Below, one piece after another: positions 1 to 40,580 of a stretch of 40,580 nt of DNA (positions within the stretch are counted from its first letter, which is position 1; the number at the start of each line of letters is the position of its first letter). The notes beneath the pieces were generated by a model. That model had not been told where the DNA came from and searched no databases. It saw nothing but the letters and a program-made list of their open reading frames with translations. Both the position numbers and the translations under genes were made by a program. The stretch is from Nanobdellota archaeon (GTDB lineage: Archaea > Nanobdellota > Nanobdellia > SCGC-AAA011-G17 > GW2011-AR17), in contig JAYEMU010000049.1 in assembly GCA_034718475.1 (NCBI GenBank), positions 1-40,580 on the forward strand, in the 5' to 3' direction.

Positions 1-99
1 ATCATATTACTTAATTAAGTAATAAGTTATATATAAATGTTTCCATCACTTCTTTAACCTATCGAGGAGAAAAATAGTAACATCAAGAAAAAGAAAAAA

Positions 100-345
100 C
101 TATGGGGTAAAATCTACAGAGTTAGGGGTTAAGATATTCTCAACCCTTTCTTTCAAATTTGCGTATCTTTCTTTTGTTGCTTTATAAGATTTTATTCCTT
201 CCTTTTTGTACTTGGCAACCAGTTTATATACCATTCTTCTACTGATCTTTTGCGTCTTAGCAATAGTAGTTGCACTTCCGCCAACTCTAAATTGAGTTAT
301 AATCCATTTTCTCTTCTTTTCGGTTAATTTTTCCATAAAAATCAC
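100..345 (-). CDS. Small helix-turn-helix protein resembling the N-terminal DNA-binding domain of a transposase. No catalytic domain follows, so it may be an IS remnant.
   Basis: 81-aa ORF. The segment 'RKWIITQFRVGGSATTIAKTQKISRRMVYKLVAKYKKEG' looks like the HTH module at IS630/IS481-type transposase N-termini. The ORF ends after about 80 aa. Confidence 0.4.
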   Translation of the reverse strand: MIFMEKLTEKKRKWIITQFRVGGSATTIAKTQKISRRMVYKLVAKYKKEGIKSYKATKERYANLKERVENILTPNSVDFTP

Positions 346-505
346 CCAAAAAGAAAATTTCTAAGAACTATTAAATGTGTGAACTAATTATCAAATTAAA
401 CATGATGAATGTAGGACATTCCCGAGGGGAAATGGAAAAGTTTTTATTTGTGCGAATGTGAGAAAGCAACTTCTGGGGAAAAGTTAAGAAAAATAAAAAG
501 GAGAA

Positions 506-865
506 TTATTTTTTTTGTTTTATTTTACAAGGACTATACTCAATTATTTCATATCCATCCTCAACAACTTTCTTTCCATTGACATAATATGAAAAATTGA
601 GGCTTGAAAATATTTCCAATTTTAATTTTGCACAATCACCTACATTAAAAGGGTCAAGGTCCTTATCATTAAAGTATCCTACATAATATTTGTTGGATTC
701 CTTGTCTCTTACAACATATGCCCTAATTTGCCCACCAATAAGTTTTTTTCCTGTTACTTCTTCAACAACAGTGCCTTCAACATTCTTCTGGCAACCGCCC
801 AAAACCAATGCTGAACCTACAAGTAAAGAAGCAATTCCAATTTTTATTCTGTTTCTCAATGTCAT
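506..865 (-). CDS. Hypothetical secreted lipoprotein
   Basis: 119-aa ORF with an N-terminal signal peptide and a lipobox-like 'LVLGGC'. I recognise no family for the mature part. Confidence 0.5.
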   Translation of the reverse strand: MTLRNRIKIGIASLLVGSALVLGGCQKNVEGTVVEEVTGKKLIGGQIRAYVVRDKESNKYYVGYFNDKDLDPFNVGDCAKLKLEIFSSLNFSYYVNGKKVVEDGYEIIEYSPCKIKQKK

Positions 866-1033
866 TAATATTACCCCTACATAAATTTAATTTCATAATT
901 CTATCTTTTTATTTAAACTTTTCTCAAAAATTTCAACCGTAGGAGGCTTTTCGCTACAAATATTATAAACACATCTCACCCAATACACTCAAACCAGAAA
1001 CGCCAGAACTCTGTAAAGATGTCATAAAAACAT

Positions 1034-1051
1034 CCAAAAGCTATATAAATA
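1034..1051 (+). promoter_or_regulatory. Archaeal BRE/TATA promoter for tRNA-Ser
   Basis: The purine-rich 'ccaaaag' is followed by 'ctatataaat'. The TATA box is centred about 33 nt upstream of the mature tRNA 5' end at 1079. Confidence 0.5.
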
Positions 1052-1078
1052 ATCAGAGAAATCTAATCATAGCAACTT

Positions 1079-1162
1079 GCCGCGGTGGCACAATCTGGTA
1101 ATGCGCAGGACTGGAAATCCTGTTTCCTTCGGGATATCCCGGTTCAAATCCGGGCCGCGGCG
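1079..1162 (+). tRNA. tRNA-Ser (anticodon GGA), class II with a long variable arm; no encoded CCA
   Basis: Hand-folded cloverleaf. Acceptor stem GCCGCGG/CCGCGGC plus discriminator G. 3-bp D-stem GCA/TGC. Anticodon stem CAGGA/TCCTG with loop CTGGAAA (GGA). 15-nt variable arm with a TCC-TTCG-GGA hairpin. T-arm CCCGG-TTCAAAT-CCGGG. It forms a local GC-rich island in AT-rich DNA. Confidence 0.9.
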
Positions 1163-1192
1163 TTCTTTAAGATGTTTTTCAAGTTAATAGAC

Positions 1193-1663
1193 CTAAATAA
1201 TTTTTTCTAATAAATTTCTATAAAAATCTATATCAACTTTTCCCAAATTAGAAATTAATTCATCAAATTCAGACACTAATATTTTAGCTTCATTAAGCAT
1301 TTTCTTGACTTCATTTTTTTTATCAATTTTCATATAATATTGGGCATCAATCCTTTTATCTTTATGCTGATTTATTATGCTAATCTTATCATCTCCAAGA
1401 AGCTTGCCAGCAATCAGAATTGAACAAAAATGATTTTCGCACTTTATTTCTATCATTTGAAGAAATGAATATAATGTATAATATTCTGCATAATAAACAA
1501 CAATAGTTGTCCATAACAAGTCACCATCTTTAAAATTCTTATCTGCCCTTTCCAAAGACAGCTTTGCTTCTTTTAGATAAGATTTTGCCAATCTTTCATT
1601 AGGGTCTATAATTTTTAAGCCGTCTTTCAGATTAAAACACCATTTAAGTTTCTGACTTTGCAT
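1193..1663 (-). CDS. HEPN-domain protein (COG1895/UPF0332-like), putative toxin partner of the upstream nucleotidyltransferase
   Basis: 156-aa all-helical ORF with a 'KRIDAQYY' (R..a.Y) HEPN-type motif. It overlaps the upstream MNT gene by 20 nt. Confidence 0.6.
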   Translation of the reverse strand: MQSQKLKWCFNLKDGLKIIDPNERLAKSYLKEAKLSLERADKNFKDGDLLWTTIVVYYAEYYTLYSFLQMIEIKCENHFCSILIAGKLLGDDKISIINQHKDKRIDAQYYMKIDKKNEVKKMLNEAKILVSEFDELISNLGKVDIDFYRNLLEKII

Positions 1664-2222
1664 AATGTCCCCACATAATATCCAAATAAAGCGAATGGTT
1701 GTTTAGGATAATATGGTTGTCTGCTATTTCCTTTATTAAATCCTCCTGTTTTTTTACTGCCTTTTTTACAGTACTTTCAGAAATTTCAATTTTATGTATC
1801 TTATAGGGCAATAAATGCAGCGGCAATTGTTTAGTTGTAGTTAGTATATCCAGGTCTGAATCTTTATCTGGTTTCATTTTTGCAAAACTGCCAAATATAA
1901 TTATTAGAAAGTTAGTTTTTAGTTCTTTAAGGAAAGTCTTGAATATAGGATATTTTTCAAGAAAGTCCATTGTTCTTTTTATTTCCGATTGGAGCAAGTA
2001 GAATTTAGTTTGAATATTGTCAAGATTCAAAGAGAAATATTTATTCTTTCCCCTAATAGTACTTTTTAGGATTTTATCTCTTTCAAGATATGCGATTAAA
2101 TTTTGTGTTGTTTTTAGTGGGATATGGGCAACCCTGCTTATTTCCCGGAGATAGAACTGTTTAGTATAATCTGCCGAATATAATTTTATTATCTCTAACC
2201 CTCTGTATCTTTTTATATACAT
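1644..2222 (-). CDS. Winged-helix plus minimal nucleotidyltransferase (MNT) protein, putative antitoxin partner of the HEPN protein
   Basis: 192-aa ORF. The N-terminal ~90 aa look like a wHTH ('REISRVAHIPLKTTQNLIAYLERDKIL'). This is followed by the MNT signature 'IIFGSFAKMKPDKDSDLDIL' (GS..x..DxD). Confidence 0.7.
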   Translation of the reverse strand: MYIKRYRGLEIIKLYSADYTKQFYLREISRVAHIPLKTTQNLIAYLERDKILKSTIRGKNKYFSLNLDNIQTKFYLLQSEIKRTMDFLEKYPIFKTFLKELKTNFLIIIFGSFAKMKPDKDSDLDILTTTKQLPLHLLPYKIHKIEISESTVKKAVKKQEDLIKEIADNHIILNNHSLYLDIMWGHYAKSET

Positions 2223-2420
2223 AAGTATACTTTATGATACAATAAGTATTTAAATATTTCTAAAATGGGTTCATTAATGTCCTGAATAGTAAATCTTAAT
2301 CAGAAGGAATAATCTGAAAATTTTTGCCCCCCCCATGAAACTTTTCTCACTTTTGGATGCAGACAAAAAACCACAATTTCATAAACTACTTAAACCAAAA
2401 ATCCTTAACCCAAAACTAAA

Positions 2421-2849
2421 ATGGAAGAAAAAGAATTTTTTAAGGAAATCTCAGACATATTTTTATATCCCGGAACATTAGAAGAATTGAATGATGGTTG
2501 TCTGCAATATAAAAGAATGCATTTAAAGGGTCCAAAGAAATTTTTAAGGGGAATAATCATTCCTTCTAGAGAAGAAACATTATAATTTCTAACAGTATAT
2601 TCTTCAGTCTATGGCAAAACATTAGAAGAAGCCAATATACAAAAAAGATTATGGAACATTTTTTATAACCACGAGGCAGTTCACAAATTTGATATTCGGA
2701 TGAAAGCTAAAAGGCTTGGCGCACACGGATTGATTCATGTTCAGTATGAGGTTAAGAATAAGATTAAATCAAACAACAAGGATTTAGAAATGGGAACTTA
2801 TATAGCTGTACCTGTCAAGATTTTTGATAATATCCATAGTCCATTTTAA
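2421..2849 (+). pseudogene. Orphan ORF interrupted by one in-frame TAA (54 codons, stop, 87 codons)
   Basis: ATG at 2421, TAA at 2583-2585. The same frame stays open from 2586 to TAA at 2847-2849. Neither half is in the ORF track because each is under 60 aa from an ATG. No recognisable family. Confidence 0.4.
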
Positions 2850-3451
2850 AATCCCAAATGCTTTTCCTTAAAATTTTGAAAAGCCTTTTCCCCGCAATAC
2901 CTTAAATCTTTCCATCTGATTCTATAAGTTTCCAAAAAAAAGTCCAAGTAAAGCTTAGGATAGTGCAGTGCAATATGCTTCTCCCATTTCAAGGCAGTCA
3001 GCCTTTCAGCATTATAAAACTCTCTAGAATTAAAAAATAGCATCAGCCTCTTAATAATTTTCCTTTCATCTTTATTCCTAAAATACTTTTGATTCTGGTA
3101 AGCAGTTATTGCTGTCTCAGGATATCCCAGCACAGCGCCCATATCATAGCTTGCCCTATAAAACCCCTTACTTTCACACCTGTATTTTAAAAAATTTTCA
3201 AAAGCATTAACAACAAGCCCCAAATAATTATTATCCCTGGCAATAAAAAGAATAGGGCTTCTTCTATATTTTTTTACTTCTGCATTCATCCCAAAATCTT
3301 CAAATATTTTATTCAACTCCAAATCCCCACTATAAGGGAACATTGAGCTTGGCTTCACCCCATCATAGCTCAGCAAAGCTTGTATGCGGCATATTAAAGA
3401 ACAGTCCAATTCCTCAGCCAAAAATCTTCTAGCTACATATTTTTTAAACAT
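2846..3451 (-). CDS. Hypothetical protein (201 aa), no family recognised
   Basis: Long ORF with normal amino-acid composition. Its stop overlaps the stop of the convergent broken ORF. Confidence 0.5.
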   Translation of the reverse strand: MFKKYVARRFLAEELDCSLICRIQALLSYDGVKPSSMFPYSGDLELNKIFEDFGMNAEVKKYRRSPILFIARDNNYLGLVVNAFENFLKYRCESKGFYRASYDMGAVLGYPETAITAYQNQKYFRNKDERKIIKRLMLFFNSREFYNAERLTALKWEKHIALHYPKLYLDFFLETYRIRWKDLRYCGEKAFQNFKEKHLGF

Positions 3452-3496
3452 AAGAATAAGAAAAGAAAGAAAAGAATAAAAGCTTTTAGCAAAATT

Positions 3497-3745
3497 TTAG
3501 CTTAATCTTTCATCAAGCTCAGTTTTATTTTCATTAACTTCTGGAGTCTTTTTCATCATTTCCTGGGCCTTTTTAGCTTCAGCTTCCAAATCAACACCCA
3601 AATCCTTCAAAGCCTTTATATGGGCCTGCATAAGCTGTTCAACTACATTCAAAAGCTTGATGAACTCTTCACGTTCTTTAGCCAATACTGATAATGAGCC
3701 TTTATGTATGCCGACTTGCTGTTCTTTACTAATTTCATCTGCCAT
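3497..3745 (-). CDS. Small charged coiled-coil protein (82 aa), hypothetical
   Basis: The ORF is rich in E/K/L/A in a heptad-like pattern. No family recognised. Confidence 0.4.
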   Translation of the reverse strand: MADEISKEQQVGIHKGSLSVLAKEREEFIKLLNVVEQLMQAHIKALKDLGVDLEAEAKKAQEMMKKTPEVNENKTELDERLS

Positions 3746-3800
3746 TTTAAATACCTCCTTGAAAAGACGAAAGTTTGCTTATATATAAAGCTTTTTATCA

Positions 3801-4055
3801 TTAATTTGTTCTCAATTCACCGAATTTAGAATGGCCAAAATGAACAAGCAAATCAACATCAAGTACTGGGATATCACAAGCGCCAAAACAAGTATCAGCC
3901 CAAATAAAAATTTCAGCAGAAGTTTCAGACTCAAGAAAATCAGCAGCCTTGGATGCTTCTGGCTTCAAGCCGTCAGGCATCTGTAAACAGACAGTTTTAG
4001 CTTTCATGCCATTAATTTTCTTAACAACCTTGCTTAATTCCAAATCATATTCCAT
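3801..4055 (-). pseudogene. dph2: N-terminal stub of diphthamide synthesis protein Dph2 (84 of about 330 aa)
   Basis: 'KAKTVCLQMPDGLKPEASKAADFLE...FGACDIPVLDVDLLVHFGHS' aligns with the first ~85 residues of archaeal Dph2 (compared from memory with the Pyrococcus protein 'RVLIQSPEGL...YGACD...LIHLGHS'). The ORF stops right after 'HFGHS', and only 55 nt separate it from the next gene. Confidence 0.65.
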
Positions 4056-4139
4056 AATACTACAATCCCTTTATCTCTTTTAAAATTAGCGGTTTTAGCT
4101 ACCCAAAACTATTTAATTGATAGTATTATCTTTAAAAAT

Positions 4140-4823
4140 ATGCCAGATATAAAAGAAAATTTAAATAAATTAGAGATTGATAATGCTCAATTAATTGCTG
4201 CTACAAAAGAGGTGCCTATAGATTTAATCAAAAAAGCCATAAGCTATGGGGTAACTGATATCGGCGAAAATTATGTCCAGGAAGCTGAAGAAAAATTTAA
4301 ACAAATTGGAAAAAAAGTAAGATGGCATTTTATTGGGCATCTGCAAAAAAATAAAGTCAGCAAAGCTGTAAAAATCTTTGATGTCATCCAATCTGTTGAT
4401 TCTTACAATTTGGCAAAAAGAATAGATGCGGCAGCAGAAAAAAATGAAAAAATAATAAAAATTATGATGCAAGTAAATATAAGTGGAGACAAATCTGGTG
4501 TTGAGCCTGAAGAAGTTATTTCTCTTTACAAAAAATTAATTAACTTAAAAAATTTAGAGGTTATTGGATTAATGTGCATTGCTGAAAAACAAAAACCGGA
4601 AATATCTTTTAAAAAAATGAGAAACCTCAACTCAAAAATGAAACTCCCATTCCTTTCCATGGGCATGTCCAATGATTATAAAATTGCAATTGAAAACGGG
4701 TCAAATATGGTAAGATTGGGCAGATTGATTTTCGGCAAAAGAGCCTCACATTTAATGGAAGATACTTTTGAAGATATTTTATCAACATTTAAAGAAACTA
4801 TCAAAAAAATCAATACCCCATAA
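4140..4823 (+). CDS. yggS: YggS/PROSC-family pyridoxal-phosphate homeostasis protein
   Basis: 'LIAATKEVP', 'IGENYVQEA', 'WHFIGHLQKNK', 'VQSVDS', 'MQVNISGDKSG', 'LSMGMSNDY' and 'VRLGRLIFG' are the family's conserved blocks. Confidence 0.85.
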   Translation: MPDIKENLNKLEIDNAQLIAATKEVPIDLIKKAISYGVTDIGENYVQEAEEKFKQIGKKVRWHFIGHLQKNKVSKAVKIFDVIQSVDSYNLAKRIDAAAEKNEKIIKIMMQVNISGDKSGVEPEEVISLYKKLINLKNLEVIGLMCIAEKQKPEISFKKMRNLNSKMKLPFLSMGMSNDYKIAIENGSNMVRLGRLIFGKRASHLMEDTFEDILSTFKETIKKINTP

Positions 4824-4862
4824 ATAAGCAGTTTTTTAAATAAAAGGGGTTTCCTTAATTTT

Positions 4863-6980
4863 ATGTGCGGCATAATTGGGATTTTTAACCAAAAGGATAA
4901 AGTCAATAAAATTATTAAGGGATTTGAAATAATTAAAGAAAGGGGTAATGGCATTTTTTGCATTTCTGATTCTAAAAAGCGATTAATAGTTAAAAATTTA
5001 AAAGATTTAAAAATTTATGAAACAAAAGAAGAAGGCATCCTTGGCAATAACCAATATTCAACTACTAATTTTATGCCTCAGCCGATTCAAGGTAAAAAAT
5101 CCATGTTAATAGCTAACTGTAGGATATATAATTGGGAAATCCTTAATGAAAAATATAAATTAGATGCAAAAAATGATTCAGACCTTCTGCTAAAAATATT
5201 AGATGAAAAAGGATTAAATGCACTTGAAGAGCTTGATGGAGTTTATGCTTTTGCTTATCTTAAAAATAAAAATCTTTATTTGGCAAGGGATATATTTGGG
5301 GTAAAACCTCTTTGGCTAAGCAAAGAGAAAGGCTTATTCTTTTGTTCTGAAAGTAAGGTTTTGACCCATTTCAAGCAAGAATATATTCAAGAATTAAATC
5401 CAAGGCAAATTTTAATTTATGGCATTGAAAAAAATGAGACTAAATACATTGAACGAAAATTCTTTTCCATCAAGCCTGCCCTAAAAAAATCCTTAAAGCA
5501 AATAAAAATGGAGCTTCAGGGATTGATAGTAAATGCCATCTCTAAAAGAATACCTAATGAAAAATTTGGCATATTGTTTTCAGGGGGTTTGGATTCAGTG
5601 GTTATAGCTTTTATTTGCAAAAAGTTAGGCGTGGACTTTACATGCTATACCTCTGTATTCTATGAAAAAGGGTTAAAAAAGCCAGAGGATCTAGAATTTG
5701 CAGAAATTATAGCAAAAGAGTTAGGCTTTGAGCTTAAAGTAAAACAACTAAATAAAAAACAGGTGGAAAAATATCTAAAAAAAGTAATTCCTTTAATTGA
5801 AGATAACACTGTTGTTAAAACAGGTGTTGCCTTGACTTTTTATGCTGCTTGTGAACTCGCCAAAAAAGATAAAATAAAAGTAATTTTTTCAGGGCTTGGA
5901 AGTGAAGAGATTTTCGCAGGATATGCAAGGCACAAAAATTCTGCTGATATCAACAAAGAATGCTTATCAGGATTAAAGAAGATATACGAACGGGATAATT
6001 ACAGGGATGATGTGATTACAATGCATAATAATCTAGAATTGAGAATCCCATTCATGGATCTTCCGCTTTGCGATTATGCTTTAAAAATTCCTGCAAAACA
6101 CAAATATGACGGCAAGCTTGGAAAAATAATTTTGCGGCAAATAGCTAAGGATATGGGATTAAAAAAAGAATATGCTGACAGGCCAAAAAAATCAGCACAG
6201 TATGGCAGCAGATTTGACAAGGCATTAAAGATGGTTGCAAAAAAAAATGGGTTTAAGCACAAATCTGAATACCTTCGCCATATATCCCCTAAAAACAATC
6301 TTCACTTAGCAGTCCTCTTCAGTTCAGGCAAGGATTCTTGTTTGGCCTTGCATGTTATGAGAAAAATGAATTATAAAATTGATTGTTTGGTTACAATAAA
6401 AAGCAAAAATCCTGACTCATTTATGTATCATACGCCGAATATTGATCTAGCAAAGCTTCAAGCAGAAGCAATGGAACTGCCAATAATAATTCAGGAAACT
6501 GAAGGGGAAAAAGAAAAAGAGCTGAATGCATTAAAGGAAGCCCTTTTAATTGCAAAACAAAAATTTCCAATAGCCGGCGTTGTAACCGGAGCATTATTTT
6601 CAACTTATCAAAAAACCAGAATCGAAAAAACTTGTGAAGAATTGGGATTAAAATGTTTTTCTCCATTATGGCATATGGACCAAAAAAAAGAGATGCAAGA
6701 ATTGCTAAAGCAAGGATTTGAATTTATTTTTAGCAGCATAGCGGCTGATGGCTTGGATAAAAGCTGGCTGGGCAGGCTAATAAAAAAAACAGATATAGAA
6801 AAATTAGTTGAATTGAATAATAAAAATGAAATAAACATAGCAGGTGAAGGCGGAGAATTTGAATCACTGGTACTAAATTGCCCTGAATTTTTTAAAAAAA
6901 TCAAGATAATAAAATCAGAGATAAAAGAAGAAAACAAAAATACAGCCAAATTCCTTGTTAAGAAAACATCTCTTTCTTAA
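4863..6980 (+). CDS. Fusion protein: class-II glutamine amidotransferase plus asparagine-synthetase (AsnB-like) domains, joined to a C-terminal Dph6/MJ0570-type diphthine-ammonia-ligase-like PP-loop domain
   Basis: 705-aa uninterrupted ORF. It has the 'MCGIIGIF' Cys2 nucleophile, 'QP...NCRIYN', 'ARDIFGVKPLW', and the AsnB PP-loop 'FSGGLDSV'. From about nt 6295 there is a second PP-loop, 'LAVLFSSGKDS', plus 'GALFSTYQKTRIE', 'FSPLWH' and 'GEGGEFESLVLNCP', typical of Dph6 N-terminal domains. Confidence 0.75.
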   Translation: MCGIIGIFNQKDKVNKIIKGFEIIKERGNGIFCISDSKKRLIVKNLKDLKIYETKEEGILGNNQYSTTNFMPQPIQGKKSMLIANCRIYNWEILNEKYKLDAKNDSDLLLKILDEKGLNALEELDGVYAFAYLKNKNLYLARDIFGVKPLWLSKEKGLFFCSESKVLTHFKQEYIQELNPRQILIYGIEKNETKYIERKFFSIKPALKKSLKQIKMELQGLIVNAISKRIPNEKFGILFSGGLDSVVIAFICKKLGVDFTCYTSVFYEKGLKKPEDLEFAEIIAKELGFELKVKQLNKKQVEKYLKKVIPLIEDNTVVKTGVALTFYAACELAKKDKIKVIFSGLGSEEIFAGYARHKNSADINKECLSGLKKIYERDNYRDDVITMHNNLELRIPFMDLPLCDYALKIPAKHKYDGKLGKIILRQIAKDMGLKKEYADRPKKSAQYGSRFDKALKMVAKKNGFKHKSEYLRHISPKNNLHLAVLFSSGKDSCLALHVMRKMNYKIDCLVTIKSKNPDSFMYHTPNIDLAKLQAEAMELPIIIQETEGEKEKELNALKEALLIAKQKFPIAGVVTGALFSTYQKTRIEKTCEELGLKCFSPLWHMDQKKEMQELLKQGFEFIFSSIAADGLDKSWLGRLIKKTDIEKLVELNNKNEINIAGEGGEFESLVLNCPEFFKKIKIIKSEIKEENKNTAKFLVKKTSLS

Positions 6981-6988
6981 AAACAGAA

Positions 6989-7657
6989 TTATTTTATAAT
7001 GGTGCCTTTAAATTTTTTTCCCTCTAAAAATCCCCTAAGGTTGTACATGCCCCTCAAAATAACAATTTTTATTCCCGAATCCTTGCAGATTTTAGCTGCC
7101 AATGAATCAAGGACAAAATGCTGGCCTGGCTTCCGGGATATTTTAGAAACAATTTTAAAAAAATCTTGATGGGAAATTTCAGGAATAAATTTTGCATCTT
7201 TATACTTAATTGGATTTTTATCAAACAATCCATCAACATTAGTTATATTTATCATAACATCTGCATCCAAATACTTGGCAATCATTGCTGTAGTCCCATC
7301 TGATGTCTGGCCTGGCCCCAAGCCCCCACAAACAACTAAATCATATTTTTTCAATAATCTTCCAACATCCTTTAAAGTGGTAGGAATTTCTTTATTGGCA
7401 TTCCCTAAAAATAAAGATAATAATTTAGCATTTAACCTTGTGACTGCTATCCCAATCAAATCTTGATTTTTCACACTAAGGCCCTTTTCTCTTAAGATTG
7501 AAATATAATCCCTGGCAGTATTGCCCCCGCCTGTACAAACAACAATTTTACAATTTTTAAAGTGCCCAATAGTTTCTTTAAATTTTTTAAGAAATTTATA
7601 ATCCACATCATCTGGAACAATAATCGATCCGCCAAGGGATATTATCACTCTTTTCAT
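6989..7657 (-). CDS. pyrH: UMP kinase, archaeal type
   Basis: 'ISLGGS', 'VVCTGGGNTARDYI', 'GGLGPGQTSDGTTA' and 'NVDGLFDKNP'. The length of 222 aa is typical. Confidence 0.85.
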   Translation of the reverse strand: MKRVIISLGGSIIVPDDVDYKFLKKFKETIGHFKNCKIVVCTGGGNTARDYISILREKGLSVKNQDLIGIAVTRLNAKLLSLFLGNANKEIPTTLKDVGRLLKKYDLVVCGGLGPGQTSDGTTAMIAKYLDADVMINITNVDGLFDKNPIKYKDAKFIPEISHQDFFKIVSKISRKPGQHFVLDSLAAKICKDSGIKIVILRGMYNLRGFLEGKKFKGTIIK

Positions 7658-7682
7658 AGATTAACTAAAGTAAAAGAATCTT

Positions 7683-8252
7683 TTAAGCTTTTTCATTCAG
7701 CTGAGTTTCCCCGTACCATTTAATAAATTCTTCAATTGCCTTTCTTCTATGGGAAAATTTATCTTTTTCTTCTTTGGTCATTTCGGAAAATGTTCTTTTA
7801 TCACCATCAGGAACAAACAATGAATCATAAGCAAAATCAATCACATCACTTATTTTTTCTGCAATTTGGCCTTTGCATTCCCCTATAAAGCAAACTGGAT
7901 TTGAGCCGGGCTTGCAAAATGCTACTGATGTCCTAAAATATGCCCCTCTTTTTTTCCCCTCTAAAATTTTTAGAACCCCTTCATGACCAACCCCATCAAA
8001 GAAAACATGGGCATTAGGTCCTGGAAAATTGTTATAATCTTCAAAATATATTCCTGTATCTTCTACAATGACCGGAGCATTCAATTGCTTAACTGCAGCC
8101 AGTGCTTTCCCAATGCTTACTTCCTTTTCAGTATCATATTTTTTCTCTACAATATTTATTTTGGATTGTTTCAGATCAATGCCAATCTTATCTAAAATTC
8201 TCTTGATCTCAAAAAACTTATCATCATTCCCTGTTACAAAATATAATGCCAT
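7683..8252 (-). CDS. Non-canonical purine NTP pyrophosphatase (HAM1/RdgB, XTP/dITPase)
   Basis: 'FVTGNDDKFFE', 'VIVEDTGIYF', 'FPGP', 'FAYDSLFVPDG..RTFSEM' and 'KDKFSHRRKA'. Confidence 0.85.
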   Translation of the reverse strand: MALYFVTGNDDKFFEIKRILDKIGIDLKQSKINIVEKKYDTEKEVSIGKALAAVKQLNAPVIVEDTGIYFEDYNNFPGPNAHVFFDGVGHEGVLKILEGKKRGAYFRTSVAFCKPGSNPVCFIGECKGQIAEKISDVIDFAYDSLFVPDGDKRTFSEMTKEEKDKFSHRRKAIEEFIKWYGETQLNEKA

Positions 8253-8311
8253 AATTTAAAAGAAAAAAATTAAATTTAAAAACTTTTCCATGAAAAATTA
8301 ATTTTCAAAGC

Positions 8312-8327
8312 AAAAGCTTTATATAAT
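8312..8327 (+). promoter_or_regulatory. BRE/TATA promoter, probably giving a leaderless mRNA for the zinc-ribbon gene
   Basis: 'aaaagctttatataat'. The TATA centre is about 26 nt upstream of ATG 8348, and no Shine-Dalgarno sequence lies between them. Confidence 0.45.
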
Positions 8328-8347
8328 CCCTCTAAAGTTGTAACATT

Positions 8348-8542
8348 ATGCCAATATACGAATATAAATGCCCTAAATGCAAAAGGGTTTACGAGCTTTT
8401 AATATATCTTAAGGAAAAAGACAATCCTCAATTTTGTACAGAATGCGGCAACCTTCTTGAAAAAATCATATCCCAATCTAATTTTAAGTTGAAAAAAGGC
8501 GGAAGTGGATGGTCTGATAATGGTTATGGCTTGCATAAATAA
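8348..8542 (+). CDS. FmdB-family zinc-ribbon protein
   Basis: 'MPIYEYKCPKC...FCTECG' is the family's characteristic N-terminus, with two CxxC pairs. Confidence 0.75.
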   Translation: MPIYEYKCPKCKRVYELLIYLKEKDNPQFCTECGNLLEKIISQSNFKLKKGGSGWSDNGYGLHK

Positions 8543-8657
8543 CCTTTAACCCAAGTTTGACAGTTTGCTGATTATTTAACACAGGATTTCTATAAATTTC
8601 GCAAAAAAAGGCATAATTTATTTAAATCTGCAATTTATTCCAAAAACTGAAGAAAAG

Positions 8658-11141
8658 ATGATAGATATTCCTGAAAAAAATTTAACCCCTGCAATGAAAC
8701 AGTTTGTTGCTGTAAAAAATAAATATCCAGAATGCTTAGTACTATTTAGGATGGGGGATTTTTATGAAACATTCTATGAAGATGCAGTTATAGCATCAAA
8801 AGATTTAGAAATAACTTTGACTTCAAGAGGAAAAGGTGAAAAAAAAGCCCCTTTGGCAGGCATCCCCTATCATGCACTTGATAACTATTTAGCCAAGCTT
8901 GTAAAAAAAGGGCACAAAGTTGCAATAGTGGAGCAGGTGGAGGATCCAAAATTTGCCAAAGGCATAGTCAAAAGGGATGTTGTAAGGATTATAACCCCTG
9001 GTACAATAATTGAATCATCAATTCTGAACTCCAAAACATATAATTATCTGGCATCGTTGTATGTACAAGGCGAAAATTTCGCTTTAGCCTTATCAGACAT
9101 CTCTACTGGAGATTTTTTCATTGAAGAAGATAATGATATTAATAATTTAAAGAATAAGCTTATAAAATTCAACCCTAAAGAATGTTTAATCCCATTCACA
9201 TTAAGGGTAAATCATGAAATTATAAATATCTTAAATAAAACAAATACTTTTTTAACTGATTATGATGACAGGCATTTTAGATATGACAATGCTTTTAAAA
9301 CTTTAATTAATCACTTTCAAACCCAGACATTGGAAGGATTTGGAATAAAAAATAATTCTATTGTTATCAATGCCGCTGGCGCCCTATTAAAATATCTTCA
9401 TGAAACCCAGTTTAATGAGCTTAAACATATTAAAAGAATTACAAAAAACCAGCAGGACAAATATATGATGCTTGATTCCAGCACATTAAGAAATCTTGAA
9501 ATCCTGCAAAATATCAAGGACCAAAGTAAACGTGGAACTTTGATATCAACCTTGGATTCTACAACAACTGCTATGGGCTCAAGATTAATAAGGCGCTGGT
9601 TAACTGAACCTTTGCTTGATATCGAAGAAATAAAAAAAAGGCTAGACTGCGTTGAATTTTTTAGCCAAAACACAATTTTAAGGGAAGAAATCTTTTCATT
9701 GCTTAAAGGCATAACAGATATTGAAAGGCTGATTTCAAGAGTTAATTATGGATCTGCCAGTCCAAGGGACCTTATTTCATTAAAGGCTTCATTGCGCCAT
9801 TTGCCATTTATTTTTAAAAAGCTTTGCACAATCAAAATCCCTTTAATCCTTGAACTAAGCGAAATTGAAGATTTTTCCAGTTTAGTTGATTTACTAGAAA
9901 GTTCAATAAGGGAAGATGCGCCAGCCACAATCAGGGAAGGCAACTTAATAAAGTTTGGATTTAATGAAGTATTAAAAGAACTTCTTAATATCAAAAATGA
10001 TGGCAAAAGATTTCTAAAAGACTTAGAGGAAAAAGAAAAAAGAAAAACAGGCATTAAAAATTTAAGAATTGGCTACAATAGAGTTTTTGGATATTTTTTA
10101 GAAGTTTCAAAATCCAACCTGCCAGCAGTTCCTGATTACTACATAAGAAAACAAACCAGAAAAAACTCTGAAATGTTCATAACCGAAGAGCTAAAGATAC
10201 AAGAAGCCAAGATCCTTGGCGCCCAAGAAAAGATTCAAAGTTTAGAATATGAAATTTTTCAGGATATCTTAAAGCGGGTTGCATTTTATACAAACCCAGT
10301 TCAGGATTGTGCCAAAAAGATTGCAATATTGGATGTCATTCTTTCTTTTGCAAAAGTTTCTTCTGAAAATAATTATTGCAAGCCAGAATTAAACGACTCA
10401 GCTTCCATAATTTTAAAAGATTCCAGGCATCCAGTTGTAGAATTGCTTGAAAGTAATTTTGTTCCAAATGATATTAATTTACATAATTCTCAAATATCTG
10501 TAATTACAGGCCCAAACATGGCTGGAAAAAGCACAGTCCTAAGGCAAGTTGCCCTTAATGTATTAATGGCCCAGATTGGATGTTTTTGTGCTTGCCAAGA
10601 AGCATCCATTGGGATTGTAGACCGCATATTTACCAGGGTCGGTGCTTATGACGATTTAACTATGGGGCAATCAACATTCATGGTCGAAATGGTTGAAGCA
10701 GCCAACATCTTAAACAATGCTACTGGCAAAAGCCTAATCATCCTGGATGAAATCGGACGTGGGACTTCCACCTTTGATGGAGTTTCACTTGCATGGAGCA
10801 TTGTTGAATATATTTATAATAAAATAAAAGCCAAAACAATGTTTGCTACCCATTACCATGTTTTAAACAAGTTAGAAACACAATTTAGCAATATTAAGAA
10901 TTATAATATCGCAGTTCTGGAAAAAAATGAAGATATAACATTTCTGCATAAACTAATCGAAGGAAGCACTAACAGAAGTTATGGCATACATGTAGCAAAG
11001 CTTGCTGGATTGCCAAAACATGTAATAAATAGGGCCAAAGAAATCCAACAGAATCTTGAAGAGGACGACAAAATGGCAAAAAAAATAAATGCAAAAAGAA
11101 TCATAGAACAAAAAACTTTATTGGAGATGAAAAATGATTAA
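8658..11141 (+). CDS. mutS: DNA mismatch repair protein MutS (bacterial MutS1 type)
   Basis: 827 aa. Mismatch-binding motif 'GDFYETF', Walker A 'GPNMAGKST', 'STFMVEM' and 'DEIGRGTSTFDG'. Confidence 0.95.
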   Translation: MIDIPEKNLTPAMKQFVAVKNKYPECLVLFRMGDFYETFYEDAVIASKDLEITLTSRGKGEKKAPLAGIPYHALDNYLAKLVKKGHKVAIVEQVEDPKFAKGIVKRDVVRIITPGTIIESSILNSKTYNYLASLYVQGENFALALSDISTGDFFIEEDNDINNLKNKLIKFNPKECLIPFTLRVNHEIINILNKTNTFLTDYDDRHFRYDNAFKTLINHFQTQTLEGFGIKNNSIVINAAGALLKYLHETQFNELKHIKRITKNQQDKYMMLDSSTLRNLEILQNIKDQSKRGTLISTLDSTTTAMGSRLIRRWLTEPLLDIEEIKKRLDCVEFFSQNTILREEIFSLLKGITDIERLISRVNYGSASPRDLISLKASLRHLPFIFKKLCTIKIPLILELSEIEDFSSLVDLLESSIREDAPATIREGNLIKFGFNEVLKELLNIKNDGKRFLKDLEEKEKRKTGIKNLRIGYNRVFGYFLEVSKSNLPAVPDYYIRKQTRKNSEMFITEELKIQEAKILGAQEKIQSLEYEIFQDILKRVAFYTNPVQDCAKKIAILDVILSFAKVSSENNYCKPELNDSASIILKDSRHPVVELLESNFVPNDINLHNSQISVITGPNMAGKSTVLRQVALNVLMAQIGCFCACQEASIGIVDRIFTRVGAYDDLTMGQSTFMVEMVEAANILNNATGKSLIILDEIGRGTSTFDGVSLAWSIVEYIYNKIKAKTMFATHYHVLNKLETQFSNIKNYNIAVLEKNEDITFLHKLIEGSTNRSYGIHVAKLAGLPKHVINRAKEIQQNLEEDDKMAKKINAKRIIEQKTLLEMKND

Positions 11142-12876
11142 TATTTTAGATGAAAAAGTAATAAACAAAATAGCAGCTGGCGAAGTGATTGAAAGGCCGG
11201 CATCTGTCGTTAAAGAATTAATTGAAAATTCTTTGGATGCTAAATCTTCAAAAATAGAAATTCATATTGAAGATTATGGTAAAAGATTAATTAAAGTTTC
11301 TGATGATGGAACAGGAATGTCTAAGGAGGATGCAAAATTATCAGTGCTTCGATATGCAACTAGTAAAATCAAAGATGAAAACGATATCTTGAATATTGAA
11401 ACACTTGGTTTTAGGGGAGAAGCCTTGGCTTCGATAGGAGCCATATCAAATCTAACAATTTCTACAAAAATGCCAAATGAATTAGAAGGTTTTAAAATAG
11501 AAATTGAAGGGGGCAAATTTTTATCCTCAATGCCGCAAGGCAGGCCTGCTGGCACAACTATTGAAGTAAGGGATCTATTTTTTAATACTCCTGCAAGATT
11601 AAAATTTTTAAGGACTGACAATAACGAATTGAATCATATTGTGGATATTGTTACCAGATATGGGCTGGCCAATCCAAACATTTCCATTAAACTAATGCAT
11701 AACAATCATATTTTATTAAATAGTCCAAAAAATTTTTCAGCATTAGACAACATAGCTTCAATTTATGGGATAGAAATTGTAAAGCAATTAATCGGAATTC
11801 ATTTTCTAAAAAAAGACATTGAAATTACCGGCTTCATCTCAAAACCCTCTTTATTGAAATCAGATAAATCCATGCAATCAATTTATGTCAACAATAGATT
11901 TGTCAAGGATGATATAATGACTAAAGCCATATATGATGCTTATCACACATTACTTTTTGTCAATAGGCATCCAGTAGCAATATTAAATATAAAACTAAAT
12001 CCAGAGACAATTGATGTAAATGTCCATCCTACAAAAGAAAAAATAAAATTTGCAGAAAATGAAAGAATCTATGAAACAATATTCAATGCAATAAGGGACA
12101 CCTTATTAAATAACAATTTAATAGTTGATTTTTCTGCAATTGAAGATAATCAAAAATTAAACTTTGAAAATAAAGGATTCAATAATCAAAAATTTCAGAC
12201 CCCTAATGTTAAGCCTACTAAAGCTGAGATTTATACTTCTAAAGATATTCAAGGCACAATATCATTGCCTGCTGAAAAAATAAAAAGAAAAAATAAAAAG
12301 CTTCCAGAAATCAGATTAATTGGACAAATATTCAAAACCTTTTTTTTGGGTGAAACCAAAAATGGATTGCTTCTTATAGATCAGCACATTGTACATGAAC
12401 GGATTAACTATGAGAAATTTATGCAGCAGCTTATGAATAAGCAGATAAAAATCCAATCTTTGCTTTCACCATTAATAGTTAATTTGCCGCCAAAAGAATC
12501 TGTTTTTCTAAAAAATAATCTCCAAGATATAAACCAATTTGGTTTTGAAATAAATAATTTTGAAGGAAATTCTTTTATTGTGCGATCAGTACCCTCTATA
12601 TTAAATAAAATACAAACTAAAGAAAGTTTTGAAGAACTTATTTCAGATTTAGCAAATGAAAAAGATTTGTCTCTTGAAAAAAAGCAGGAAGAAATCATTA
12701 CAAGGATGGCTTGCCGCGCATCTATAAAAGCTGGTGAAGAGATTAGTATTCCTCAAATGGAAAAGCTTTTAGAAGAACTTGATGAATGTGAACAGCCTTA
12801 TACTTGCCCGCATGGAAGGCCAATTTTCGTAAATTTGACATTAAATGATTTAGAAAAAATGTTTAAAAGAAAATGA
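11134..12876 (+). CDS. mutL: DNA mismatch repair protein MutL, endonuclease-proficient type
   Basis: GHKL motifs 'ELIENSLDA' and 'DDGTGM'. Endonuclease motif 'DQHIVHERINYE' (DQHAxxExxxxE-like), plus 'ACRASIKAG' and 'CPHGRP'. The start overlaps the mutS stop by 8 nt. Confidence 0.93.
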   Translation: MINILDEKVINKIAAGEVIERPASVVKELIENSLDAKSSKIEIHIEDYGKRLIKVSDDGTGMSKEDAKLSVLRYATSKIKDENDILNIETLGFRGEALASIGAISNLTISTKMPNELEGFKIEIEGGKFLSSMPQGRPAGTTIEVRDLFFNTPARLKFLRTDNNELNHIVDIVTRYGLANPNISIKLMHNNHILLNSPKNFSALDNIASIYGIEIVKQLIGIHFLKKDIEITGFISKPSLLKSDKSMQSIYVNNRFVKDDIMTKAIYDAYHTLLFVNRHPVAILNIKLNPETIDVNVHPTKEKIKFAENERIYETIFNAIRDTLLNNNLIVDFSAIEDNQKLNFENKGFNNQKFQTPNVKPTKAEIYTSKDIQGTISLPAEKIKRKNKKLPEIRLIGQIFKTFFLGETKNGLLLIDQHIVHERINYEKFMQQLMNKQIKIQSLLSPLIVNLPPKESVFLKNNLQDINQFGFEINNFEGNSFIVRSVPSILNKIQTKESFEELISDLANEKDLSLEKKQEEIITRMACRASIKAGEEISIPQMEKLLEELDECEQPYTCPHGRPIFVNLTLNDLEKMFKRK

Positions 12877-12880
12877 AAGT

Positions 12881-13456
12881 TTATTTATGCCAATTTGTGC
12901 AATGGAATCCATCTTCATCATAATATCCATTACCACAATAGGAAGTATCATTTTCATCAACTTGCCTGCAATATGGATTTGCTTCCCTATAAAGCGATAA
13001 TATTCTTGTTGGAGGGGTACAAGTGACTTGTGGAGAATCATATGTCCTATCTGGGTCTATTTCACAAACTTCATCCATAATTACAGTGCAATAAACTGCA
13101 TCTATATCCAAGATTTTATCCCAATTATCAGCGTAAAATTTCATCATGGCAAAATTCCCATCTTCCTCAACACTCTCTCCGGCAGCTGCAACTTTAGTAT
13201 GGATATCATAAGTGACATTTTCGCCCTTGGGTCTTCCATTCCAGCCAGCTTCGCAACTAACAACGACATATGAATCCATTACTTCAATTTTGGGCTTTAC
13301 CCATATATTCTCTTGGGTCCTATGGGTCTCAACAGGGACACTGCCTTCTTTAAATTCCAAGCCAGGTTTCTCACATTCAAACTTGGTCATACAGCTTGGC
13401 ATCATAGCCAAAGAACTTAATAGCCCTACTAACCCTTTTTTGAATTTTGATACCAT
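12881..13456 (-). CDS. Cys-rich secreted lipoprotein, hypothetical
   Basis: Signal peptide with a lipobox-like 'AMMPSC'. The mature part contains many Cys residues. No family recognised. Confidence 0.5.
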   Translation of the reverse strand: MVSKFKKGLVGLLSSLAMMPSCMTKFECEKPGLEFKEGSVPVETHRTQENIWVKPKIEVMDSYVVVSCEAGWNGRPKGENVTYDIHTKVAAAGESVEEDGNFAMMKFYADNWDKILDIDAVYCTVIMDEVCEIDPDRTYDSPQVTCTPPTRILSLYREANPYCRQVDENDTSYCGNGYYDEDGFHCTNWHK

Positions 13457-13511
13457 TTTATTTATCTATATAGGGCCAAACTACTATATAAATGTTTCTA
13501 CCAACAAGTAG

Positions 13512-13868
13512 TCAATCAACTGTAAACAATCTAGAATCATGGACATCAAATAACCCTAATCTTGCACCTGCATCTAGCCATCCATGGGCATAATTCAATG
13601 CTGCAAAAGCATTTACTTTATTTCCATTCTTTTCAAAATGCCTTGCATCGCTTATATATCTTTCAATCATATCCAAAAAATCCTCCCTTGCATCATCCAT
13701 GCCCAGCCTATTTGAAGATTTTTTGGCCATTTCAAAAGCTTCCTCAGTAATCAAGAAATATTTTTTCAATTTTTCGTGGCTTATTTCATTCATAAAAAAT
13801 AGAAAACCCCTTATCTTTTTAAATCCTTGCTCGCAATGTATGTAATAAGTCAGGTAAAAAATTGCCAA
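13512..13868 (-). CDS. DUF357-like small archaeal protein; the true start is probably the internal Met at 13793
   Basis: 'DFLDMIERYISDARHF...NAFAALNYAHGWLDAGARLGL' matches the conserved DUF357 core as I remember it. The first 25 residues of the tracked ORF are hydrophobic and atypical. Confidence 0.55.
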   Translation of the reverse strand: MAIFYLTYYIHCEQGFKKIRGFLFFMNEISHEKLKKYFLITEEAFEMAKKSSNRLGMDDAREDFLDMIERYISDARHFEKNGNKVNAFAALNYAHGWLDAGARLGLFDVHDSRLFTVD

Positions 13869-13954
13869 TTGATATTAATCATTGATTAGATAATTTGTTA
13901 GAATACTTAAAACATTTAATCATTTTCAAAGTGGATTTATTACTTACATAGGGG

Positions 13955-13971
13955 CAAAAAATTTATATAAT
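13955..13971 (+). promoter_or_regulatory. BRE/TATA promoter for the PD-(D/E)xK gene (leaderless pattern)
   Basis: 'caaaaaatttatataat'. The TATA centre is about 27 nt upstream of ATG 13993. Confidence 0.45.
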
Positions 13972-13992
13972 ACATCATTTTAAATTATATTT

Positions 13993-15090
13993 ATGGACAT
14001 GGACATTGAATCAATAGAAATAAAATTAAAAGAATTAAAAGAAGAGTTAACAAAATTTAATAAAAAAAGAGCATTAAACTTTTTCGATATTACATTGATT
14101 TCTGAAAGAGAAATATCACATTCTGCTTTTTTAGCTTGGCTATTAAATCCTAAAGAAAATCATGGATTAAATGATTTATTTTTGCAAAGTATTCTTAAAA
14201 AAATAAATTATACTGAAGAATATAAAATCAATGAAGTTGTTGTTGAAACAGAAATCACAGAGATATCTCGAAGAATAGACATAATCATCCATATTAATGA
14301 TGTAACTATTTGTATTGAAAATAAAATTTGGGATTATCCGACAATTAAACAAATAGAGGATGAAATTAAAGAATTTGAACCAAATTATATGGTTCTTTTA
14401 GCACCAAAAGAAATCATCACATCATTTAAAAAAGAAAATGATTTAAAAAATATCTATTATATTAACTACGACTACATTTGTAAATCTATTAAAGAATTGA
14501 TGAATAAAACAACAAATGATGACTTAAAAACATTGCTTAAAAATTATAATCTTAATTTGGAGGAAAATATAATGACAAATGAACATAACCCATTTACTAA
14601 TAAATCAATATTATATAATAAATATCAAGATTTCATTGATGAAGTTACTGAAAAATATAATGATGAGAAAAAAACCATTAAAAATTCAATTAAAAAGAAG
14701 ATTCAGACTAAATTTTCAGAATTGAATAAATATGGCTTTACAACTGATAATGATATATATGTTCAAAACAAGATTTGGTATGGAGAGGGGTTTGATATTT
14801 ACTTAGTAATTGATTTAGATATTGATCATCTCAATAAAAATAAGAGTTCAATTTCAATTAAAATGGGTTCATACATAAAAGAAAAAAGCCAAAGCATTAG
14901 AAAAAGTTTTATAGCAAAATTTGGAAATTTTCTTGAACAAAATGGTTATAAAAAAAGTAAAGACAATTATAGTGTATATGAAAAAGAATTTGAATTTGAG
15001 AATTTTATAGAGGATGTTTTTAAAGAAGTAAAAGTTTTAATGGAAAATAATGTTGGTGATTTTATAACTGACTGTATAAATAATGCCTAA
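13993..15090 (+). CDS. PD-(D/E)xK nuclease-superfamily protein (PDDEXK_4-like N-terminal domain with a long Lys/Asn-rich C-terminal region)
   Basis: 'NFFDITLISEREISHSAFLAWLLNPKENHGL' followed by 'RIDIIIHINDVTICIENKIW', which gives the D...ExK catalytic arrangement. Confidence 0.6.
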   Translation: MDMDIESIEIKLKELKEELTKFNKKRALNFFDITLISEREISHSAFLAWLLNPKENHGLNDLFLQSILKKINYTEEYKINEVVVETEITEISRRIDIIIHINDVTICIENKIWDYPTIKQIEDEIKEFEPNYMVLLAPKEIITSFKKENDLKNIYYINYDYICKSIKELMNKTTNDDLKTLLKNYNLNLEENIMTNEHNPFTNKSILYNKYQDFIDEVTEKYNDEKKTIKNSIKKKIQTKFSELNKYGFTTDNDIYVQNKIWYGEGFDIYLVIDLDIDHLNKNKSSISIKMGSYIKEKSQSIRKSFIAKFGNFLEQNGYKKSKDNYSVYEKEFEFENFIEDVFKEVKVLMENNVGDFITDCINNA

Positions 15091-15120
15091 GATATTTTCT
15101 TGCCCCTAACTACTTTGTTC

Positions 15121-15415
15121 TGACGTATCGGCTTCGCCTCATTTGATAAACTTACTTCTTGCCCTTGATGTATTTCCTTGATGGCTCACTGTATTCGTTG
15201 AATTGGAGAGAATTCCCCAAAATATAGTCTCCCTACGGTCGGATTACTTGGAAACTTAAATTTAACTTTTCGGACGAAATTTTCCCACACTTCATATGGG
15301 AAAAGAAACTAACAGGAATTATCAAGAAAATTCGGTCGGCTCCGCCTAAATCGCCAAGCGATTTTCCGAATGTTTCCCAAATTTTTTGGTGTGGGTTGCC
15401 TCACCAAAAAACTTC
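15121..15415. repeat. Three degenerate tandem units of about 100 bp in a non-coding, slightly GC-richer spacer, each ending in a hairpin
   Basis: The anchors are 'tcggcttcgcctcatttg' (15128), 'acggtcggattacttgg' (15235) and 'tcggtcggctccgcctaaatcg' (15332). Also 'ttttcggacgaaattttccca' (15267) matches 'gattttccgaatgtttccca' (15360). The hairpins lie at 15203-15220, 15280-15304 and 15382-15411. Every frame I hand-translated across the spacer (forward-strand stretches and the reverse complement) hit frequent stops, and the ORF track lists no ORF here. Confidence 0.5.
15382..15411. terminator. Perfect 10-bp hairpin with T6/A6 arms (ttttttggtg-N10-caccaaaaaa); a possible termination signal for the convergent genes
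   Basis: The inverted repeat was read directly. A T6 run is presented on both strands, and archaeal termination uses oligo-T tracts. It lies 70 nt after the stop of the minus-strand 196-aa gene. Confidence 0.3.
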
Positions 15416-15479
15416 TGATAGTCCCGATGTTATACGCAATCAAGAAAAAGACCTAAATTAAAGAAGAGGCGGGAATAAT

Positions 15480-16070
15480 CTATTTTCCAAACTTACCAAC
15501 ATATGGTCCTTGAGCACCAGTTGTTCCAAGTAAATATCTGCCATCCGGAGTTTCAATTCCTACTGATACATAAGTTGGAACAATTTTTGTTTTACCAAAT
15601 CCAAACAATCCTTTTTTTGTCATGTTTTCTCTAAGAAATTCTGATTGATTTAATCCGTCTGTCAATAATTTTGTTGGATTTGTTGAAGATAATTCTCTAT
15701 ATTTTTCAACCATCTGATCTATACTGCCATCAAAATTACTCACCAGTCTTGCCCCTTTAGCAAAATCTGTATCTTGTTGTTTATAATCTACTTTTACAGT
15801 TAATCTATCAGGGATTTCACTAAGAGCCGCTTGAGGTGTTGATGAAAAATACTCAGTTACCAAATCTTCAAAACCTGGCGAACGAAAAATTACAAAATGT
15901 CTCATATCTTCTCTTCTCATAGTTCTTAGATTTCCTTTTAGATCCCCAACATATCCTAAAGAATTAAATACTTTTTTTGCTTCATCAGGTAGCGATTGAA
16001 GAAAATTTCTAACTAAATAATGTGTTTCATCTCCAGCTTTCAATACTGTCAATAAATTTTTATGAGCCAT
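15480..16070 (-). CDS. Orphan hypothetical protein (196 aa)
   Basis: Clean ORF with a non-repetitive composition, less Lys/Ile-rich than its neighbours. No family recognised. It is flanked by the repeat spacer and by mobile-element debris. Confidence 0.45.
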   Translation of the reverse strand: MAHKNLLTVLKAGDETHYLVRNFLQSLPDEAKKVFNSLGYVGDLKGNLRTMRREDMRHFVIFRSPGFEDLVTEYFSSTPQAALSEIPDRLTVKVDYKQQDTDFAKGARLVSNFDGSIDQMVEKYRELSSTNPTKLLTDGLNQSEFLRENMTKKGLFGFGKTKIVPTYVSVGIETPDGRYLLGTTGAQGPYVGKFGK

Positions 16071-16077
16071 ATTATAG

Positions 16078-16838
16078 TTGATAATAGTAATATATTTAAA
16101 AACCTTACTGATTATGCTAGAGTTTCTGAAAATTATTTATAAATAAATTAAGAAAACCAATTTTAATGAGGAAATAGTTGCAAAAATTCCTTAAATTTTT
16201 CCTTTTTATTAGTTATTTCATCATAATTTTCATATTTCAAGCTGAATTCAGGAGAAATACAACAATTTTTACAATTTTTTTTGAATTTATCAAAATTCAA
16301 TATTTCATTTATAAGTAAAACTCAGAAACTCTAGTGATTATGGTGACAGATGGTTATAATGCGTATAATGAATTTCCACTAAGACAGCGTTGTTGGTCAC
16401 ATCTATTGAGAGATGCCAAGGATTATGCAAAGAACAATAAAGAGATTGATATTCAATATCAACGACTAAAAAAAACTCTATGAAACACTTAAAGAGTTAA
16501 ACAAAGGACCTCCTGATGAAAAAGCAATAACAAAAGTAAAATGGGAACTCAACGATATTGTTACTTGTCTAAAAGTAATCAAAGGAGCACGCAAGTTAGT
16601 TACACTAATAGAAAATGGAGGAGATGATTGGTTTACAGCACTATACTATGAAGGAGTGCCATTAGATAACAATCATGCAGAACGAGAACTAAGACCAATC
16701 GTATTACTGAGAAAAACAATAGGTTGCTACAGAAACGAAAAAGGAAAGAGATGGATCAACATTGTAGTATCCACCCTCCATACCTGGAAATTACAAGAGA
16801 AAAACCTATTTCAGCAATTAAGCCTAATTGCTAGGTAG
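16078..16838 (+). pseudogene. IS66-family transposase remnant (C-terminal half only), split by a MITE and frameshifted in an A8 run
   Basis: 'LLIMVTDGYNAYNEFPLRQRCWSHLLRDA' carries the DGYxxY...CW.H..R motif, and 'PLDNNHAERELRPIVLLRKTIGCY' carries the NNxAER..R....RK motif. Both are IS66 DDE-domain hallmarks. The frame changes at the A8 run 16468-16475. The first ~250 aa of a normal TnpC are absent. Confidence 0.7.
16117..16334. mobile_element. 218-bp non-autonomous element (MITE) with terminal inverted repeats and an 8-bp target-site duplication
   Basis: The perfect 13-bp TIRs are ctagagtttctga (16117-16129) and tcagaaactctag (16322-16334), extendable to 24 of 28 matches. They are flanked by the direct repeat tgattatg (16109-16116 and 16335-16342). 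Removing the element plus one TSD copy restores the transposase reading frame (..LLIMVTDGY..). The AT-rich interior has no ORF. Confidence 0.75.
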
Positions 16839-16843
16839 ACTTA

Positions 16844-17527
16844 TTACTTACTCCGCAATTGAGATTTTACCAAATCCCAAATATCTTCTGAAATTGCTTC
16901 AATGGTCTTAAGTTTCCCATTTGGGGCAGAGTCTACAACTAGCCAATTATATTTCTTTGCAACATAAAGATAAGCTTCAGCTGCACTCTTTAAATGCTCT
17001 AAATCTGCTTCATGGATATCCCTTTTGCTGCCGCCCACATAATCCCTATGGCCTTTTTCATCAACAAGCCTCTGACCCATCTCCGGTGGCACATACAATA
17101 AAATATTTATATCAGGCCTGGGAATTTCAAAAAGATTATATTCAAGATTGTCCAGCCAATCCAAAAATTTCTCTCTTTTTTCCAGCCCAGTAATCTTCCC
17201 TGTTTGATGGCCCATATTAGATGAAACATACCTGTTGCTAATCACAACCTTTCCTTCTTCAAGCCATTGCTTAATCTTAAATGATGCATCATACCTATCA
17301 CATGCAAAAAGGATTGAAGCCCTATAAGGCCCGACTTCATTTGCAGAGCCGTAATCACCATTCAAATATTTCTTAACCATATGGGAACTTAAATTTTCAT
17401 AACGTGGAAAATCTGCAATCTCCACATCATAATTTTCTTTTCTCAATCTATCAACAAGAATCTTGGTTTGCGTGCCTTTGCCGCTTCCATCAGTCCCGTC
17501 AATTACAATAAATACTCCATTAGCCAT
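16844..17527 (-). CDS. tmk: Thymidylate (dTMP) kinase
   Basis: P-loop 'VIDGTDGSGKGTQ', 'ACDRYD', 'ISNRYVSSNMGHQ', and a lid/adenine region. 227 aa. Confidence 0.8.
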   Translation of the reverse strand: MANGVFIVIDGTDGSGKGTQTKILVDRLRKENYDVEIADFPRYENLSSHMVKKYLNGDYGSANEVGPYRASILFACDRYDASFKIKQWLEEGKVVISNRYVSSNMGHQTGKITGLEKREKFLDWLDNLEYNLFEIPRPDINILLYVPPEMGQRLVDEKGHRDYVGGSKRDIHEADLEHLKSAAEAYLYVAKKYNWLVVDSAPNGKLKTIEAISEDIWDLVKSQLRSK

Positions 17528-17579
17528 ACAATAAAGTAATGTTAATGGGCTTAAAAAGATTATTAATTCACAGAATATA

Positions 17580-23208
<5,629 letters not shown>

Positions 23209-23423
23209 TTAATTTTTTACCAGCAAAAATTTGTGATAAATTTTAATTATTTTTATCTTCAGCATAAAACCTAATAACCTTATTATTTAAATACTTTTCC
23301 CTGCTCAAAATCCTCAAATTTTAAAGAATTAAGGCTAATACTATCAAAATAGGATTTTCGGATTTTTTAGAGAAAAAAACCAAAAACTTTATAAAGAAAA
23401 ATTAAAAATTTCAAAAATAATAA

Positions 23424-23438
23424 TAAGGTTTATAAAGT
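23424..23438 (+). promoter_or_regulatory. TATA promoter for the PIN-rpo7-spt4-S24e-S27ae operon
   Basis: 'taaggtttataaagt'. The TATA centre is about 22 nt upstream of ATG 23455. Confidence 0.4.
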
Positions 23439-23454
23439 AACAATCATCATTTTT

Positions 23455-23844
23455 ATGAATATGCAATATATTGTGCTTGATACAAATTTTTTAGTAACTT
23501 CATATAAGCAAAAAATAGATATTTTTACTAATTTAAAAAATCTTTTAGAGTTTAAATACCAAATTTATATAATAGATGCGACATTATTTGAATTAGAAAA
23601 GCTTATAAATGAAGGAACTATTATTGAAAAAACTGCAGTTAAAATTGGCTTAAAATTACTAAAAAGAAAAAATATAAAAATATTAAAAACTGCAAGAAAT
23701 AGGAGTGTAGATGATTTACTCTTGGCTTTGGATCCAAGACAATACATAATTGCTACACAGGATAAAGAATTAAAAAGAAAGCTTAAAAAGAAAAAATTCA
23801 AGATTTTGACCATTAGGCAAAAAAAGCATATTATTTTGGAGTAA
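23455..23844 (+). CDS. PIN-domain protein (Fcf1/Utp24-like, COG1412-type) at the head of the conserved archaeal rpoE operon
   Basis: 'IVLDTNFLV' (first acidic residue), '...IATQDKELKRKL', a size of 129 aa, and the conserved position upstream of rpo7. Confidence 0.65.
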   Translation: MNMQYIVLDTNFLVTSYKQKIDIFTNLKNLLEFKYQIYIIDATLFELEKLINEGTIIEKTAVKIGLKLLKRKNIKILKTARNRSVDDLLLALDPRQYIIATQDKELKRKLKKKKFKILTIRQKKHIILE

Positions 23845-23847
23845 AAA

Positions 23848-24420
23848 ATGTTTTATAAAATTCAGGTACAAGGACACATCAGGGTTCCGCCAATCTTTTT
23901 TGGGGAAGATAAGAAAGAAGCAGTTATGAGAAGCCTTAAACAGCAATTTGAAGGTTTTGTTTCTAAGGATATGGGATTTGTCTTGGGCGTTGCAGATATT
24001 GAAAATGTCAAAGAAGGCATAATTATTCCTGGTGACGGGGCAGCGTATTATGATACAAATTTTAATTTATTATGTTTCAAGCCAGAGCTTCAAGAAGTAA
24101 TCTTGGGCCGCATTAGTGAAATAACTGATTTTGGAGCTTTTATGAATCTTGGTCCTATTGATGGAATGATACATGTATCTCAAACTATGGATGATTTTGT
24201 TTCATTTAGTAAATCCGGTTCATTAACTGGAAAAGCAAGTAACAAAAGTCTTAAAGTTGGAGAATTATGTAGGGCAAGGATAATAGCTGTTAGTTATAAA
24301 GATATAAGCAATCCAAAAATAGGTTTAACTATGAGGCAGCATAGGCTTGGTGCATTGCAATGGATAGATGAAGAAATCCAAAATGAAAAGAAAAAAAAGA
24401 AACCAACTAATAAAAAATGA
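23848..24420 (+). CDS. rpo7: DNA-directed RNA polymerase subunit Rpo7 (RpoE')
   Basis: 'MFYKI...HIRVPP', then an S1-like domain 'GRISEITDFGAFMNLGPIDGMIHVSQ'. The C-terminus has a basic tail. Confidence 0.85.
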   Translation: MFYKIQVQGHIRVPPIFFGEDKKEAVMRSLKQQFEGFVSKDMGFVLGVADIENVKEGIIIPGDGAAYYDTNFNLLCFKPELQEVILGRISEITDFGAFMNLGPIDGMIHVSQTMDDFVSFSKSGSLTGKASNKSLKVGELCRARIIAVSYKDISNPKIGLTMRQHRLGALQWIDEEIQNEKKKKKPTNKK

Positions 24421-24599
24421 GAAAAGTATGTAAAAAATGCAAATTATTTGTAGAAGGTAATGAATGCCCTCTCTGCAAAGGGAAACAATTTTCAGATTCT
24501 TGGAAAGGAAGGATTATAATTACCGATCCATTAAAATCAGAAATTGCCAAAGTTCTGGGAATTACTGCAAAAGGTGAATATGCTATAAAGGTTAGATAA
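24417..24599 (+). CDS. spt4: Transcription elongation factor Spt4 (RpoE'')
   Basis: Zinc ribbon 'CKKC...CPLC', then 'SWKGRIIITDPLKSEIA'. 60 aa. ATGA overlap with rpo7. Confidence 0.8.
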   Translation: MRKVCKKCKLFVEGNECPLCKGKQFSDSWKGRIIITDPLKSEIAKVLGITAKGEYAIKVR

Positions 24600-24601
24600 A
24601 A

Positions 24602-24934
24602 ATGGAAATAAAAATAATTAAACAAAAAGATGTTCCTTTATTCTCAAGAAAAAGAATAACTGCATTAGTTACATCAACTGGACAAAGCACACCAAATAAA
24701 AAATCTTTGCAATTAAGTTTGTCAAAATTACTTAAAACAAAACCAAATTTAGTTGCAATAAGGCATATATATCAGCAATATGGCTCTGCTAAAGCAAAAG
24801 CAATAGTCCATATATATGATAAAGAAGAAGATTTGAAATATTTTGAAAGTGCTAAAACAATTTTCAAAGAAGAGAAGAAAGAAGAACCTAAAGAATTATC
24901 CCAAGGGACCACATCAAAGGAGAGTAAAGAATAA
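24602..24934 (+). CDS. rps24e: 30S ribosomal protein S24e, with a Glu/Lys-rich C-terminal extension
   Basis: '[12 protein letters not shown]....TPNKKSL...LSKLL....[24 protein letters not shown]'. Confidence 0.85.
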
Positions 24935-25119
24935 TGGCAAAAAAACAAGTTAAGAATCATAAAACCAGTCAAAGATATTCCAAATATAAAATCTCAGGAG
25001 ATAAGATTGAAAGGAAATTAACTTGCCCCAAATGTGGACCAGGCATTTTTTTAGCAGAACATAAAAATCGAAAGACTTGCGGCAAATGTGGATATACTGA
25101 ATTTTCAAAGAGTCAATAA
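24934..25119 (+). CDS. rps27ae: 30S ribosomal protein S27ae
   Basis: Zinc ribbon '[25 protein letters not shown]'. 61 aa. The start overlaps the S24e stop by 1 nt. Confidence 0.85.
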
Positions 25120-25635
25120 ATAAACATCAAGTATTTCAAAAAATATTTTTTTCTCTTCTAGAAGCAAATATTTATAATCATATTTTTCAAATAATTCTAC
25201 AACTGGTCCAGTTAAAGAACTAAAGAGCAAAAGAATCTTGCCATTAGAATTAAGATGCTTCTTCGCATCATGCAAAAACTTTTCTATAAGCTCGTAACCC
25301 TTTTTTCCACCTGTTGTTGCTAATCTGCTATCTTTATCCTCAAGTGGGTCTTCTGGAAGATATGGCGGATTAAAAATAATAAAATCAAATTTACCTTTAA
25401 TATTTGAGAATAAATCAGAATGGCAGGATTTTATGCCTTTTTCTTCGAGTAATTTTACAGCCCCTTTATTTATGTCTGCTGCTAAGACATCATCAGTTTT
25501 TTTTCGGGCAGCAATAGCTTGTATTCCCGAACCAGATCCCATATCCAAAACCTTGCCCCTAACAAACTTTATTACAAATTTCCTTAAAAGAAATGAATCT
25601 TCTCTTGGCTCATAGATCATTTTAATGCTTTGCAA
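25105..25635 (-). CDS. HemK-related archaeal methyltransferase (Mtq2-like N5-glutamine methylase)
   Basis: SAM motif I '[13 protein letters not shown]' and substrate motif 'IIFNPPYLP'. 176 aa. Confidence 0.8.
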
Positions 25636-26060
25636 TATTCCTTAATTCTTTCAACAATGGCTTTCAAATAAAATTTTTCAATTTTTTCTTCAAATAAGGT
25701 AATTAAATTTTCATTTTCAGTAATCATATAATTATTTTGTTGCTTGTCAACCAAGTAAATATCACGTAATCTTTTAAGTTGTCTGCGTATATTTGATGGC
25801 GCAACACCGAGGATTGGAATTTTCGCATTTTTACGTAATTCAATGACTTTTTTGCCAATTTCCTCTGAATTGAGTGGCTTTTCAGAATCTAAAACAGCTT
25901 GAAGGACATCTACAACAACGTCCCTTGAATCACCTGGTTGCAATAACCCAATAGAAAGGCATAGCTTTTTTATGATACTCCTCCTATCTGTTTCATATGG
26001 CCTCTCATACTTTCTTAATGTAATTTCAGATAAAGGGACTTCTTTTGATACTTTTCCCAT
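25617..26060 (-). CDS. Winged-helix DNA-binding protein, hypothetical regulator
   Basis: 147 aa. 'LNSEEIGKKVIELRKNAKIPILGVAPSNIRRQLKRLRDIYLVDKQ' resembles a wHTH recognition helix plus wing. Overlaps the downstream methylase gene by 19 nt. Confidence 0.45.
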   Translation of the reverse strand: MGKVSKEVPLSEITLRKYERPYETDRRSIIKKLCLSIGLLQPGDSRDVVVDVLQAVLDSEKPLNSEEIGKKVIELRKNAKIPILGVAPSNIRRQLKRLRDIYLVDKQQNNYMITENENLITLFEEKIEKFYLKAIVERIKEYCKALK

Positions 26061-26121
26061 ATAAGATAAAACAATTAATAAGTTTAAATAATTTACTTAC
26101 GAAATATATTCACAAGCATAA

Positions 26122-26136
26122 TCAAGTTTATATATT
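26122..26136 (+). promoter_or_regulatory. TATA promoter for the Mre11-like gene (leaderless pattern)
   Basis: 'tcaagtttatatatt'. The TATA centre is about 29 nt upstream of ATG 26160. Confidence 0.45.
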
Positions 26137-26159
26137 TACACAACAAACCCATAAAATAT

Positions 26160-27359
26160 ATGAAATTTGCCCATATAGCTGATATGCACATTGGAGGATG
26201 GTCTGATCCTAAAATGACACAATTAGGATTACAAACTTTTAAAAAAGCTCTTCAAATTTGTGTGGACAAAAAATTAGATTTCATACTTTTCGCAGGGGAC
26301 CTATTTAATAGTGCCATGCCTCAAATCGATCTTATAAAAGAAGTAGCAGGCATATTAAAAGAAATAAAAGACCATAATATTCCAATTTATTATATTGCTG
26401 GATCACATGACTTTTCAGCATCAGGAAAATCAATGCTTGAGGTTTTAGAAAAAGCAGGCCTCTTAAAGAATGTTGCAGAATTTGATGAAGAAGGAAAATT
26501 AAAATTCACGAAGCATAATGAAAAAATAAAAATTACTGGTTTAATGGGGAAAAAAGGGGGATTAGATAAGCTTGATTATTTGAATTTGAAAAAAAAGCAT
26601 TTAGAAGAAGAAATAGGCTTTAAAATTTTTATGTTTCATGCAGCAATTAATGAATTTAAGCTTCCTGAACATGAAATGATTGAAGGGTTGCCTGCAGTTG
26701 CCTTGCCAAACAATTTTGATTATTACGCTGGAGGCCATATACATTATATTTATAAAACAGATTATGGCAATGGCAAATTAACTTTCCCTGGAGCACTTTT
26801 TCCAAATAATTTTAAGGAATTGGAAGAATATAAACAAGGTAATTTTTATATTATTGATGAAAATTTAAATATTGAAAATATACCCTTAAAAATAAAAGAT
26901 GTGTTGACATTTAATTTTGATGCCACTAATAAAACACCAAATAATATTAAAAATGAAATCATAAACACTATTCAAAAAGAAGAAGTTAATGATAAAATTA
27001 TTCTACTTCGTATAAAGGGGGAATTAATTTCAGGCAAGCCTTCTGAAATAAATTTCAAAAGCATTTCTGAACATTTTGAAAATGCATATTATATAGGGAA
27101 GAATATAGCTAAATTAAATTCTAAAAAATTCAACAATTTAAAAATTGAGCAGGGCGAAGCTAAAGAAGTAGAAACAAAGTTAATCCAAAATCAGGCAAGC
27201 AATAAAGGTATTAATATTGAAGATAAGGAAAGACTTACAAAAGAATTGATTGATTCTTTGAATAAAGAAAAGGAAGATGGCGAAAAAAATGCAGACTTTA
27301 ATGAAAGAATATTCTCAGAGGTTAAAACCCTATTAAATTTAAATGAAATTTATGATTAA
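26160..27359 (+). CDS. Mre11/SbcD-like calcineurin-fold phosphoesterase (DNA repair exonuclease family)
   Basis: Motifs I 'IADMHIG', II 'AGDLFNS', III 'IAGSHDF' (GNHD with Asn replaced by Ser), IV 'FMFHAAI', and V 'AGGHIHY'. No Rad50-like gene follows. Confidence 0.65.
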   Translation: MKFAHIADMHIGGWSDPKMTQLGLQTFKKALQICVDKKLDFILFAGDLFNSAMPQIDLIKEVAGILKEIKDHNIPIYYIAGSHDFSASGKSMLEVLEKAGLLKNVAEFDEEGKLKFTKHNEKIKITGLMGKKGGLDKLDYLNLKKKHLEEEIGFKIFMFHAAINEFKLPEHEMIEGLPAVALPNNFDYYAGGHIHYIYKTDYGNGKLTFPGALFPNNFKELEEYKQGNFYIIDENLNIENIPLKIKDVLTFNFDATNKTPNNIKNEIINTIQKEEVNDKIILLRIKGELISGKPSEINFKSISEHFENAYYIGKNIAKLNSKKFNNLKIEQGEAKEVETKLIQNQASNKGINIEDKERLTKELIDSLNKEKEDGEKNADFNERIFSEVKTLLNLNEIYD

Positions 27360-27370
27360 CTTTATAAAAT
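27356..27370 (+). promoter_or_regulatory. TATA element upstream of the GTG-initiated lipoprotein gene
   Basis: 'ttaactttataaaat', about 25 nt upstream of GTG 27390. It overlaps the stop codon of the preceding gene. Confidence 0.35.
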
Positions 27371-27389
27371 CTAAAATCATAAGAATATC

Positions 27390-28346
27390 GTGAAAAAAAG
27401 TTTAAAAATTCTTTTGCTTTTAACAGCAATGAGTATCCCTAGTTGTTCTTCCAGATTTTCTTATGATAGGCCAAACATAAAATATTCATATTATAAACAG
27501 CAAAAGAAATGGTATTATCTGGATTATCATTTTGACTTGAATCCTAAAAAGAAATTAACTGATAATTTCCTCCCCAGAATCCATCCTGCTTATAAACCTA
27601 ACACGATAGAAGTAAATGATACTTCAAAAAATAAATTTACAGCAAAAGCTTTTATGAAACGCAGTATTGATTCAGTAATAGCTAAAAGATATGTTAGAAA
27701 GGGTTTGGAAAAAATACTAAAAAATTATAAAACTGGCAAAATCAAAAAAGGCCATCTTAATTTGGCCAAATCTGCAATTAATTATTTTAGAAAAGATATA
27801 AGTACAGATGCAGGCAAGGGCAAATATTCTTTAAGTACTGAAGGATATAAAACACATAATTTTAATTCCTCAATAAATAAAATGAGTGTTGCATTTCAAA
27901 CAATTGGTGACAGCAGACAGACGTTGTCTGAATTTTTAACAAAGCATAAACCCTATTACTTGGGAGACTGTGATGATTTTGCAATAGCTTTAACTTCTAT
28001 TTACGAAATAATGAGAAATATAAGCCAAAATAAAAAAGGAAAATTTTGGGAAAATTTATCTCTCGAATTAAAAAGGATGCAGATTGCATATACAGTAGAG
28101 GCAAATAGCCGATTTGCTCATGCCATAAATCTTTTAATAATTTATAACAAAGATTTTACAAAAGCAATTGTGAAACCAATTGAACCTCAAGTTTATAAAC
28201 GTAAAAACTTAGAGCAGGAAGTATTGCTTAACAACAAATCCCATTTGTTACATCTAACCAGATATAGGACATCCAAGGGGATATCTGCTGCACAATCAGT
28301 TATTAGATATTATTATAATTCAAAATCCTGTTTTAAACTTAAATAA
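27390..28346 (+). CDS. Lipoprotein with a possible transglutaminase-/papain-like cysteine peptidase core
   Basis: Signal peptide with lipobox 'MSIPSC'. 'YYLGDCDDFAIALTSIY' resembles the Cys motif of transglutaminase-like/BTLCP families (GDCEDYA), followed by 'FAHAINLLI' (His) and 'IEPQ'. The assignment rests on motifs only. Confidence 0.4.
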   Translation: MKKSLKILLLLTAMSIPSCSSRFSYDRPNIKYSYYKQQKKWYYLDYHFDLNPKKKLTDNFLPRIHPAYKPNTIEVNDTSKNKFTAKAFMKRSIDSVIAKRYVRKGLEKILKNYKTGKIKKGHLNLAKSAINYFRKDISTDAGKGKYSLSTEGYKTHNFNSSINKMSVAFQTIGDSRQTLSEFLTKHKPYYLGDCDDFAIALTSIYEIMRNISQNKKGKFWENLSLELKRMQIAYTVEANSRFAHAINLLIIYNKDFTKAIVKPIEPQVYKRKNLEQEVLLNNKSHLLHLTRYRTSKGISAAQSVIRYYYNSKSCFKLK

Positions 28347-29265
28347 TTTTGTATTTAGTACTTATTAATCCCCATTCTACAAACAAGAAGAATATTGCAG
28401 CTGCTAAAAGATATAATGATAAATCTTTTTTAATTGGACTTTGCCTAAAATTGGCAATTGCTAAAAATGCTTCTTTAAGACTTTCTTCATCTGTTGGTTT
28501 AAAATATTGTCCGCCAGTACTATCTGCTATTTCTCTAAGCCCCTCTTCATCTAAGCGGAAAGTAGCAGATATGTCCCCAATTGGTGCCCCTTCTTTAGTG
28601 CCTATACCAATTGTATGCACTACAATTCTATCATCCTTAATGTATTCTAATCCAGATTGGGGAGTAATCCCAACATTATCCTGGCCATCTGTAAGTAAAA
28701 CTATGGCCCTGGGCTTATCAGAATTCATGATATTGGCAGAAGTAATAATCGCCTGCCCAATGTCTGTCCCACCCAACTTTTCAATTTCAACCCCTTTTAT
28801 TGTATTAATTATTTGATTAACATCACTTGTAGGCTGGAGCTGGATATAACTTGCACCAGAAAAAGTAACTAAGCCCATGTCAATATGGCCTGGCAGATTG
28901 TTTGCAAATAACAGCATTGCCTCTTTTGTAGCTTCTAAACGATTAGGCAGATAATCTTCAGCAAGCATACTGCTGGATGCATCCATGGCAATAACTAATT
29001 CAAAATCAGTTGATGTTCCTATATACCACAAAGATGTACCTGCTGCCGCAAAAATTAAAAAAATAACCACAATCAATCTCATTAGCAATAATAAAACATT
29101 TTTGCTTACTATTTCACCACCAGTTATTCTCCGAATGGCATCAAAATTTGCAAATCTCAAAGCCTGTTCTTTGCCATGCTTCAAACTATAAAAATGAATA
29201 AATATCAATAAGGGCAATATCCCTATTACCCAAAGGTATACTGGTTTTGCAAAAACTATCTCCAT
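28339..29265 (-). CDS. Membrane-anchored von Willebrand factor A protein (BatA-like)
   Basis: N-terminal TM helices, MIDAS 'AMDASSSM', 'VLLTDGQDNVG', and a C-terminal TM 'LLAAAIFFLFVEWGLI'. Confidence 0.8.
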   Translation of the reverse strand: MEIVFAKPVYLWVIGILPLLIFIHFYSLKHGKEQALRFANFDAIRRITGGEIVSKNVLLLLMRLIVVIFLIFAAAGTSLWYIGTSTDFELVIAMDASSSMLAEDYLPNRLEATKEAMLLFANNLPGHIDMGLVTFSGASYIQLQPTSDVNQIINTIKGVEIEKLGGTDIGQAIITSANIMNSDKPRAIVLLTDGQDNVGITPQSGLEYIKDDRIVVHTIGIGTKEGAPIGDISATFRLDEEGLREIADSTGGQYFKPTDEESLKEAFLAIANFRQSPIKKDLSLYLLAAAIFFLFVEWGLISTKYKII

Positions 29266-30167
29266 TTTTTTCTTCTTCTCATATCAAAAAATTTGAATAA
29301 TGATTCTAAATAATCCTGATCTGTAGAAAGCTCCATATAATCAATACTATGATCATCAAAAAAAGCAAAAAGATTCTTATCCTGTTTTTTAGTAAAAGAA
29401 CTATATCTTTCCTGTAGCAATGATGAGTCAATAAGTAATCTTTCATGTGTATAAGGATCTTGAACTATTACCTGGCCGACTTTATCAGGCAAACTTTTAT
29501 CTCTTGGATCTCTTACTAGAATGCAGATTAAATCAAACTTAGCAGCCATCAAACGCATTCTATGTTGCCATGCTTTATCTTGTAGCCCATAAAAATCTGA
29601 AATAACAATAACCACAGAACCTTTTTTCTTTATGAAATTTAATGCAAATTTTTCTCCAGCATCGAAATTAAAGCCACCACCATACAAATCAGGGTCAATA
29701 ATTTGATCAGCCATTTGGTAAAAATGTGGCGTCCCTTTATTAGCTTGTGTTATATGCATTACTTGATCAGAAAAAGCAATTAAGCCAACTGCATCTCCTG
29801 CAGAAAGAATTGTATAAGCCATAGCTAAAAGAAATTCTGCAGCATATTCATTTTTTAATTTTTTAGTTGAACCAAATATCATACTTTGGCTAACATCTAA
29901 AAGAAAATAAATTTCTAATTCCCTAACTTCCCTATATTTTTTTACTAAAAGTTTTTTAGTTCTAACTGAAGCTTTCCAATCAATTTCACTTGCATCCAAT
30001 GCAGGATTATAATCCTTAAATCCATCAAATTCTAAGCCACCCCCCTTAAAAAGACTTATATATTCTCCAAGAATTTGAGTTCTGACCAGCCTCTTAGTTA
30101 AAGCTTCAATTTTTTTAACTATGGGGGTTACTTCAACATTCAATCTTCTCTTATTCTGTTTTGCCAT
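29256..30167 (-). CDS. DUF58-family protein (VWA-like partner of MoxR)
   Basis: 'FDGFKDYNPALDASEIDWKASVRTKKLLVKKYREVRELEIYFLLDVSQSM' matches the DUF58 signature (R.Y..GD....IdWkasar...l.vk.....). Confidence 0.8.
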   Translation of the reverse strand: MAKQNKRRLNVEVTPIVKKIEALTKRLVRTQILGEYISLFKGGGLEFDGFKDYNPALDASEIDWKASVRTKKLLVKKYREVRELEIYFLLDVSQSMIFGSTKKLKNEYAAEFLLAMAYTILSAGDAVGLIAFSDQVMHITQANKGTPHFYQMADQIIDPDLYGGGFNFDAGEKFALNFIKKKGSVVIVISDFYGLQDKAWQHRMRLMAAKFDLICILVRDPRDKSLPDKVGQVIVQDPYTHERLLIDSSLLQERYSSFTKKQDKNLFAFFDDHSIDYMELSTDQDYLESLFKFFDMRRRKKWR

Positions 30168-30168
30168 T

Positions 30169-31143
30169 TTAAGGAACAGGCACTCTAGAAAGAATTTCTT
30201 TTATAACCATGTCTGGAGTAATTTTTTCAGCTTCAGCTTCATAAGTCAGCATTAAGCGATGCCTTAAAACATCATAAGCTACGTCCTTTACATGCTGTGG
30301 CGTTACATATTCTTTCCCCTGCAGAAGTGCTTGAGTTTTAGAACCAATAAACATCCCAATTGAAGCCCTTGGAGATCCGCCCCAATCAATATATTTTGCA
30401 TATTTAATATTATATTTGGCTGGATTCCTAGTTGCATCTGTAATTCTTACAATATATTTTTCAATATCCTTATCAAGATAAATTGTTTGAACAAATTTCT
30501 GCAAATCCAAAATTATTTTTGGTGATAATACATGATTTAATTTAAACTCTTCAAATTTTCTTAGGGAGATATTCGTATTGAGAATTTGTTGTTCCTCATC
30601 CATGGATGGATACCCCATTAGCAATTTAAAAAGAAACCTATCAACTTGTGCTTCAGGCAACCTATAAGTCCCCTCTTGTTCAATAGGATTCTGGGTAGCC
30701 ATAACAAAAAAAGGATTTTTCATGGCAAATGTTTCTTTGCCAATTGTTGCTTGTTTTTCCTGCATGGCCTCTAATAAAGCTGATTGAGTTTTTGGAGGGG
30801 CACGATTAATTTCATCTGCTAATATATAATTAGCAAATATTGGTCCCTTAATTGTATAAAATCCCTTGCCCTCTTGATAAGTTTGTAGCCCAATAATATC
30901 AGTAGGCAACAAATCCACAGTAAATTGAACTCTGGCAAATTCACAGCCTGTTACTTTAGCCAAAGTCCTAACCAAAAGGGTTTTAGCAATACCTGGAATA
31001 CCTTCAACCAAAACATGGCCATTTGCCAGAAGGCCTCTTAAAAACCCATCCACTACTTGTTCTTGACCAATAACTGCCTTCCTTACTTCTTTTTTAACAT
31101 CAACCAATAAGTTATGATATTTTTGAAATTTTTTTTGTTCCAT
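30169..31143 (-). CDS. MoxR-family AAA+ ATPase
   Basis: Walker A 'EGIPGIAKT', Walker B 'ILADEINRAPPKTQSALLEAMQE', 'VMATQNP.E.EGTYRLPEAQVDRF', and a C-terminal lid 'GGSPRASI'. Confidence 0.9.
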   Translation of the reverse strand: MEQKKFQKYHNLLVDVKKEVRKAVIGQEQVVDGFLRGLLANGHVLVEGIPGIAKTLLVRTLAKVTGCEFARVQFTVDLLPTDIIGLQTYQEGKGFYTIKGPIFANYILADEINRAPPKTQSALLEAMQEKQATIGKETFAMKNPFFVMATQNPIEQEGTYRLPEAQVDRFLFKLLMGYPSMDEEQQILNTNISLRKFEEFKLNHVLSPKIILDLQKFVQTIYLDKDIEKYIVRITDATRNPAKYNIKYAKYIDWGGSPRASIGMFIGSKTQALLQGKEYVTPQHVKDVAYDVLRHRLMLTYEAEAEKITPDMVIKEILSRVPVP

Positions 31144-31189
31144 ACATTCAATCCTAAGATTTACATCTTTTTATATTTTATTATAAAAA

Positions 31190-34100
31190 TTAAAGCGGCT
31201 TGCTAAACCTCCTTCTTTTAAAATAATACATTATTAACAAAATTGCAAATATCAAAGCTGATAATTCTAAAATAATTGCCTTCCAATTTTCAAATAAGAA
31301 ATTTTTAGCTTTAAAAACAACATCTCCAGGAGTTCTTTTTTTCTTTTCTTCAGCTATAAAATTTTTACAGCCTTCATTGGCCTGATGGACCAATTCAAGC
31401 CCTTGCTTATATTGTTTAAGGGCATACAATTGCTGCGCCTGATCCAATAATTCATTAAGCTCCACGCATTCAGGATTTTGTAAAAATAAATCTCTTGTGA
31501 ATTGTATTTGTTCTTTAAGCTGGGTCTTTAAAGCTGCATCTTTTTCCCTGACATCCACAACAATTTTTGCCTGCTCATGCAACTTCGGCGATTGCACATA
31601 TCCATCTAATAGAATAGTATATCTATCAGGAGTTAGAATCCCTGCAGTTATTTCCAATTCAATTGTTCTGCTCTCTCCAATATTTAACATGCTAAAATCA
31701 CTTTCACTCAAAACTAAAGCCAGCTCAGTTGCATTTGTCTGTGCTAAAAGTTCTATTATATTCAGATTTAGTTCTCCAGTATTATTCAAGACAACCGGAA
31801 CAAGTGTCTTCGCTAAAGGGCTTAATGTCAGGAAAGACGGGACAATAATTTCTAATGCTGGTTTCTTTATGATGGTCTGGGATGAACTTGACATTTGTGT
31901 TTGTGTAATAGTGATAGGTGCAGGCCTTGAAACCTCATCAATGATTAGATAAAATTCATTTGATTCACGGCTGTGGTTCCCATCATTGGCTACCACCACC
32001 AAAGGCACTTCACCAAAAAAATTAGGAAGGGGAGTAAAAGTCATATTATCTATATCCTCATCTACAGTAATAGTAATGTTGGATACATCTGGATCTTTGA
32101 TAATTATATCATCATAATAAGTTTTGGAATTAATCGACAACAAACCAAGACTCAAATCTTTCCTAAGGCTTGGATAGCTTATATTATAAGCAAAATTATA
32201 AGTTTGATCATTTGAAGAGACATAAACTAATGTATTATTTGTTTTATGTTTTACTTTTATCCAATAATCAGAATTTAATGTGATATTGAATGGATAAGTA
32301 GCATTTGTCTGTGTTGATGAACCCGCTGTAACATTCCTCCAATATGTTTTATTGTTCGAAGCATTCAGGAATATTTGCTGTCCATATAAGCAAGAGCCAA
32401 TAGATTGTATGCACAGGCCAGCACTGCCTGTAGTTAAAAACCTTAACTTAACCTTATATTCTGTTATGTCTGTATAGTTTTTACTTTTATAGATGGAATA
32501 GAATGCATCAGAATTATCCAATTGAACATATTTAAGATTATTGCTGATATTGACAATTCCCCAATCACCAGAATCATTCAACCAAGAATCCCCAACTGTA
32601 ATATTGCTCATGTTTGTAAATGTTTCCTTTAATGAATATTCAAACCACGAATAAGTCAGATTTTCATCATCAATATCATAAAAATAAGTACTCAAATTAA
32701 TGCCTCTGTCTTCATCTTGGTCCCAGCCGTCTGTAATGTTAGGTATATCCGAATACATAAAAGGCGGTGCATTCAAGTCAAAGATAGTTACATTCCAATA
32801 ATACCTAACTTCTAAATTATTAGAATCATTAAGAACCAAAGTAATGTTAATTTCACCAGCTTCATAAAAGCTAATATTATAATTCCAAGTTGAAGCATAT
32901 GCCACACCATTAGCAGCGCTCTTATTTAATGTACCATTTATATACCAATTGTAACTAAATATTTCAGATGGGGGATCAGCACAGGTAACCGTGAATTTTC
33001 CTATAGAGGTATTTTCAGTAGCATTGAAATGTTTAGGCGGTATATGGTTGCCTAAAATATCATGCAAAAAGATAGTGCAAGCCGGAGCAGTATCTGTATA
33101 TATCGAAAAATTGACTATTTGGGAATCAAACTGGTTTAAGGAATCATTGACAGAAATATTGACCCAATGTGTTCCTTCATCAAGTGCATTAGGAGTGAAA
33201 GAGATTTTGCCAGTTGTAAGATTTATTTCAAACAAAGATGTATTATCATGATATGTAATGTTATCATTTTCTTCATCTGTCGCAATAACTGTATAAGTAT
33301 ATGCTGCATTAACCGTAAGCTCTTGGGGTTCAATATAAGTTAAGTTTGGGGGATCATTTACACTTGAAATATTAAAATATATTACAATACTAACAACCTC
33401 ATAAGTGTTATCATAAACAGTTATATTAATTGAATAATTGCCCACATCATCTTGGACTGGGGTAAAGTTAACAATTGTTGTTGCTACATCATTTACAGTT
33501 GAAATATTGCTTTCATTTAATTGAAAAAAGGAATAGTTTGCCCTAAACCACAAATAAGATCCAGCATCTTTATCTGTAGCATTTATTATACAGCTAAAAG
33601 GCACATCTTCAGTAGCATTTCTTTCATTATCGCAAACATATTCAAGAACTGGGGGAAAAGCAGCATCAGTTATATTTATAACAAAAACTTGCGAATCCAT
33701 TAAACCTGAAGTATCATTAACAGTTATATTTATGCGGTAAGTTCCATTAGATGTTGCCCCCGGTGTAAAGCAGACTACACCAGTTACAGGATTGATATTA
33801 AATAATGAAGAATTGTCTGAAAAACGCAAATATTCAGAAGTTCCGGGTATGGCCAAATCCTCATCATCAGCAGTGACAGTAAAAGTTAATTCTTGGCCCT
33901 CATTTGTCGAATAATTTAAGATAAAATCCAAAATAGGAGTATCATTTACATTATAAATTGTAAAATTGAGGTTAAAGTAATTAACAGCACCTTTTGAATC
34001 AGTAATATTTATTTTCACCCAATTTTCACCGACATAGCTATCATTCGCAGTAAAGTTAAGGATGCCTGTTGTTTCATTAATATTAAACAATGTTGTATTA

Positions 34101-36379
34101 TCTGTAAACGTAAAACTATCCCCATCTGCATCTGAAGTATTTTTGGACATGTTCAATATAAACTCATCGCCATCTGTAATATTAAAATTAAATAAGCCAG
34201 TATACAAGGGCAAGGCATTTGCAAAAACTGTGAAATTCAAAACTGTGGAATTAACATTTAAAGATGAATCATTCACAGAAATATTGACCCAATGGGTTCC
34301 AACCACTGTAGCATTTGGAGTAAAAATAATCATTCCATTATTAAAATTTATATCAAACAATGAAGTATTATCATAATAATATAAAGTCTCACCAAACTGT
34401 GTATATACATCATCATCAGTTGCACTCATATTCAAAGTGAATGTTGCATTAACATAAGCTGAAAAATTATCTGAAAAATTATTAAACTTTGGGAGATCCT
34501 CAACATTAGTTACTGAAAAATTAATTAACACAGAATCTTTTAAGCCTCCGCTATCTGTTACAGTAATATTTATCCAATGGGCATAAACTGAGTTATCCTG
34601 GGGTATAAAATTAACTAAGCAACTAGTATTGCCATTAGAAACTGAAACGCCTGCACAGCTAAAATTGAACCATGAATAATTGGCTGAATAAGTATGGGTA
34701 TCACCAACATCAATATCAGAAGTATTTAGATGGCATGAAAAGAACACATCTTCTGCCTGCTCCAATTCATTATCGCAAGCATAAAATAAATTTGGCGGAT
34801 CATTTTGTTGGTTTACAGTTAAAACCAAATTAGAGGATGTTGTTGCATTGGGATCATTTGAATCTGTTACATTTATCTCAATAACATGGACTCCAACTTC
34901 TGCATTTGTTGGAAGAAAGCTTATGGAACCATTGGTATCATTTATGTCAAATAAAGTGGAATTATCACCAAAAAACAATAAGCCAAACCCAGTGCCTGAA
35001 CCTGAGCTGATACTCCCATTTTCCTCATCATTTGCATTGACATAAAAACTGCATAAAGAATCTTCTGTACAGGTTGGTGTTAAAGAGGAGGTAATAGTGG
35101 GATAATCATTAACAGCAGAAATTTCATAAGGCACTTTAACTGAAGAAGAGGTTAATGCTCCGCCATCTGTTACAGTTGCAGTAAAATAATGGCTGCCTGC
35201 CAAGCTTGAAGAAGTGCATTCTACAGTTACTTCCCCTGTAGTTGAATCAATAGACAAACAATCATTGAATTCTGTTGAAGAAGCATTGAATATTGCAAAA
35301 TTACTTAATGGCAAATCATTAGAATCATCATCTGAAAAGTTTGCACTTAAATTATAAAGGCAGGCAGAATCTTCAATGCAAGATTGGGACGGCGCTGTAG
35401 AACCTGAACCTAATAATTGATAAGGAGCAGTATTGCTTATTACAAAAGAATCTGTTAAATTCAAGGTTTCGTGAGTGCTGTTTGTACAATTGACTTCAAA
35501 AGTAAAAGTGCCCCACCTATCAAAAGAGGTATTAAATTCATATAGCTTTGTAGTGGCACTATAGTTCATTTGTGAAAATGGAGTATAAGAGCCAGTATAA
35601 TCAAAACGGATTGAACAATTGCCTATTATAGGCCCAAAAGAAGTATTTGAATAATTCGCATAAAAATTAACAACATAACTTCCAACACCCTTGTAGGGAA
35701 CCCCTTCCTTATTTTGCGTCCTGTTACTATACTTTGAACCTGAATCAGTATCATCCCAAATTGAAATATTTGTGTATGCGCCTGCCCCATAAGCACTAAA
35801 ATGATCAACATTAAAACTAACTGTATTTTCATTATCCTCAAAAGGAATATCTGTTTTTACCCAATCTTCACAAGTTTTAGTTAATGCATCATAATTGGCA
35901 CAATAAAAAATAGCATCAATTGGTCCTTTCTTTTCTAGAATAATATTTGCAATTTTTATATTTAAATTGTCTACAAAAACAACATCTGATTTAATAATCT
36001 TCTCTTGAGGTTTATTCACTTCCAAATTTATCTTTAAAGGTGGATCTTCAATCCCAGAAATATGTACAAAATTATTTCCATCTACAATGTTCAGTTTATA
36101 AGAATCACCATCTTTAAAAAGGACCCTTCCAAGATTATTTATAACTCCATTTTTTTGTAGCGTAACAACACTTGCTCCAGTCATTGAATATTCTCTGAAT
36201 GCCCCACAAAATAAAATAAAAGCAATTAAGAAAAATACTAATATCTTCCAAGTTTGAGGCTTATCCTTTGCTTGACCTAAATAGACATTTCTTACCTTGC
36301 CGTCATTATCTCTTACAGACTTATAAAGATAAGGCCCATAAACTTTATCTCCCCTTTTAATATATCTTTTATGTACCAT
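31190..36379 (-). CDS. Giant (1729 aa) N-glycosylation-sequon-rich surface protein with tandem cadherin-like (CADG-type) repeats and a ConA/LamG-like domain, bounded by an N-terminal signal-anchor and a C-terminal TM helix
   Basis: The N-terminus 'KRGDKVYGPYLYKSVRDNDGKVRNVYLG' is followed by TM 'ILVFFLIAFILFCGAF'. At least 8 repeats fit the pattern 'F.DN[ST]SLF.IN..TG.I.F.P......G.H.VNI.V.D[ST]'. A LamG-like block lies at about nt 32100-32600 ('GDWGIVN...YVQLDN......YYDDIIIKD'). The C-terminal TM 'IILELSALIFAILLIMYYF' is followed by 'KRRR'. Confidence 0.75.
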   Translation of the reverse strand: MVHKRYIKRGDKVYGPYLYKSVRDNDGKVRNVYLGQAKDKPQTWKILVFFLIAFILFCGAFREYSMTGASVVTLQKNGVINNLGRVLFKDGDSYKLNIVDGNNFVHISGIEDPPLKINLEVNKPQEKIIKSDVVFVDNLNIKIANIILEKKGPIDAIFYCANYDALTKTCEDWVKTDIPFEDNENTVSFNVDHFSAYGAGAYTNISIWDDTDSGSKYSNRTQNKEGVPYKGVGSYVVNFYANYSNTSFGPIIGNCSIRFDYTGSYTPFSQMNYSATTKLYEFNTSFDRWGTFTFEVNCTNSTHETLNLTDSFVISNTAPYQLLGSGSTAPSQSCIEDSACLYNLSANFSDDDSNDLPLSNFAIFNASSTEFNDCLSIDSTTGEVTVECTSSSLAGSHYFTATVTDGGALTSSSVKVPYEISAVNDYPTITSSLTPTCTEDSLCSFYVNANDEENGSISSGSGTGFGLLFFGDNSTLFDINDTNGSISFLPTNAEVGVHVIEINVTDSNDPNATTSSNLVLTVNQQNDPPNLFYACDNELEQAEDVFFSCHLNTSDIDVGDTHTYSANYSWFNFSCAGVSVSNGNTSCLVNFIPQDNSVYAHWINITVTDSGGLKDSVLINFSVTNVEDLPKFNNFSDNFSAYVNATFTLNMSATDDDVYTQFGETLYYYDNTSLFDINFNNGMIIFTPNATVVGTHWVNISVNDSSLNVNSTVLNFTVFANALPLYTGLFNFNITDGDEFILNMSKNTSDADGDSFTFTDNTTLFNINETTGILNFTANDSYVGENWVKINITDSKGAVNYFNLNFTIYNVNDTPILDFILNYSTNEGQELTFTVTADDEDLAIPGTSEYLRFSDNSSLFNINPVTGVVCFTPGATSNGTYRINITVNDTSGLMDSQVFVINITDAAFPPVLEYVCDNERNATEDVPFSCIINATDKDAGSYLWFRANYSFFQLNESNISTVNDVATTIVNFTPVQDDVGNYSINITVYDNTYEVVSIVIYFNISSVNDPPNLTYIEPQELTVNAAYTYTVIATDEENDNITYHDNTSLFEINLTTGKISFTPNALDEGTHWVNISVNDSLNQFDSQIVNFSIYTDTAPACTIFLHDILGNHIPPKHFNATENTSIGKFTVTCADPPSEIFSYNWYINGTLNKSAANGVAYASTWNYNISFYEAGEINITLVLNDSNNLEVRYYWNVTIFDLNAPPFMYSDIPNITDGWDQDEDRGINLSTYFYDIDDENLTYSWFEYSLKETFTNMSNITVGDSWLNDSGDWGIVNISNNLKYVQLDNSDAFYSIYKSKNYTDITEYKVKLRFLTTGSAGLCIQSIGSCLYGQQIFLNASNNKTYWRNVTAGSSTQTNATYPFNITLNSDYWIKVKHKTNNTLVYVSSNDQTYNFAYNISYPSLRKDLSLGLLSINSKTYYDDIIIKDPDVSNITITVDEDIDNMTFTPLPNFFGEVPLVVVANDGNHSRESNEFYLIIDEVSRPAPITITQTQMSSSSQTIIKKPALEIIVPSFLTLSPLAKTLVPVVLNNTGELNLNIIELLAQTNATELALVLSESDFSMLNIGESRTIELEITAGILTPDRYTILLDGYVQSPKLHEQAKIVVDVREKDAALKTQLKEQIQFTRDLFLQNPECVELNELLDQAQQLYALKQYKQGLELVHQANEGCKNFIAEEKKKRTPGDVVFKAKNFLFENWKAIILELSALIFAILLIMYYFKRRRFSKPL
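32770..35400 (-). repeat. Tandem array of diverged ~105-125-codon cadherin-like repeat units inside the giant gene
   Basis: Repeat-unit DNA is still recognisable. The segment starting at 33144 ('tcattgacagaaatattgacccaatg...') matches the one at 34269 ('tcattcacagaaatattgacccaatg...') over roughly 110 nt. The antisense shadow ORFs at 32991-33251 and 34062-34376 end in near-identical peptides for the same reason. Confidence 0.7.
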
Positions 36380-36428
36380 TCATACCCCTTTTAAATGTAG
36401 TACAACTTATTAATTTAGAAGAAAAGAG

Positions 36429-36441
36429 GTTATATAAAACT
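36429..36441 (-). promoter_or_regulatory. Internal TATA promoter plus Shine-Dalgarno leader for the giant gene
   Basis: The minus strand reads 'gttttatataacc' about 50 nt upstream of ATG 36379, and 'aaaggggt' lies 5-7 nt before the ATG. Confidence 0.35.
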
Positions 36442-36447
36442 TTCTGC

Positions 36448-38415
36448 TTAAAATTTGATTTTTTTCTTAATATCCCCTGGCAGCCCAAGGTATATTTCTT
36501 TTGCTTTATTATAAAGTTTCTTGGCTTTAACTACATTCCCTCTTTTCATTAAAGATTTTGATCTGGCTAAAAGGCTTTTGATTTTATAAATCCTAAAAGG
36601 TATTTTTATATTGGTAATTAAGGCAAATGCCCCCTGTAAATGTATATGCCTCCCAAATCTGATTAATGAAAGGATGACCAAGGAAATAATAAACCAAAAA
36701 AGCCAATATTTATTTAATTTAACAAAACCTTCTTTACTAAAAACCAGTTTAGAAATTTTTGCAGGCTCTCTCACTTCCTTGCATGCAAAGCAAGGTCCGC
36801 CACAATCAATCCCTTTTTCACCTTGATTTTGGACCAGATCATCACATGTAGGGCAGGGTTTGCATATGCCCCCGCAATCAACCAATACTTCATTTTGATT
36901 CTGAACACCGTCAAAACAGCTTGGTATGGCTACATATTTGCATGATTGTGATTCCTCAGGCTTATTCCTCAAAGTGCCGCATTTATGAAGATCTTCACAT
37001 TCTCGAGTTTGTATTCCCATTGGAGAACATATGCTCCAATCAGAACATATCCATAATTCAATACATCTAATAGTAATTACGCCTGGCGAAGATGCTATCC
37101 CTGAAAGTTTTGGAGCAGGTATTGTAGGTACAGGCGGCGCAGTCAAGGTAACTATCCATGATTCAGCATCATCCAAAGCACCATCAGTAATTCTAACTGT
37201 AAGATTATGCTCCCCTAAGGCATAGGCTTGAGTTGACCATGTAAAATTATCAGATGTAAGATTCATATCCACATCATCAATAAGCCATTTTGTTGAAGGG
37301 ATTGTACCATCAACATCTTCCTTGGTAATATTAAACTCCTTAGATAATCCCTTTTGCAAACTAAACTGCTTAGTTATTGGATAATAAGAGGTTATATTTG
37401 GGGCATGATTAAAATATGTAACTGTAAAGCTTATGACTTCTGAATCTAATGTGCCATTTGTATCATTAACAGTAATATTTATGCTATATGTGCCATTCCA
37501 CAAGTCAAAATCAGTAAAATTAAGGGTTAAATTCATTTGAACATAATTATTCACTGTAGCATTCGGTCCAGACATGTTAAAGAACCAAGAAGTATTTGAA
37601 GCAAATGTTAAATTCTCATTTGCATCTACATCATAAGCAGAGATATTAAGCTTAAAAGTATGATTAACATAAGCAGTTTGGGCCCCTATTGTTTCTAAAA
37701 CTGGCGCATCATTAACATTTCTTATCTGAAAAATAATATCCTGATCATCAATATATTGCCTGTCAGAAACAGTTATTTTAACTGAATGATTGCCAACATC
37801 ATTATTATTTGGAATAAAAGCAATGATTCCTGTATTTAAGCCAATATTAAATAAAGAGGTATTATCATAAAATAACAAAGGGTCGCCATCTGGATCTGAA
37901 GCATTATTTGAAACATCAAATATGAATAAGACATCTTCAACAAGATTTGTAAAATTCGAACTTAGATTTAGAATTGGTGCATAATTCGACCTGTTTATCG
38001 TCAAATTAAATAGCATGTAATCATCATATTCATTGCATTGAAGATTGCTGACTGTAATATTTATCACATAAGCAGCCACATCACCTAATACTGGCATAAA
38101 GCTAATTTTACCAGTTGATTCATTAATAGCAAACAAATCAGAATCATCTGTATAATTCAATACACTATATGATGCATCATTAGTGACATTTATATCAACA
38201 TTATAAACTATACCCACATATGCCTTTTGATCAGATAATTGCACCAATTCTATCCATTGGTCAAGGCATAATTCAATATTTCCAGTAGGCTTGCCAGTCA
38301 ACTTTTCAAAAGTGGTTCCAGAGGGTTCCAAGAAAATAAATGAGAAAATAACTAGGGTATACAAATTAATTAAAATTATCAATCCTATAAGCCAAAGTTT
38401 TTTATTTATTTTCAT
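36448..38415 (-). CDS. 655-aa surface protein, a paralogue of the giant protein: cadherin-like repeats, a Cys-rich module, a TM helix and a short basic cytoplasmic tail
   Basis: N-terminal TM/signal 'LWLIGLIILINLYTLVIFSFIF'. Repeats include 'YTDDSDLFAINESTGKISFMP...YVINITVSN' and 'FYDNTSLFNIGLNTGIIAFIPNNNDVGNHSVKITVSD'. Cys-rich module 'CFDGVQNQNEVLVDCGGICKPC' and 'CDDLVQNQGEKGIDCGGPCFAC'. TM 'YWLFWFIISLVILSLI'. Confidence 0.7.
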   Translation of the reverse strand: MKINKKLWLIGLIILINLYTLVIFSFIFLEPSGTTFEKLTGKPTGNIELCLDQWIELVQLSDQKAYVGIVYNVDINVTNDASYSVLNYTDDSDLFAINESTGKISFMPVLGDVAAYVINITVSNLQCNEYDDYMLFNLTINRSNYAPILNLSSNFTNLVEDVLFIFDVSNNASDPDGDPLLFYDNTSLFNIGLNTGIIAFIPNNNDVGNHSVKITVSDRQYIDDQDIIFQIRNVNDAPVLETIGAQTAYVNHTFKLNISAYDVDANENLTFASNTSWFFNMSGPNATVNNYVQMNLTLNFTDFDLWNGTYSINITVNDTNGTLDSEVISFTVTYFNHAPNITSYYPITKQFSLQKGLSKEFNITKEDVDGTIPSTKWLIDDVDMNLTSDNFTWSTQAYALGEHNLTVRITDGALDDAESWIVTLTAPPVPTIPAPKLSGIASSPGVITIRCIELWICSDWSICSPMGIQTRECEDLHKCGTLRNKPEESQSCKYVAIPSCFDGVQNQNEVLVDCGGICKPCPTCDDLVQNQGEKGIDCGGPCFACKEVREPAKISKLVFSKEGFVKLNKYWLFWFIISLVILSLIRFGRHIHLQGAFALITNIKIPFRIYKIKSLLARSKSLMKRGNVVKAKKLYNKAKEIYLGLPGDIKKKIKF

Positions 38416-38417
38416 TA

Positions 38418-38831
38418 TTATTCTCTTTTTAAAACTACTTTCAATTTCCCAGTATAATTGCCATAAGCCATATCTTTAGGCACTCCTGCCGAAATACTAA
38501 CTTCCTTTTTTTCTAAAGGTGCTAAAACAAAATTATTAGCAGATAAGGAAACATAATTAGCCAAAATTCCTGATGTGGACATCTTAACAACAATAGGGAA
38601 ATCGTAATCATTTGTTAAATAAAATATTCTCGAAGAGCCTCCCCCTGGCTGCACTCTCCCAAAGCGAATCATATCCACTCCAACATCAATCCCAATTTTA
38701 TTGCCAACTAAAAGCATCATTGGAAATTCTTCAATATCTAATATTGTATAAAAAAAGTAAGCATGGGATATTACAGCCAAAGTTAAAAAGAAGACTATAA
38801 CCAATATCAAAATGGTTTTATTTTTTTTCAT
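38418..38831 (-). CDS. Small membrane-anchored beta-sandwich-like protein (137 aa), hypothetical
   Basis: N-terminal TM 'ILILVIVFFLTLAVI', then the pattern 'G..SRIFYLTND.DFPIVV......F.LAPLEKKEVSISAGVP.....G.YTGKLKV'. This resembles single-domain Ig/CARDB-like folds. Only 2 nt separate it from the next gene. Confidence 0.45.
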   Translation of the reverse strand: MKKNKTILILVIVFFLTLAVISHAYFFYTILDIEEFPMMLLVGNKIGIDVGVDMIRFGRVQPGGGSSRIFYLTNDYDFPIVVKMSTSGILANYVSLSANNFVLAPLEKKEVSISAGVPKDMAYGNYTGKLKVVLKRE

Positions 38832-39987
38832 CTTTCTTTTCCCTCTTTTTATAAAATATTACAATCAAATCTATTGCTACTAGCAATGCAATTATAACAA
38901 TTAATGTAATTGGGCTTAAAATTATTTTTTTGGCAGTGTTCAAAAATGTATTAAAGTTTGACTTTGTAGCATCCAATAAATAATAGTCCCATATAGCTGA
39001 AGACTTTTTGCCTTCATAATTAATAGTAATGTTGGCATGATATTTTCCACCGCTATATTCTTTAGCATTCCAAAACCCTTCCAAAATCGTTTCTTCCCAA
39101 GGTTTTAAATCAACACTAACACTTTTAAATTCTCCAGCATCAACACCGGAATCATTTGTCATTTTTATTTCAGCAAAAACATTAGTTATCTTATCCCCCC
39201 ACCAGCTTTGCACTTTCACATCAAAAGGATTTATTTCATTAACTGAACCATTTTTAGATGCCTCGATAAACTTTACTAATTTTTTCCCAACTAAAAATTT
39301 TGTTTCAGCTATAGCTGGTTTGTCCCCGCCATAATCAAATTCTATATAAGCTTTATATTCTGCAGAGTCTATATCAGAAGTCCCCCACAAACTAAAAAAT
39401 TCTTTATTCTGAAATGGCACTATTGAATCAGTATTTGTAAATATTATATCAATCAATTTCTCATTAACATCTAAAATTTGAATAGGCAGCCTTACATTAA
39501 TTAGCTCTTCATCCCCTTTGTTGATTACTGATGCCTTGAACAATATAGGCTCTCCTTTGTTTACATTGTCAGCTAATAAATTAATTTCTGCATACTTCCC
39601 AGGGTAGGGCACATTAATAAATATTTGGCCACCTACAGAAGTTTTTGTACCAATCCCATAATGTGCATTTTCAGTCTTTTCAAGAAACTTTATTCCACAT
39701 TTATTTATGCCTGGATTGTCCATTTTCTCTGGAAATGTTAAAGTAACATAAGCAATATGAAACTCTTCTTGAGCCTCAATTGCATTAACCTTTATTATGT
39801 CTGGACAACTCACTTCAGCCTCAATGTTGGAATAGCCATAAAGTTTGAAAGTGAAATCATATTCTGAATTAGGATAAAAATTGAATACTTTTTTTGCAGG
39901 GCTGATTCCAGTAGCAAAAACTAGATTTAAAGAAAATGAAAAAATAATTATAATAATAAAAAATTTTGCAATATTATTTTTATTCAT
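38818..39987 (-). CDS. Secreted protein (389 aa) with CARDB/S-layer-like beta-sandwich domains and a C-terminal TM anchor
   Basis: Sec signal 'FIIIIIFSFSLNLVFA'. CARDB-like 'EINLLADNVNKGEPILFKASVINKGDEELINVRLPIQI'. C-terminal TM 'ITLIVIIALLVAIDLIVIF' plus 'YKKREKKDEKK'. SD 'gggaga' precedes the ATG. Confidence 0.5.
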   Translation of the reverse strand: MNKNNIAKFFIIIIIFSFSLNLVFATGISPAKKVFNFYPNSEYDFTFKLYGYSNIEAEVSCPDIIKVNAIEAQEEFHIAYVTLTFPEKMDNPGINKCGIKFLEKTENAHYGIGTKTSVGGQIFINVPYPGKYAEINLLADNVNKGEPILFKASVINKGDEELINVRLPIQILDVNEKLIDIIFTNTDSIVPFQNKEFFSLWGTSDIDSAEYKAYIEFDYGGDKPAIAETKFLVGKKLVKFIEASKNGSVNEINPFDVKVQSWWGDKITNVFAEIKMTNDSGVDAGEFKSVSVDLKPWEETILEGFWNAKEYSGGKYHANITINYEGKKSSAIWDYYLLDATKSNFNTFLNTAKKIILSPITLIVIIALLVAIDLIVIFYKKREKKDEKK

Positions 39988-40032
39988 CTTAATCTCCCAA
40001 CTAAGCCACCATTATCTCTCAAGAGATAATAT

Positions 40033-40580
40033 TTAAGATGCCAAAGTTGCAAAAGCAAACCAAATGTCATCCAAAGTTCTTGCAGGGGCATTTTGAGGGA
40101 TATGAAGCTTAAAAGTTATGTTTATATCATTGCTGCCATCAGTATAATTCAATTTTTTGCACAAGACTTTGCCTATGTCATTGCCATTTTCACCTAAATA
40201 ATTAGAGCTTGTCAAGTTTACAAAAGTATTATAAATAATATCAGCACCAGTAAAATTATAATCCTCACAAGTAACATTTACATCATTAGAAACATTAGAC
40301 CATTTCCAAGCATAGCCTGGTTCAGTGCCGCCAATCATGCTGCTGCTCCAATTCCTATTTGACAAATTCACTTCAGCATATTCATTCCCAATATTTTCAA
40401 GCAATAAGCCATGGACAATCCCCGGCGTATTAAAGCTGGCACAACCTGCAGTATCTTCAGCAGTTTCCCCTGTTGACAAGACACAAGCACTTGCACCTGA
40501 TTTAACATATCCACTGCCAAAACTAACATTATCCATTGTAAAATTAATTATTAATTGTGAAGTTATAGTAAGATTAACTG
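40033..40580 (-). CDS. Partial (5'-truncated by the window edge) secreted, sequon-rich protein; first visible gene of the surface operon
   Basis: The reading frame stays open upstream of the tracked Met ('VNLTITSQLIINFTMDNVSFGSGYV...') to the window end. There are many N-x-S/T sites ('NLSNRNWSS', 'NVSNDVNVT', 'NYTDGSNDINIT'). No family recognised. Confidence 0.5.
   Translation of the reverse strand, partial: VNLTITSQLIINFTMDNVSFGSGYVKSGASACVLSTGETAEDTAGCASFNTPGIVHGLLLENIGNEYAEVNLSNRNWSSSMIGGTEPGYAWKWSNVSNDVNVTCEDYNFTGADIIYNTFVNLTSSNYLGENGNDIGKVLCKKLNYTDGSNDINITFKLHIPQNAPARTLDDIWFAFATLAS

Follow-up and report, generated by a model that had tools for sequence, protein, structure and literature searches.

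What enzyme is encoded by a single archaeal open reading frame (ORF) that places two different PP-loop domains, one resembling asparagine synthetase B (AsnB) and one resembling the diphthine-ammonia ligase Dph6, behind a class-II glutaminase? The ORF lies in a window of 40,580 nucleotides, by which we mean the whole stretch of DNA analyzed. Its parts, and one nearby gene of the same pathway, are as follows.

4863..6980 (stop codon included), + strand: three-domain ORF of 705 aa, GAT-II / AsnB-like PP-loop / Dph6 (Pfam, NCBIfam, homologues)
4863..5447, + strand: class-II (Ntn) glutaminase domain, aa 1-195, with Cys2 at nt 4866-4868 (Pfam, alignment)
5460..6290, + strand: AsnB-like PP-loop (synthetase-like) domain, aa 200-476 (Pfam, alignment)
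5580..5597, + strand: first PP-loop, SGGLDS, aa 240-245 (motif)
5889..5909, + strand: SGLGSEE, aa 343-349, with Leu345 at the position of AsnB Glu348 and human asparagine synthetase (ASNS) Glu364, and Glu348 at that of ASNS Asp367 (alignment)
6303..6962, + strand: Dph6 domain (diphthine-ammonia ligase, DUF71), aa 481-700 (Pfam, NCBIfam, alignment, fold)
6321..6338, + strand: second PP-loop, SSGKDS, aa 487-492, equivalent to S12-S17 of Pyrococcus furiosus PF0828 (motif, alignment)
6843..6863, + strand: GEGGEFE, aa 661-667, the Dph6-specific EGGExE motif, in which Glu667 corresponds to PF0828 Glu188 (alignment)
3801..4055, - strand: 84-aa gene for the N-terminal part of a split Dph1/2, of the diphthamide pathway and outside the fusion (homologue search, literature)

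The protein begins MCGIIG, and Pfam recognizes GATase_7 (aa 73-168, 3.5e-17), Asn_synthase (from aa 219, 7.2e-42), and Diphthami_syn_2 (aa 482-700, 8.6e-65) in that order. Together with the NCBIfam model Dph6_archaeal, which the C-terminal domain matches above its cutoff, these results bear out the domain calls of an earlier sequence-only reading, which had placed the Dph6 part from about nt 6295. That reading had also taken the three domains to form one genuine ORF, and it was right to do so. An identical protein is present in an independently made Logan assembly, at least 120 full-length homologues with 52-64% identity were found in NCBI, JGI, ENA, and Logan sources, and the junction between the AsnB-like (ASN) and Dph6 domains has the same length in 119/119 sequences, with an invariant Asn479; the fusion is therefore no artefact. 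Moreover, reference genomes hold at least 55 fused loci, including those of cultured Methanolobus, and the chance that assembly or gene calling merged two genes through a missed stop or frameshift is negligible. A structure model of the protein was obtained with a pLDDT of 92.5 and a pTM of 0.89.

The architecture is common in archaea. It occurs in DPANN lineages, in Methanosarcinales (cultured Methanolobus included), in ANME, and in Halobacteria MAGs; the homologues from Methanosarcinales, with full-length examples in Methanohalophilus and Methanolobus, share 46-51% identity with the protein across its full length. Nor is it undescribed, as the earlier reading had supposed. De Crecy-Lagard et al. 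(2012, Biol Direct 7:32; PMC3541065) reported that Methanohalophilus mahii, Methanosalsum zhilinae, and Ca. Nanosalinarum carry a fusion of GAT-II, Asn_Synthase_B_C, and DUF71 and proposed that the GAT-II domain provides NH3 from glutamine, and NCBI names the present protein diphthine--ammonia ligase. Like the 2012 fusions, this protein carries GAT-II, the Asn_Synthase PP-loop, and DUF71, in this order, on one archaeal polypeptide, and the same logic of ammonia supply has been proposed for it; it differs from them in coming from a Nanoarchaeota/Woesearchaeota-type MAG and in having lineage-specific substitutions in its glutaminase pocket. The fusion was among the original genomic evidence that DUF71 is Dph6 with a lineage-dependent ammonia source, so the present case is another member of a family and not a new kind of enzyme. 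A different solution to that supply has been proposed for eukaryotic Dph6 (yeast YLR143W), in which DUF71 is followed by two RidA-like domains, the proposed ammonia providers (PMC3541065). As in the fusion, a Dph6 catalytic domain is joined to putative ammonia-providing accessory domains, but the RidA domains lie at the C-terminus of YLR143W, whereas the GAT-II/AsnB-like module lies at the N-terminus of the fusion and is unrelated to them.

Every sequence and fold feature by which we judged a diphthine-ammonia ligase is found in the Dph6 half, as aligned and modelled. The domain scores 269.2 bits against TIGR03679 (cutoff 197.3) and covers profile positions 1-216 of 218. It matches the stand-alone Dph6 proteins P. 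furiosus PF0828 (PDB 3RJZ, 3RK0, and 3RK1) and P. horikoshii PH1257 (PDB 2D13) in sequence, fold, ATP site, and EGGExE motif, aligning over its full length with 37-43% identity and superimposing with TM scores of 0.92-0.95, normalized to the target, and an rmsd of 1.3-1.6 Å (Foldseek); unlike the fusion, these are single-domain proteins of about 230 aa without an amidotransferase module. The ATP-site residues S12, G14, K15, D16, H48, and T189 of PF0828 correspond to S487, G489, K490, D491, H523, and S668, the last being Ser or Thr across the fusion family. The block at aa 661-667 fits the EGGE/DxE188 motif and not the ENGE(F/Y)H motif of DUF71-B12, and E662, G663, G664, E665, and E667 are each invariant in 119/119 sequences. 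Also, the predicted EF-2 contacts S44, Y45, E78, Y103, Q104, E183, and E186 of PF0828 align with S519, F520, E553, Y582, Q583, E662, and E665.

These residues bear on whether the Dph6-like domain has been taken over for a substrate other than diphthine while the diphthamide pathway decays in this genome, a recruitment that the sequence-only reading had raised and that we consider highly improbable. The domain is not of the DUF71-B12 type, and its Dph6-specific motif and predicted EF-2 contact residues are all retained and invariant, position 520 being Phe here and Tyr in most of the family. What speaks for such a takeover is the interpretation of the short dph2 ORF, 0.8 kb upstream of the fusion, as decayed, and that interpretation does not hold. 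Homologues of the 84-aa gene form at least 120 clusters with 54-72% identity, nearly all of them 78-90 aa long (range, 75-99), and split Dph1/2 has been reported for DPANN (PMC6143161); given this conserved size and that report, the gene is best read as the conserved small N-terminal half of a split Dph1/2, and its presence adds pathway context for a diphthamide role of the fusion. A gene for the C-terminal part of Dph2, Dph5, and aEF-2 were sought on the 40.6-kb contig, and none was found there. The gene order YggS-like / fusion / AA-kinase / MutS / MutL recurs in a relative whose protein is 63% identical; dph2 does not adjoin the fusion in that relative, so its proximity in the window is not a conserved feature.

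The N-terminal two-thirds of the protein pose the harder problem. In the model, residues 1 to ~480 superimpose on the entire chains of AsnB (Escherichia coli, PDB 1CT9) and human ASNS (PDB 6GQ3) with TM scores of 0.75-0.79, normalized to the target (Foldseek). The fusion shares with these enzymes the two-domain fold, the relative orientation of the domains, the Cys nucleophile, the PP-loop, both ATP-binding lysines, and an interdomain Glu. A truly bifunctional enzyme, in which one glutaminase feeds both a working asparagine synthetase site and Dph6, would explain this completeness of the AsnB-like fold, the intact ELRxPFxD motif, the retention of ASNS Asp-400 as D378, the conservative exchange of ASNS Asp-367 for Glu348, and the fact that the top non-Dph6 NCBIfam matches are asparagine synthase models. 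We nevertheless regard a bifunctional enzyme as unlikely, since the synthetase site itself is altered. The residue equivalent to Leu345 is Leu in 117/119 close relatives, and in the wider family it is acidic in 0/194 members, leaving aside five sequences that have a degenerate GAT and lack Dph6 and of which a single one carries Asp; its counterpart in human ASNS is essential, as evidenced by the inactivity of the E364A and E364Q variants (PMC6748925). Moreover, T322, T323, and R325 of the Asp-binding TTxR segment of AsnB are replaced by V318, K319, and G321; the final 80-100 residues of AsnB are absent; and the scores stay below the curated asparagine synthase cutoffs (238.2 versus 267.1 for TIGR01536 and 198.2 versus 499 for NF006949). 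The ATP site, comprising the PP-loop, K421, and K442, is retained in 199/199 sequences. By these alignments the AsnB-like domain cannot be classed as an asparagine synthetase: its catalytic Glu has given way to Leu family-wide, while its ATP site has been kept.

A further argument against bifunctionality is that lineages without any glutaminase still keep the AsnB-like domain linked to Dph6. The domain is fused to Dph6 both with and without a glutaminase, and elsewhere the two are encoded by separate genes that are adjacent or overlapping (L073, L074, and P0227) or form divergent pairs (L075 and L078). What is conserved, then, is the pairing of the AsnB-like domain and Dph6, to which the glutaminase is an optional addition; members whose glutaminase is missing or degenerate indicate that Dph6 does not require it. 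Some genes for GAT-ASN or ASN-only proteins do not lie beside Dph6, and the class counts overstate such unfused forms, because some "GAT-ASN only" proteins (e.g., P0171) are truncated at contig ends; the sample of loci is itself skewed toward fusions by the query used.

The glutaminase of the present protein is unusual even within this family. The sequence-only reading had described its Cys2 as intact, and Cys2 is indeed present, as it is in 117/117 ungapped relatives, along with N85 and D105, but other residues of the pocket are altered. The protein carries D30G, H62N, L64Q, H65Y, V68T, and E87R at positions that are near-invariant in the family, E87R replacing the glutamine-binding Glu with Arg, and its GAT domain and pocket are the most diverged among 119 relatives. 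The glutamine-pocket network of ASNS (R48, V52, N74, G75, E76, and D96) is not preserved, the corresponding residues being N63/Q64, T68, N85, C86, R87, and D105. A frameshift or a sequencing error was considered as the source of these residues and rejected: the other two frames are stop-rich and lack the family motif, and the change from Glu to Arg requires at least two base changes. Even the family-typical glutaminase is noncanonical, because the Arg that binds the glutamine alpha-carboxylate in AsnB and ASNS is absent in >90% of the family. The register of AsnB R49 is ambiguous by one residue (opposite L64 or position 63), as Methanolobus reads GHRLHS, and the Arg is missing in >90% whichever register is used, position 64 being Leu in 121/135 sequences and position 63 Arg in only 10/135. 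The glutaminase of this protein may thus be weakened or re-specified.

Ammonia channelling, which the sequence-only reading had put forward, is accordingly stronger as a proposal for the family than for this protein. For the family it is plausible, because the model gives the GAT and synthetase domains the same relative orientation that they have in AsnB and because E392, the equivalent of ASNS Glu-414 in the glutamine pocket between the domains, is Glu in 108/108 proteins with an intact glutaminase; the same position is Glu in 4/14 proteins with a degenerate glutaminase and in 14/32 without one. The case is weaker for the present protein, given the substitutions in its glutamine pocket, and it is further tempered by an intervening site that is not an asparagine synthetase and by the many relatives that lack a glutaminase.

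We propose, as the probable reading though one held with some reserve, that the product of the gene is an amidotransferase-type diphthamide synthetase of the already described archaeal fusion family, in which an AsnB-shaped accessory module feeds Dph6. By homology, the Dph6 domain would bind ATP and use it to adenylate the carboxylate of the diphthine residue of aEF-2, a modified histidine; displacement of AMP by ammonia would then leave diphthamide. The N-terminal two-thirds would make up the accessory module and would not synthesize asparagine. In most members of the family, the Cys2 glutaminase probably releases ammonia, which would reach the synthetase-like domain by an interdomain path like that of AsnB; this domain is itself rigidly attached to Dph6, and the ammonia would presumably pass onward to the Dph6 site. 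If the glutaminase of the present protein is weakened or re-specified, this copy may use free ammonia as stand-alone Dph6 does.

A role confined to ammonia supply leaves the strict conservation of the ATP site in the AsnB-like domain unexplained. Because that site is complete and the domain accompanies Dph6 even where the glutaminase is missing, the domain appears to contribute something beyond a passive conduit. One tentative possibility is that it constitutes a distinct archaeal clade of ATP-using Dph6 partners with a catalytic or gating step of its own in diphthamide synthesis, for which the glutaminase would be dispensable. The clade would be marked by Leu, or some other non-acidic residue, at the position of the asparagine synthetase catalytic Glu, by a GHxLH glutaminase motif, and by an AAQYGS motif. 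A second possibility, which we hold just as tentatively, is that the domain acts as an enzyme in its own right, either an amidoligase or an adenylating enzyme, that uses ATP on a substrate of its own; its functional tie to Dph6 could then reflect action on aEF-2, for instance, or elsewhere in that pathway, and the glutaminase would again be optional. Its many invariant polar residues, an ATP site that is complete regardless of glutaminase status, the loss of the GAT-interface Glu, but not of the PP-loop, in over half of the forms that lack GAT, and repeated fusion or adjacency with Dph6 in four different gene arrangements would all fit an independent enzyme. However, no candidate substrate for one is known, diphthine has a single carboxylate, some of the genes stand apart from Dph6, and the query-driven bias toward fusions affects the linkage on which the argument draws.

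We also considered whether the clade is the archaeal counterpart of eukaryotic ASNSD1/YML096W and rejected this idea, as the HMM scores give no support for specific orthology. With approximate versions of the three sequences, E. coli AsnB, YML096W, and ASNSD1 reached 105, 92, and 79 bits against the family ASN HMM; against the family GAT HMM the outcomes were 79 bits, 26 bits, and no match, respectively. A literature search on ASNSD1 found no assignment of function.

The fusion, then, is already known and largely ordinary apart from the role of its middle domain. The 2012 paper, the sole published description that we found, did not cover the AsnB-like active site, GAT-less variants, or split-gene arrangements; what is added here is that the AsnB-like domain is predicted not to be an asparagine synthetase, that its linkage to Dph6 holds with an optional glutaminase, and that the pocket of this particular protein has diverged. 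Two annotation traps are corrected as well, namely, naming the N-terminal part an "asparagine synthase" and calling the short DPANN dph2 a pseudogene. The remaining interest lies in the second PP-loop domain, with a site that is not that of an asparagine synthetase, an ATP site that is kept, and a tie to Dph6 that persists even without the glutaminase. If that domain is an ATP-using partner of Dph6 with a step of its own, this would answer a question that L. Aravind posed in reviewing the 2012 paper, and it would mean that the amidation step of archaeal diphthamide synthesis is not always a one-domain reaction.

The uninterrupted 705-aa ORF at 4863..6980 (+), with the N-terminus MCGIIG, carries a class-II glutaminase (GAT), an AsnB-like PP-loop domain (ASN), and a Dph6 domain. 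Pfam assigns its first ~170 residues to GATase_7/GATase_6, begins an Asn_synthase match at residue 219, and places Diphthami_syn_2 (PF01902) at 482-700 (E = 8.6e-65), the last being the profile against which the sequence-only reading had proposed to check the C-terminal domain. Among NCBIfam equivalogs, the protein scores above the curated cutoff for archaeal Dph6 (TIGR03679; 269 bits versus 197) and below the cutoffs for asparagine synthase (TIGR01536, 238 versus 267; NF006949, 198 versus 499). All three motifs that had been named are present in the ORF:

aa 240-245, SGGLDS
aa 487-492, SSGKDS
aa 661-667, GEGGEFE

Because the domain matches and motifs are in place, the description of AsnB-type and Dph6-type domains in one ORF is correct, far beyond chance, while the interpretation built on it is partly supported.

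A missed stop or a frameshift as the origin of the fusion is excluded by four observations. First, an identical protein is called on a Logan contig from a separately produced assembly. Second, at least 120 full-length homologues (52-64% identity; from NCBI, JGI, ENA, and Logan) turned up among 5.8 billion proteins searched, and each has this set of three Pfam domains. Third, the AsnB-like and Dph6 domains meet at a junction of fixed length (15-16 residues between Y470 and S487 in 119/119 sequences) in which Asn479 never varies. Fourth, with each GTDB species represented by one genome, a scan gave at least 581 related stretches, and most of the 78 loci retained (L numbers below; P numbers denote homologous proteins) hold the three domains within a single ORF. 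The fusion, which the earlier reading suggested seeking in related genomes, is taxonomically broad:

DPANN: Woesearchaeota/Nanoarchaeota, Iainarchaeia/Diapherotrites, Micrarchaeota, and Altiarchaeota
Methanosarcinales: including cultured Methanolobus bombayensis DSM 7082 and Methanohalophilus sp. RSK
Elsewhere: ANME-1, ANME-3, Methanomicrobiales, and Halobacteria MAGs

A full three-domain homologue also lies on a contig labelled as an Acidobacteriota bacterium MAG (L028), which is probably a mis-binned archaeal contig.

The idea that this architecture was undescribed did not hold up. De Crecy-Lagard et al. (2012, Biol Direct 7:32, PMC3541065) reported a COG0367/AsnB domain, comprising a GAT-II domain and an Asn_Synthase_B_C PP-loop domain, N-terminal to DUF71 in Methanohalophilus mahii, Methanosalsum zhilinae, and 'Ca. 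Nanosalinarum', and proposed glutamine hydrolysis as the NH3 source for both PP-loop domains. Reviewing that paper, L. Aravind asked which of the two PP-loop domains takes the ammonia and what reaction the AsnB-like one performs. Full-text literature searches turned up no further publication about the fusion, and NCBI already names the window protein itself 'diphthine--ammonia ligase'. Because both the architecture and the ammonia-supply rationale are published, the finding is not novel.

The Dph6 half aligns over the full length with PF0828 (3RJZ) and PH1257 (2D13), and when the complete protein is modelled with AlphaFold2 (mean pLDDT 92.5, pTM 0.89), this half superimposes on these structures with TM scores of 0.92-0.95 at 1.3-1.6 Å. 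Dph6 has been distinguished from DUF71-B12 by EGGE/DxE188 rather than ENGE(F/Y)H, by ATP-site residues, and by the predicted EF-2 contact residues S44, Y45, E78, Y103, Q104, E183, and E186 (PMC3541065). The window protein has every one of these features, and across 119 relatives they either never vary or change only conservatively; recruitment of the domain to another substrate, as had been suggested, is therefore unsupported.

For the AsnB-like half, pairwise and profile alignments place Leu345 opposite the catalytic glutamate of asparagine synthetase (E. coli AsnB [1CT9] Glu348; human ASNS [6GQ3] Glu-364), Glu348 of the window protein opposite ASNS Asp-367, and V/K/G opposite AsnB T322/T323/R325. 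Human ASNS variants E364A and E364Q have no activity (Zhu et al., PMC6748925). Leu occupies position 345 in 117/119 close relatives, and across a broader sample of 199 sequences, an acidic residue occurs there only among five GAT-degenerate, Dph6-less sequences (one of them Asp), the other classes having L, S, I, V, N, A, T, F, or M. True asparagine synthetase activity is contradicted by these active-site residues, and the half is predicted not to be an asparagine synthetase. The ATP apparatus is nonetheless retained: SGGxDS is intact in nearly all of the 199 sequences, only two lack Lys at K421 (AsnB K429), only two lack Lys or Arg at K442 (AsnB K449/ASNS K466), and the ELRxPFxD and AAQYGS motifs persist. 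Together, these patterns point to a distinct, strongly constrained clade that probably binds ATP and whose acyl substrate would be different or absent.

Domain HMMs built from the family alignment revealed the following arrangements, in a sample skewed towards fusions because the query was itself a fusion:

Three-domain fusions
Three-domain proteins with the glutaminase Cys lost (MTR.../MYR...): Halobacteria, Methanospirareceae, and ANME-1-type sequences
Full two-domain ASN-DPH6 genes without glutaminase: P0157, L053-55, L057, L061, and L068
Separate ASN and DPH6 genes, abutting or overlapping: L073, L074, and P0227
ASN and DPH6 genes as divergent neighbours: L075 and L078
Some GAT-ASN and lone ASN genes without a Dph6 gene closer than 5 kb (e.g., L066 and L070); truncation at contig ends accounts for some of the apparent GAT-ASN proteins

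P0157 is an internal gene whose upstream neighbour is divergently oriented, and the 4-nt overlap at P0227 is seen in two assemblies. The conserved partnership is that of the AsnB-like domain with Dph6, and the glutaminase is optional. Were the AsnB-like domain purely an ammonia conduit, the conservation of its ATP site in lineages that lack the glutaminase would be left unexplained.

In the fusion family, Cys2, N85 (ASNS N74), E87 (E76), and D105 (D96) are near-invariant, and the conserved glutaminase motif is GHxLH. The Arg responsible for glutamine alpha-carboxylate binding (ASNS R48/AsnB R49) is missing; given a one-residue alignment ambiguity, its equivalent is either position 64, which is Leu in 121/135, or the variable position 63, which is Arg in only 10/135, mostly Methanosarcinales. 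In the glutaminase of three-domain homologues at L038, L041, L045, L043, and L071 (Halobacteria, Methanospirareceae, and Methanophagales MAGs), either the catalytic Cys is gone (MTR.../MYR...) or the N85/D105 pocket is, with the AsnB-like PP-loop and Dph6 motifs still intact.

The window glutaminase departs from the family at D30G (RGxD motif), H62N, L64Q, H65Y, V68T, and E87R, which amounts to six departures in 42 near-invariant columns versus a family median of 0 and 0-1 in the four nearest relatives. A frameshift behind these residues was ruled out, and the substitutions are real. Mean identity of this domain to the other 118 sequences is 44.9%, versus a family mean of 51.4 +/- 2.2; the AsnB-like and Dph6 domains sit at the family mean, and no other of the 119 sequences has so low a GAT/DPH6 identity ratio. 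Since Cys2, N85, D105, E392, and R394 are still present, the glutaminase may be weakened or re-specified but is not clearly dead. Arg87 recurs in one further sequence of 135, the ANME-3 'Ca. Methanovorans' protein (L024, 6001-8223), which independently has the same rare pair (RGxD to RGNG; Glu87 to Arg within 'CRIYN') and a clearly degenerate glutaminase, and which has also lost N85 and E392. At 5049-5066 (aa 63-68), the window sequence N-Q-Y-S-T-T resembles the R-Y-S-T-T of PurF-type glutaminases minus the Arg (a PurF-like ORF for comparison lies at 8504-9988 of L024), probably by coincidence.

E392, equivalent to ASNS Glu-414, lies within 5 Å of the glutamine pocket. This position is Glu in 108/108 proteins with an intact glutaminase, 4/14 with a degenerate one, and 14/32 with none, a correlation that supports real coupling of the glutaminase and AsnB-like domains where a glutaminase exists. 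Model residues 1 to ~480 superimpose on whole AsnB/ASNS chains (target-normalised TM 0.75-0.79; ~500-530 aligned columns), and in this confident model the glutaminase and AsnB-like domains are therefore oriented as in AsnB. No solved structure spanning all three domains was found.

Near the fusion lies one further diphthamide gene:

3801..4055 (-), 84-aa ORF, N-terminal part of Dph2, matching the first 58 positions of PF01866

It had been read as decayed, but its homologues form at least 120 clusters (54-72% identity), nearly all of 78-90 aa (range 75-99), mostly from Woesearchaeota/Nanoarchaeota and many on long contigs. In several DPANN genomes, the N- and C-terminal parts of Dph1/2 are two genes (Narrowe et al. 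2018, PMC6143161), and the ORF is a conserved split-gene half, not a remnant. It stands alone in a relative too, with the C-terminal half not nearby in either; neither that half nor dph5 nor aEF-2 was found on the window contig. Adjacency of dph2 and the fusion is not kept in a 63%-identical relative (L002) of otherwise similar gene order, where the position of the bacterial-type MutS (827 aa) and MutL (580 aa) pair (window 8658-12876, +) relative to the fusion is kept.

Elsewhere in the window, overlapping genes for a HEPN protein (156 aa) and a nucleotidyltransferase (192 aa) span 1193-2222 (-), resemble a HEPN/MNT toxin-antitoxin pair, and adjoin tRNA-Ser(GGA) at 1078-1163. A PD-(D/E)XK nuclease family gene (13993-15090, +) occupies the lowest-GC kilobase (GC 0.22 versus ~0.31), possibly foreign DNA. 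A bacterial-type gyrase in this DPANN archaeon comprises GyrB (20005-23187, -), with an intein (Intein_splicing, aa 435-857) between its GyrB and Toprim domains, followed by GyrA (17580-20012). Within 28339-38415 (-), a MoxR AAA+/DUF58/VWA-BatA operon (28339-31143, -) adjoins two large Big_9 Ig-repeat proteins (1729 and 655 aa), probably at the cell surface.

By homology, the Dph6 domain would adenylate diphthine on aEF-2, and ammonia would then complete diphthamide. In typical members, the architecture and the E392 correlation suggest that glutaminase-made ammonia would enter the AsnB-like domain. The residual interest of the fusion lies in this uncharacterised AsnB-like partner and in the atypical glutaminase of the window copy.

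What the first reader, a model, noticed from the sequence alone, without database searches (positions are those of the whole stretch)
28339..40580. Eight-gene operon linking cadherin-repeat giant surface proteins and small beta-sandwich proteins to a MoxR-DUF58-VWA module
All eight ORFs are on the minus strand with gaps from -14 to +68 nt. Internal starts carry Shine-Dalgarno sequences or overlap the preceding stop. The order is: edge ORF, 389-aa CARDB-like anchor protein, 137-aa anchored beta-sandwich, 655-aa adhesin, 1729-aa adhesin, MoxR AAA+ ATPase, DUF58, and TM-anchored VWA (BatA-like). MoxR-DUF58-VWA/Bat triads are known as chaperone-like modules whose substrates are poorly defined. I do not know of one described as hard-wired to giant adhesins. 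In a probable small-genome episymbiotic archaeon, this is a plausible dedicated assembly and attachment apparatus, with the AAA+/VWA part maturing or tensioning the surface fibres. That function is inference.
Basis: partly seen in the sequence, partly recalled or inferred. Interest (0 to 1): 0.78.

Follow-up and report, generated by a model that had tools for sequence, protein, structure and literature searches.

The report
Archaeal surface-protein cluster with MoxR module
A tiny uncultured archaeon keeps the genes for its large sugar-coated surface proteins next to a three-gene ATPase/VWA "helper" module, and the pairing recurs in dozens of related archaea, so the helper very probably serves these surface proteins; similar pairings have already been predicted in other archaea and bacteria.

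Summary
Eight co-directional minus-strand ORFs lie at 28339-40580 with gaps of -14 to +68 nt. They end in MoxR (AAA_3), DUF58 and a BatA-type membrane VWA protein. The contig is a Nanoarchaeota/Woesearchaeota (DPANN) MAG.

The last ~225 residues of the 1729-aa protein form an uncatalogued module, "Cmod": a CARDB-like beta-sandwich, a three-helix bundle with two invariant Cys, and a TM anchor. A metagenome scan with its motif gave 27 loci. In 24 of the 26 with downstream DNA, MoxR-DUF58-VWA follows on the same strand. The gap is often only 1-8 nt. From the MoxR side, 7 of 9 loci carry a Cmod giant protein next to the triad. One has the accessory genes convergent and one has nothing.

The upstream genes are usually co-conserved too (a three-Ig anchored protein, a small PapD/ASH-like protein, a Cys-rich large protein).

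- The BatA VWA domain is predicted to be extracellular, not cytoplasmic.
- "Cadherin" is only Big_9/tandem-95 Ig repeats.
- The operon probably starts beyond the window edge.
- "Adhesin" cannot be told apart from a surface coat.

The idea is not unprecedented. Makarova et al. 2015 predicted MoxR+vWA+Ig-like S-layer clusters in euryarchaea. Bifidobacteria have the PFNA cluster, and Bat operons exist. I rate this a new variant of a known kind. The mechanism is inferred.

The parts
28339..29265 (-). BatA-type membrane VWA protein (308 aa). Two N-terminal TM helices (BatA domain), a VWA domain with MIDAS motif DASSS at residue 95, and a C-terminal TM helix. The VWA domain is predicted to face outside.
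   Evidence: Pfam VWA_2 2.5e-21 and BatA 5e-10. NCBIfam VWA_BatA_Lepto 2.8e-28, below its cut-off. TM scan. The K/R-rich TM1-TM2 loop and the DxSxS motif are conserved in 25 of 25 homologues.
29256..30167 (-). DUF58 protein (303 aa). Soluble VWA-like protein with DVSQS at residue 91 and no TM helix or signal peptide. Presumed cytoplasmic adaptor of MoxR.
   Evidence: Pfam DUF58 4.9e-40 and VWA_2 1.8e-11. No hydrophobic segment. Motif located.
30169..31143 (-). MoxR-proper AAA+ ATPase (324 aa). Walker A GIPGIAKT, Walker B ILADE.
   Evidence: Pfam AAA_3 1e-59 and AAA_lid_2 4.8e-16. Source name 'MoxR family ATPase [Nanoarchaeota archaeon]'. Motifs seen.
31190..31867 (-). Cmod, the conserved C-terminal module of the 1729-aa protein (about residues 1505-1729). 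It comprises a CARDB-like beta-sandwich, a three-helix bundle carrying the NPxCxEL motif and a second invariant Cys, a TM helix and a basic tail. This is the part that tracks with MoxR across genomes.
   Evidence: Alignments A1 and A4. AF2 model with pLDDT 92. Foldseek gives generic Ig-like hits only. No Pfam hit for the window copy, and weak CARDB hits in 5 of 30 members. The profile matches 1085 representative clusters.
31190..36379 (-). Giant surface glycoprotein (1729 aa). Order of features: a 43-aa cytoplasmic N-terminal motif, a TM helix, Big_9/tandem-95 Ig-like repeats with NDxP linkers, a region shared with relatives, then Cmod. It carries 95 N-glycosylation sequons.
   Evidence: Sequons: 95 observed against 32 +/- 4.9 expected. 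Linker motifs.
36448..38415 (-). Second large surface protein (655 aa). Signal/TM helix, Big_9 repeats, a Cys-rich region with DCGGxCxxC repeats, a TM helix and a basic tail of about 70 aa resembling TPR.
   Evidence: The Cys-rich region is conserved upstream in 17 of 18 loci that have at least 8 kb of upstream DNA.
38418..38831 (-). 137-aa protein anchored by an N-terminal TM helix, with one ASH/PapD-like Ig beta-sandwich. The fold is indicated only by weak sequence hits.
   Evidence: Pfam PG_0320-like_C 0.0025 and ASH 0.021. A profile of its homologues against PDB sequences gives FAP65 at 0.0014. Homologues lie in the same position in L002, L006-8, L018, L025, L030, L034 and L036.
38818..39987 (-). 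389-aa surface protein with an N-terminal signal/TM helix, three tandem Ig-like beta-sandwich domains and a C-terminal TM anchor. The family has no database annotation.
   Evidence: 29 homologues, none with a Pfam domain. AF2 model with pLDDT 88.7. Foldseek gives generic Ig/MG/FN3 hits. One to three copies lie upstream in 14 of 18 loci.
40033..40580 (-). 3' part of a gene cut by the window edge. The full-length homologue in L006 is 233 aa with an N-terminal TM anchor. The product is rich in sequons (11 observed against 3.8 expected).
   Evidence: Homologues occur in L006, L008, L011, L016 and L018. No Pfam or PDB sequence hit.

Best explanation
This is a lineage-wide DPANN (Woesearchaeota/Nanoarchaeota) cell-surface gene cluster.

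It encodes a set of membrane-anchored extracellular Ig-fold proteins, some of them heavily N-glycosylated. The set comprises two large repeat proteins and several small ones.

It also encodes a Bat-type MoxR-DUF58-BatA module that serves these proteins.

Proposed mechanism, inferred by analogy with other MoxR/VWA pairs such as CbbQ-CbbO, NorQ-NorD and RavA-ViaA:
- The cytoplasmic MoxR hexamer works through the soluble VWA-like DUF58 adaptor.
- The membrane protein BatA presents its MIDAS-bearing VWA domain outside the cell.
- There the VWA domain docks onto the conserved juxtamembrane Cmod stalk of the giant protein, which holds nearly invariant acidic residues in NPxCxELxE.
- ATP-driven remodelling then helps to assemble, metal-load or maintain the surface complex.

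Shown here: gene content, predicted folds, predicted topology and conserved linkage.

Inferred: physical contact, the role of ATP, and whether the surface proteins act in attachment or as a coat.
For: Linkage from the Cmod side. A motif scan that took no account of MoxR returned 27 loci. In 24 of the 26 with at least 1.5 kb of downstream DNA, MoxR-DUF58-VWA lies within 1.5 kb on the same strand. This holds down to 25% Cmod identity and 52% MoxR identity.

Translational-coupling distances. In at least 9 distant loci the gap is 1-8 nt, several with a ggtga SD.

Linkage from the MoxR side. The Cmod protein is adjacent in L001-3, L033, L035 and L036. In L037 it lies downstream of BatA. In L034 the accessory genes are convergent with the triad. 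Adjacency that survives rearrangement argues for a functional link.

Extracellular nature of the large proteins. Signal or TM helices are present. Sequons are enriched threefold: 95 against 32, and 28 against 7.7.

BatA topology. The K/R-rich loop and the MIDAS motif are conserved in 25 of 25 homologues. The homologue BB0173 has a periplasmic VWA domain by experiment (PMC5700661).

Precedents for MoxR+vWA with Ig-like surface proteins: PMC5898192 and PMC8430577.
Against: The association is not absolute. L038 has the triad alone. L020 has a Cmod protein with no triad within 10 kb. In L010 the two are separated by a 9.4-kb NAD-salvage insertion.

In the window's own subclade the 46-nt gap before MoxR carries oligo-T and a conserved TATA-like motif, so the triad may have its own promoter.

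Bat mutants in Leptospira had no envelope or morphology phenotype (PMC3557215), so the general function of Bat modules remains obscure.

How a cytoplasmic AAA+ ATPase would act on an extracellular VWA domain or client is not explained.
Confidence: 0.55

Rival explanations
1. The cluster is a dedicated export or insertion system. This is the 'novel secretion or membrane-remodelling complex' reading of Makarova et al. 2015. MoxR would supply energy, and the small TM-anchored Ig proteins plus BatA would form a membrane platform that translocates or inserts the giant glycoproteins.
For: The euryarchaeal clusters that combine MoxR, vWA and Ig-like S-layer-type proteins were interpreted in this way. 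Most components here are membrane or extracellular proteins. The client proteins are very large, 1200-2300 aa.
Against: DUF4350/arCOG01314, the signature component of that system, is absent from all eight proteins and from the called genes of the related loci. No polytopic channel-like protein is present. The large proteins carry ordinary Sec-type signal or anchor sequences. No MoxR ATPase is known to drive translocation.
Confidence: 0.15
2. The triad is a general envelope or stress-homeostasis module, Bat-like in function. It sits beside the surface-protein genes only because both are envelope-related and co-regulated. There is no specific client relationship.
For: MoxR-DUF58-VWA triads are very widespread and occur next to many different genes (established knowledge; PMC5898192). 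L038 has the triad alone. A possible internal promoter precedes MoxR in the window.
Against: MoxR follows Cmod in 24 of 26 loci, with 1-8 nt coupling in many. Adjacency is kept after inversion (L034) and reordering (L037) across deep divergence. Conservation of this kind is hard to explain without specific function.
Confidence: 0.2
3. The cluster is an integrin-like signalling or attachment device for host contact. The giant proteins would bind the host cell, and the extracellular VWA domain together with the cytoplasmic AAA+ ATPase would transmit or regulate adhesion (inside-out or outside-in).
For: Extracellular MIDAS VWA domain. Rapidly diverging repeat ectodomains contrast with a conserved stalk: 25-57% identity for the ectodomains against 52-84% for MoxR. 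The 1729-aa and 655-aa proteins carry cytoplasmic extensions. VWA adhesins exist in bacteria.
Against: Nothing in the data addresses host contact. The lifestyle of this MAG is unknown. No kinase or other signalling component lies in the cluster.
Confidence: 0.1

Closest known systems
Euryarchaeal arCOG01314 (DUF4350)-MoxR-vWA-Ig-like S-layer protein neighbourhood, predicted to be a secretion or membrane-remodelling complex (Makarova, Galperin, Koonin 2015, PMC5898192)
   Same: Both are archaeal. Both combine a COG0714 MoxR ATPase and a DUF58/vWA protein with several membrane-anchored or secreted proteins that have Ig-like ectodomains. In both the function is predicted only.
   Different: No DUF4350/arCOG01314 protein and no pfam07760 (DUF1616) protein was detected here. 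This cluster instead has a BatA-type TM VWA protein, the Cmod-bearing giant glycoprotein, the Cys-rich large protein, and the 389-aa and 137-aa families. The lineage is DPANN, not Euryarchaeota.
Bacteroides/Leptospira/Borrelia Bat (aerotolerance) operon: MoxR-DUF58-BatA-BatB-BatC-BatD-BatE
   Same: The MoxR-DUF58-BatA core is the same. The BatA N-terminal double-TM domain and MIDAS VWA are present. The VWA domain faces outside, as shown experimentally for BB0173 (PMC5700661). Exported or membrane-anchored partner proteins are encoded alongside the core.
   Different: No BatB, BatC, BatE or BatD family match was found. The partners are giant Ig-repeat glycoproteins encoded upstream rather than TPR/SH3 proteins encoded downstream. 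The host is an archaeon with no periplasm or outer membrane.
Bifidobacterial PFNA cluster: pkb2-fn3-MoxR(aaa-atp)-duf58-tgm (PMC8430577)
   Same: The gene for a large secreted beta-sandwich (FN3) glycoprotein lies immediately upstream of MoxR-DUF58 in a conserved order. MoxR has been proposed as the chaperone of that surface protein.
   Different: The third gene there is a transglutaminase-like membrane protein, not BatA. A Ser/Thr kinase is part of that cluster and is absent here. The domain types differ (FN3 there, Big_9/CARDB-like here). That cluster is bacterial.

Membership tests
MoxR-proper (MRP) AAA+ ATPase with its DUF58/VWA partners | AAA_3 ATPase domain with Walker A and B motifs and an AAA lid | tested here: met
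   AAA_3 1e-59 (cut-off 27 bits, score 200.6) and AAA_lid_2 4.8e-16. GIPGIAKT and ILADE are present.
MoxR-proper (MRP) AAA+ ATPase with its DUF58/VWA partners | A DUF58 gene immediately downstream, followed by a VWA protein | tested here: met
   DUF58 4.9e-40 with a 1-nt gap after MoxR. VWA_2 2.5e-21 overlapping DUF58 by 10 nt.
Bat (Bacteroides aerotolerance-type) operon | BatA: N-terminal double-TM 'aerotolerance regulator' domain plus a MIDAS VWA domain | tested here: met
   PF07584 BatA 5e-10 (40.1 bits against a cut-off of 25.9). DxSxS motif present. The NCBIfam BatA_Lepto model scores well below its cut-off (98.9 against 380), so this protein is not an orthologue of the Leptospira protein.
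Bat (Bacteroides aerotolerance-type) operon | BatB, BatC and BatE (VWA-TPR, TPR and SH3 proteins) and BatD | tested here: not met
   No BatD match, and no second VWA-TPR or SH3 protein, in the eight proteins or their pieces. The only related signal is a weak TPR_2 hit (0.024) in the 655-aa tail.
arCOG01314-associated predicted secretion/remodelling complex (Makarova 2015) | arCOG01314 / DUF4350 membrane-anchored flavodoxin-like protein | tested here: not met
   No DUF4350 (PF14258) hit in any cluster protein at E<=1, nor among the called genes of L033-L038.
arCOG01314-associated predicted secretion/remodelling complex (Makarova 2015) | MoxR + vWA genes together with membrane or S-layer-type proteins that have Ig-like ectodomains | tested here: met
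.
Cadherin-repeat adhesins | Cadherin or bacterial cadherin-like domain match above the family threshold | tested here: not met
   Cadherin_4 reaches only 18.6 bits against a cut-off of 25.1, and only in the 655-aa protein. The repeats match Big_9 and tandem-95 instead. NDxP linker motifs are present.
Cadherin-repeat adhesins | Demonstrated adhesive function or Ca2+ binding | not testable with these tools
   No experimental data exist.
CARDB-domain surface proteins | CARDB domain match | tested here: inconclusive
The Cmod beta-sandwich gives weak CARDB hits in 5 of 30 family members (best 4.4e-5) but none in the window copy.

The most novel reading that the evidence does not exclude
Cmod is the specific extracellular docking site for the MIDAS VWA domain of BatA. 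The MoxR-DUF58-BatA triad is then a transmembrane, ATP-driven machine that controls the conformation or assembly of giant surface glycoproteins in DPANN archaea. That would be an archaeal integrin-like inside-out system used for host attachment. It would also name the first defined client of a Bat-type MoxR module.
Probability: 0.15. Interest if true: 0.8.

Novelty: new variant of a known kind. Interest (0 to 1): 0.55.

Why it matters
The clients of MoxR-DUF58-VWA (Bat-type) modules are essentially unknown, although these modules occur throughout bacteria and archaea.

In these DPANN lineages the module is tied to one recognisable protein module, Cmod, often with only 1-8 nt between the genes. 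That gives a concrete and testable client hypothesis, with a defined candidate interface between the extracellular BatA VWA/MIDAS domain and the Cmod stalk.

The work also defines an uncatalogued C-terminal anchor domain found in about 1000 protein clusters, and two further unannotated surface-protein families. These are likely to make up a large part of the cell surface of Woesearchaeota-type archaea. Their surface biology, and any host attachment, is otherwise inaccessible because they are uncultured.

Tried and rejected
- Pfam at E<=1 and NCBIfam on the 389-aa, 137-aa and edge proteins, and on pieces of the two large proteins, found no informative family.
- PADLOC found no defence-system match for any component, so a conflict-system reading (MoxR-vWA ternary systems) was dropped. 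The bpMoxR hit is far weaker than the AAA_3 hit.
- Foldseek against the PDB returned only generic Ig/MG/FN3/ASH sandwiches for the 389-aa model and the Cmod model, with no functional lead.
- Profile searches of the edge family and the 137-aa family against PDB sequences found nothing for the first and only weak ASH-like hits for the second.
- A word-based homologue search with Cmod found only 4 proteins. The exhaustive profile search was needed to see the family.
- A cluster-member look-up for taxonomy of Cmod representatives gave almost no names, only one 'Candidatus Woesearchaeota'.
- The genome-contig scan with MoxR returned only 3 loci.
- A class III (type IV pilin-like) signal peptide on the small proteins was considered and rejected by eye. 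There is no K/R-G/A cleavage motif.
- The sigma-70 promoter scan is uninformative for an archaeon.
- Literature searches for MoxR with Woesearchaeota or DPANN, and for DPANN with von Willebrand, found no prior description of this cluster in the searchable library.


Full report
**1. Observation**

The region 28339-40580 holds eight co-directional minus-strand ORFs exactly as described. The gaps are -10, +1, +46, +68, +2, -14 and +45 nt.

Pfam assigns the three promoter-distal genes as follows:
- a BatA-type VWA protein (BatA N-domain 5e-10, VWA_2 2.5e-21);
- DUF58 (4.9e-40);
- a MoxR-proper AAA+ ATPase (AAA_3 1e-59, AAA_lid_2 4.8e-16).

The 1729-aa and 655-aa proteins match Big_9 (4.6e-22 and 1.2e-9) and the NCBIfam 'tandem-95 repeat'. 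Cadherin_4 stays below its threshold. 'Cadherin-repeat' is therefore a resemblance, supported by eight [NE][DE]xP linker motifs, and not a membership.

The edge ORF has no in-frame stop before the window end. Its full-length homologue in the closest long relative, L006, is 233 aa with an N-terminal TM helix. Another small TM ORF precedes it there. The unit is therefore probably 9-10 genes.

Clear SD-like motifs precede three genes. The others rely on overlap or abutment, or have weak motifs.

**2. Source organism**

The window is a complete 40,580-bp NCBI contig named 'MAG: Nanoarchaeota archaeon'. The best genome relatives are Woesearchaeota and Nanoarchaeota MAGs.

A diphthamide synthase gene, GC content near 31%, and a GyrB gene with an intein are present. 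Diphthamide synthesis fits an archaeon (my own knowledge). The DPANN assignment is supported. An episymbiotic lifestyle is only assumed.

**3. Anatomy of the proteins**

*The 1729-aa protein.*
- It starts with a 43-residue basic N-terminal segment (HKRYIKRGDKVYGPYLYKSVRDNDGKVRNVYLG), followed by a TM helix.
- A long ectodomain follows, with Ig-like repeats and 95 N-glycosylation sequons. Shuffling predicts 32 +/- 4.9.
- It ends in a conserved C-terminal module that I call Cmod.

*Cmod.*
- A 30-sequence alignment gives an AF2 model with pLDDT 92. The model shows one beta-sandwich, a three-helix bundle, a short helix and a TM helix.
- Two Cys are invariant, and an NPxCxELxE motif is nearly invariant.
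- The window copy hits no Pfam family. Five of 30 members hit CARDB weakly.
- Foldseek finds only generic Ig-like sandwiches.
- An exhaustive profile search found 1085 representative clusters at E<=1e-3, of which 697 reach 1e-10. Among the listed hits the module almost always lies at the extreme C-terminus, in proteins of about 100-6400 residues (shortest entries fragments).

*The 655-aa protein.* It has Big_9 repeats, a Cys-rich region with DCGGxCxxC repeats that matches no family, a TM helix and a basic tail of about 70 residues that weakly resembles TPR.

*The 389-aa protein.* Its model (pLDDT 88.7) shows three tandem Ig-like sandwiches between an N-terminal signal/TM helix and a C-terminal TM anchor. 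Its 29 homologues carry no annotation.

*The 137-aa protein.* It is anchored by an N-terminal TM helix and gives weak ASH/PapD-like Ig signals.

*MoxR, DUF58 and BatA.*
- MoxR and DUF58 have no hydrophobic segments.
- BatA has TM helices at about residues 3-24, 56-80 and 282-300.
- In 25 of 25 homologues the loop between TM1 and TM2 carries 5-10 K/R residues. The VWA domain is acidic in 23 of 25, and the C-terminal tail is basic in 24 of 25 (the truncated L033 copy has no tail).
- The DxSxS MIDAS motif is conserved in all 25.
- By the positive-inside rule the VWA domain lies outside the cell. This matches the experimentally determined topology of the BatA-like Borrelia protein BB0173 (PMC5700661).

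**4. Is the linkage conserved?**

*From the Cmod side.* A metagenome scan with the Cmod motif, which takes no account of MoxR, returned 27 loci. A tblastn map of all components shows that 24 of the 26 loci with at least 1.5 kb downstream carry MoxR, DUF58 and the VWA protein immediately downstream on the same strand. This holds down to 25% Cmod identity and 52% MoxR identity.

Three pairs of loci are near-duplicates, so roughly 21 of 23 independent loci show the pattern.

The exceptions are:
- L010, where a 9.4-kb insertion sits between the two. It holds a NAD-salvage operon and a DnaJ gene.
- L020, which has no triad within 10 kb.

In at least nine distant loci the Cmod stop and the MoxR ATG are 1-8 nt apart, several with a ggtga SD. 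That implies co-transcription and translational coupling.

Two further short contigs found through Cmod homologues also show Cmod followed by MoxR.

*From the MoxR side.* Nine loci were examined, three from genomes and six from look-ups of proteins with 62-71% identity.
- Six have the Cmod giant gene directly upstream (L001-3, L033, L035, L036).
- L037 has it downstream of BatA.
- L034 lacks Cmod, but homologues of the 389-aa, 137-aa and Cys-rich proteins lie convergent and immediately after BatA.
- L038 has the triad alone.

*Upstream genes.* Among 18 loci with at least 8 kb of upstream DNA:
- 17 have the Cys-rich large protein;
- 14 have one to three copies of the 389-aa family;
- 7 have detectable 137-aa homologues;
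- 7 have detectable edge-family homologues.

The last two families are short and divergent, so these counts are lower bounds.

Adjacency that survives deep divergence, inversion and reordering is strong evidence of a functional link.

**5. One transcript?**

This is uncertain for the window itself. The 68-nt gap before the 1729-aa gene holds AAAGTTTTATATAA, a good archaeal BRE/TATA look-alike. The 46-nt gap before MoxR begins with T5 and holds TATA-like motifs.

A similar motif is conserved at that position in the close relatives L001 and L006-L008. The triad may therefore also have its own promoter in this subclade. In more distant lineages the genes are tightly coupled.

**6. Mechanism**

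*Shown.* The cluster encodes a set of membrane-anchored extracellular Ig-fold proteins, some of them heavily glycosylated. Next to them lie a cytoplasmic AAA+ ATPase, a soluble VWA-like DUF58 protein and a membrane protein with an outward-facing MIDAS VWA domain. The gene linkage is conserved.

*Inferred.* In other MoxR/VWA pairs (CbbQ-CbbO, NorQ-NorD, RavA-ViaA, CoxD-CoxE; established knowledge) the VWA partner docks on the client through its MIDAS site, and the ATPase remodels or metal-loads the client.

By analogy, I propose that the triad assembles or maintains the surface complex. The BatA VWA domain would dock on the Cmod stalk. This is the only part of the fast-evolving giant protein that is conserved and tracks with MoxR. 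It carries nearly invariant acidic residues.

DUF58 and MoxR would act from the cytoplasmic side, through the BatA loop or through the cytoplasmic tails of the surface proteins. How energy would cross the membrane is unexplained.

I give about 0.8 to some specific functional link. I give 0.55 to the assembly/maintenance reading as a whole.

The rival readings are set out separately with their evidence. They are a dedicated secretion platform, a mere envelope-stress neighbour, and an integrin-like attachment device.

**7. Comparison with what is known**

Three known systems are close.

*Euryarchaeal arCOG01314 neighbourhood.* Makarova, Galperin and Koonin (2015) described archaeal neighbourhoods that combine a COG0714 MoxR ATPase, a vWA protein (arCOG02742/02747) and several Ig-like membrane or S-layer-type proteins around arCOG01314/DUF4350. 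They predicted a secretion or membrane-remodelling complex. The present cluster shares the logic. It lacks DUF4350 and pfam07760 proteins, and it has BatA, Cmod and other families instead.

*Bifidobacterial PFNA cluster.* This cluster (pkb2-fn3-MoxR-duf58-tgm) places a large secreted FN3 glycoprotein gene directly upstream of MoxR-DUF58.

*Bat operons.* They share the MoxR-DUF58-BatA core and exported partners. BatB, BatC, BatD and BatE are not found here.

Even so, no paper in the searchable library describes this DPANN variant or the Cmod domain.

**8. Verdict**

The finding is real and well conserved. It is best classed as a new variant of a known kind. It has a useful handle, Cmod, for naming a client of a Bat-type MoxR module.

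Interest is moderate at 0.55. A specialist would not be very surprised by MoxR/VWA next to surface proteins. The tightness of the Cmod-MoxR coupling and the size of the unannotated families do, however, make an old open question directly testable: what do MoxR-DUF58-VWA modules act on?

Noticed in passing
window 20005-23187 (-), with GyrA at 17580-20012 (-): GyrB carries an intein (Intein_splicing across residues 435-857) inserted before the Toprim domain. The gyrB and gyrA genes overlap by 8 nt.
   Followed up: no
window 4863-6980 (+): A single 705-aa ORF fuses an asparagine-synthase-like GATase/PP-loop enzyme with a diphthamide synthase domain (Diphthami_syn_2, 8.6e-65).
   Followed up: no
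window 8658-12876 (+): A bacterial-type MutS/MutL mismatch-repair pair with overlapping genes lies on this DPANN contig.
   Followed up: no
window 36250-36379 (-): N-terminus of the 1729-aa protein: A 43-residue basic cytoplasmic motif, HKRYIKRGDKVYGPYLYKSVRDNDGKVRNVYLG, precedes the TM helix. It is conserved only in the closest relatives (L007, L008, L010, P0034, P0035). More distant family members have an ordinary signal peptide.
   Followed up: partly
window 36700-37130 (-): residues ~430-560 of the 655-aa protein: A Cys-rich region with repeated DCGGxCxxC motifs has no Pfam or NCBIfam match. It is conserved in 17 of 18 related loci.
   Followed up: partly
window 27390-28346 (+): A 318-aa protein with a lipoprotein-like N-terminus has no Pfam match. 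It converges on the BatA gene and overlaps its end by 8 nt. The same neighbour, together with the Metallophos gene, is syntenic in L001 and L006.
   Followed up: no
L010 10697-19766: A 9.4-kb block lies between the Cmod giant gene and MoxR, breaking the otherwise conserved adjacency. It holds NrtR, a NAD kinase-like gene, ADP-ribosylglycohydrolase, a radical SAM gene, NadE and NAPRTase on the minus strand, and a DnaJ-domain gene on the plus strand.
   Followed up: partly
L033 3614-4675 and 13121-20436: DDE transposase fragments lie inside the surface-protein cluster, and the giant gene appears split there. A T2SSE/T2SSF (type IV pilus-like) locus lies on the opposite strand just downstream of BatA.
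   Followed up: no
L002 4856-5350, L025 5076-5570, L030 6552-7046: A 164-aa gene overlaps the start of the Cmod giant gene in one subclade. It may be a dedicated regulator. The HTH_23 hit (2.1e-8) was tested on the L002 copy only.
   Followed up: partly
L037 13338-20300: In this locus the Cmod-bearing giant protein (2320 aa, Laminin_G_3 domains) is encoded downstream of BatA instead of upstream of MoxR.
   Followed up: partly
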